From: Fistulifera solaris
Taxonomy: Eukaryota
NCBI GenBank assembly: GCA_030295235.1
Contig: AP026147.1
Span: forward strand, 682,001-746,000
DNA: 64,000 nt
Reading direction: 5' to 3'
This document shows, in pieces, positions 1-64,000 of this stretch; the first letter of the stretch is position 1; the number at the start of each line of letters is the position of its first letter. A model generated the notes under the pieces. The model did no database searches, was not told where the DNA came from, and saw only the letters and a program-made list of their open reading frames with translations. The translations under genes and the position numbers were made by a program.

Positions 1-731
1 ATTCAAATTTATGAGACGAGTTGATTTTTCCGGTTTTGTGGAGGGAGAAAAGAGCGGACGTAAAACGTGCGAGGTCATTTATAAGCGCTTTACTATCAGA
101 GTTGTGTTGTTGTGAGATGTCCGTTGTAAATAAATACTATTGAGTTTTGTGTTCACCAGAGGCCCAATCTTCAGAATACGGGTTGGTCCCTTGTCGAATG
201 TTCTACTGACCGGTCATCGGTCATTCGAGTCTTGTTCCCATGTCTTGCACACAAAAGTCTATACTAGCGGCCCGAATTTAATTCTGAGTCATGAATGGCT
301 TCGCGTTCCACGTTCCGGAAACGAGAAACTTTATTACTTGTAGTGCCCAAGTTTTGCTTTGCTATGAAGCCTAAAAGCCTGTGACGACTCGTGACTCGTG
401 ACCGAGACAAAGATGATTTATTTTTGGTGAATTCAATGGTCGATGGTGCATCACTCTTAATGCATTTCATAAGACTTGTCCCTATAAGGCTGTTGGTGCG
501 CTATGTGAATATTTGTGTGACAGAACAGCCCAGTTTTCCTAGCAGGGCTCCGTAAGCTTGATGTAGACATTCCAAGTAATGCAGCATGGATTCTTTTTTC
601 AATTTGGAGTTTGAATGTTTGTCAACTATTTTCCTTTGATGCAAATACATTATGTAGTTGGAAGGTAGGATGCGGTGAGAGCCGAAAATGGGGGTGGGTC
701 GAGATAACACCATATCCGGGTTTAGTTTGCC

Positions 732-780
732 TCTGTCGATAAATTTCCTTACGAGGCCAAATGCACGTAGACATTCGAGA
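732..780 (-). repeat. Short inverted fragment of the dispersed repeat that flanks the structured element
   Basis: ctctgtcgataaatttccttacgag...gtagacattcga is the approximate reverse complement of 17930-17980 (tcgaatgtctacg...ctcgtagggaaatttatcgacagag). Confidence 0.6.
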
Positions 781-1346
781 CCTTACAAATTTCCATGTAA
801 TGAACGGTTTTATTACTTTGTGGGGTAAAAGATAGCTTAACGTTCATAAGGACTACCAGTATGCTTGTTTTTGCCCTCTAAAAGACTTGTTTAGACCCCT
901 GTGAAGAATTTTCTGGCTTCACCTTAGCTGGAAGGTACGTACGTATGGCGTACGGACGTACGGACACATTATAAAACGCTAACCTTATCATCGCACTGAG
1001 CCCATCCCACGTGCCCCTACCCTAGAGCCTACAGTACGAGGTATCTAAGTAAATTCTATTGTACTGTCTCTTTTGTACACAAAGGTGGAGCAATGCAGCT
1101 AATTGAATTTTTGTCGTTATTCAAAATGTACAAAATTTATCCGTTGCTCGCGCATCTTGCAAAACCATCAACAACAAGCAACAACGCAAAAACGATAAAA
1201 GAAAAGGGTTGTGGTCTATGAAGCTTTGCGAAACGAACCCAACCAAAAGGGAAGAGAAGGAATAGAACAGCTTCTTCTTTACGCGGGCGTGAAACAGGAT
1301 CGACGTTTGACTGAAACGAAATACGAAGCTCTCCGACTACCATAAA

Positions 1347-3507
1347 ATGCCTGACAAATATCCTGGAGGCGTCAGTGGTCCTCGTAGATCTACACCGATC
1401 AGTCCGACGGCAGATGAATCTATGGATACAGTTGCGGCAAATGCAGAAGCTGCTCGGTTAGCCCGCGAGCTCGGCGTCGTCGGGTCGACACAGCCTGTTT
1501 CTCGACCTCTCTTTAGCCGCTTTCGGCAAAACAACAATAGTTATGCATCCTCATCGAATAGCAATTACAATCAAGACAAACAAGAAGAGCCATCTTCTTA
1601 TGTTCGAATGAAAGATGATTCACAGCGCTCTCAACCATTCACTGCGTCTACAGAGTTCGATACGTCACCCAGTTATCCAGCTCATTATCCTCATATCACT
1701 ATTTGCAACAGTCAAGGAGAACCGATTCATGAATTTGACTGTCACGGACAACGCACTCCGTATAGAGAAGGACCTTACTTCTTATCGCGTGATGCAGCAG
1801 GTCGTCTTGTCAAGAAACGTTGGTGTAAGTACAGAAGTTGTGCCGATTTTTCCATCGTTCAAGCAACTGACGTGTCTATTCTTTCGCTCACGCGTGTTAG
1901 ACGGAAGACTCGAAGACGGCTATCTAGCGAGATCGTCTATTTATTTGCACGAGTACTTTGGATTCACTATCTATACGCCTCTTACTCATGAAGAGCAGGT
2001 TGAAATGAAGAAACCGAATGGAAAAATTCCTCGCTGGATGTATGAATTTACGTCACTTCCCAATTTGGCTATACCCATGTCGTATTTTTGCATCGGCGTT
2101 GCTTTGCAGTTACTCAGGACGCCTCTGATTGTCTACTTTATTGAAGATCTGAACGCAACGCCGGCCGAGGTAAATGTTCTCTTCACGGTCATGGCCGTCC
2201 CTTGGTGTTTCAAGGTCATTTATGGATTTTTGTCCGACTGCTTGCCCATCAGCGGTTTGCGTCGAAAGCCGTACTTTATGACGGGCTGGGTCGTTTTCAT
2301 CGTTTCGAATCTCATTTTGATGATCAACCCGATCCCCTCCATCCCTGTTTGTATTCTTCTGGTCTTTACACAAACCGCGGGATACATGCTCGCCGATGTG
2401 ATGACGGATGCATTGATTGTGGAACGAAGTCGCTATGAATCGCAAGAAAAACGAGGCACTATGCAATCCAAGGGATACATTGTTCGATTCTTTGGATCGA
2501 CAGTCGGGGCGACCATTGGTGCTCTGGTCTACAACAAAGATGATTGGGACTGGTCACTACCGATTCGATTGATCTTTTTCATCAATGCGGCGTTCCCTTT
2601 GATATTCCTGTTACCATTCGTGCCCTATTTGCTGGAGCTCGAAACAGACTGCTTGCCGAAAAATTTTTGGGATCAGTGTCGTGAATTGTTTCACACAGCA
2701 CAACTACGGGCCGTGTGGCAACCCATGACTTTTGTGTATGTATACAATGCCTTGCAGCTCACCAACGCTGCTTGGATGAACTTTCTTGTAGAAGGCCTCA
2801 AGTTTTCCGCCTGGCAAATCGGACTAGTTTCCATTGTTGGATCCATCATGTCGTGGTTTGGAATCATGACGTATGAGCGATTCTTTTTTGCAAGTAACTG
2901 GAGGATCGTTTACTTTTGGTGCACGACACTGGCGTCGGCGATTGCTTTGGGGCAACTCATTTTGGTGTTTGGGGTTAATCGACAGTGGGGTATTCCGGAT
3001 ATATGGTTTAGCATGGGGGACGACGTGCTGGTAGAGTTCGTTATTGCTGTGCAGTTCTTGCCAATGTGCATCATGTATCTGGGATTGTGTCCTCCAGGCT
3101 CAGAGGGAACAACTTACGCGATGCTGACCACATGGAGTAACCTCGCTGGCTCTCTGGCATTCGATATTTCGACAGCGCTTACATCTGTATGGGATGTTTC
3201 GTCCGAAACAATCGCTGCCGGTGATTACAGTGGAATATGGAAGTTGTCATTATTTTGTGGGCTGATTGGTCCGGTGCCTCTCGCACTGCTAGGTTTGATT
3301 CCCAAGAATAAGGAGGATCAGCGAAAATTGCAAGAAGACGGCACGAGACACTATTTCAAAGGTGCACTGTTTATTGCATTAATGATTTTGACGCTCGTAA
3401 TAACGTTTGCCGAGTCCATCTACGAAGTGGCCTTACATGAACAAGATCGCGAAGAAATGAGCGAAGAGCGCCGACGCAAATTGAGTAGGATGATGGTTGG
3501 GCACTAG
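1347..3507 (+). CDS. BT1-family folate/biopterin transporter (MFS), 2 exons
   Basis: ORF 1347 joins ORF 1615 through a GT-AG intron at 1825-1900 (gtaagt...gtgttag), giving ...KKRW-Y-GRLEDGY. BT1-type motifs PWCFKVIYGFLSDCLPISGLRRKPY, ADVMTDALIVE and CPPGSEGTTYAML; many TM helices. Confidence 0.9.
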
Positions 3508-3721
3508 AACGATCCGGTTGTCCACTTGTCGGGCATCTTTCACCCAAAAGTTTGAACAGTTTCAATATCTGCAGCACTAGAATAGATATTGCGTGTATGT
3601 AACTTCGTTTGTTTACTGTTGTTCTTAGCTAAAGGAGTTTTGGAGCAATAGCGCGTGTTTTTCGAAAGTGCAGATATCTAAGTATGTACATGTAATGCTT
3701 TGTAGAGCGTCCGAAGACGGC

Positions 3722-4906
3722 CTAATACACTTGGATAAGGATGTGTGACATGCACGAGTACACGCCAGCATTTTTTCCAGTACTCTTGACCGAAGAGGTA
3801 TTTAATCGGTGAGCTTCATTTTTGCGGTTTTGGTCCACGACAGGAGTGACGCTGATTTGACACGCGATGTCTTTTGCTAGACAGAGCCGTCCATTCAGAT
3901 ACTTCTTTTCTGAGTGAGATGCCATGTCCGAAGCCGCAGTATCAGTGCAAATATCCGATGGGACCGGTACCTGGATGATGGTTTCAACTGGCCTTCCAAT
4001 GATCAAATCTTTTGATTGCATACAGGAGAGTTCGAGAAAGGCTTTGTTAGCGTACACGACGCAAAGGGTGGTGTCGACTGCGTAACGACACGAGCTTCGT
4101 CCGAGATCGAGACGGCTTCTTCAATATCAACCGCGTTTTCCATCGAAATTCCTGTTGGAGGGAGAAGTCCAAGCGATTGAGTCATCGGGTTCGAGATGAC
4201 TTTCCAGAGGAACTGGTCGCCTAAGTCTGTCTCCTTTTGTTGCTTCATTGATGGTGCGCTCCACACAAGAGCTTGTGCCATCCACTGCCCCTCGCAGAAT
4301 ATGGATCTCGGAAGGTTCAACAACGTATTGGTTCCTCCCTTTTGTTGGGATTGAATCGCTTTTTGCCTTGATCTCCACACGTCAGCCGGGAGGAGCTCAC
4401 AATGCGAGACATCGATTGCTGGATGTTTCGGACTTTTCCTTGCCTTCAAACTATACTTTGGAGAGAGTGGGAACGATCTGTGGCTCAAAAGCGTTCGCCC
4501 GAAGTCCCAAGTTCCAGAGAACACTTCGAGCCTCTTTCATGAGGTCCGAAGAAGGAAAGCATGTTTTCTTTGCGGCCTTCATGGCGGTTGACGCCGTGTA
4601 CTTGTCTTCGCGTACTAGAACTTCAGAGAGTCGAGTCAAGATCGTTTGCTTTGAATTCAAAAACTCAAAACACGATTCGAGACCTTCATCTTCTTCGCAG
4701 ATACGATCGGACGTAATGTGACGTTCCTCCAAAGCAAGTCCACTGCATATGAAGAAGTCATCGTCAGAAACATCGGAGCTGCCATCGAGCGATGAAACAC
4801 CGCTGTCACAGCTAGAAGGACTTTGTTCGGAATAAACAACGCGCCTTTCTTTGTAGGACCGCTCGTCCGGAATTATGCTGAGTTTACGTTTTAGCAGTTG
4901 TTCCAT
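3722..4906 (-). CDS. PAS-like domain protein (several frameshifts, probably assembly errors)
   Basis: Segments in ORFs 4451-4906, 4003-4524 and 3722-4057. Adding one T to the homopolymer near 4065 gives EEAVSISDEARVVTQSTPPFCVVYANKAFLELSC...IIGRPVETI, a PAS N-terminal signature (F-x-V-V-x-A-N-x-A-F...G-R/K). Confidence 0.65.
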
Positions 4907-5336
4907 GATTTCGGATGATTATGATGATTCGAGAGCTTGGCGATAGCAATGATTACGTAAAAGAAAATCGTTTGTTGGAAATGATTGTTTGTTTGTAGTT
5001 TGTGAACTGATCCATCAATCCGCCGTAAGATCTGCCCGAACGACTATTTTCAAAGAATGGTTTGTTGTTGATGTCAAGCTATGGGTCTAGTCTACTCAAA
5101 GCATCCACACGAAAAAGGCGAACTGCAGTGCCAAAACATGCCTTGTCAGACAAGCACAAAATTACGTACGTCGAAAATCTGCGGCTCAGCCAATCATAAT
5201 CGAGATAGGAATGATGTCATTGGTGTGTTTTGGAAAGTGATCAGTTCAGAACTTGAGCTGAAACATGAAAGGTTACAGCGCATGTGAATTGAGAATCGGG
5301 TACAATTTGGATGATACATATGGATTCTTTTCAGGG

Positions 5337-5403
5337 CACGTCATTTTCTGCCAGCTGATGCCAGCTGAATTATCTGTTCTGATTGGTTGACGAAATGACG
5401 TCA
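5337..5403. promoter_or_regulatory. Candidate bidirectional promoter motifs: ACGT-core bZIP sites, E-boxes, CCAAT
   Basis: CACGTCA at 5337-5343, two CAGCTG at about 5352 and 5362, ATTGG at about 5382 and the palindrome TGACGTCA at 5396-5403, all between two divergent genes. Confidence 0.4.
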
Positions 5404-5626
5404 AGGGTTCGGTGGAGGAGCCGCTTCATCATCCCTCTTCTAAATGACCTTATAGTGTGCTGTGGCTATGAACCAAACAGCAGTACCAGGTACCAGTAAT
5501 GTGAACTGCGAAGTGCTTGTCCGCAGCGCTCTCGTTGCTTCAGTCACTGATTCACTTGGCGACCACTCAACGAGTCCAAGTCCACAATGAACGCAACCAT
5601 TTTCAATAGAATACGATTATCATAAC

Positions 5627-8257
5627 ATGCCTGCAAATGAAACAGACGATGCCGTGGAGACAGCTAACAACGATGGGTTGATGAACGATGCCGAAGCGGA
5701 GAACAAGGAAGTAGCCTCCACCGATTCGACGCAAAGTAGCGATGGCAAAGGTAGCGGAGGCTACAGTGCTGATTACTCACAATCTGAGGAGGACCAGTCG
5801 TCTGACGATACCGGATCGAAAGAAAAGACTTTGGAAGCATCGACATCTGTCGCCGGTCTGCGGATATCCGATAGAAAAGTAGACAGCGAACGAGGAGATA
5901 AACAAGATAACACATCCTCGGATTCACTCAGTTCTCTCGAGAATTCGAAAAAGCACAGGTCTTCGAGACAGCGCAAACGAACGCTGGGACACCTAACAAA
6001 ACACAAAAACGATGCGATAGAGACAGATAACACTTTTGCAGAATTTTTGAAGTCACTGGTCGGTCAAGGCTTTCTCCCTCAATTAAATGGCATGCTAGCC
6101 ACATCTTCCTCCCATCCAATGGACCCTCGTATCGATCTTTCGCATGTTCAATACGTCCCAGAAGCTGAAATAGGAGCGCATCAGAATGCGGCTAGTGCGA
6201 ATTTTCCAGTACTGACAGAGGAGAACTATTTGCAGCTGATGGATGTAAGTCACGTGAAATGAATATGAATGTCCATCATCGGAAACCAACTCAACCATTC
6301 TGTGTTACAGTCGGTACGGCCGTTTTTCAGAGTTCCAGGTGTTCCTCTGTCAGAGCCCATATTAAAAAAAAGAACAAAAAGAACAAAAAGAAAACGAAGG
6401 ATCATCTTCAGATCCTGTTTCCTCGGAAGGCTTCACATCCTTTTTACAACAACTCACACCGGAAGCAGTAATGATAACACAACTCATTCGGCTGATTCTT
6501 CGGACTCGAACAAAATACATCCGGATCCCAAAGACAAAGATAATACACATGTTTCTGAGCAAATAAAACAAAAGCGAAAAGAGGAAGGTGGAGGCGATTC
6601 CTCGGGGTCTTCGCAGAAGCGTGTAAGAATAATAGAGACAGCTAGAAGTCCTAAAGCCTCTCGTGATGACGCAGGTAACGGCGCCGAGCCCAGCGATCCA
6701 GAGCAAATCATAGAGAGAGCGAGATATTTGGCGGCTAGAGCAAACGATTCTACTACGAGCTCCTCGTCCAACAGTGAAGGGAACAGACAGGTGCCACACA
6801 CGTTGTCCAGATTAGTTACTGATATTTCATCGTCCAATCGCACAGATAGTGCCGCTGGAACTTCGGAGTCGGCGGGAAATACGGGAAGTGCGAGCAATCA
6901 AGGCAGTTCCGGTAGCGGTGCGGACGGAAAGGGTAGCAGTGAGGAGGGTAAGGGAAGTAGTGAGGATAATGGAAAGAGTAGGGGTGATGACGCCGGCGGG
7001 TCGGATGAAACCCCGTTTGGGGAGAAGCCGTATAATTCTACGTTAAAAGCTAAGATTGAATCGGGACATAATCAAAGATACAGTCACCACAAGGTGACGA
7101 ATTGAGAGAGAAGCTGATTCATAAGAAGCGAAAGCGCATAGAAATGCGACGCGAATATGAAGCTCAGCAGCACTTCGAGTCGTCGGAAAGCAGTGGCTAC
7201 AACTCAGAATCGTTGTTTCGGCCTGGAAAGCATATTCAAATGGATCAGGTGCTTCAAGTTAGCAATATACCCAGGTGAGTTTTTCACTTTGTGGAAAAAA
7301 ATTATATCGTCATTGAACGACTCACTCATCTTGCGTTCGGCCGCTAGACTTGTGATTCAGGCTTTGTCTCCATTCTTGGTCGTTCATGCAAATGCCGCAT
7401 ATTCACGACTTACGGGCCTTGAAGCGCACGAAGTTGTTGGGAAATCAGTAAACTTCCTATTGGCGTTACCGGAGTCCGCATCCGACGAACTTGAGCGAAA
7501 TGCTCAAGTGGATCGTGAACGACAGAGTCCTCAAAGCACGCCAGTAGAACAAGGCGAACACGCTGAATCTGCTTACGCCGGGCTATCAACAAGTGAAATG
7601 CAGCCTAAAGATTCCAGTCGCTTCGAAACTCTTGAACGATTGATTGTTTCGTGTGGATTTGGCCACATCCAATTTATCAACGCTCTAGCCGTTAACAAGC
7701 ACCAAATGGTTGGCCGCAATGTGTCCTTCTTGAGCCAATCCGTTGATGATGCAAAAGAAAATCAGTCTGAAAAAGACGAGGACAGCAAGTCTGCGAACGT
7801 GTCAAGAAATGATGTGGTCGATAAACAAATCATTCGTTGCCGAACGGCGATTGCTCCCATTGTTTCCAGTCAGGTACCTGCAGAAAGCAGCGTACCAACC
7901 GACCATGATACAAAACGACGAAAGCAACAGCACAGCGGAACCTCTGAGAATGTGAGCAACAAAACGAGCATTCTGAAAGACCCACCAGGTCAACATAGAC
8001 GTCATCATCAGCCGCAAGTCATCACTCATTATATCATTCAGCTGGAACGACTAGCCGCCGGCGGAGTAAAACAGTTGAGTGTCGACGATTCCATTTCATC
8101 CAACTCTACTTCGGTAGAAGCGCGTCTGGTTGGTTTAAGTAAAGCTGCTCATCTGCAACAAAAGGCCGCTGTTGGTCATCCTGAAGTGTTGTTGGGCGAC
8201 GACGAAGCTTCTGGGTCGACTACGAATCAGGAGGAAGCAGTGATTGCTGTCGCTTAA
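5627..8257 (+). CDS. PAS-like domain protein with a basic/coiled segment, 3 exons, frameshifted
   Basis: Introns 6245-6310 and 7275-7347 (GT-AG). Basic helix ELREKLIHKKRKRIEMRREYE, then PRLVIQALSPFLVVHANAAYSRLTGLEAHEVVGKSVNFL (PAS-like). Ser-rich low-complexity N-terminal half. Confidence 0.7.
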
Positions 8258-8626
8258 AATATTCCGTATTCTTTATCAAACTGGAAGTGTGTACAACATG
8301 CAATTCATGGTTAAATGAAGTGAGCTTCAATGATAACGGATCTCTAGAATAGTGTGCAAAGCATTATAACCGCACTGCGTTCCAACAAGTTACGGGACTG
8401 ATTTAGTGTTTGAGTCTTTTTGACGGTTTACGCTGTGTACTCTTTTGAGATAGTCGCTCACCAACGTCTGATAGTCTGTCCCGCTCAAATAAATTGGCCA
8501 TTCATCTTATTTCTTCTGATATTTGCGAGAAACACGTTCATTTTCGTTTTGATCGAAAGCTTCCACCATGAAAGAAGGAACGACGCATCGATAACCGAAG
8601 CTGCCTTTTCCTTCCTTGCGTTCGTC

Positions 8627-14234
<5,608 letters not shown>

Positions 14235-14647
14235 GCCAAGTGTATTAAAATCACGATTTTAAATCCCAAAAGCCCACAAATATCCTAGCTCGTTGCATTA
14301 GACCACAAACTGGTTTCGAAGCTACGTTGAAATTACGAACGAGAAGAGATTCTTTACATAGGTTTTGTAGAGCCTATAAGACTTCGACATTTCGGTTGGA
14401 GGCGCCAGCCAGCGCATTGAAAACGACGATGAGTGAATGCGCCTTTGTTGACAGTTGACACACACCATGACACAAAGCGAACCAATAACGTATTGTTCCT
14501 TTTGTTTCTTTATTACATCGACGTTGAGTATTATAATTTGATCTTGGCTTAATAATAATAAGGAGAAAAGAACGAAAGTCAGCGCTCGATTATACACCCG
14601 ACAAACGACCCAACGAAGCACGAATTGCAACACCATTTCAATTCATC

Positions 14648-14968
14648 ATGACAAAGTCCGCAACAAATAGCAGCAACCCAGATAAACGTCCTTGGACTGA
14701 CACGAATTCTGACAAGAAATGTCGCCCTGACCAAGCGAATATATTTCAACGCTGGATGTACCGTACAGATTTGCACAATGGAGCCTACATGTTGAACGAT
14801 TGCGAGAAATGGTCGCTGTACGCCTTCTTCTGGATCTGTGTGTACTTGGTTGGCATGTATCTGTACGCCTTTTCGGCCGGTTTCTGGCACGGATTGATGC
14901 ATCCTCAGGAGGATGAAGTTACCGTATTAGATCCACTGGTGCACTCGACCATGGAGGGTGAATTTTAA
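14648..14968 (+). CDS. Serine palmitoyltransferase small regulatory subunit-like protein (ssSPT-type)
   Basis: 106 aa; RWMYRTDLHNGAYMLNDCEKW resembles the ssSPT YMLEPWE motif and is followed by one TM helix. Confidence 0.65.
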   Translation: MTKSATNSSNPDKRPWTDTNSDKKCRPDQANIFQRWMYRTDLHNGAYMLNDCEKWSLYAFFWICVYLVGMYLYAFSAGFWHGLMHPQEDEVTVLDPLVHSTMEGEF

Positions 14969-15499
14969 TTTCAAAACGAATGACGGCGAGTGTCAAGCAT
15001 GTTGTTAGTAGAAACGCAACGACAGCCATCTCAACATAAATTCCAGAAGAAATGCTTTGGTTTTTATTCGAGTGCCTTTGTCGTCTTCGAGCTACGAAGG
15101 AGTGCCTCGGAGGTCTTTGTACGCACGTTTTGTTGGCTGTTGAATAAAGGATAAATAGCAAGTTCTTTCTTTTTTATTGATTACGGAGTAATAAAAAATA
15201 GACCCCTAGCTGTCCAGTCATTCGATGTTTTAATCTTGCCGATGGAAGCATTGCCCAAAGGATAGAATTGCTTTGGCCTAAACTTATTTTATTCATCGAT
15301 CAAACGTCACACGAAAAAAATTAGGGGAGAACGAAGGTGGCCTGTTTTCTTTATAGTTCAATTTATAAAGTTCTGTCATATCCACCTAGGCTGTTAATAA
15401 TGATAAGAACCAATCCCACAAGTAAATGTTAATCAATTGACAGGATTACGGGGTCTAGTCGTATCTCGTATCGCTCAAGAACAGAGTGCTATTCAAACG

Positions 15500-15935
15500 A
15501 CGCCACGACTCGATTCCAGTCATGAGTAACGATTTTATTATTTGTTGGTAGCGGTTCCTTGTGTGTTTCGTGCCATTCGCAAAGCCTACGATGCCAAAGA
15601 AGATCCCAAAGCGTCAATATCAATAAAAGGATTTATACTTGCATAAATCTATGATTTAAAATCCAGCATCCATGCGTGTGCTTTTTTGCAAGATGACTAT
15701 AGCACAAAGTGTTGGTTCTAGACCTCACGACTAACTCGATTCCAGTCATGAGTGATAATTCGTCGGCAACAAACCCTTGTGTGTTTAGTGTCTTTGTCAA
15801 ACAATGGAATGCTAAAACGCATTTCGAATGATCATGTTTTGTGAGGCAACTTTAAATTGCACGAAGCTATGATTCTAAATCCACCATCTATGCGTGTGCC
15901 GTTTTTTCTAGATGACTATCGCACAAAGAGATGGA
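15500..15935 (+). repeat. Diverged ~220-bp tandem duplication that includes the start of the downstream gene
   Basis: actcgattccagtcatgagt at 15508 and 15734; atgcgtgtgc...agatgactat.gcacaaag at 15672 and 15890. Confidence 0.7.
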
Positions 15936-17071
15936 GTACATTCTTTCAGGACATTATGGAATTGGAGGTGGGATCGGTTGCAAAGGGATTGGAAAGCGCT
16001 TGGGTGGAGCATTTTTCGACCCGATTGGGATTCCCTATGGAACGTGCTTCGTTCAACGTTCTTGTCACAGTTAACCGCACAAGCCAACCTCCCTACAACA
16101 TCTTCTTCACGCAACACCATTTTACCACCTCCGGATCAAGATGGCTCGGTTCGTATGACATGGATCGGTCACGCGACTTGCTTTTTGCAGCATTCCGATT
16201 TCACCGTCTTGACGGATCCTATCTTTGGTCGCCGCGCTTCGCCCTATCCCAATACACCCATTGGCTTTGCCAGGGAAGTACCTCCGGCTTGTTCGATTGA
16301 AGATCTAGGACAAAGTATTGATGTTTGTATGATATCGCATGATCATTACGATCACCTGGATTTGGAGTCGGTACGGAAGTTAAAGTCGGTCGTACAATTG
16401 TGGTTTGTACCTTTGGGTATTGCCGAATGGCTTCAGCAGCATGCCCAAATTCCGGAGGAGCGTATTATCGAGGTGAAATGGTGGGACAGCGTACGACTGG
16501 AAAAGGATAGTTTGGCACAGACTTGGAAAGTCGCTCAACGTTATTCATTGGAAGACGCTCCGTATCATCATCCTTCGTTGGATCGTCTCGCGAGCCCACA
16601 TGAAGCGTGGCTGACTTGTTTGCCCGCACAACATTGGAGTAGTCGTTCCTTTTTGATCGCAATTACCGATTGTGGTCTTCCATGGCCTGTCACTTTCCCT
16701 CCGAACAACTATTTTATTTCGGTGGAGACACGGCCCGCCCCGATTCCTTCCCGCTCTTTGAACAGATTCGTGATTATTTGGCCCGACCCATTGATCTGGC
16801 GGCACTTCCCATTGGAGCCTACGCACCGGCTGAATTATGCCGCGATGCGCACATGCATCCCCATGAAGCAGTGCAAGTGCATGAAGCATTACGAGCACAA
16901 CGCAGTGTGGGGATACACTGGGGGAGTTTCCCGTTGGCAGAAGAGCCATTGCATGAACCCGCGGATCTGTTACACGAATGTGGGGTGGCACAATTTGACA
17001 CAGTGGAACACGGTGCGGCTGTGATTATTCCAGTGCGAGGGAATGTTTCGGACATTGCTATTAGTGCTTGA
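15912..17071 (+). CDS. NAPE-PLD-like metallo-beta-lactamase fold hydrolase (one frameshift near 16650)
   Basis: TWIGHAT, VLTDPIF, ISHDHYDHLD and PAQHWSSR, then in the next frame YFGGDT, ALPIGAY and GIHWGSFPL. Start codon uncertain. Confidence 0.85.
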
Positions 17072-17669
17072 CTTGGAGGTCGAACTGTTCATTTCTCCTC
17101 TAGTGCATTGTAGAGAACGTTTTGAAAGGAAGAATAGACTAAAAGATAAACTTATACATCTATATAAGCCCATTCCATGATGATGAGACTTTCTCTTGTA
17201 ATCGACTTCTCGCGACACCTAGCCTTTGCGTGCGTGGCTTTAGAAAAGGGGAGAGTACCAGGTAATGGCACTTGTTTTAGAAGATCTGCCAATGAGTATG
17301 GAAATCACTCAAATAGCTTTAAATGCTCAATTAGTGCTTTGTTATGGATGGTGATTGAAATGCAATGGTGACTAAACGTCGTCCGCAGCTGTAATACGTA
17401 ATACTTAATACTTGTACAAGAGTACTGTACTTGTAATAGCGGCTCGGACGGAAATTTAATTCACGACTGAAATGCAGTCGTGGCAAATGTCGTCCACATT
17501 CTGAACCATAGCCAATTTTAAAATAAATCTTGAACAAATATTAATCCAGTATCAACCGGATTTGCAGCAACGTCGACTGTATTCTCATCATTCTCGTGCA
17601 TGCAGGTTCTAGAGCAGTGGTAAAACTTAAATTTGACCGATAAGGCAACAAAGATGAACGATGCAACGC

Positions 17670-19613
17670 TTTGAAATTTGGAAACAGAACGTTGATGGAA
17701 CGATTGATGCGACGCTTCTAATTTCTACGTATTTTCGCGTAGCTCTCGTAAGGAAATTTATCGACAGAAGGAAACCCGGATATTGCGTTTTTCGCCTTCA
17801 CCTATTTCTTGTATCCACAGGACACAGATGTCAACGTTTCTTTGCTCGCCGTATTCGAATCGTATTAAAAAGCAATAAAAGCCATCAATTTGGAAACATA
17901 ACGTTGATGGAACGAATGATGCAACGCTTCGAATGTCTACGTTATTTAACGTAGCTCTCGTAGGGAAATTTATCGACAGAGGGGAAACCCGGGCAACACA
18001 ATTTATAAGCCTTGATTCGTCCGTTTGAACAAAAGTGACTGTCAGCTTAACAACAACGTAGCAACCTCTTATTGATAATTAGATATCGATATCAACTTGA
18101 CTCAGAGCGATAAAATGAGGAAGATGCGTCGCATTGAAAGTCAACGTGTGTTTCACGTAGGCCTCGTAGGATTTTTTATCAATGTAGGTAACTGACTACA
18201 GTTTTCGCTATAGTACAATGCTGCGAACCTCGAAATAAAACGATGCGATGCTTTTTATTTTCGTTCTCGTCGTTGTCATCTTCACTTATTCATAGTCTAA
18301 TGATCTTGATGATAATGATTTAATCGTTTGATTTATTTGCATTTCGTTTCTACCTTGCTCTAGTCATCAATCCCGTTTTCGTCGGAGACGCAAATTGGCG
18401 ATCGAAAACTGGTCTCGAAAACGGAAACGGCTGAAAAGAAACGGCGCTCCGCACGACTTAACTCGACAATCAACCTGTCGCATCCTTCTTTCTTCTCACA
18501 AATCGCACCTTGTGTCAAATCACACACAAGATGCGATTTGTCACTCACAGAGCAGTGAATCTTTTCACTCGCTCACCTTGTTTCTATTTTGCGTATTGCA
18601 GTCAGATAATATAATGATCTTCGTCCGCAGGGAAGCCTCATACTGACGGGTAGTGCACGGGCCCTGCGGAGTAGCTTCCTGCCACAATGGGAGCAAGAGA
18701 AATCGCGTGTGCCTTGAGCCTCCGTCCTTCTCTTGCTCTGGAGAGAGGCCGAGTGATGTGCTGAGCCCTGAGGCCTTCACCGCTCCTCGCCTCAAATTCT
18801 CTGTTTCAAGGAATGAGTGTATGTGCTGTGCCTCGGGGCCTTCACCGCTCCTCGCCTTGATTCTCTTTTTCAAAGCGCCATGGCAAAGACCATGGACAAA
18901 GTGCGGCCTGAGGGTAACTTCAGTGTTGGTACCAGCGTATGCGTGGCAGGTTGCGAAGTAAGAGGAGAGAAGCTTACTCGACACCCAAAGATGGTGTCGT
19001 GCGGGAGGAAAAAGCCTCCAAGCAGAAATCCACGGTGACGACCTGGTATGCAATCACTCCGTAAAGTTGCCATGGAAATTCCACGACAGAGGAGGATGGC
19101 ACCAACGGCGACGGCCTCAAAAGAGGACTGATACGACCGATTGCGATGACCATACCTATCCCGGTGGCGTCCCCCAGATTCGTGGCCGACCCCCGCTAAA
19201 GGAGGGCCGACTGAAAACCAGCTGGAAGAGGTTAGCTCCATAGTAAGGCAGCATGGTAGAAATTCCACCCGAAGGATGACCCCGGCGACAAAAGTCGACT
19301 GAGAAGGCATACCTTGAGGTGGCGGCCCCGTGTTAGGGCAAAGTCCCAGCATCGAGAAGGCTCGCTCTACCCGACCCCAAAGGGGGAGTTGTTTGATTGC
19401 ATAAGCATACGCGTCCCCCGTCCGACAAAGGGCGGCGCCCAAAAGAGGTGAAAAATGGATCACAAAGTGTAAGCTCTCTTCCACACAGTCTCGGTCAAAG
19501 GACTGAGACTGCACCAGCAAAAAGCTGGCCTATAAGATCAATCTGACGCAAAAGTAAAATACAATAAAGAAAATAATATGATTAGAAACAAGCAACACAT
19601 AAGAAAACCGCTT
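17670..19613. mobile_element. Dispersed non-coding element, copy 1 (AT-rich flank plus ~1 kb structured GC-rich core at 18577-19592)
   Basis: Near-identical to 26355-28268, and from about 18335 to 32955-34239. All copies end at AACCGCTT. ORFs are not conserved between copies (indels). Confidence 0.75.
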
Positions 19614-19624
19614 ATATTTAGTAG

Positions 19625-20325
19625 ATCTCACAGAAATTCTGTTGTAGTCAAGAAATTGTGGACCAGTTTTTCGATGTCATCGAAATGCTGTGCGCGTTCC
19701 AAACAAACTGATAACGGTGGTCGGGATCATAACATGAAAAAGTGCGCGTTTCAACAATTCTTGAAACTACGTTTTGGATCCTAACGAAAGAAATCGCAAA
19801 TTCCAGAAATTATGGAATAAGTTTTTTCAGGATACAGAAATTCTGTGTTGGTCCAGAAATTCTGGACCAGTTTTTTTTCGATTTCACCGAAATGCTTTGC
19901 GCGTTCCAAACAAACTGATGAGCGTGTTTGGCATTAGAACGTGAGAAAGTGCGCGTTTCAACAATTCTTGAAACTGTGTTTTGGATCATATAGAAAGAAA
20001 GGCGAATTCCAGAAATTATGGAATAGGGTTTCCTAGTAATACAGAAATTCTGTGTTGGTCCAGAAATTTTGGACCAGTTTTTTCGATTTCACCGAATTGT
20101 TGTGCGCGTTCCAAACAAACTGATTAGCGTGTATGGCATCAGAACGTGAGAACGTGTGATTTCCAACAATTCTTGAAACTGTGTTTTGGATCCTGACGAA
20201 AGAAAGTGCAAATTCCAGAAATTCTGGAATAGGTTTTCCTGATCATACAGAAATTCTGTGGTGATGCAAATTCCAGAAATAAATTCTGGACCAGTTTTTC
20301 GATCTCTCCAAAATACAGAGTTTCT
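19625..20325 (+). repeat. ~206-bp satellite with the quasi-palindromic CCAGAAATTCTGG motif
   Basis: gcgttccaaacaaactgat at 19694, 19901 and 20106. Confidence 0.9.
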
Positions 20326-20395
20326 GGGGACAAATAAAACACAACAGGCGCAATTTTTCTGCTGGATAGTCGAAAGTGTAGGATCATTTTATCTA

Positions 20396-20900
20396 CGAAT
20401 TTACTATGGGCCAAAGTGATAGTTTAAGGAGACCTCCACTGCATTATTTCAGTCATGAGTCATGAACCAATATTGTGTCAATCGACAATGCTGCCTACAA
20501 TTTACTCGCTTAGCTTTATTAATAAGCTCCACTTGTTGATGTTGCAGTGTAAAATGTTTTAGCATCATTTGCAATACATGTCAGTATAATTTACATGGAA
20601 CAGCCTTGCCAAACGTTGTATTCCGAATTTACTATGGGCCAAAGTGATAGTTTAAGGAGACCTCGACTGCATTTCAGTCATGAACCAATATTGTGTCAAT
20701 CGACAATGCTGCCTACAATTTACTCGCTTAGCTTTATGAATAAGCTCCACTTGTCGATGTTGTAGTGAAAAATGTTTTAGCATCATTTGCAATACATGTC
20801 AGTATAATTTACATGGAACAGCCTTGCCAAACGTGGTATTACGAATTTACTATGGGCCAAAGTGATAGTTTAAGGAGACCTCGACTGCATTTCAGTCATG
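20396..20900 (+). repeat. ~220-bp tandem repeat, about 2.3 units
   Basis: cgaatttactatgggccaaagtgatagtttaaggagacctc at 20396, 20624 and 20842. Confidence 0.9.
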
Positions 20901-21063
20901 AGCGAGACAACGTGTGCCTCTATGCGTCCTAGGCCGCGTTTTTCACCATGGCGCCATTTTCAACGCCCCCCGCCGTTTGTTATTCTTATTGCTTTGCAAT
21001 TTGACAAGACAGGCGACGTAGCAGTAAATACAGAAAAAAGAAGAAAAAGAGTTTATATCAAAC

Positions 21064-24040
21064 ATGTCGCCTCTCGGAAAGAAGGAGACTCAAAAGTACG
21101 TTGTCTTTATTGATTAATAAGTTGACGAATGGTTGCGGAGGCGTTGCGCTTTGATTGTTTATCATTTCTTCTCTTTTGCGTCTCATTCACTAACGTATGT
21201 ATTCCTTTAGTATTTTGCAACCCAGAAAAGGGTGAAATGCACGAACTGCGCATGGAATTGCATTCTACCGATCGGGCTGTCAAAGTTGATGCGGTCAAGA
21301 AAGTGATTGCCAGTATGACCGTAGGAAAAGATGTTTCGATGTTGTTTACGGATGTCTTGAATTGCGTACAAACGGGAAATATTGAATTGAAAAAGTTGGT
21401 TTATCTTTATTTGATTAACGTAAGTACAAGTCGACAGCATGCTGCTTTGTATATAACAGGGGTTGTGTATCTTTCTTTACTCACTCGCTTCCTATCTTAC
21501 AATGCCTGTTTAGTACTCCAAAACACAACCAGAATTGACGCTTCTCGCGGTCAATACATTCGTTAAAGATGCAAGTGATTCCAACCCTCTCATTCGAGCT
21601 TTAGCGGTCAGGACCATGGGTTGTATCCGTGTGGATCGCATCACTGAGTACTTGTGTGATCCTCTCAGTCGCGCTCTTCGCGATGAAGATCCCTATGTAC
21701 GAAAAACCGCTGCCGTTTGTGTCGCAAAGTTGTACGATATTGCTCCCGATCTCGTAGAAGAACGAGGTTTCATCGAAATCTTGCACGATCTCATCAGTGA
21801 CAGCAACCCGTCGGTCGTGGCCAATGGCGTGGCCGCATTGTCGGAAATTGCCGAGAGTTCCGGAAAAGATGTCATGCGAATTACTGCGTCAGTACTGCAG
21901 AAATTATTGGCGGCGTTGAACGAATGTACCGAATGGGGACAGGTCTTCATTTTGGATTCTTTGGCCAAGTACACCCCAGCCGATGGTCGCGAAGCGGAAG
22001 GGATCATTGAACGTGTTACCCCGCGTCTCCAACACGCCAACTCGGCCGTGGTCATGTCGGCCGTCAAGGTTATTCTCAGTTACATGGAACTCATGGGATC
22101 ACAAAACAGTGATGCCATTCGAGCCTTGACGCGCAAATTGGCACCGCCCTTGGTCACACTCTTGAATTCGGAGCCAGAAATTCAGTACGTGGCACTCCGA
22201 AACATCAATCTCATTGTGCAGAAACGACCCAATATTCTGGAGAACGAAATCAAAGTCTTCTTTTGCAAGTACAATGATCCAATTTACGTCAAAATGGAGA
22301 AGTTGGAAATTATCATCAAGCTGGTCAGCGAAAAGAACATTGACCAAGTGTTACTTGAACTCAAAGAATACGCCACAGAAGTCGATGTCGATTTTGTCCG
22401 TAAGGCAGTCAGTGCGATTGGACGTTGTGCGGTGAAACTCGAACGCGCTGCCGAACGTTGTATTGCTGTGTTGCTCGAATTGATTCAAACAAAGGTCAAT
22501 TACGTTGTGCAGGAAGCCGTAATTGTCATTAAAGATGTGTTCCGTCGTTACCCGAATCGGTACGAAAGTATCATTGCGACGTTATGCGACAATTTGGATA
22601 CCCTGGATGAACCCTTGGCCAAGGCTAGTATGATTTGGATTATTGGAGAATACGCGGAACGTATTGACAACGCGGACGAGTTGCTCGAGACTTTCTTGGA
22701 AACATTTGAAGAAGAGGACCCCGCGGTGCAGTTGCAGTTGCTTACCGCGACGGTGAAATGTTTTCTGAAGAATCCCGAGGATACGCAAGACATGGTGCAA
22801 CGTGTGTTGGATATGGCCACCGAGGAATCCGACAATCCGGATTTGCGCGATCGCGGTTTCATTTACTGGCGTCTGTTGTCGACGGATCCCGATGCGGCCA
22901 AAATTGTCGTTTTGGGTGACAAACCCGTCATTGAGGACGACACCTTCAAATTGGAACCGGCGTTGCTCAATATCCTCATTGGACAGATTGCTACTTTGAG
23001 TAGCATTTACCACAAGCCCCCGGATAGTTTTTGTGGTGCGTCGTCGTGCCGGTTTGCCCACCGAAGAGGATGACGAAGACGACGAGGAAGACGATGACGA
23101 CGAATACGATGAAGAGGTACGAGATAGTGGTGCGGGTGGAGTGGATCTCTTGGATATGGGCGGCATGTCAGTCAATGACCACAAGGTGAGTATTGAATCT
23201 AGGTGAACGTTTTGTTGTTCATTTACGCTTTCCAACTCATTCGCGTTCTAATCACCAATGCCAACGTTGAACGTTATTCATACACAGCAATTCACTCCAA
23301 CTGCACCCATGACTCGAGTGGCCGGCCCTGAGAAAGCGGGAGGTATCGAAGTGTTCAGCGGGTTTGTTCAGGAAGGTGGCAAAATCTTTATGGAGCTTGA
23401 GTTCAGTAACGTTTCGGCCGGGCAAGATATTAGTACATTTGCTATCCAGCTGAACAAGAACGCGTTCGGTCTGAGTCCTGCCAACCAGCAAGTTATTTTT
23501 CAACCACCTATTTCACCGGGTTCCAGTGGAACCACCCGTGTCGAAATGGCGATGAATCCAGCAATGCAGGTACCCACTCCCAATGGACAAAACGTCAACC
23601 CGCAGATCCAAGTCGCAATAAAGAATATGCACAACAATGGCGTCTTTTACTTTGCAGTAAATCTCAACTTCGAGTGTCTCTTCAGTGCCGATGGCGAGAT
23701 GGAAAAGACAGCATTCATTGAAGCATGGAAATCAATTGACGATCGACATGAATTGTACGCAACCGTGTCTGATCTGCCAGCCGATTCCACATCGATTGAG
23801 GACGTTCAACAAAAGTTTGCAGCGTACAACATCTTCTTTATTGCGAGACGTCCTGTACCAAACGCAGAAGGACAAGAAGTCGTATATTTTAGCATGAAAT
23901 CAGTCCATGGAATGACTTTCTTTGCGGAGTTGACGTTCAAACGAGGCGTCAACGCAGCCAAAGTGTGCTTGAAAACTGAAGCAACTTCGTACGGTGGTTT
24001 AGCAAAGAGTGCCCTGGAATCCCTGCTTCGTGGCGATTAA
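21064..24040 (+). CDS. AP-1/AP-2 adaptor complex beta subunit (beta-adaptin)
   Basis: KGEMHEL...[14 protein letters not shown]...[43 protein letters not shown], an acidic hinge and an appendage domain. Introns 21096-21210, 21420-21513 and about 23186-23287; homopolymer frameshifts. Confidence 0.93.
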
Positions 24041-24410
24041 CTCATGAAATAACTTATACTCCTTATAGTTTGAAATTATTGAAATAAACGAAGTATTTAT
24101 TTTTGCGTAGCCATGCAAACTGCAACAGCTATCACGATTTGTTTGGTCATTGTAGATTTTCTTTCGAAACGAAACTACGCGGAATTTTGTGTCGAAGATG
24201 ATACCTGGTATGCCGGGAAAGCAATGCAGGTCATTGACCTTGTTGTGAGGCAGGTGACGGATCCAAATGTGCAGCGAATAAGAAGCATACTTTCATTCGG
24301 AGACCAACCGACAAAGAGTAATGTCCCAATTCCCAGTCGTCACAACAGGAGATGAAAAGAAATAGTTTCTTGAGACCCAGTTTTTCTCATTGACCAACTA
24401 GCCTCCCATG

Positions 24411-25586
24411 TTATGGCGCACGCACTTTCCGCAGTAATCTCTGCCGAGTGGAATAACCCATGACCCGATCATAGTCGTCAAACAAGGGATCGGTGGGAAG
24501 CATCCAAGTCCATTTGGGTCCAATTCCGAAAATATCCGTTAAGGGGATTTCGGCGGCTGTCTCATTGTGCCAAGTGTCGGCTAATTTCATTTTCAAGCGA
24601 TCAATTGTAGAAGTCCCCGTAACAACGTTGAATATGACATTCATTAGCATACTGCTCGTAAACATCAGCGCTCCCAAACTAATGAGACTCATCACGCGAA
24701 CCAAAACGATTTCCACACCAGTAAACTCGCAAAGGGCAGAAGTGCAAAAGAAGTAATTGACGATAAAGAGTAACAACACCAAAGCACTCGCTGTCCATGT
24801 GTAAATGAGGAAGAGTATGAAATGCTTCATGTTGGCCGCTCCGATGCAATTATTCATCCAGGGGCAGTGGTGATCCATGCCACTGATACATCGATTGCAT
24901 ATGCGACAGTGATGTGACTTTTCCGGCTTGTAGGTTTGACATTGACTGCACATGGAATGAAAGGTATTGTGCTGATGCTCCGGTAACGGCACCGCGGACG
25001 ACGGTACAGCTCCAGGATCGGTTAAAGCGGTCTTTGCGTGAGAAGACAGCATCAAGACCGCCAGAGTGCAGTACAAGCAAGTGAGCGTCAACGGCACATG
25101 ACCATGCACCGCCAGCAACAGAACCGTATAAATCGAATAACAAATTAAAATCCAGACCATCACTGACATGATAGACCCCGCGCGGTCTTTGTAATTGATC
25201 CAAACTCCATTTTCTTCTCTAGTTCCGATACTGCAAGACCAGGGCTCGTCATTTCCTGTATCTTCGTAATGTCGAGCATCTTCCAACGGCGGAACTGCTT
25301 TCAATGAAGACGCTTGCAATAAGCGATGCAGAGCGGCAAATGCTCGAACGAGAGGATTGCGTCGATCTTGTTTACTCAAATCAATCGTCGGAAGACCGAA
25401 ACTACTGTCATCAAGACTTTTATCGCGCTGATTCATGGGATGAAAGAAGCGCTTCTTCTCTTCGTCGTCATCGGCATGATCGAGAATGAGATCAAAGTCG
25501 TCGTCTTCGTCCTCATCGTTTCTTCGTTGCGTTGTTACACGAGTCCGCCGCACCAACGGCGTTCCTTCGTCACTGTCGTGCATCAT
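24411..25586 (-). CDS. DHHC-type protein S-palmitoyltransferase
   Basis: TDPGAVP, then CSQCQTYKPEKSHHCRICNRCISGMDHHCPWMNNCIGAANMKHFILFL; four TM helices. Confidence 0.93.
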   Translation of the reverse strand: MMHDSDEGTPLVRRTRVTTQRRNDEDEDDDFDLILDHADDDEEKKRFFHPMNQRDKSLDDSSFGLPTIDLSKQDRRNPLVRAFAALHRLLQASSLKAVPPLEDARHYEDTGNDEPWSCSIGTREENGVWINYKDRAGSIMSVMVWILICYSIYTVLLLAVHGHVPLTLTCLYCTLAVLMLSSHAKTALTDPGAVPSSAVPLPEHQHNTFHSMCSQCQTYKPEKSHHCRICNRCISGMDHHCPWMNNCIGAANMKHFILFLIYTWTASALVLLLFIVNYFFCTSALCEFTGVEIVLVRVMSLISLGALMFTSSMLMNVIFNVVTGTSTIDRLKMKLADTWHNETAAEIPLTDIFGIGPKWTWMLPTDPLFDDYDRVMGYSTRQRLLRKVRAP

Positions 25587-25729
25587 GATGTTTTTAATGA
25601 TACTAAGGGAAGGGAAAAGATAATGGAAAAGGATTACAAGCAACAGCTACGTATGCGGGTGCGCGAGGATACACGTAACAAGCATTTTTTATCCCTTTAC
25701 CGAAATACCAGGTAATGGAAAAGAGCTCG

Positions 25730-26205
25730 TTCAGAAATTCTGGAATCTGTGTTTATGAATAAAGAGGTCATTCAGAAATTCTGGAAACTGTGTTTTGGAT
25801 CATAAAAGGTTAGAAAGTGCGAATTCCAGAAAATCTGGAAAAGTTACTCGTGTTAATCATTTCATACAGAAATTCTGTGGTGGTCCAGAAATTCTGGACC
25901 AGTATTTTCGATCTCACCGAAATGCTGTGCGCGTTCAAAACAAACTGATTACGATGTAATGGATCCTAACGAGATACAATGCGCGTTTGAGAAGTTCTGG
26001 AATCTGTGTTTTGGATCATAAAAGGTTAGAAAGTGCAATTCCAGAAAATCTGGAAAAGTTACTCGTGTTAATCATTTCGTACAGAAATTCTGTGGTGGTT
26101 ATACAGAAATTCTGAGGTGGTCCAGAAAGTCTGCACCAGTTTGTTCTTTCTCAACGAAATGCTTTGCGCGTTCCAAACAAACTGATTTGGGTGTTTGGGA
26201 TCATG
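25730..26205 (+). repeat. CCAGAAATTCTGG satellite, about 2 units
   Basis: cataaaaggttagaaagtgc at 25801 and about 26017; same family as 19625-20325. Confidence 0.85.
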
Positions 26206-26224
26206 AGGTGAGGGTAGCGAAAAA

Positions 26225-28268
26225 TATCGACAGAGGTAAACCCGGATATTGCGTTTTTCGCCTTCACCTATTTCTTGTATCCACAGGACACAGATGTCAA
26301 CGTTTCTTTGCTCGCCGTATTTGAATCGTATTAAAAAAGCAATAACAGCAATCAATTTGGAAACAGAACGTTGATGGAACGATTGATGCGACGCTTCTAA
26401 TTTCTACGTATTTTCGCGTAGCTCTCGTAAGGAAATTTATCGACAGAGGGAAACCCGGATATTGCGTTTTTCGCCTTCACCTATTTCTTGTATCCACAGG
26501 ACACAGATGTCAACGTTTCTTTGCTCGCCGTATTCGAATCGTATTAAAAAGCAATAAAAGCCATCAATTTGGAAACATAACGTTGATGGAACGAATGATG
26601 CAACGCTTCGAATGTCTACGTTATTTAACGTAGCTCTCGTAGGGAAATTTATCGACAGAGGGGAAACCCGGGCAACACAATTTATAAGCCTTGATTCGTC
26701 CGTTTGAACAAAAGTGACTGTCAGCTTAACAACAACGTAGCAACCTCTTATTGATAATTAGATATCGATATCAACTTGACTCAGAGCGATAAAATGAGGA
26801 AGATGCGTCGCATTGAAAGTCAACGTGTGTTTCACGTAGGCCTCGTAGGATTTTTATCAATGTAGGTAACTGACTACAGTTTTCGCTATAGTACAATGCT
26901 GCGAACCTCGAAATAAAACGATGCGATGCTTTTTATTTTCGTTCTCGTCGTTGTCATCTTCGCTTATTCATAGTCTAATGATCTTGATGATAATGATTTA
27001 ATCGTTTGATTTATTTGCATTTCGTTTCTACCTTGCTCTAGTCATCAATCCCGTTTTCGTCGGAGACGCAAATTGGCGATCGAAAACTGCTGAAAAGAAA
27101 CGGCGCTCCGCACGACTTACTTGACAATCAACCTGTCGCATGCACCCTTCTTTCTTCTCACAAATCGCACCTTGTGTCAAATCACACACAAGATGCGATT
27201 TGTCACTCACAGAGCAGTGAATCTTTTCACTCGCTCACCTTGTTTCTATTTTGCGTATTGCAGTCAGATAATATAATGATCTTCGTCCGCAGGGAAGCCT
27301 CATACTGACGGGTAGTGCACGGGCCCTGCGGAGTAGCTTCCTGCCACAATGGGAGCAAGAGAAATCGCGTGTGCCTTGAGCCTCCGTCCTTCTCTTGCTC
27401 TGGAGAGAGGCCGAGTGATGTGCTGAGCCCTGAGGCCTTCACCGCTCCTCGCCTCAAATTCTCTGTTTCAAGGAATGAGTGTATGTGCTGTGCCTCGGGG
27501 CCTTCACCGCTCCTCGCCTTGATTCTCTTTTTCAAAGCGCCATGGCAAAGACCATGGACAAAGTGCGGCCTGAGGGTAACTTCAGTGTTGGTACCAGCGT
27601 ATGCGTGGCAGGTTGCGAAGTAAGAGGAGAGAAGCTTACTCGACACCCAAAGATGGTGTCGTGCGGGAGGAAAAGCCTCCAAGCAGAAATCCACGGTGAC
27701 GACCTGGTATGCAATCACTCCGTAAAGTTGCCATGGAAATTCCACGACAGAGGAGGATGGCACCAACGGCGACGGCCTCAAAGAGGACCGATACGACCGA
27801 TTGCGATGACCATACCTATCCCGGTGGCGTCCCCCAGATTGGCGGCCGACCCCCGCCAAAGGAGGGCCGGCTGAAAACCAGCTGGAAGAGGTTAGCTCCA
27901 TAGTAAGGCAACATGGTAGAAATTCCACCCGAAGGATGACCCCGGCGACAAAAGTCGACTGAGAAGGCATACCTTGAGGTGGCGGCCCCGTGTTAGGGCA
28001 AAGTCCCAGCATCGAGAAGGCTCGCTCTACCCGACCCCAAAGGGGGTTGTTTGATTGCATAAGCATACGCGTCCCCCGTCCGACAAAGGGCGGCGCCCAA
28101 AAGAGGTGAAAAATGGATCACAAAGTGTAAGCTCTCTTCCACACAGTCTCGGTCAAAGGACTGAGACTGCGCCAGCAAAAAGCTGGCCTATAAGATCAAT
28201 CTGACGCAAAAGAAAACGTAAAAATAAAAAATAAACTAGAAACAAACAACACAAAAGAAGAACCGCTT
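26225..28268. mobile_element. Dispersed non-coding element, copy 2 (with a 213-bp tandem repeat in the left flank)
   Basis: atcgacagagg at 26226, 26439 and 26651. The core starting at 27239 is near-identical to the core starting at 18577. Confidence 0.75.
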
Positions 28269-28329
28269 CTAGTTAGTTGTACTACGTAGTTGTAATAGCA
28301 GCAGTAATATGATATATGAATGCTTTTCG

Positions 28330-30800
28330 TCGTACTTATCGTGACCACCAGCCTGTGAAACCGCGTTTGCAAGATGGACGGATAGATTAGAATGGCCATT
28401 TTTCTTGTGCACTCTTCTTCTAATCCCCATCCAACACTGGTTGTTACAGCCGAAGGCTTGGCTTGTAGTGTTGACGAGATGGTGTCATTTTCCAGTCGTC
28501 CATTATTCGTCAAGCATTGATCCATCTCATTGAATTCTTCAACATCAAACGAACGATACAGCTAGTCAATTCGTCTCCGACCGTCTTTGTTGTTAAGTCA
28601 TACAAACAATTCCAACATCTGAGGCGATAGAGGCTTGCTGAATTCAATGCCAAAGCCACATCAACTCGATGTTCATTCAACTTTGGTGCTCGCTTCTTCA
28701 TCTCATCTACTGGTTGCATCCGCGTCCGTTGTTGCATGCGGAGGAGCTGTGAGGCTGTGACTATTCCACCGAAACATTCCTGCAGAGCGTTCTCTGATAG
28801 TCGACGACTCGTCATTTTAGTGTCGAGTGAGACTAATCAAAGCTTGGATGACAGTCTTTCCGTGCATGTTGTAGTAGCAGCAGCTTGAAATCTTAGAGCT
28901 CCCGATGCAGCTGAACCCATTTCGACATTTACCGTACGTGTGAATTCATCTTTTGACAGAGGATTCTCTTCGAGTAACAAAGTTAGATTTCGTGCTTTCG
29001 TTTAGGATTTCAACAAAATACTCTTTCGACCATTCCGAGTGAACCCGGACTCGAAGTATCGCCACCGAAGTTGACACCGAGAAGATGCGCTGGCTCCGTC
29101 AATCCTTCACTTCCGGCATCGTAGTATTCCCGTCCATCGTCGCCGCTAGGATTATATGGTGTAATGAAGTCGGTAGGGCCGCCAGGGGCAATTTTTCGAC
29201 AAAGGATGCGAATTAAAAAGTAAGATTTTCGCGCTTTCGTTCAGCAATACAAACATTGCCGGTCATGTACGGCAAACAATCCTAGGCCTTGAAGAGTCCA
29301 TCGCTTTACTGAAGTTTCCAAGTCGTCGACGCTCTGAGCCAATATGATGATACTTGGTCTGGTCGTGGTCGTGACATTGATGAATGCTCGTTACTCTTTC
29401 GACACCTTGCGCTTATGCGAAGCTTGCTCATCGATGGCGAGGGAGCACTGACGTTTTTGCAAATCATCCGCAACGTTGCTTGGCGTTTTGTACCATTAAT
29501 CTGTTATGCGGTGCATCGTTTAACTAGTGTCGACGAAAATGAATTTTTCCCGCCCGTCTTTGCTGCATTGATCTCGTCAAGTATTCCCTGATCGGATCAG
29601 CAAATAGAGAAACGCCGTACAGGAAAGTCTGAATGAACTATCTATGCGTTCCATCTAAAGTCAGCCGACGCCCACAGAAAAAGAAATCAATAGAAGAAGC
29701 AAGGACATGGGCTCTTAATAAACGTCCCAATCCCCACTTCACAGACGACTCGATGATACAAGCGTCCAGAAATTGTCCCAATTCCCACTTCATGGACGCC
29801 TAGCAAGTGAGCGCTGGGCATGCATTTGCAGGAAGAACTTTGATGCATGATGGGAATCGGTGATTTAATATGAACTTGCCATGCCGCGAAATGCTAGCCA
29901 GCTCAGCGCACTACAAGTGGCTTGCGATAAATCGGCGATCATTCCTCTTTCGTTTTTGCCCCCGGCACGTCTCCATTTTACTATCCATGCAATTATTCGT
30001 GGACTAGACTACTTCAGTAAGCGCACTGATATTTTCGACACTGAAATAGGCCAAAGATCACGGGAGAATTCACGGCCAGTCGTTCAAAGAATCGCCCACC
30101 ACTTGATCTCTCATCAACGAACAATTCCGATTTTATTCGCGTTAGTACGACAATCTTCGATAAAGTCTTTCGTACGTTCGTACGCACTAAAGATGGTTGC
30201 AAGCTGTAGTTGACAACATGCGGATTGATGAGTATGATGCGCATGGTTGTTGAGTGCTTTTGTTCGAAAACACGGACGGCAATGACTTCGGGTCGTGTGA
30301 CCGGTGCAATCATGGCAATGGTGTCAGTTTCGTCATATTGCTCTTTCAAGGAGGGCAAAACATTGCTTGCAGAGCCCGAAAGACCAAATCTTCCTTATCC
30401 GCTCCTTCCGATATACTAGCGTCGCCAAACAGAGTTTGCAACTTGAATTCTTTGTCTATCAATCGTTTCCGTGTCTCGTGTTTATGACTTTTTTTTGAAA
30501 ATAGATGCAATCGGACTAGACGTTCATGACGAATCATCCATTGCCGCGTACTTTGCTAAGAACCCAAGCTTCGAAAGAGTCATCATACAACACAGTCATT
30601 TCTTCCGAATTGTTGTCCTCTTTCTTCTTCATTTTCTCCTTCCTCCACGTCATCTTATATAAACAACACGGCTATTTGTTCACATACACGGCAGTAAAGA
30701 TTTTTGCTGCTAGACGGAGCTTGTTTGCTTGCTTACAATGCTCGCATCAACGTTGTCATCACGCTGTGCTGAATGAGACGCCCTACCAGCAATCGCCAGT
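28330..30800 (-). pseudogene. Possible decayed coding sequence of unknown origin
   Basis: Coding-like composition, but only short interrupted ORFs (28510-28815, 30014-30358, 30346-30537) and no recognisable motif. Confidence 0.25.
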
Positions 30801-30929
30801 ACTGTATCGTTCTATCGTCTTCCCTGTCGTTAATACAGTAGTGGCAATCGCAAATTGCTGATCTGCTAATCGGCGATGTTTCGCGTGATGATCTCTTGAA
30901 CGGCTGCCAATTGGTGTTGTCGGAATAAA

Positions 30930-31097
30930 ACCACTCTCCCACATTTTCTGGAAACGTGAAAACCCCACCCCCACATTTTTTCGGAGAAGTGAAAAGAACA
31001 CTCTCCCACATTTTCTGGACATGTGAAAAGAACACACTCCCACATTTTCTGGAGACGTGAAAAGAACACTCTCCCACAATTTCTGGAGAGGTGAAAA
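30930..31097 (+). repeat. ~34-bp minisatellite, 5 units
   Basis: ctcccacattttctggagacgtgaaaagaacact repeated with variation. Confidence 0.9.
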
Positions 31098-31379
31098 TAT
31101 CGCAAACATAAGTATTACTCCGTAAAAAATAATACAAGTAGCGACCGACAGCTTCATCAACAATGGATAACTTGCAATCTTCACATCATTGAACGATGAT
31201 AGTCTGCAACGACTTTCAGACTTTGATGACAGAGAGCGGTTGACAGTTAAGAACAGGCTAAGTCTTCTTTCATTTCCAGCAAGAGCTGAGACACTCAGGT
31301 AAAGTTTCACCGTAGGTGAATCAACATCGAGCTTATGAAAATTGGGCGAACGAACAAATTGTAAAGGTAGTAGCATTAT

Positions 31380-32095
31380 GTCTGTTTTTGACTCAAATAA
31401 CTGGTCCAGAATTTCTGGCTGACACAAAACCACGGATTCCAGATTTTCTTGAATTTGCACAAACTGGCTGTAATTCTCGAAACACTAGTTCCCGTATAGA
31501 AGGAAAGTCCACAGCATTTCTGTATGACCCAAAACACCGATTCCAGAATATCTGGAACGTGCACGAAACGTCTGGTTTGACTCGAAACAACTGGTCCAGA
31601 ATTTCTGGACCAGTCACACAGAATTTCTGGACCAGTCACACAGAATTTCTGGCTGACACAAAACCACGGACTCCAGATTTTCTGGAATATGCACTCACTG
31701 GCTGTAATTCTCAAAATACTAGTTCTCGGATATCCCGAATCTCCACAGCATTTCTGTTTTTCGCAAAACACCGACATCAGAATATCTGGAACCTGTACGA
31801 AACGTATGTTTTGACTCCAAACAACTTTCTGGAACAGTCACACAGAATTTCTGGCTGATACAAAACAACGGATTCCAGATTTTCTGGAATATGCACTCAC
31901 TGGCTGTAATTCTCAAAACACTAATTTCCGACTATCAGGAACGTTCCCAGCAATTCTGTTTCTCACAAAGCACCGATTTCAGAATATCTGGAGCGTGCAC
32001 GAAACGTCTGTTTTTGACTCGAAACAACTGGTCCAGAATTTCTGGACCAGTCACACAGAATTTCTGGCTGACACAAAACCACCGATTCCAGAAGC
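31380..32095 (-). repeat. CCAGAAATTCTGG satellite in reverse orientation
   Basis: Recurring ctggtccagaatttctggaccagtcacacagaatttctgg and ggattccagattttct with a ~203-233 bp period. Confidence 0.85.
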
Positions 32096-32104
32096 AATGC
32101 CGAG

Positions 32105-32640
32105 AGATGCTTTGCGACACAAATAGTTGCGTTTCGAATGAAGATGAAGTTCATATATTGGTTTTTCCATGGTATTTGATTATACACTTCGTGCTTTTCT
32201 TTGTGGACAACTTTGGTGCCCTCATTGCTTCGGTGGCGTTTCAAGTGACTGAAATTAAGTCGCGATCGCGTACAACCAACACTTTACGACCATAGTGAAA
32301 ATGATGGCAGTTGACGATACGGATGCTTTTCGAAGCAAATACCAGTAGTTGCGTTTCGAATGAAGATGATAGTTAGATCATATATTGGTATTTCCATGGC
32401 ATTCGATTATACACTTCGCGGTTTTTTTATGTGGACAACTTTGCTCACATTATTGCTTCGGTGCCGTTCAAGTGACTGAAATTTAGTCGCGATGGCGTAC
32501 AACCAACACTTTACCATTATAGTAAAAATGGCAGTGGATGATACGGATGCTTTTCGACGCAAATTATTGCGTTTCGAATGAAGATGATACTGGTAGTTAG
32601 TTCAAATATTGGTATTTCCATGGCATTCGATTTTTACATC
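32105..32640 (+). repeat. ~220-bp tandem repeat, about 2.4 units
   Basis: gcgtttcgaatgaagatga at 32129, 32351 and 32569. Confidence 0.88.
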
Positions 32641-32654
32641 GCATAGACTAAAAT

Positions 32655-34239
32655 TCGACATCAACTAACTTGACTCAAGACGAAGAAATGAGGAAAGATG
32701 CAAGGCAGCGAAAGTCTACGACGAATGCACGTAGGCCTCGTAGGAATTTTATCGATGTAAGTACGAGACTACAGACGAGACTACAGATTTCGTTATAGTC
32801 AGTAAGGTTACTTGTAGTCAGTAGCAACACCTCACACCTCGCGATGAGGCCTTCGATCGATCGTTCGTCGTCTGCTGTCGTCTCGTTATTGTCGCCTTTA
32901 TTTTTTGCACTTCTCATTCATAATGATCTTGATGAATAATAATTAACTTCTCATGTTTGATTTGTATTTCGTTTCTACCTTGCTCTAGTCATCAATCCCG
33001 TTTTCGTCGGAGACGCAAATTGGCGATCGAAAACTGGTCTCGAAAACGGAAACGGCTGAAAAGAAACGGCGCTCCGCACGACTTAACTCGACAATCAACC
33101 TGTCGCATCCTTCTTTCTTCTCACAAATCGCACCTTGTGTCAAATCACATACGAAGTGCGATTTGTCACTCACAGAGCAGTGAATCTTTTCACTCGCTCA
33201 CCTTGTTTCTATTTTGCGTATTGCAGTCAGATAATATAATGATCTTCGTCCGCAGGGAAGCCTCATACTGACGGGTAGTGCACGGGCCCTGCGGAGTAGC
33301 TTCCTGCCACATTGGGAGCAACGAGAAATCGCGTGTGCCTTGAGCCTCCGTCCTTCTCTTGCTCTGGAGAGAGGCCGAGTGATGTGCTGAGCCCTGAGGC
33401 CTTCACCGCTCCTCGCCTCAAATTCTCTGTTTCAAGGAATGAGTGTATGTGCTGTGCCTTGGGGCCTTCACCGCTCCTCGCCTTGATTCTCTTTTCAAAG
33501 CGCCATGGCAAAGACCATGGGCAAAGTGCGGCCTGAGGGTAACTTCAGTGTTGGTACCAGCGTATGCGTGGCAGGTTGCGTAGTAAGAGGAGAGAAGCTT
33601 ACTCGACACCCAAAGATGGTGTCGTGCGGGAGGAAAAAGCCTCCCAGCAGAAATCCACGGTGACGACCTGGTATGTAATCACTCCGTAAAGTTGCCATGG
33701 AAATTCCACGACAGAGGAGGATGGCACCAACGGCGACGGCCTCAAAAGAGGACTGATACGACCGATTGCGATGACCATACCTATCCCGGTGGCGTCCCCC
33801 AGATTCGTGGCCGACCCCCGCTAAAGGAGGGCCGACTGAAAACCAGCTGGAAGAGGTTAGCTCCATAGTAAGGCAGCATGGTAGAAATTCCACCCGAAGG
33901 ATGACCCCGGCGACAAAAGTCGACTGAGAAGGCATACCTTGAGGTGGCGGCCCCGTGTTAGGGTAAAGTCCCAGCATCGAGAAGGCTCGCTCTACCCGAC
34001 CCCAAAGGGGGGTTGTTTGATTGCATAAGCATACGCGTCCCCCGTCCGACAAAGGGCGGCGCCCAAAAGAGGTGAAAAATGGATCACAAAGTGTAAGCTC
34101 TCTTCCACACAGTCTCGGTCAAAGGACTGAGACTGCGCCAGCAAAAAGCTGGCCTATAAGATCAATCTGACGCAAAAGTAAAAGTACAATAAAGAAAATA
34201 ATATTATTAGAAACGAGCAACACAAAAGAAGAACCGCTT
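32655..34239. mobile_element. Dispersed non-coding element, copy 3 (diverged left flank, conserved core from 33202)
   Basis: 32955-34239 is near-identical to 18335-19613. 32655-32950 is only loosely similar to 18085-18330. Confidence 0.75.
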
Positions 34240-34402
34240 TATACTCAGCAGGTTGGTAGCGGCAGTAGAATCTTCCCCTTGTACTGGTTGTTACCAATAG
34301 GATTCGATTTTTCAATAAAAAGTATGCTCATCTCGAATCCAGTGACAAAGTATTATGTTAGAGTACTGTTTCTTTCTATTTTTCGGAAACTCTCAGGCAA
34401 GA

Positions 34403-35279
34403 TTAATTGATCAAATCACTCGACGCGCACACTTCCGCATGACTCATCCGGCGTTCACTTTGAGCCCGCAACTTTCGTAAAAATGTCGGGCGGGTTGTAT
34501 CTTTGCTCTGTCTTCGTTGAAGGGACCGCTCGCTGTGGCTTTTTCTCTGGTCACCACATTTACGTCGATCAGGTAGAATAGAATCAATATCAATGGAATT
34601 CCCTTCAATCTCCTGGAGCTGACTGGTAACACTGTCATCATTTGTCATGACATCTTTCTTTGGTCGGTTGGAGTTGCGTCGTATCTTTTGTAAAAAAGCA
34701 TGCTTGTGTCGCGGTGCCTTAGATGTATCGAGAGAGTGTTCTCCATCTTGTATCGCAACAGAGTCGAGATTTTCATTGGAACCGTTCTTCTCATGGTCAC
34801 TATTCGACGATTCTTTCCGCCATGCTGGAATCGGAGGAGGAGCTGATGACGACATTCGCATGCCCCATTGTTGCAACTGCAAATGTTTTTGCAAAACCGG
34901 AAATTGTAGTAACATGACCAGCGGCTCTAATTCTTCTAGGTCGGCCGTTCTTAGTGTCGTCAGGTCGGGGAGACTTCCGGACTGGACGTATCTGACCAGA
35001 ATATCAAACAAATACGGAGCGGTGCGTAGTGAATACTGAATGGGCGCCGCGTTGCGCGGCAGACGAGAGAAAAAAGCTCGTTGTCGGAGAAGGAATCGTC
35101 CATGGGAGTCTACGAAGCTTGTCGAATAGGTTTGGCTCCAGCGAGTAGAGCTGACCGGATACTGTCACAGGAATCAACTCGAGCGATTGCGATGGATCGG
35201 GTGTTTGCGGCTCGGTACAGTCGTTCCTTGTGCTATCGTAATCCCAGGAATCAAAAGATGCTAGGTTGTTCGGAGTCAT
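34403..35279 (-). CDS. Hypothetical protein with a BTB/POZ (KCTD-like) N-terminal region, one frameshift
   Basis: IPVTVSGQLYSL...KLRRLPW, then (shifted at the homopolymer near 35070) YSLRTAPYLFDILVRYVQSGSLP...LEELEPLVMLLQF, a pattern typical of BTB_2 domains. Confidence 0.55.
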
Positions 35280-35808
35280 GGCTTGTTATTAGGTTGAAAA
35301 TAGTTGATGAAGGCGATTGTTTGATGATGTTGCTCATAAAGAAGATGCAAAAGGTAAAAGTTTGAAGTGTGCGCGTGCGGATCTTTGTTTTGTTTCATGT
35401 TCGCGGTGCGGTTCGCCTTGTGATTTTGACTATTTCTATTTAAAGGAAGCGTTACCCTCGACCACTTTTCATAGACGCTGCACATTAAGTAAAGCGGCTA
35501 AAGAAGTTTTATGATTATTGGGAAAATTTGATTTCGACATAATGAAATTGTTTCGCGGTACTTGTATTGCGTTGTTTGTCGACGACGTCAACCTAACCCT
35601 TAATGTTCGTGGAATGGGAGCAGAAAATCCCAAAGACCTTTCGTTTTTCTTTCACACTTGCTCCTTTTCTCCACAATTTCTTGCGACGCAAATGTGAACA
35701 AATGAACATAAAAGCATATCAATACCTGGTAGAGTCTACATAAATAACACAGAAGACATATAAAACGCGCATTGCTGAATGAGAGCAACAACAAGATTGA
35801 ACACAACG

Positions 35809-38800
35809 ATGACAAGCCATCCTTCGCAAAAACATCCGCTTTGTGAGAAAGATGCTACAAAAGAGAAAGCTGCTTCCACAGACGTATTCGTTCAAATTAA
35901 ACCCTACGAGTGGTCGAAAGCTCGCGTATTAACAGAAACCGAGTCGGAAGCAACAGTGCAAGTCTTTGACAAGAGCAACATTGGCGTGTCGATTCAAACA
36001 GTATCCTTGAACGATTATCCGCATCAGCGTTTGCCTTTGCAAAATGTAAATGTATACGATGATTTGATTGATCTACCCTTTCTTCACGAGGTAAGTAAAA
36101 ACGCAAATACCAGTTGATGTATGTAGTTCCGATTCTCACACGACTATCTCGACAATATTCGTAGCCCGGAGTCTTGTGGAATCTACGGTCGCGTCACGCG
36201 AATTGTCATCCTTACACGCGATCGGGTCCAAACGTGTTGATTGCTGTCAATCCGTATCAATGGCTGTCACAATTGTACACTTCAAAAGAGCAAGAACGTT
36301 ATCGTCATTCGACGAACGAAAAGCTTCCTCCGCACGTTTACGAAATGGCGCAGCAAGCCTACCAAGGTTTGTCACAACAAAATCAGAGCATTCTCGTTTC
36401 GGGTGAATCCGGAGCCGGAAAGACGGAAACAGTGAAACTGTGCATGCGTTTCCTTTCCCAGTACGGAGATTCAAAGATCACCGACCGTCTTTGGTATGCA
36501 AATCCAGTATTGGAAGCTTTCGGGAACGCCGCAACCAAACGCAACGACAACAGTAGCCGTTTTGGAAAGTTTTTGACCTTACAGTTTGATGTCGATTGTC
36601 AATTGGTGGGCGGTCGTTGTGACATCTATTTGCTAGAGAAAAGTCGTGTCGTAGGAATAGCGCCCGGAGAGCGAAACTTTCATATACTGCACCAAATCGC
36701 TGCAGCCGGCACCGTGGCCAATTTAACGAGTCCGTGTTCCGAGTTCAAGTGTTTGACGGGAAAACGGAAAGAGTCAGATCGCTCGGATTATGCAACGACA
36801 CTTGAAGCGTTGCACAAAATGGGAATCTGCGGAGAAGATCTACATACGCTTCAACAAGCGCTATGGGTGATTCTGCATTCGAGTAATGTCGTGTTCGCCA
36901 ATGACGACGGCCGCCACGACAGTCGAGCCCATGTCGAGGACGAATCATCGATCACCATCCTTGCGGACTTACTGGGAGTGGAACTACCGTTTCTAGCGGA
37001 ATCTCTGACGATCAAGACCATGCACGCTGGAAAGAATAGCAAGATACAAGTCCCCCTTACTGTCGAACAAGCTCGTGAAGGGTGTCATGCCTTTGCCAAG
37101 GAATTGTACGCCCAAGCATTTCATTGGCTTGTAGAGCAAGTTAATCGGGCAACTACGTCGCCCAACGAGACAAGAAGCATCGGTATATTGGATATCTTCG
37201 GCTTTGAGTCCTTCGAAGAAAACCACTTTGAGCAATTTTGCATCAACTATGCCAACGAAGTGCTGCAAAGTAAATTCGCTGAAGACGTCTTTCAGTCCCT
37301 CCTTACTGAGTTTCGCGAGGAGGAAATAGATCTGGGTGTTGGCTACGACACGAACCGCGATGTGTTGGAATTAATGTCCAACGGAGTGCTATCGTTTCTC
37401 AGCGAAGAATGCATTCGCCCACAGGGTACGGAGGCTGTATTTGTTAGGAAACTGCATCAATCTTACGGTGCGTCTTCTCGGTTTGTGCAAGGCGACTCAC
37501 AGCACACGTTCGGTATCCGGCATTTTGCCGAGACTGTCATTTATGATGCCCATGGCTTCATTGAAACAAACCGCGATAAAGTTCCAAGTAATTTGCTAAG
37601 CCTTTGTTCTAGTTCGACGAATCATATTGTGAACCGCGTAGCGTTATTGCACGGGATTTCGCAATCAAACATGGTGAAGAACACGGTGCTGTTCAAGTTC
37701 AACAAGCAGCTAGTGGCTCTCATGAGGTCGTTAAACAGCACAAGAACGCAATACATTCGATGCATAAAGCCAAACCTTTGCAACGAACCTCTAAAAGTAA
37801 AAGACGGAGTCATACTTCGTCAGCTTCAATCCAGCGGTGTCGTAGCAGCCGTTGCAATCGCCAGATCTTCATTTCCTCACCAAATGGACCACTGCAAGAT
37901 CATGCGAAGATTTCGATGCTTTGGTGCTCGTCTTAACGCTTCCGCACCAACAAAGGTGCAAGTCATGTGCTCGCTAGTGATCGCCATGCGAGACTACAAG
38001 GGACCTTGCGACGAAACATTTTCTGATGCAGTCATGGTGGGAAGAACTCGAGCCTACTTTCGATATAATGCCCTGGAATACCTGGAGCACAAGCGAAATA
38101 GCAACTTTGAATTCTTCGCTCTTATAATTCAAAGTCAATTCAGGGGCTTTGTTATTCGCCGTGACTTGGCAAGGCACCGTGACGCCGCTATACGAATTGC
38201 TAGCTGGGTACGATCGTTTCAGGCCAGAGCACTGGTAAAGAAGATGCCTGGTAGCGCACATCGCATTCAGCACTGGTATCGCTCTCACAAAGTCCGTCGC
38301 CGAAAAGACATCAAAATAAATGTGGCAAAGAAGATTGAGATAAACTGTATCAGATCTCCGTCGTGTACTATTCAGGATCGTTGCCATTTCGCAGCAATTA
38401 AAATTCAGCAACTTGTTCGCCGCTTCCATCAAAGAAATCACTTGCAAGTCTTATCGAAGCAAGAAGAAGCCAGAGGCGTGGATTGTCACGTCGCAGCAAA
38501 TCTTTGTACGAGTCGGCTTGGAAGTCCGATCTCGGTGTTGATTGAATCCGAGAGCGCGATCGAAACCAAGCCAGCAGACCGGCGTTTCTCCCGGCAGCAC
38601 ACAATGTACAAGATAGAGAACATGGAAACTCCGCGACGAGATCAATCGGCTTCAAGTGAGAAATAAGGAATTGATTTTGCAAAATGATTTGATTAAGGCT
38701 GAGAACGATCAGTCCCAATCCGATAACGAGCGTCTACGAACAGAGCTTCATGCTATCAGAACCGAGATTCCCTCGTCGTCTTCCTCGCAAACCGAAGACC

Positions 38801-39426
38801 ACCTTTTGATAAGTCCAGTTGAATACAGTTTCGACCCCAACAACATGGATACGACACAAGAAAGTTCTGACGCTTCCTGGTTTTCATCCATCAATCCGCG
38901 CACTAAAACATCCTCACGAACCTCGCTGGGAGTGAGTGCTGGCGACAGGGCAAAGATTCGACGAAGATCCAATTTCTTCAAGTCGACGACTCTGTATACC
39001 CCCTCGTTGGAATCATCTGCTCCTCAAACGGAGATAAGCACTGTTGAGAAGAAGTACATTGATCTGAAACAAGACTATCAAAGACAGCTAGAGCGCAACC
39101 GTCGTCTGACCGAAACCAACGAAAGCATGCAAACTGTTCTGTTTGAATTGAATGAGGGAATGGGCCAACTGAGTAAAATGAATCGCGACCTTCGAGAAGT
39201 CATCCATCACTATCGCTCTATTTTCGCCGGCAATTCAAACGACCGACATCTAGAACGGTTAATGTCCGTGCCTGTCAAGCTCGAGCATGCCGAACGTTCT
39301 GTGAATAGCGCCACTAGTGTTTCGGACAGCACGCTAGCAAGTCAATCTTGTCCCTTGTTTAACAAAAAGGCACATTTCACGTTCGACCCGGCCGCAGCGA
39401 AAGCCATTTTCGGAGTAAAGCGGTGA
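35809..39426 (+). CDS. Myosin heavy chain (motor, about 4 IQ-like motifs, coiled-coil tail)
   Basis: Intron 36091-36164 (LPFLHE|PGVLWNL); LIAVNPY, GESGAGKT, NPVLEAFGNAATKRNDNSSRFGK, LDIFGFE and YIRCIKPN. The tail ORF 38656-39426 is probably joined through a 1-nt indel. An alternative ATG lies at 35779. Confidence 0.92.
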
Positions 39427-39924
39427 AGAGTGTAGATTTTTGCTGTAGAAACGATCACGGCTTACAATTTGTGATAGCAAGAGTATCCCCCTTATAACGA
39501 TTGATTTGCTCGAAGCTCTCCCTCAAAACGTCTCTATTCTGAATGATTGACAGAGCATTCTGAGAAACGAGCCAATCTTTCCGACCGGGGTTAAAGTTAA
39601 AAAAGGGTTTAGTTGATAAAATGATCATCTCCTTGCGAAAGTGTTTTTAGTCAACAATGATACTTCTCATGGTGTCATCTAGCTAGTCGATACTGCGGCC
39701 AGTCCAGTCTCGCTGCGCGCTGGTTGTGTTATTTCAGTGTCGATGACGCGCCGATCAGGTCATTGTTTTAATTGAATGAATGAGAATGATATGCTTGCTT
39801 TCCTTTGCAACGAATGAGTTATGTTTGAGATTGAGCGCAGCGCGTCTGCTTCCTGCGGGCGGGCGTTATTATTTCTTGATGCCTCATCGCGGGGCTTTGC
39901 TACTTGCTACAGGACTATAGCGGA

Positions 39925-40110
39925 AACTGTAGATTACTTTTTTTATCGATAAAATTCCTACGACGCCAACGTGAAACTCACGTAGACGTTGCATGCCTTG
40001 CATCTTTCCTGATTTCTTTCACTTTGAGTCAAATTGATGTCAACTTGTACGTTGAACGGTTAGGTTGCTGCGTTGGAGATAAGGTTACAGTCACTTTTGT
40101 TGACTAAGAA
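39925..40110 (-). repeat. Inverted, diverged copy of the element's left-flank sequence
   Basis: The reverse complement matches 18025-18215 (aaaagtgactg...gatatcaacttgactca...cgtaggattttt atc). Confidence 0.65.
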
Positions 40111-40129
40111 CTTTTGTCATGAAGAATTC

Positions 40130-40890
40130 AAAAGCGAAGTATTCTGGAATTTGCACGTTCTTGCGTTATCATCCAAAATATGCTTTCCACGATATCTGAA
40201 AGGTGCACTGTTTTTCGTTACGATTTGAAACACCCTGCCCAGAAGTTCTGGAGCGTCAACAGCATCTTTGTAAGATCGAAAAATATGGTCCAGAATTTCT
40301 GGACCAAGACAGATTTTCTGTATGATTGACCTAATTTTTCCAGAATTTCTGGAATTTGCACGTTCTTGCGTTATCATCCAAAACATGGTTTTATAGTTTC
40401 TGGAAGGCGCACTGTCTTTCGTTACGATTCGAGACACCATGCCCAGAAGTTCTGAAGCGTGAACAGCATTTTTGTAAGATCGAAAAAGTGGTCCAGAAAT
40501 TCTGGACTAGGACAGATTTTCTGTATGATTGACTTAACATTTCCAGAATTTCTGGAATTTCCACGTTGTTTCGATATCATCCAAAATATGCTTTCCACGA
40601 TATCTGGAAGGTGCACTGTTTTTCGCTACGATTTGAAACACCCTGCCCAGAAGTACTGGAGCGTGAACAGCATCTTAGAAAGATTGAAAAAGTGGTCCAG
40701 AATTTCTGGCCACCACAGATTTTCTGTATGATTGACCTAATTTTTCCAGAATATTTTTCGTACTACGTAGTCTATAATCATTCACGCACCTTGGTTTCCA
40801 TAATTTCTGGAAGGCGCACTGTTTTTCGTTACATCGAAACACCCTGCCCAGAAGTTTTGGAGCGTCAACAGCATTTTAGAAAGATCGAAT
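40130..40890 (-). repeat. 204-bp CCAGAAATTCTGG-family satellite, about 3.7 units
   Basis: gcactgt.tttcg at 40205, 40409, 40613 and 40816. Confidence 0.9.
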
Positions 40891-41598
40891 ATAAAACGTT
40901 CTTTCCTATTATTGCCTTTCTTATTCATCCTCTGATGGATGCACGGCAAGAGACATCTGGGAGTTTCGTTTTCAAGGATTGCTGCGATTGACGACGCACA
41001 AAGTGAAGGATCATTATTGATGGCATTAAACTGATACCGATGTAATAAAACGTGATTGATGATGGCTCTTAATCTTGCTGCAACTTCGTGAAGGTAACCA
41101 ATTTCTATAAGGTAGACCATCAAGCCTGCCATCAGTCTTGCGAACAACGAACATTTCATTTGCATTCTCATAGCCAGAGAGGAAATCGATTTCCGTTCTA
41201 TCCGAAACTATGAGTATTTATTACTTCACGACAAATGCTTCTTCGTGAACACGGTGCAGGAAAGCATTTCAAAGAAAAAAAGGGTTTCTGAGCGACAAAC
41301 TTGTTTCCTCTTGATGAAATCAAAGATTGGCATAATCCGATTGATCATCCAGGACCGAGAAACATAGGACCGGACTGCCTTCAACGCGATCTTTCCATTT
41401 TTTAGCGCATAACATACAGTCGGGCATTGTGAAAAGCTTAATGGAGTCACACAAATCCTCTGAGAAAAGCTTCATGATCAACATGACTCGAATGCAGTCT
41501 AATATGGATGGTCCAGCGAGCTGAACTTCAAGAAAAAAAAGCAACGGGCGGAAGAGCTACTTCGTCAACGAGTTGCTAAAGCGTTCAATCAACTAGAC

Positions 41599-42396
41599 AT
41601 GAACCAGTATTCTGATGAGCAACCGGGCCATCGGATGGAACCTGATGTAGGAATTTTCGACGGGCAACTGGAGCTGGACGCGCTCAAGGAAGAGCTAAAG
41701 TTATTGAAAAAGGAAGTAATTGCACTTCGGGCAGAGAACCGGATACTGAGGTGTCAAATAACGAACTTAACTTTGACAGCAGGGACGAGTATCGAGCCGC
41801 CAGCATTGGATTCTTCAAAGGCATCAAACGATCATAAAGCAAAGAGTCGTCGTTTTCTTGGTTTCAGCGTCAACTCATTGTTTATCTTCTCAAAATGGCA
41901 AGGAAAAACTCAATCTGCCTGCAAGTCGCGAATACAGAAAAGGAGTTGGTGGTCGTTATCGCGTTATCCAAATACTACATTGAATCCGACATTGCCCGCT
42001 TTTGTCTCAATAGATCGTCAAACAAACAATCAGAACATTCTTTCGTCGCAAGTGGAATGGGATAAAATTCTAAAAATTTATCACGAGTTACTTGAACGTG
42101 ATGCATCAAGCAGACAGAACGTGGCGGAACTCAATCAACATAATGTCATTTTGCAAAGAAACAATGACGAATTGCTCCAATCTCTGGGTCGCTATTGCGA
42201 GCAACAACGTTCAAGTAGTACGGAACCAGCAGTACCCTTAAACGTTACAGTAAATCGGGCCTCTTGCTTTTGTGGTGTCAGCGGTGATGAAGAAACATGG
42301 AATGACCTACAACAAAATGGCGACGATCTCTCAGAGTTAAGTGCCTTCCCTGTCACGGCTTTAGCATTCACTCCTATTCAACGTATTGACTTGTAG
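41599..42396 (+). CDS. Hypothetical coiled-coil protein
   Basis: 265-aa ORF with heptad segments (LDALKEELKLLKKEVIALRAENRILR). It may extend upstream to about 41441 through a frameshift. Confidence 0.55.
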   Translation: MNQYSDEQPGHRMEPDVGIFDGQLELDALKEELKLLKKEVIALRAENRILRCQITNLTLTAGTSIEPPALDSSKASNDHKAKSRRFLGFSVNSLFIFSKWQGKTQSACKSRIQKRSWWSLSRYPNTTLNPTLPAFVSIDRQTNNQNILSSQVEWDKILKIYHELLERDASSRQNVAELNQHNVILQRNNDELLQSLGRYCEQQRSSSTEPAVPLNVTVNRASCFCGVSGDEETWNDLQQNGDDLSELSAFPVTALAFTPIQRIDL

Positions 42397-42596
42397 ATGG
42401 AGGGGACGTGACGTCGTGACTGCAAAAGAAATGATATTATTTCAGAACGCGAATCTTTAGCGGTCAAAGCAACATAAATAAGGAAGTTATGTTGATATTT
42501 TCCCTTATGCTTACTGTTCATTATTTACTAACGTATTGACTTTACTGAAAGTTACCATCCTCTTCTACCGTCTCTCCACTGGTGGCTACCTCTCAT

Positions 42597-44243
42597 TTAA
42601 ATTAGAACTCTTCTCGGCGAAGGAATTTCAATAGCTATAAAGCGTTGTTCCTCCGATTCTTGTTCGACTTCATCTCGGCTCTCGGTGCATACATCGTCTT
42701 CTGCTCGCGAAGTGAACGGTGTCGACATAGCCTTGCGTTTCAACGGATTCGCCGACACGGTCGGTTCCGTGCTTGTCGCACCCGCCGGCAAATTGACGCG
42801 GAACAAAGCAATTGCCGCCTGCAAATGCTTGTTTTCCGCTTCCAAACGCTCAATTTCTATGTCTTTCTTTTGCAAAGAATTGCTCAAACGTCGATTCTTC
42901 TCCTTCTCGTTGGACACATCGGAATCTCTCTTCAGCAAGAATGAGCTCAGACGTTGATTCGCTTCTTTGGCTTGCGTCAGCTGTTCTCGACACTGCTTTA
43001 ATTCGCGCTGCATGTACTGGTTGTGACTTTGCAATTCCATAACCGGTTGCTCTCTGACAAGACTTTCCATTTTCTTGTGCACACCTTGCTGCTCATCCGT
43101 TTGGTTGTTCTGGGTCTCCCACAAAGTACGAGGAGACACGAGCAAGTTGGTCGTTTCGGCAAAGGAGCGTCGCGGAGTTGCAGATAAAGGTGTCGGAAGA
43201 GCACTGTCGGTGTCCATCGTCTTTCTCTTTTTATGAGCTGGCGATAGAAACTGCGTCTGCTGCTCCGGAGATAGTAAGGTATCACTGCTACGACGACTGA
43301 AAGGAACATCGAGCTGAGGATAGTTCTTTTTCCAATATGCCAAAAACGACGACAAGCTGCAAACGGGCTGTTGTACCATATCATCGATCGGTTCCGCTTT
43401 CATACTTCCTTCGAAAGTCTTCACCAATTCCCAACCGCGTTCATGACAAAACAGCTCATACAACCCTTTCTTGGTGGTCGTTGATCGAAGAACAAAAGAG
43501 GGTTCAGTGTCTTCACTGTCGTCCTCACTGTTACTGGATGTCGAATGCATTTCCGCTTGCGTTAACTGATGCTCAAAGAATGTTTCTAAAGCAGCAGCAA
43601 TGCTTTCGTCCAAGGCATTCCCCGAGTTCGATCGTCTCGCACCATGTTGTGGCATGATCTTGTCATCGACATGCTTGCAGTCATCCGCACACTTGAGACA
43701 ATGGGCCCACACATGACGGGAGAAGCCGAGAAGCGTCAACAAGGCACTGGAACATATCATAACCTCTTCCTCTCCGGGCAAAGCGAATTTGCAGTGTTCC
43801 CTATCGGCATTGTCTGTGTTACTGAGAATCGTACTACTACCGTTGCCGAGTCGCTTGGACTGTTGAATGCGTTGGGTGAGAAGAACCGTCTGGTCTTTGC
43901 GTGTCGTCTGATAGAGAAAGTCCACTAGATACTCGGCCACACGCTCTCGGATATCATCGTTCGTCAGATTGGTTGCCAAACACGAACACTGCAACAAGAT
44001 ACTACCTCCACGCAATACATTTTTGCATTTCGGTTGGTCTTTGGCGACGAACTGCAAATACTCATCAATATGTGTGCGCAAATCTTCACGAGTCCACGTT
44101 TTGCGATGCAGATTCCACAACTTTTTCGGGTGTTTCATCGTCTGTGTTGACGGCGAAGGAGATGAACTGAGACTGACTCCTCGTTGAGTTGAAGTAGGCA
44201 ACTTTTTGTTGTAGAGGCCTTGTGTCGCTTCCGCGTTGCTCAT
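42597..44243 (-). CDS. Protein with a transposase-like (Sola-type) N-terminal region and a C-terminal coiled coil
   Basis: Long intact ORF with CSC...ICSSALLTLLG...PQHG...LETFF...KKGLYELFC...CSLSSFLAYWKKNYPQL, followed by S/T/P-rich and coiled-coil segments. Confidence 0.7.
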   Translation of the reverse strand: MSNAEATQGLYNKKLPTSTQRGVSLSSSPSPSTQTMKHPKKLWNLHRKTWTREDLRTHIDEYLQFVAKDQPKCKNVLRGGSILLQCSCLATNLTNDDIRERVAEYLVDFLYQTTRKDQTVLLTQRIQQSKRLGNGSSTILSNTDNADREHCKFALPGEEEVMICSSALLTLLGFSRHVWAHCLKCADDCKHVDDKIMPQHGARRSNSGNALDESIAAALETFFEHQLTQAEMHSTSSNSEDDSEDTEPSFVLRSTTTKKGLYELFCHERGWELVKTFEGSMKAEPIDDMVQQPVCSLSSFLAYWKKNYPQLDVPFSRRSSDTLLSPEQQTQFLSPAHKKRKTMDTDSALPTPLSATPRRSFAETTNLLVSPRTLWETQNNQTDEQQGVHKKMESLVREQPVMELQSHNQYMQRELKQCREQLTQAKEANQRLSSFLLKRDSDVSNEKEKNRRLSNSLQKKDIEIERLEAENKHLQAAIALFRVNLPAGATSTEPTVSANPLKRKAMSTPFTSRAEDDVCTESRDEVEQESEEQRFIAIEIPSPRRVLI

Positions 44244-44792
44244 CACAAAGTTGCTAAACAATAAACTAACGGTAGAGCGGTCGACCTGCTCTTGTTTATC
44301 TATTCGAATAATCTGTTTGCTTTCGATTAGCAAGCAAACAGCTACAAGAGCAACAACAAGTGAGCTTTCTACGAAATAGAAAGGCGAGCAACGCTTTATT
44401 TGTGGCGATGGCTCAACATCGCCTTTTTCAAAAAGGAGCGATCTCCAACGTTTTTGTTTGGCGATAACTAGAAAGCCACTATAGTATCCAAGTGTTGAGC
44501 TATTATGTCCGGTATCCTTATCGTGAGTACCGGTTCGCCGCATAAGTTAACTCTAAGCATCATACTGAATGTCCGGATCCAAAGAAGTACTCCGGAGTTT
44601 ATCATTGGACAACAACTCGAACTCTAAAGGAATGAGAGCGCGGGAGACCTTTTTGCGTTTGCGTTATTGCGACGAGAGCGATGCTGATGATGTTGTTCAT
44701 CACTCATCACTCATCACTACTAAGCGTCATTCTTCATTGTTGATTGTATTGAACCCCCAAAACGACGCTTTTCAACATAAAAGACTTGACAA

Positions 44793-45854
44793 ATGGAAGA
44801 AGCGTTTGCTTGCATTGAGCGAGGCAATCAAGCTCTCGACACGACGAACTACTGGCAGGCTTCGCATTGTTATTGTCGAGCCTTTCAACACTTGCATTCC
44901 TTGAGTGTATCGTCGTCGGTAACGCCCGATATAGCGGATCTGTGTCAATCGCAAAGCTTAGAATACAAACAAAAAGCACGGGAGTGTTTTGTGCAAGCTT
45001 TACAGCAGCAACAGGAGGAGCAGGCGGAGCATATTCCTAGTAACGACGACAAAGTCAATCGAGAACGCCTGGAACTGTTTGCGCACCTCTACGCTGACAC
45101 AAAGCTACTCGACCAGAATACACCTGCATCGAACACAACAACACTGGACGACCTGTCGTTACGACTGCAGGCGTTACATGCATTTGAGATACCGAATCAA
45201 TCCAAATCGAAAATAGAAGAACTCAATGCTGGTTTGCGTCGATTGGGACTACAACCGGTGACTTCACTCGAGGATACGAGAAAGCAATATGCGAGCAACG
45301 AATGGTTACATGTTGAGCCGAATCGAACACCCGATGAACAACTGGATGTGCTATTACGACAAGTACAAGAGCAAGTACATATAGTTGGCACGACAGATCA
45401 GGCGGGTAATGTGGCGTTTGACAACAAGGGTGATGACGATACGATGGACGAAGAAAGTCAAGTGAATCAACTTTTACAGCAAGCAAATGATGGACAAGCG
45501 CTAAGAGGTGATGTGACTGGTTGTAATGATGATGTGACCTCATCTTTAGCTATAAATGTTGATTCGGATGAATCTTATGACGAAGATTTGACTCGACAGT
45601 CACTGACATCCCTTCCATTATCTGCGCAGACGGCAGAAAAAGTCATGAAGGATACACTCGAGGCTGAGCTCCTGTTAACACAAGTCCTTGCATTGTTGGA
45701 GAAAGACGAGGAAGATGAGCTCGAGAGATCAAATAGTACGAATGATGATTCTCATGCGGATGCGACAGTTGTACAGAAGTTACTTCGACAGACACGCTCT
45801 CTATTGCGTCGCGCTGAACAAAATGCGAAACGCAATGATGACAAGAACAATTAA
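44793..45854 (+). CDS. Hypothetical protein with a possible N-terminal MIT-like helical domain
   Basis: 353-aa ORF starting MEEAFACIERGNQALD...ASHCYCRAFQHL; the rest is acidic and helical. Confidence 0.6.
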   Translation: MEEAFACIERGNQALDTTNYWQASHCYCRAFQHLHSLSVSSSVTPDIADLCQSQSLEYKQKARECFVQALQQQQEEQAEHIPSNDDKVNRERLELFAHLYADTKLLDQNTPASNTTTLDDLSLRLQALHAFEIPNQSKSKIEELNAGLRRLGLQPVTSLEDTRKQYASNEWLHVEPNRTPDEQLDVLLRQVQEQVHIVGTTDQAGNVAFDNKGDDDTMDEESQVNQLLQQANDGQALRGDVTGCNDDVTSSLAINVDSDESYDEDLTRQSLTSLPLSAQTAEKVMKDTLEAELLLTQVLALLEKDEEDELERSNSTNDDSHADATVVQKLLRQTRSLLRRAEQNAKRNDDKNN

Positions 45855-46084
45855 ATAAAGCTAAGACAAATACGGGGTGCGGCATGTTCGCTTGCGATTA
45901 AAGGTTGAGGAGTGGTTCACGCGAGGAAGTTTATCACAACGCCAAAGGAGGGCACTGTTCCTGTGACCTCAAAACAACCCGCGACAGGAAATTGTAATCA
46001 AGACTCGTCATATAGAAAGACAGATGCGAATCATAGATTTCGAAAGTGATTATTTATTTGACAGGTCAAAAACGAAACGCAGCT

Positions 46085-47015
46085 CAAATTCCTGGACCAG
46101 TCACACAGAATTCCAGTTGGGCACAGAATCATTTACTCCGCATTCCAGAATTTCTGGAATAGGCATGAAATTGCCGTTCTACACAAAAACAATACGGAGT
46201 AATTCTAAAATTTCTAATACGTGATATTAATCTCTGTCGGATCCAAAACACCGATTTCAGACTGATTTCAGATTATCTGGAACGTGCAAGACATGGCTGT
46301 GTGACTTGAAACGACAAGTCCAGAATTTCTGGACCAGTCACACAGAAGTTCTGTCTGACACAGAACCACTTAGTCCGGATTCCAGAATTTCTGGAATGTC
46401 CACGAAATGGACGTTATACTCAAAACCAATAATTCTAGAATTTGTAATACGTTAACCTAATCTCGGACGGACGCAAAGCATCGATTTCAGATTATCTGGA
46501 ACGTGCAAGACATGGCTGTGTGACTTGAAACGACAAGTCTAGAATTTCTGGACCAGTCACACAGAATTTCTGTCTGACACAGAACCAATTACTCCGGATT
46601 CCAGAATTTCTGGAATGTGCACGGAATGGCCGTTATACTTGTACTCAAAACCAATAACTCTTGAATTTGTAATACGTTAACCTAGGTCTATTCTCTGTGG
46701 GATCCAAAGCATCGATTTCAGATTATCTGGAACGTGCAAGACATGGTTGTGTGACTGGAAACGACAAGTCCAATTTCTGGACCAGACACACAGAATTGAT
46801 TGACAAAATCTCTGCGTCACCCAAACTAGGTCTAACGATTCCAGAATTTTTGGAATGTGATCAAAATCTTTTGTGCGACGCAAAACATCGATTCCAAAAT
46901 TTCTGGATCTTCCAGACTTTCTGAATTTCTGGAACTTTTCGTAAAGACCGATATCCGAATTTTGGAAGGCACGCAAAATTTCTATGTGACGCGAAGCACC
47001 GATTTCCTCCAGATT
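46085..47015 (-). repeat. CCAGAAATTCTGG-family satellite with ~219-231 bp units
   Basis: ggaacgtgcaagacatgg at 46279, 46498 and 46729. Confidence 0.88.
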
Positions 47016-47050
47016 TTTATTTAGAGGAATCTAGAGTGTGTGGTCTGGGA

Positions 47051-48405
47051 GCTTGACGGAAATTACTCACTCCGAGCGGTTCCGATTATCTACGGTTTCG
47101 ATGTCGTATCGATTCCTAAATATCTATGAACGAAACTTGGTTTCAACGATAAATATTATCTTTAGCAACCGAAACGGTATGTTCGCTCATAACGCAAAAC
47201 AAGTAATGTGTTTTTTGCCAGAGAGAAAAATTCTCTCTGAAGTGAGAAAATTTCTCTCTTTAGAGAGATTTTCTCTCGATTTCTCTCTTAGAGAGAAATT
47301 TTCTCCCTTAAAAGAGATATTTCTCCCTATTTCTCTCTTTAGAGAAAGTTCTCTCTGTAGAGAGATATTTTTTCTATGCTTTCGTTCACTTCTTTGTGTA
47401 ATTAAGGTTAAAAATCGACGATGAAGAGACCTCAACACACAACGAACAACCGTTATCGCACAAAACAACCAACGCAAAAACAAAAAGACGGTGCAGCGAG
47501 ACAAGCATTTCTAATTACTAAAATGTAATTTGTCCCCGATAGCTAGTCATCAATTGACCTCGTCAACAGGAACAATGGGGCTTAGCTTTGGAAAGACGAA
47601 TGGCGCGTGTGCAGGCCGAGTGCCATTTTTGGCTCGGCGTCGTGCTGTTTGGTGCGTTCCATTTTCAATTTCCCTTTTGTTTTTACTGTGAAAACATATT
47701 TGATCCGCGGCTCATTGGACACAGTTTGTCTTTTCCATGCTGACTGAAGAGTCTGGCAAATTTCCGCGGTCTGGGGCTGCTTCGTTTTCCCGGGCTTGTT
47801 GAGTTTCCAGCACGCCACGGCCGCATCTCAGATCATTCAGAGATTTCCCTCTTAATCCTTTGGTCTCTCATTCTTGCCATTAATCAAAAGCGTTAGATAA
47901 TAGGTTTTGAGTTGATATGAATTACTCTTTTGAAAAGAAACCTCTTTCGATACTTGTCAAGCAGAAAAGTAATGCACCGACGCGAACGACGCCCGACGCC
48001 CACATTGTACAGTACAAGTACATAAAATTCGTTCAACAGAGGAAAACTCTAAACAGAAATCGTCTTACTCCATAATGAAAATTTCTCTCTGAAGTGAGAA
48101 AATTTTTCTCTTAGAGAGAGATTTTCTCTCGATTTCTCCCTTAGAGAGAAATTTTCTCCCTTAAAGAGAAATTTTCTCCCTATTTCTCTCTACAGAGAGA
48201 ATTTCTCTCTATAGAGAGAAAATTTCTCTCTATAATGACAAAAAATTACTTAGAGACAAACGGCATTTAAGCTCATAGCATAAAACGTGTATCGGAATTT
48301 GTCGCGAAATGTTGTACAATTGAGTAGAGTACAAATGTTTCCGTTGAAATAATTACTATATAAGCGTAAACTGTATAGTATGTTACGGAGAGACTTCCGA
48401 CAAGC
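47051..48405. mobile_element. Foldback/MITE-like element with two TCTCTCT-x-AGAGAGA palindrome arrays
   Basis: Imperfect inverted ends gcttgacggaaattactcactccg (47051) and cggagagacttccgacaagc (48386-48405). The arrays at 47220-47375 and 48077-48232 are similar copies. Confidence 0.55.
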
Positions 48406-48662
48406 ACCCTGTGGTGTCTTAACGTGCCATGATAAACTACCGGTACCGGTAGGGGGCGTGTGGTGCCTTCACTTACCCAGAAAATCTGACTGATTGGTGC
48501 TTGTCACCTACCCCGAAAAATCTGGGTAAGTTGTTTTTCGGGCATTCATCGCTGTCGTCAGTCGGCCGTTACTGGTACAATAAAACGAGTGAAAGGAATA
48601 AACGACAATGAACAAGACCTTTTCCGAAGAGACAGCTTTAGATTACGTTCTTTCATGTTCGC

Positions 48663-50312
48663 ATGGCACACTTAGCACTGAAATCACGCATGCGAATGCG
48701 TTGTCACGGATTGTTTTCCTTCTTGACTCTTCTTTGCCTTTCACGGCCTCTTTCAATTCAAGCATGGTCGATTACACCGAAGTCTCGCCCTGTCTTGCAA
48801 TTCTATAACTCGGAAACACGCACGAAACAACCTTTGACCAAAGATCCGGCAAAAGATACAATCACAATGTACACTTGCGGTCCTACCGTTTACGATGCGG
48901 CTCATTTGGGGAATTTCCGCGCTTTCTTAACGTACGATGTCATGAAACGCGTCTTGCAGTATTTTGGCTACAAAGTTGAACATGTGTGTAACTTAACCGA
49001 TGTCGATGACAAGATTATCAAGAAAGCAAACGCAATGAATGCGAAAGATGCCAAGGAGATTACAGTAATGTACGAACAGCGTTTTCTGCGCGATTTAGAT
49101 CGACTCAATATTGTACGAGCGACACATTATCCTCGCGCTACCGAACATATTCCCGAAATGATGCAATTGATTACCAATTTACAACAAAATGGACTAGCGT
49201 ATGAAACAAAGGACGGGTCGTGGTATTTTCGAACGCGTGCGCAGCCCAAGTACGGACAGCGATTGGTGCAGAATCAAGTGGACGACGACGACACCACCGT
49301 CATCAACAATAGTGACGACGATAATAATACCGACAAGGAACATCCCGCTGATTTCTGTTTGTGGAAAGCGTTCAAAGAAGGTGTCGATCGAGATGATTTG
49401 GCGTGGTCATCGACAACGATTTCTCGCGGACGACCGGGATGGCATTTGGAATGCAGTGCCATGTCACGCAAATTCTTCCCACGGACATTGGACTTTCACG
49501 GCGGTGGACATGATTTGAAATTTCCCCATCACGAAAATGAAATTGCGCAATCTGAAGGAGCTTTTCCCGACACGTTGCCCTTTTGTAATTGTTGGTTTCA
49601 CAACGGCTTTGTCACCATTTCGGAGCAAGACACGAAAATGAGTAAAAGTTTGGGCAACTTCTTGACGCTGGAATCCGCTTGTCCAACACCCTTGCAAGTT
49701 CGAGCGTATCGTTACTTGGTTGTGACCAGTCAATATCGACAAGACTTAAAATTTACGACGGAATCTATGCAAGCCAGTACCAAGGCCTTGAAACGAATGG
49801 ACAAGGTGTGGTCGGCCTTGCAATCATACTACGAGCCTGAAGTCGGTATCACCGACTATAGGGATGTTGATGGCAGAGTACAAGCGCAATGGGAGAACTT
49901 TGAAACTGCCATCGCGGATGATTTGAGTATGCCCAGAGCAACAGCTTGTTTGTTCGCCCTGATCAAACTGGCTGAGCAGGAACTGAAAAGTTCAGGAGAT
50001 ACGGACATGGATGAAACAAAGAAACACCTTTTGCAAAGCATTGCATTGGTCATGAGGAAAATGGATCAGGTCTTGGGAGTGTTTTACACCGTTCCAGAAG
50101 ACGATTCAGCGAGTGATGCCGACGATCAATCCGCTCGACATGACAACAATACCATCCCAGAACGAGTTCAGAACTTGGTCGAGCAACGCAAAGAGGCCAA
50201 GAAAAACAAAGATTATGCACTAGCAGATCAATTGCGACAAGAGATACTGGAGTGCGGTTTTGTGGTGCAGGATGGTGCGCAAGGAGTGACGGTTATGCCC
50301 GTAGAGGCGTAA
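48663..50312 (+). CDS. cysS: Cysteinyl-tRNA synthetase, organellar
   Basis: MYTCGPTVYDAAHLGN, DFCLWK, GRPGWHLECSAM, DLKFPHHENEIAQS and KMSKSLGN. The N-terminus is a signal peptide ending IQA-W followed by a transit-like segment. Confidence 0.95.
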   Translation: MAHLALKSRMRMRCHGLFSFLTLLCLSRPLSIQAWSITPKSRPVLQFYNSETRTKQPLTKDPAKDTITMYTCGPTVYDAAHLGNFRAFLTYDVMKRVLQYFGYKVEHVCNLTDVDDKIIKKANAMNAKDAKEITVMYEQRFLRDLDRLNIVRATHYPRATEHIPEMMQLITNLQQNGLAYETKDGSWYFRTRAQPKYGQRLVQNQVDDDDTTVINNSDDDNNTDKEHPADFCLWKAFKEGVDRDDLAWSSTTISRGRPGWHLECSAMSRKFFPRTLDFHGGGHDLKFPHHENEIAQSEGAFPDTLPFCNCWFHNGFVTISEQDTKMSKSLGNFLTLESACPTPLQVRAYRYLVVTSQYRQDLKFTTESMQASTKALKRMDKVWSALQSYYEPEVGITDYRDVDGRVQAQWENFETAIADDLSMPRATACLFALIKLAEQELKSSGDTDMDETKKHLLQSIALVMRKMDQVLGVFYTVPEDDSASDADDQSARHDNNTIPERVQNLVEQRKEAKKNKDYALADQLRQEILECGFVVQDGAQGVTVMPVEA

Positions 50313-50372
50313 TCAATAGGCTCAATAATTAATACGGAAGTCGATCCACGCAAATATTTCTATTACTCCTAT

Positions 50373-51593
50373 TTATACTCCCAAGCCATGCTTCTCTCGA
50401 TTAATTTTCGTTTGCTTTTCCACAGCATCTTTACTAGTTCCCAACCATATGCCCAAATGGACTTTAGATTCGCGTTCCCAAAATTGTAGAGGCGAATCCT
50501 CGGTTTTTCCGGTGAGCGCTTCGACACCATCCGGTGTAATCAACAAAGTGTGTTCGAACTGCGCCGAGCGACCCCCGTCGACCGTCGTGGCCGTCCAATC
50601 ATCGGGCCAGCTCAAATGCTTGGCACTGCCCTGACAGATCATAGGTTCAATGGTAAAAGTATGTCCCGGAGCCATTTGACCATTGGGTTCATTGTTGCGA
50701 TAATGCAAGATGTTGGGTGTCGTGTGAAAGATACTACCGACACCGTGTCCACAGAAGCCTTTGACGGTACTGTATCCTTTCGCGACGACGTGATCTTCAA
50801 TCAAGGCGCCCAAATCTTTGTAATAACGATCGGGCTTGACGTACTGACAAGCTAGTAACCAAGCATCGTAGGTCGTTTGCAACAAATCACGAGAAGCATC
50901 ATCGCACTCGCCGCCAACCACAAACATTTCACTACAATCCCCGTGATGTCCATCCTTATAGACGGTGATGTCTAAATTAATGATATCACCGGCTTGCAAA
51001 GGTCGATCATCCGGAATTCCATGACAGATAACTTCATTCACGGAAGTACAGCATGATTTCGGGTACCTGTGATAATTCAAAGGCGACGGATACGCGTTGT
51101 TTTTGATAATCATTTCGTGTACCGCCTGATCAATTTCATCGGTCGTAACACCCGGTGCTACCATTCGCCCCGCCATATCGAGTACTTGACGAGCCAGACG
51201 TCCCGCTGTTCGCATGGCTTGAATTTGTTCGGGTGTTTTCGGTTCAATGATCCACGGCAAAAGCGGTCGTTGTGCGGCAGGACGTCCCGTTTTGGCATAA
51301 TCGGGTTGCGGAATATGAGCAGGGACCGTTTTTTGTGGTGTTTGTTGGCCCGGACGAATCGTTCCAGCGTACGGAAAGGATGTCATGACAGGTGTTGTAC
51401 TTGCAGGAGCACTTCCGAAGCCTTTTCCGGATCCTTTCTTCGTTTTGCTAGTTCGTTTTTCATAACAGCGTGTCAAAGACGGAGCAGTCGATTGTCGTGT
51501 TTTGAAAAGAAAGGCAGAAGTGCTGTGACTCGAAAGATAGATGCAACAGCCGACAAACAAGAAAAAGTTCTTGTTGAATTTCATCATTGTCAT
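50373..51593 (-). CDS. map: Methionine aminopeptidase type 1, plastid-targeted
   Basis: YPKSCCTSVNEVICHGIPD, DIINLDIT, HGDCS, FCGHGVG, FTIEPMI and SAQFEHT. Signal peptide with a TSA-FL cleavage motif. Confidence 0.95.
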   Translation of the reverse strand: MTMMKFNKNFFLFVGCCIYLSSHSTSAFLFKTRQSTAPSLTRCYEKRTSKTKKGSGKGFGSAPASTTPVMTSFPYAGTIRPGQQTPQKTVPAHIPQPDYAKTGRPAAQRPLLPWIIEPKTPEQIQAMRTAGRLARQVLDMAGRMVAPGVTTDEIDQAVHEMIIKNNAYPSPLNYHRYPKSCCTSVNEVICHGIPDDRPLQAGDIINLDITVYKDGHHGDCSEMFVVGGECDDASRDLLQTTYDAWLLACQYVKPDRYYKDLGALIEDHVVAKGYSTVKGFCGHGVGSIFHTTPNILHYRNNEPNGQMAPGHTFTIEPMICQGSAKHLSWPDDWTATTVDGGRSAQFEHTLLITPDGVEALTGKTEDSPLQFWERESKVHLGIWLGTSKDAVEKQTKINREKHGLGV

Positions 51594-52661
51594 ATCACAG
51601 AAATAACAAGAGAAGCGAGCCGAATAATTGTAAGGTGATTAAATAGAGAGTATTAGAAAAGGAAGAAAGGATAAAAGAATGAAGTGCTTGTTTTCAACCT
51701 CTTATTCTTTCCTTTTGATGAAGGTAAATAATGAACAACAAAATTAAAAGCAACGAAGCGAAAGTGACGTTCCTAAAACGCAGTGCGTACGACGTACGTA
51801 CTGTATCTCCATCCTTAAATCGAGCCTACCATTGTCCGGATAGTTTAGATCGAAATTCATTGCAATAAAATACGATGAGACTATAGCTGACTAGCGGATA
51901 TTCGTATCTCGCTTTATTAAGATATACGTTCTCGGGATGTGAATTATAAAAAGTGTCTTAGATGTTCAAATGGGCCAATTACTTTTTCAATAAAAGAACT
52001 TGAATATTTACACTGATACAAAATGTATATGACTTTTTCTGGTGACTGAACTGATTTGCAGTCGCGGACTTGGCGTCATCGATCACGTCTATTCCAAAAT
52101 AATTGCTACAAGCTGCTTTTCGAGGGCGTAAATTAACGTGTTGCGTTTACAATACATATCTAAAAATACCGTGACACCCTTGCCTAAATAAATCTTGTAC
52201 TATCGTTATTTCTGGCCCTCTTCACGTCCACTTATTCACACTTGACAGGTTTTGCTTCATGACTGAAAATGCAGTCGTGGTAAAGTTGATTAACATTTCG
52301 GGTGTATACTACGGTGTCGGTCGGACATTTCGTTGCAGTCGATGTTGTAGCGAAAGACCTTCATTCGCAAGGAAGTATAACATACTTGCCTTCATTTTAT
52401 ATGTTTTCGTTTGCAAGAGTTGTTACCGCATTAAAGTGCTCTAGTCTATTTTTCGCTCTCCTCCACTATCCTGCTTTCTGTTATTACATTTCCGCTCGCG
52501 GCGCTTTTGTGATCGCACAGTACATACGCAAAGAAATCCGGGGGACGTTGCGAGAACCTCACGGCGCGAGTTTACGGCTGTTTCACCTTTTCCTGTACAG
52601 GCAGCAGCTTCTATACGTCTCTTAACTATTTCTTGTGAAAGATCATTTCAATAACAAAAAC

Positions 52662-53831
52662 ATGTCAGCAACGGCCACATTGCGGTCCTTCTTCAAGCAA
52701 ACGAGAACTTGGGCGTATTTTCTGTGGCAAATTGTGCAAGATTTCTGGGAAAATCTTTCGGGGCCGCTTATTACGTTTCCCAATCATCATTGCACGGTGC
52801 GTCGAGGGCGAGAATTAGCACAAGGAGGATTTTCTATTGTTTGGGAAGCACATGCGGTGCAGCGCAACAACTCGAATGCTCTCAATACGAACCGTACTTA
52901 CGCTCTCAAACAGTGCAATGTCACGGATCGAGAGTATCTGCGAGCGTGTCAAGCTGAAGCGGCAGTCCACGAAGCATTGCATCATCCCAATTGTATGCCG
53001 TTGCTGGGGATGACGATTGTTTCGTCTCATTCGAATCAAAAAACGTGTTTCATGCTCTTTCCGTTCTTTACCAAATCGCTGCGCGATCATGTTAATGAAT
53101 CACTATTCAGTCATTCGAACAGCGCTATCAATCAGTGGACGGAAGAAATTTTGCTTCAAGTGTTCCACGGTATTTTACAAGGAGTGCAAGCCATGCACCA
53201 AGCACAATACACGCATCGCGATTTGAAATTGGAAAATGTTTTGCTGGATATCTCCCAAAAAAGCAACAGGATTACACCTATACTTATGGATTTCGGTTCT
53301 GCGGGGCCCTTGTATGCACCCGCATCGACGCGTTCGGACTTATTGCACATTACCGATCAAGCGGCGCAACATACGACCATCACCTACCGTCCTCCCGAAC
53401 TATTGGAGGGCACCTTGTGGCCCTGTGAGGCTCATACACGCACACTCGATTATCAAAAAGTCGATGTATGGAGTTGTGCATGTATCTTGTTTGCCATGAT
53501 GTACGGAGCTTCGCCAGTGGAGTGGCAAAATGGGAAAGTGGTGGAATGTACGCCACTCTCGATCTTGAATGCGCGCATTACGGTCACAAATCACCACAGT
53601 CCATACTCAACGGAGCTGCATCAGTTGATCGCGTCGACGTTGGTTCAAGAACCTGACCAGCGACCAGATTTGACGAAACTGATTCAGCAAATCGAGTCGT
53701 TGCTTGTGCAAAAGCAAGGAACCGTTCCCCGTACCAATCCGTCGGATTGTTGGTGGTATTCATTGAACGAGCATGTGTACGATACAGCGGAGGACAAAGA
53801 TGATGTATCATTATTGCGCTCTCGTGTCTAG
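52662..53831 (+). CDS. Ser/Thr protein kinase, NAK family (STK16-like)
   Basis: LAQGGFSIV, YALK, HRDLKLENVL, LMDFGSA, AAQHTTITYRPPEL and DVWS. Confidence 0.88.
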   Translation: MSATATLRSFFKQTRTWAYFLWQIVQDFWENLSGPLITFPNHHCTVRRGRELAQGGFSIVWEAHAVQRNNSNALNTNRTYALKQCNVTDREYLRACQAEAAVHEALHHPNCMPLLGMTIVSSHSNQKTCFMLFPFFTKSLRDHVNESLFSHSNSAINQWTEEILLQVFHGILQGVQAMHQAQYTHRDLKLENVLLDISQKSNRITPILMDFGSAGPLYAPASTRSDLLHITDQAAQHTTITYRPPELLEGTLWPCEAHTRTLDYQKVDVWSCACILFAMMYGASPVEWQNGKVVECTPLSILNARITVTNHHSPYSTELHQLIASTLVQEPDQRPDLTKLIQQIESLLVQKQGTVPRTNPSDCWWYSLNEHVYDTAEDKDDVSLLRSRV

Positions 53832-54033
53832 CGGACGGCTTTATTTTGGATGGGACGACATGCATTTGGGCCTGGCACATTCGAACAAAACAAATCGCAA
53901 TTTGTTTACTACGCCCAACAGCATGGTTACAAGCTTATCTATTAAGTGCGCGCGCTTTGTATACCTGGTAGCCTTCTTGCAAGCACGCACAATATTTGTA
54001 AACGAAGAACTCTTCTGGGCCTCTCTGCAACTT

Positions 54034-54655
54034 ATAAGCAAGCACTTTGATAAACTCGATACAACTGCACGTGCTCCATGGGACCTACAAAGACATCTCC
54101 TGTCCGCTTGTTAGAGATATTTTTCTTGCCGACAAAAAGAACGTGCTCTTTCTTTCAATGTTTCTATATTGACGCTTTCCCAGTCCACCGACTGATGCGG
54201 CAAAAGATTGCTCCTCCGGAATAGACGGTCGCCGGTAGACCTTGGCCCGAAGCTAGTGCCCGAACGGAATCCATAGTTTGGCGTACTAATTTGCGTGTCA
54301 GTTTGGGGCCGTCTTCTGCATGCAGCAACCATGCTTGCATGTCTTGAAGCCATTCTTCGGAATCTGATTTCGGTGATTTTAGAGAAGAAAGAGTTGATTT
54401 GTGTTTATTTGAAATTTTCGAATGGCGCTTGGAAGTTGACGGGGAAGAAGGACTCTTTCGCTGTTTAGTTCTAAATTGCTTGGTCGGTGTAACGACCGTA
54501 GATTGTTTCTTAATATCATCAGTTATTGTGACTTCTTGAAGACGATGTTTGGCTGGAGAAGATGGCGCAGTCATCTCTCTCTTTCTGTTATCGTTTGCTT
54601 TTACACTTCCGTGATCAGATCGGAGCAATAGTAACCAAGAGAATATATCTGACAT
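54034..54655 (-). CDS. Hypothetical protein (frameshifted, 3' end uncertain)
   Basis: 163-aa ORF that probably continues in another frame after the homopolymer near 54205; no recognised motif. Confidence 0.4.
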
Positions 54656-55311
54656 TATAACTAGTATCTTGTAAGAGCGCGATAAATGCTTGTTGACGCC
54701 TGATGGCCGATGTTGTTGTGCTTCAAAATAAACATATTATAGTCATCGTTCATCGTCGTTTCGTCGCGACCGCAGTTTACCGCTACGACAGTCGTCCCAT
54801 TGGATAATGAAACAATAAACAGACGCTTTCAATAACTCATTCCTAGAGCAGCTAAGCCATCGCAATAACTGCTAGTTCTATCCCGATTTATCCCGCAGCA
54901 TGAAGAAGTGTGACGGTTTGGTGACGGTTGCCAAGCGCGAATCTAAATTGTATTGGCAAATAGTTGACGCAACCGAAGGCAAGTCAAACGAAGTAGCTTC
55001 TTTGTGCAACTTGTACAAAGAAACCTATAGACAAAAACTCTAGCAATAATATAGCAGAAAGATGAGGACCTTTTGAGGTTTCAGCCGCTCAAAGCAACCT
55101 CCCATTGTGTCGCGCTCTAGCATTTCGGCGCGTCCTGTCCTCTTTGTGTGTATACACACTCCGTTTGAAACTTTGATTTTCAATTGACTATGTAGATTGT
55201 TGCGAGAGAATGCTTCCGTCGTTGTTTTCATTTTGTTTCCACTTAAGGCTGCTTATACAACCCATGGTCATTCATATTTCACACGACATGAGAATCTCCA
55301 CAACATTTGTT

Positions 55312-57144
<1,833 letters not shown>

Positions 57145-57709
57145 GTTTCCTTGAAGCTAAATAAGATGAATCAACCTTGTATTCTTGATTGGCTGGAAAA
57201 TGCCAATGCTTATTGTGAGAGAGGGTTGGTTCTTTCTCCTTTTTCTTTTTTACGCTTTCTCGTTTCTTTTTGTCGCGGGCGAAATATTGATTGGTGGTGT
57301 GTTTCGTTGCGATGACGAGCGAAGGACAGACGAAATGGTGGATGATGGATGCGTGACTGGATGGGTCTCTGGAAGTCATGAATGGATGAAGATCATGACC
57401 GTACACAACAACGTCAGATAAAACCACGTCACAAGCACTTGTGGCTTGGTCGTAGGAGAGAACAAAAGGGAAAAGGGGCCGAGTTAACATACTATACAAG
57501 GTACAGTACGTGCTGACTTTCTATAGAACAAAACGTAGTCTTCTTTGTTTTGACACACAAAAGTCCGCGAAACAACGAAACTTCGAAAGTGCTCCGCGCC
57601 GCGCGCAAAGCAACATTTTGTTTTTTGTTCTTCGTTTCATTTCCTTCTCTCTGATCTCTGATTGCAAGCTGCATCCTAAATAGACAATTACCAGGCAATC
57701 TCCTGAAGA

Positions 57710-59095
57710 ATGAAAGGTCTCTTGAATGCATTAGAACGAAAAAATAGCCGTCCTAGCAAAACTTGGAGCGCGAAAGATGCTTCTGTTTCGCGATCTGGGG
57801 CTTCCGTGACGATTGCGTCGAGCATATCATCGGGATCTGCTTCGGCTTTCGCACCCTCTTCCTCCTCTTCCACAAGTGATCATGATTATCAAATAAAATC
57901 GAAAGAACGCGCACGAACAATCGTCGAAATCACGCAAAAAACGTTGGTTGGGTTGCTTGAAAACGAAAACGAATTCGAACATGAGTACACCTTTTCATCG
58001 ATTAAAAAGAATCACAAGAACCTTCAATACACGAGTCGCGACGACTTAATTATAGGTGAAACGCTAGCGATGGGAGGCTTTGGATGTATCATACAAGTTC
58101 ATGCAACCACCTTGTCCTCATCGAATAAATACGTCATGAAAACATTGATTCCAATGTCACGCGCGGCATCAGATGCGAAACTCATCAGTGCGGCGCATCA
58201 ATTGGCCAAAGAACGCTACTTTTTATCGCACCTGAGTCATCCCAACATTATCTCGATGTATGCCATGTCAAAGGGTGGTTTGTCAGTTATTCAAGAAACA
58301 CGACGTCTCGATTCGTATTTCATTATCGAAGAATACATGCCCATGCTACTCACGGATCAAATTCAAATATGGCACCAAAAGCAGAGTCAGCATCGACAAT
58401 CTCGCTGGTCTTTCAAGAAAAAGATAAATCCCCAGATATTTCTCGAACAAGTTACATGCGCTGTACAGATTGCTTCCGCACTGAACTATTTGCATCATCA
58501 GCGAGTCATCTTTCGTGATGTCAAAAGTGCCAACGTCGGAATATCGGCACAACGTCAAGCGAAGCTATTCGATTTCGGTTTAGCAGTGCAGCTTCCCAAG
58601 GACGCTGATCTGGATGCTTTACAGCCTTCGCTCGGGGGTAGTCGCGTAGGCACATTACGAATGATGGCGACGGAAGTCTTGCGGAAGCAACCCTACAATG
58701 TGAAAGCCGATGTGTTTTCCTTTGCGCTGCTGTTGTGGGAAATGATCGTTTTAGATCAAAGACCCCCCGAAGGTGGTTGTGGTGTCTACGGAAGTCGACC
58801 ACCGTTACCATCGCACTGGCCCTTTACTTTGAAACGTATCTTGGAAAGAGCATGGGCGGATGATTTTCAAAATGAACGTCCGCACATGTCCGAGGTTTTA
58901 CTCTTTTGCGAGATCTGCAACGGCAACTGCTGTCGGAACAGACTGCGCGTTAACAGATATCACGCAAGTAGAGTTTACATTTTGTTGTGTCCTTCAACTT
59001 TGTTAGTCAAGAATAGTACTTTTTTAAAAATTGGCTCAAATATATTGAAAACGCTCTTTACGACTCGTCCATGCCCTTTCAGCTTATTAAATTAG
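57710..59095 (+). CDS. Protein kinase (TKL-like)
   Basis: LAMGGFG, YVMK, IFRDVKSANVG, KLFDFGLA, GTLRMMATE and DVFSF. The true C-terminus is probably shifted near 58905. Confidence 0.85.
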   Translation: MKGLLNALERKNSRPSKTWSAKDASVSRSGASVTIASSISSGSASAFAPSSSSSTSDHDYQIKSKERARTIVEITQKTLVGLLENENEFEHEYTFSSIKKNHKNLQYTSRDDLIIGETLAMGGFGCIIQVHATTLSSSNKYVMKTLIPMSRAASDAKLISAAHQLAKERYFLSHLSHPNIISMYAMSKGGLSVIQETRRLDSYFIIEEYMPMLLTDQIQIWHQKQSQHRQSRWSFKKKINPQIFLEQVTCAVQIASALNYLHHQRVIFRDVKSANVGISAQRQAKLFDFGLAVQLPKDADLDALQPSLGGSRVGTLRMMATEVLRKQPYNVKADVFSFALLLWEMIVLDQRPPEGGCGVYGSRPPLPSHWPFTLKRILERAWADDFQNERPHMSEVLLFCEICNGNCCRNRLRVNRYHASRVYILLCPSTLLVKNSTFLKIGSNILKTLFTTRPCPFSLLN

Positions 59096-59236
59096 ATGCC
59101 GAACCTTTTCTCGCGTGCGTACAATTAGCCACTTTGTTTTGAGAAGGAACTCACACATCATCATTATTTGCTCGAGAATAATTACGTGGTAAACAATAGG
59201 CGCGCCTTCCTCAATAATTGCGTTCATGCGACGAAG

Positions 59237-60144
59237 CTACAGCGTGTTAATGTATTCTTTCTTCCACAGATCGTATAGTTGCTGATCTGTGGTATCTGCT
59301 TTGCGCATATAGACGCATAGCTTCGACCCCGATTCTTCTACCAGGTTGAGAAATGAGTCCGCCTTTCTATATTGATAGAGTTTCTTTTGTTCTGTACAGT
59401 CATGAAAGAGGACTTTTGTCTTGGTGGGGTCTCCTCCTCGCGCACTCGCATGCAAAAAGGCTATTAACATACACGCCAATCGGTATCTTCCGTCTACCAT
59501 GTACACATCGAACGGTAACTCCTCCGACAACATGGGGGCTACTTGATAATCGAGCGATGCTTTCGCCAGCTCCTTTTCTGGATATCCCCAAATTCCAGTC
59601 TTTCCAATGTCGGCAAGGTAGAATCGAAAATGAGGCAACGATTTATCTCTGGCGTTGGCGACCCATTCCGCATCGGAATCAATCCCAGCATAGCGACGGA
59701 CTCCAACATGACTGGCGATATACGTTGATTCACCGAGTCCCCATTCAAAAACTGAGTCTGCTTCACTGTATATTCTACCCAATAAAGTTCTATCTTGATC
59801 CGTTAATCCGCCGGTTGTTTTCTGAGTCCACGAAGCAAGGCGAAATGTCGTGCGTGGTTCTGTAGGGGTGTGTTGTAACGTAATATTCAAGGAATCTTGC
59901 GCCGCTCGGTCAAAGAACGTAAGCGAATTTTTGTTGTCTGCTCCTCTTATTTGAGAAGACTTCAAAATAGTCGTACCAGTATCAGTTGGAGGCAAAAGAC
60001 AAGCAACGAAGATCCTTTCAAAAGATGAACCGGTCGAACGGCAAGTAATATCACAAAAACCAAACAACCCAATATCGACTGAATGATAAAGGTTATTCGC
60101 AGATTGCGCGAAGTTCTTCTTGATACAGCTGAAATGGTGGCCAT
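59237..60144 (-). CDS. Type II membrane SAM-dependent methyltransferase-like protein, paralogue A
   Basis: N-terminal TM segment (ORF 59962-60144), then VFEWGLGESTYIA, YAGIDSDAEWV and FDVYMVDGRYRLAC. Confidence 0.7.
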
Positions 60145-60616
60145 GATTAGACAGAGTGCTTTATTGAATATTCGTTTATAGGATTATATTTTGTTATCGT
60201 TGTGTTGCAACATAAAATAATGCTTTTACCTACTGACGCCTTCCCACTCGCGATCGACTCATCCATGCGGGACTGCTATCCACTTGAAGTCAAACTATAA
60301 CACTCTACCTGATACTCCGTAGTTATTCAACAGCTAACGCCATCTCAACGTTACCAAGACTAAGATGATCAAATAAGCACCAACGGCATTTTTTCTATCT
60401 TTCAATTCAATTATTCCATTGCTTATCTCTTGTGATGTTGATTGAAGATGAATGCTTGTACAATGGACTTTAAGACCCTAAATACCTGAGCCGACGTTGC
60501 CACCCCGAAAGTCTCTACTGTTGACACATGCGACCCTATGATCTAGGGTTAGTTGTTGTTTAGTTGATTCTGCTTGTGCTCATTTTCTATCTAAGCTTGC
60601 TTCAGTTATGCCATAA

Positions 60617-61523
60617 TTACTCGACTTCACGATACTCCTCCAACCATAGATCAAGTAATTGTTGATCCGTCGTTGCCCTCTTTCGCTTGTATACACACAG
60701 CCTTCTCCCAGAATGTTCTACCAAGTCTAGTAGATGATCCGCCTTTCGATATTGAGGCCTATCCAGCAATTTTGGCCCTTCCCCTTCCTTGTAACAATCA
60801 TGGAGCAAAACTTTGGTTCGTGAAGGATCGGCACCCCGAGCACTTGCATGTAAAAAGGCTATTAGCATACAAGCGAGTCGATATCTTCCGTCCACCATGT
60901 ACACATCGAACGGTAGATGTTCGGACAACAGTGGAGCTAATTGATAGTCAAGGTATGACTTTGGCAAATTTTCTTCCGGATATCCCCAAAGCCCAGTATT
61001 ACCGATATCTGCGAGATAGAATCGAAAATGAGGTAGCGATTGATTTCTTGCGTTGGCTACCCATACCGCATCCGAATCGATTCCAGCATATCGCGGGACG
61101 CCGACATGACTGGCAATATAAGTCGATTCACCGAGTCCCCACTCAAAAACAGAGTCTGCTTCGTAATATATTTTTGCAAGAACCAGACGATCTTCTTCCG
61201 TGAGCCCTCCTGTTGTTGTTTTATTCCAGCCTTTCCTAAAAAAATCTGGTGCGTTTTCCGGTAGGCATATCTTGCAGTATAATTTGTTGAACTTCTTGAG
61301 CCGCTCGATCAAAGAATTTGTTTGATTTGACGCCCGGAACATTATGAAGACTATTGATCGCAGTTCCTTGACTTTGATTGAATTGTTGCATATCAAAAAG
61401 GGACCCCATGCGTAGGATTTCGAATATCGAAAAGAGTGCAAAGAGAGGAAAGAGAAATTTGGCTCTCGCTGTCGCCCCGCGTTTTGTCGCGTCTCTGTTT
61501 TGTTCTGTTGTCGCCGTGGTCAT
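60617..61523 (-). CDS. Type II membrane SAM-dependent methyltransferase-like protein, paralogue B
   Basis: Same motifs as paralogue A, with a highly similar catalytic part and a divergent N-terminus with a TM segment (ORF 61236-61523). Confidence 0.7.
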
Positions 61524-61854
61524 GATTCTCTCACAAAGTTAATCTTTATGATATTTGTAAGAAGAAAGTCAGCTTAAACGGAAAGAGCTTCAACAAAAGA
61601 TTGACAGAAATTGGACTACGGAAAAGGAAATGCGATGAAGCGGTAAAACGTGCGTCGTGATTTTCTTCGTGACGAGTGACGAGTGACGAGCAGGTCGAAA
61701 ACAATGACAGCTCCAGACACTAAACCTTAACGTTACTGGAGAATATATGTATCTGATCGCGGACTATATAATATCATCATACATAATGTTTCTTTCCAGG
61801 TTATAGGTTATAGACATAGACTAGACTATACCAAGGAGAAAATTATTTTCTCCT

Positions 61855-62275
61855 TGGACTATACTGGTAGTCATTTACATAGACATCATTATTTCACGAT
61901 TGAACCGACCTCTGTACCAGTACATATAATGACGCCTGTATGGCGGAAAGTTTTACTATCAAACGGATATCAACGTACAAAAGACGAAACGTATTATGCC
62001 ATGCAAATCAAACCCCCAAAAATATCAGACTTCTGTGATACGGGATTGTAGAGAATTCTGTTTTCACTGTGCAAAAAGTAATGACCCCTGTTTATCGTAT
62101 TTCTTGATTTAGCCCTTTCTGGCCTATAGTAAAATCACCAAAGTCCTAATTTTCGGCGATGCCCCCACCCCCACACCCCCTTGTCACAGCGAAAGTAAAA
62201 CTTTTCGGACTATAGTCATTTACATAGACATCATTATTTAACGATTGAACATTGAACAGACCTCTGTACATATAG
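61855..62275 (+). repeat. Two copies of a ~60-70 bp direct repeat
   Basis: tagtcatttacatagacatcattattt.acgattgaac...gacctctgtac at about 61868 and about 62213. Confidence 0.75.
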
Positions 62276-62719
62276 TGTTTATCAGAAATCATGTGACGAG
62301 AGACCAAAAATACTGAGTAGGATTCGTGAAGAGTGAGGACTTAGAGAAAGTGTACAGTAGGTACTTACTCGCACTATTGTTAAGTAAAAGGCACACGGGA
62401 GAACTTTGGGCACCAACTTCCAGCTTTCTGTTTCCTGCCGCGCCGAATGCCGAAGGGCGGAGGAAGGCGACAAGGTCATCCATTTCTTCGTTCTGTCGTC
62501 GTCAAACGTCAAATTCCCGGTTAACGCTCCAACTCCAACGTCTGTACAGGGAGGATCGGAGACAAAAGGAATGGACTTCGGCCTTCTGGCAATCAAAGAT
62601 TAATTGAGCAAGCTAGATAAGAGACAACAGATACTCCGTTACAGCTACAATATTTCGACGCCAGGTCACGAGCTCAAACAACTCCACAAGTGTTACCTGG
62701 TACAACATAACCCTTTGTC

Positions 62720-63922
62720 ATGGTTCACCTAACAACAACATCAGCTCACCCCGATCGCGACAAGAATACTATGGCGACCCGATCAACAAAACAGGACAAA
62801 TTTCGATACTTCGGGGCTGCAACAATCCTCGCCTTTTGCATTGGGTGTCTTCTCGACTGGATCGCTTTACTGCAGGTAAAAAACGAGATGGTAACGTATG
62901 CGGACGAACTGGATTATTTGAAACAAGAAACTCTTGTTCTACTAGGAAATGACCAGCGGAAGTCTCCAACTTACAGGATTAGAATTGATGCGATGCATGA
63001 TACAACGGAGAATCGGCACATTGACGTTCAAACTCCCCCGTATTCTCAAGAAGAGTCGTTCGCAGGGTGTATTCTTTTTCTGAATCAAAACCCCCGCCTG
63101 ACTGAATGGATTGCCTACCATTACTTTGCGCTACCTCTGCGAACCTTAATCATCGCCTATGACCCTCGCACTACTGAACGAGCCACGGAACTAATTGAGC
63201 GTTGGAAGAACGTAATCTCAATCGTGGAATGGAATGACGACGACTATTTACCGGCTAATTGGACAGTCGGCTTACAACCTGATCTAAAGAAAAGGACTTC
63301 TTTGGCAACAATAACTCACAGGAAACGCCAACTCACATTCTCTCAAAAGTGTCATGAACGCGCTGTTGAGATGGGCGTGAAGCGCACAATCATTATTGAC
63401 CCCGACGAGTATCTTCGTGTGAATCCGAAGGTGGTTCCTGCTACGTTTGTCAATACCAGTGAACCCGGCCACGTAACAAAGATGTTTCAGCTGCTTGAAG
63501 CACCAAATAACACAATGTTGGTGGAGCAGGAGGGCGTTACGTACAAAGCGAACTGTTCCGTTTATCCTCGCGTGCAATTCACAACTTTGGGTCCCAATAC
63601 ATGGTACCGAATTCCCAAAGATGTGGAATATTCAAAAGCAGACTTGGTCGATCCGTTTTACTTCAATACGCTTCGCTACCGGTATCGGAATGCACGCATC
63701 ATGAAGCACGCGAAAGGGTTGGTGTACACCATGCACGAAACACCACATCAAATCACCAATCTTCATTATCCGCTCGATTTGAAATGCCTTAAATCGGCGT
63801 ACTCGATCGACAAGTCTCCCCTGCTTGTCAATCATTACATTGGCAGTTTTGAAGACTTTCTGCATTCATTTCGTATTGACGCGCGAAATGATGCACTTGA
63901 CTTCTGCCAAACTCCGGTCTAG
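62720..63922 (+). CDS. Glycosyltransferase, GT92/DUF23-like (GT-A fold)
   Basis: TM anchor, LTEWIAYHY, RQLTFSQKC, DxDE motif IIDPDEYL and LVNHYIGS. Confidence 0.72.
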   Translation: MVHLTTTSAHPDRDKNTMATRSTKQDKFRYFGAATILAFCIGCLLDWIALLQVKNEMVTYADELDYLKQETLVLLGNDQRKSPTYRIRIDAMHDTTENRHIDVQTPPYSQEESFAGCILFLNQNPRLTEWIAYHYFALPLRTLIIAYDPRTTERATELIERWKNVISIVEWNDDDYLPANWTVGLQPDLKKRTSLATITHRKRQLTFSQKCHERAVEMGVKRTIIIDPDEYLRVNPKVVPATFVNTSEPGHVTKMFQLLEAPNNTMLVEQEGVTYKANCSVYPRVQFTTLGPNTWYRIPKDVEYSKADLVDPFYFNTLRYRYRNARIMKHAKGLVYTMHETPHQITNLHYPLDLKCLKSAYSIDKSPLLVNHYIGSFEDFLHSFRIDARNDALDFCQTPV

Positions 63923-64000
63923 ATGGGAAGAACGATCTCGTGGTTACGGAGGTACCGAAGCTTTCCATTTTCATTTGCGGAATCCTCTAGTACGAGATGA

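Follow-up and report, generated by a model that had tools for sequence, protein, structure and literature searches.

A multicopy non-coding repeat unit in Fistulifera solaris, possibly a small clustered family of RNA genes

What is the hairpin-dense sequence of about 1 kb that recurs in the genome of the raphid pennate diatom Fistulifera solaris? A sequence-only reading of a 64,000-nt stretch of contig AP026147.1 (hereafter the window) had placed the element at 18577–19592, with its core repeated at 27239 and 33202, and had proposed a large structured RNA that is being amplified: a retrozyme-like or viroid-like RNA, or a multicopy non-coding RNA gene. A blastn search with 17001–21000 against the window matched 17675–19622 to 26354–28277 (copies 1 and 2; 97.2% over 1953 columns) and 18298–19613 to 32921–34239 (copies 1 and 3; 97.65% over 1321 columns), and 27239 and 33202 proved to be the equivalents of 18577. 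The three near-identical copies are thus real, but the repeated unit is longer than first proposed. The full extent common to all three copies is 18298–19613 in copy 1, as delimited by blastn, the three-copy alignment, and the unique right flanks; blastn and the alignment place copy 2 at 26976–28277, with a 19-nt deletion, and copy 3 at 32921–34239. All three are given on the plus strand, which denotes the orientation with the A-rich tail and not an assigned RNA strand. The homology of copy 2 with copy 1 extends further left, from 17675 (26354 in copy 2), and blastn showed these two copies to be one 1.95-kb segmental duplicate.

Conservation within the unit is uneven. A block of 1,207 nt (18345–19551, no strand assigned) is 98.7–99.5% identical in all three copy pairs, whereas the AT-rich patch to its left (18298–18344) is 73% identical between copies 1 and 3, in agreement with the earlier observation that the core is better conserved than its AT-rich left flank. 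The G+C content is 54.6% in 18600–19545, and an internal 65-nt tandem duplication lies at 18751–18873 (1.9 copies, 85% matches, no strand). The A-rich tail of the unit (19552–19613, plus strand), which carries AATAAA at 19563–19568, is 80–90% identical between copies; its hypervariable part is followed by 30–35 conserved nt before the right end. This right boundary is sharp and common to all three copy pairs, with unique DNA past it, and copy 3 begins with a conserved 15-nt terminus at 32921. Outside the unit, copy identity drops to 47–51% in alignment counts, and the flanks look random. The uneven divergence of block, patch, tail, and upstream junction is unlike that of neutral copies of the same age, which would decay evenly.

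The identity of the copies (97–99%), the one discrete right end in three pairs with unique DNA beyond it, the 15-nt terminus of copy 3, and the A-rich plus-strand end with AATAAA would be expected of an unclassified non-autonomous mobile element, the main rival explanation and one that we consider possible, if doubtful. The element might be of the TIR or foldback type and use imperfect inverted repeats of 45–66 nt, or it might have arisen by retroposition of an RNA whose 3' tail is A-rich, copies 1 and 2 carrying a transduced upstream flank. In either form it would insert preferentially beside a satellite or junction repeat, and any transcription would be that of a transposon. The insertion signatures argue against it. 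TG..CA ends with a 4–6 bp target-site duplication were not found when the ends were read, and the flanks of the three copies showed no matching words, as a target-site duplication would leave, at either candidate boundary; the copies represent only two independent left junctions because the left flank of copy 1 is also that of copy 2. The unit has no LTR and no tRNA or 7SL/5S head, and both strands contain runs of four or five T. Neither the window nor 1.84 billion protein representatives yielded a coding partner. The low copy number, the placing of three copies within 16 kb in one orientation, and the uneven divergence within the unit also fit a mobile element poorly.

The neighbourhood of the copies bears on how they arose. 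An older 'junction' repeat (18028–18214, plus strand) lies upstream of every copy; it was also found at 32667–32799 and, reversed and without the element, at 40101–39914. No clear gene follows this last junction copy on its strand, which speaks neither for nor against a promoter role of the junction repeat. All three copies share one orientation, each 85–120 nt behind a junction repeat of the same orientation, and the junction and spacer of copy 3 still align with those of copy 1 at about 65–73%. Homology between the flanks of copies 1 and 3 continues up to the very edge of the element, so that a mobile element would have had to insert site-specifically. Given the segmental duplicate formed by copies 1 and 2, and an older repeat that precedes every copy in like orientation, duplication followed by homogenisation fits at least as well as transposition. 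The claim that the element is being amplified is thus not supported, although the unit is multicopy. The ordinary host genes for beta-adaptin and a DHHC protein lie between copies 1 and 2, and the idea that these copies are the LTR pair of one retroelement was rejected for this reason.

The unit sits among abundant tandem repeats, a further point in favour of a mobile element. To the left of copy 1 is an array of ~212-bp repeats (17675–17992; depth 1162–11140 in DNA run X3), and directly to its right is a 207-bp repeat of 3.1 copies (19630–20260; depth up to 5097 in X3), neither with an assigned strand. The flanks of the unit are dispersed 205–218-bp arrays of very high depth. This setting and the segmental duplicate would also suit functionless low-copy repeated DNA, namely a satellite-associated segmental duplication whose GC-rich middle is still converting and whose transcription is incidental; its source might be an rDNA spacer or the untranslated region of a retrotransposon. 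We regard this explanation as unlikely. An Rfam search found no rRNA gene in the 64-kb window, and the depth of the core, ~5–13 times that of the unique flank, is low for rDNA. PMC7004042 describes satellite arrays that arose from non-coding regions of retrotransposons; the present locus resembles them in that a unique non-coding segment is joined to ~200-bp tandem arrays that are abundant genome-wide. Unlike in that case, no LTR retrotransposon gene (gag-pol) or LTR was found in the window, and the link is positional only.

The explanation that we prefer, tentatively, is a small clustered family of non-coding RNA genes of ~1.2 kb homogenised by gene conversion, which we hold to be plausible rather than probable. 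The copies in the window would be three of its members, each a non-coding transcription unit, and their host is a raphid pennate diatom. Each unit would have been duplicated long ago along with the upstream junction repeat and spacer; the GC-rich block 18345–19551 would then have been kept 99% alike, most likely by gene conversion between nearby paralogues, selection possibly helping, while the remainder of the unit drifted. The block would be transcribed into a non-coding RNA, about 1.2 kb long and able to fold stably, with ends that can pair and many short hairpins. Gene conversion, RNA as the functional product, and the length and ends of that RNA are what we infer here, and functionless repeats may be homogenised by gene conversion too, which counts against the RNA-gene explanation. 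A sharp common right boundary, inverted repeats, and a repeat-rich setting also fit a mobile element.

Several observations indicate that the unit is non-coding. Indels of 1–2 nt separate the copies at 18696, 18866, 19009, 19119, and 19386–7 and shift the frames, so that no reading frame survives between copies, as had been claimed. Copy 2 alone has an open frame of 296 codons on the minus strand (27227–28117). The minus strand is A-poor (0.19) and contains 19–20 stops in three frames, as against 33–39 on the plus strand, and its long open frames are therefore compositional. No Pfam domain was found in any of 17 sequences, ORFs or relatives described below, except for two sub-threshold chance matches. 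The 296-codon frame, and the ORFs that gene callers have placed on the relatives, could suggest a minus-strand protein-coding gene that has decayed or was mis-assembled, but this is hardly credible: the frames differ among copies and among relatives, the indel variants recur in contigs of independent short-read runs, the A-poor strand accounts for the open frames, and a Pfam match is lacking.

Known families were equally without a match. None of the 4227 Rfam models reached its gathering score in the 64-kb window, and a search of 18200–19700 at E <= 10 gave six chance-level matches (13–19 bits against cut-offs of 38–104), none of them a ribozyme. ARAGORN predicted no tRNA gene, and there was no Rfam match to tRNA, 7SL, or 5S RNA, the sources of the Pol III head of a SINE or non-LTR retroposon. 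Terminal direct repeats of the LTR type, as expected of retrozymes, TRIM or LARD elements, and solo LTRs, were absent; among internal direct repeats the longest, 37 nt, is part of the 65-nt duplication. The searches for LTRs, a tRNA head, and Rfam and Pfam families thus agree with the sequence-only reading, which had recognised no transposase, reverse transcriptase, LTR, tRNA head, or known RNA family, and with its view of a multicopy non-coding unit. A telomerase RNA was also considered from a single CCCTAAC seen by eye on the minus strand, and was set aside because a 6–7-mer is expected by chance in 2 kb.

The same searches bear on the suggestion of a retrozyme-like or viroid-like agent, in which a self-cleaving RNA that circularises would have its copy in the genome. 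PMC5680766 describes retrozymes as non-autonomous LTR retroelements with hammerhead ribozymes and RNAs of 600–1000 nt. The element resembles these retrozymes in its similar size range and in being non-coding, apparently transcribed, and structured, and differs from them in having neither a hammerhead or other ribozyme nor LTRs. In favour of such an agent are a length of ~1 kb, the absence of coding, a stable fold whose ends pair, and the occurrence of the element in RNA libraries. No hammerhead, HDV-like, twister, hatchet, pistol, hairpin, or VS ribozyme was detected at the gathering score or at E <= 10, and there are no LTR-type direct repeats. Minimum-free-energy (MFE) folds of both strands are multibranched, with many local hairpins and long-range pairing at the ends only. 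Retrozyme and viroid forms thus fail on their defining features, since LTRs are missing and the fold is branched and not rod-like or quasi-rod-like, as a viroid-like or Obelisk-like RNA would be. The copies, moreover, are fixed chromosomal loci between host genes. This part of the earlier proposal is very unlikely and close to refuted. What remains is a non-coding repeat or a family of RNA genes, as yet unclassified, and not a viroid-like agent; of the options first offered, the multicopy non-coding RNA gene is the best remaining one.

The self-complementary ends of the element were confirmed. An imperfect inverted repeat has its left arm at 18577–18621, containing CTTGTTTCTA, TTTTGCGT, GTCAGAT, and TGATCTT and invariant in the three copies, and its right arm at 19527–19592, interrupted by a hypervariable A-rich patch at 19552–19582 (neither arm with an assigned strand). 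The duplex of the two arms has a predicted energy of -30.4 kcal/mol, compared with -12.6 +/- 2.9 in 1000 shuffles (z -6.1); none of the 1000 shuffles and none of 303 control windows reached it, and it is kept in copies 2 and 3 (-29.7 and -30.5). Significant inverted repeats would be expected of a mobile element, but the arms do not lie at the termini of the unit, which continues for 279 nt beyond them on the left and 21 nt on the right.

Taken whole, the element folds more stably than its shuffles, with MFE z values of -9.9 (plus) and -5.0 (minus) against 40 dinucleotide shuffles each, in line with the predicted excess of folding stability. Such strongly negative whole-sequence values can come from complementary CT-rich and GA-rich segments without selection, as functionless DNA would allow. 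The local hairpin excess is modest: sixteen 150-nt windows gave a mean z of -1.70 / -1.45, compared with -0.17 / -0.14 (sd 1.1–1.2) in 65 background windows. The strongest local hairpin (18498–18541, no strand) has 18-nt arms that are 94% complementary and an 8-nt loop, and the window containing it (18448–18597) gave z of -7.0 / -4.5. In copy 3 its right arm has four changes, and pairing is kept only on the plus-strand reading. The hairpins listed earlier for the interior are present. A stretch at 18870–19545 (no strand) contains short hairpins (e.g. at 18878, 18979, 19004, 19115, 19286, 19418, 19486, and 19514) whose loops are A-rich on the plus and U-rich on the minus strand. AAAG occurs 16 times on the plus strand, compared with one CTTT and an expectation of 4.6.

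Conservation of these hairpins was a different matter. Covariation was assessed for local hairpins predicted on both strands in four relatives whose bases were inferred from protein translations, a weak proxy. Among 144 pair-cells covered, 21 were changed: one change was compensatory, six kept pairing on the plus strand only, six kept it on the minus strand only, and eight were broken. There was no compensatory excess, and six slid-partner controls were equal or better, in a test of low power given the inferred bases. The sequence-only reading had named a lack of covariation as evidence against its proposal, and as far as these data reach, covariation was lacking. AAAG loop positions were changed in the relatives at 17 of 84 positions, more often than other positions (142 of 1311), and 9 of the 18 fully covered AAAG sites were unchanged. 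Among the three copies, variable paired sites still pair in 6 of 9 cases (plus fold) and 6 of 13 (minus fold), figures that settle neither structure nor strand. Judged from these sequence comparisons, nothing appears to show that the small hairpins are important, and the AAAG loops seem not to be conserved. Hairpins and loops without signs of selection would be in keeping with a mobile element, and structure and loops that are not conserved in relatives with functionless DNA.

RNA libraries provided a further line of evidence. Metatranscriptome contigs of two environmental studies cover 18438–19339 (run X5) and 18687–19174 (run X9), in line with a transcribed non-coding RNA. In X5 the depth was 3.5–7.8 for the core and 0.6–1.9 for the satellites, whereas in DNA runs X2 and X3 the satellites (1162–11140) were 10–100 times deeper than the core (112–340). 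This opposite ratio points to transcription, because DNA carry-over would give the reverse. These environmental contigs, which give no strand, ends, or level, suggest that the core is transcribed, and enrichment of the core over the satellites in two RNA libraries argues against functionless DNA. No RNA contig of X5 or X9 covers 19340–19613, an uninformative contig gap. Contig breaks at 18576 in X5 were rejected as RNA ends or splice sites, as they fit the 30-nt overlap of copy-variant contigs. The depth of the core relative to the unique flank, taken from contigs, suggests ~5–13 copies per genome.

Relatives of the element were found outside this genome. Seven matches of 63–204 aa each, without domain, were present among the 1.84 billion protein representatives; one comes from a 66-kb NCBI/JGI contig that belongs to another sequenced organism, and the contigs of three others measure 1146, 1193, and 1194 nt, about the length of the block. 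The relatives align only with 3–14 frame events per 80–190 residues, and since they are present only as frame-shifted pseudo-ORFs, conservation of the family is at the nucleotide level. Recognisable relatives in other assemblies speak against functionless DNA, because neutral intergenic DNA would hardly be alignable at that distance. The copy 2 locus recurs with its right flank in a JGI contig at 91.5% pseudo-protein identity, a further point against a viroid-like agent. Contigs of 1146–1194 nt could be collapsed repeats of a mobile element, and their near-constant length would also suit a retrozyme-like RNA; on the boldest form of the RNA-gene explanation, given below, the RNA or a DNA copy of it could even exist as a discrete molecule of that size. 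Further searches added no confirmed relative: the copy 2 pseudo-protein (P0001) gave one pattern match among viral contigs and 58 among metagenome contigs, none confirmed, although frame shifts may have defeated the tblastn check of the latter; the relative P0006 gave 214 among prokaryote genome contigs, none confirmed; and a word-index search with the relative P0002 returned nothing further. Four loci from an exact 21-mer scan of metagenome contigs (L001–L004) were rejected as chance, having only a 21–22-mer in common with the element. The accessible parts of the literature contained no description of such an element.

Uneven conservation, clustered orientation, lack of coding, RNA contigs, outside relatives, and excess folding thus favour a family of RNA genes; the absence of covariation, the changing AAAG loops, and RNA evidence that comes from contigs alone stand against it. 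5S rRNA and snRNA gene clusters are multicopy RNA families under concerted evolution. The element is like them in its nearby copies of one orientation, its ~99% identical block with diverging spacers, its lack of coding, and its apparent transcription, and unlike them in its ~1.2 kb length, the lack of an Rfam match, of a recognised promoter or terminator, and of conserved structure, and its mere ~5–13 copies. With MITE-like TIR or foldback transposons it shares the lack of an ORF, inverted repeats near both ends, a strong fold, and repeat-rich intergenic surroundings, but its inverted repeats are imperfect and non-terminal, 1.3 kb and few copies are atypical, and no transposase partner was found. 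CsrB/RsmZ-type RNAs and the Xist A-repeat are multi-hairpin RNAs that titrate proteins. As an analogy of working only, the element has many short hairpins with one loop motif in one strand orientation; unlike in those RNAs, its loop motif has not been kept in the relatives, and it has no known binding protein.

A bolder form of the RNA-gene explanation, in which the block 18345–19551 is the gene of a lineage-specific, highly folded ~1.2 kb non-coding RNA of raphid pennate diatoms, kept in several homogenised copies and abundant enough for assembly from environmental metatranscriptomes, seems to us rather improbable; if true, large structured RNAs would gain a new class, marked by one-sided hairpin loops rich in A or U. 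Diatom genomes have few characterised non-coding RNAs and many unclassified repeats. If the unit is a real RNA gene family, an ecologically important group gains a non-coding RNA that is conserved, multicopy, and detectable in the environment, and a non-rRNA locus provides a clear case of concerted evolution; if it is a mobile element, the gain is a non-autonomous family with a link to satellite arrays. In both cases, the locus holds a well-bounded unit that repeat annotation would label 'unknown', and the public-database 'hypothetical proteins' P0002–P0008 are spurious, representing the element as mis-called by gene callers.

The three near-identical copies proposed by the sequence-only reading were borne out by blastn of positions 17001–21000 against the window and by a three-way nucleotide alignment of the copies (A1). 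All are direct: copy 1 at 18298–19613, copy 2 at 26976–28277, and copy 3 at 32921–34239. The block at 18345–19551 shows 98.7–99.5% identity in all pairs, its variation consisting of 19 substitution sites, a few 1–2-nt indels, one 19-nt deletion, and one 4-nt insertion. Identity is 73% in the AT-rich patch at 18298–18344 (copy 3 versus copies 1 and 2), 80–90% between copies in the A-rich tail (19552–19613, with AATAAA at 19563–19568), and about 50% beyond the unit. The similarity ends at a common right boundary in all three copies, with unique DNA beyond it at copies 2 and 3, and between copies 1 and 2 it runs further left, to 17675 (= 26354). Host genes sit between the copies, ruling out that these are two LTRs of one retroelement.

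Pfam analysis of 29 ORFs recognised the usual genes of eukaryotic nuclear DNA in the window, namely those for a BT1 transporter, the largest subunit of RNA polymerase, beta-adaptin, a DHHC palmitoyltransferase, myosin, CysRS, and kinases. The beta-adaptin ORF displays 92–95% identity to proteins attributed by their sources to diatoms, raphid pennate ones included (for example Seminavis, Nitzschia, Epithemia, and Mayamaea), which supports the diatom host assumed by the sequence-only reading. The units are flanked by arrays of a 205–218-bp tandem repeat, which is dispersed across many intergenic regions (17675–17992, 19630–20260, 20394–20901, 25771–26671, 31390–32093, 40142–40729, and 46087–46650) and contains palindromes such as CCAGAAATTCTGG. 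After the arrays comes a junction repeat of about 190 bp, at 18028–18214, 26707–26893, 32667–32799, and 39914–40101 (reverse); the first is 73% identical to the third, and blocks including TTGACTCA, GGAAAGATGC, TCGTAGGA, and CTACAG are kept in all four. The element follows three of them, and the fourth (40101–39914, reversed) is without it. The matches of 17447–17483 to 20661–20697 and 20879–20901 (23–37 nt, 78–91% complementary) are inverted, so that a segment of the 218-bp repeat unit encloses the entire complex formed by copy 1 and its arrays; this could be the mark of a larger composite unit. Divergence is uneven within the unit, and the copies are clustered, lie in one orientation, and share an older upstream context. 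These features favour a history in which whole units were duplicated long ago and the 1.2-kb block was homogenised afterwards, as in RNA gene families that evolve in concert.

Parts of the element were found in 20 public runs from 12 studies. Depth was compared using the contigs of four runs, which give no strand, ends, or level: a DNA run (X2), a run that behaves as DNA (X3), and metatranscriptomes from two different studies (X5 and X9). The X2 and X3 contigs cover everything, with depths of 10–30 for the unique flank, 118–144 for the core, and (summed) 1162–11140 for the tandem arrays. The arrays are thus an abundant euchromatic satellite family, and the core is present in about 5–13 copies per genome, a rough figure, contig depth being a poor measure. 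The X5 contigs cover 18438–19339 at a depth of 3.5–7.8 and the X9 contigs 18687–19174 at 4–10.7, with satellite depths of 0.6–1.9 and 0, respectively. Since this core-to-satellite ratio is opposite to that in the DNA runs, DNA carry-over is an unlikely source of the core contigs.

No ORF survives across the copies, as had been claimed, and indels between the copies shift the frames. The 296-codon open frame on the minus strand of copy 2 reflects the A-poor composition of that strand (A 0.19; 19–20 stops in the three frames versus 33–39 on the plus strand). Pfam at E ≤ 1 gave no family for 14 ORFs of copy 1 and for P0003, P0008, and the copy 2 pseudo-protein P0001, the only hits being two sub-cut-off chance matches. 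Relatives were compared only through gene-called ORFs, that is, protein translations; a word-index search together with HMMER run over all 1.84 billion representatives yielded seven matches (P0002–P0008), all of 63–204 aa, and the contigs carrying relatives are of 1146, 1194 (two contigs), 66398, and 1193 nt. P0002 and P0004 come from this organism or one very closely related to it, and P0004 matches copy 2 plus its right flank at 91.5%. The diverged relatives showed, in frameshift-aware alignments, 141 identical residues of 185 aligned with 10 frame events (P0003), 133 of 190 with 13 (P0008), 55 of 89 with four (P0005), and 64 of 82 with three (P0006). These align only across 3–13 frame events, so the family is conserved at the nucleotide and not the protein level. 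A decayed gene is a scarcely credible origin. The "hypothetical protein" calls P0002–P0008 in public collections are spurious: they translate the minus strand of a non-coding element, on which stops are few. A 52-codon ORF at 18880–19038 (plus strand) starts with an ATG in strong context (GCGCCATGG) within the CCATGG hairpin. Its frame is open in each of the three copies, with that of copy 2 shifting close to the ORF end; several ATGs lie upstream, and it is therefore probably due to chance. The concerted-evolution pattern, the contigs from RNA libraries, and the presence of relatives in other assemblies lead us to rank first, tentatively, a non-coding RNA gene family.

Folding was examined against 40 dinucleotide shuffles per strand, and the excess stability of 18577–19592 expected for a structured RNA was present on both strands: the MFE was −391.7 kcal/mol on the plus strand (shuffles −326.8 ± 6.5; z −9.9) and −380.5 kcal/mol on the minus strand (−338.6 ± 8.3; z −5.0). 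The ends are indeed self-complementary, pairing at −30.4 kcal/mol (shuffles −12.6 ± 2.9), an energy matched by none of 1000 shuffles or 303 control windows, and the pairing is retained in copies 2 and 3. At local scale the gain in stability is modest, with a mean z of −1.70 (plus) and −1.45 (minus) over 16 150-nt windows against a background of −0.17 and −0.14 in 65 windows; the strongest windows are 18448–18597, 18748–18897, 18898–19122, and 19423–19572. The hairpins listed by the sequence-only reading are present, and their loops are one-sided, AAAG occurring 16 times on the plus strand versus once for CTTT (4.6 expected). The predicted fold is branched, not rod-like, and a retrozyme-like or viroid-like element is very improbable.

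The predicted covariation of hairpin pairs was not found. Base changes were inferred by nearest codon from the relative alignments, codons beside frame events being dropped and P0007 (only four changes) being excluded from the counts. Coverage extended to 144 pair-cells of hairpins predicted on both strands, of which 21 changed and six more were ambiguous; among the 21, one was compensatory (18883–18890, G-C to A-T in P0008), six paired on plus only, six on minus only, and eight were broken. Six slid-partner controls equalled or beat the real pairs in this low-power proxy. AAAG positions changed more (17/84) than others (142/1311), and nine of 18 AAAG sites fully covered in relatives were unchanged. 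Among the three copies, six of nine variable paired sites still pair in the plus fold and six of 13 in the minus fold. By this proxy, no selection on hairpins or loops was seen, and the changes point to neither strand. That the copies are functionless converting repeats seems to us rather unlikely.

Rfam at the gathering score gave no match in the 64-kb window and, at E ≤ 10 on the element, six matches of 13–19 bits with no ribozyme. ARAGORN found no tRNA, and the element has no terminal direct repeats; the reported absence of a known RNA family, tRNA head, and LTR thus holds. The literature extracts returned by a full-text search contained no description of the element; its general type is known, the family itself undescribed. 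A non-autonomous mobile element of no established class comes a close second, possible though doubtful: the right end common to all copies, inverted repeats, A-rich tail, repeat-rich surroundings, and unconserved structure speak for it, whereas the flanks, read by eye, show no target-site duplication and are homologous, no partner was found, and the left inverted repeat is internal. Overall, the unit has clear boundaries, codes for no protein, is conserved, and appears to be transcribed; nothing about it points to a new mechanism.

Two further repeats were observed in the window. Tandem palindromic units of 20–50 nt, of the form AGAGAGAAATTTCTCTCT, lie at 47220–47370 and 48077–48247, immediately upstream of the CysRS gene (48642–50312), where perfect-hairpin density peaks at 24–26 per 500 nt versus a window mean of 3.8; GAAATTTC in these units presumably fits the heat-shock-element half-site spacing GAAnnTTC. 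A 300-nt direct repeat (family D10) is located at 59396–61093, its two copies being 1398 nt apart and 77% identical.
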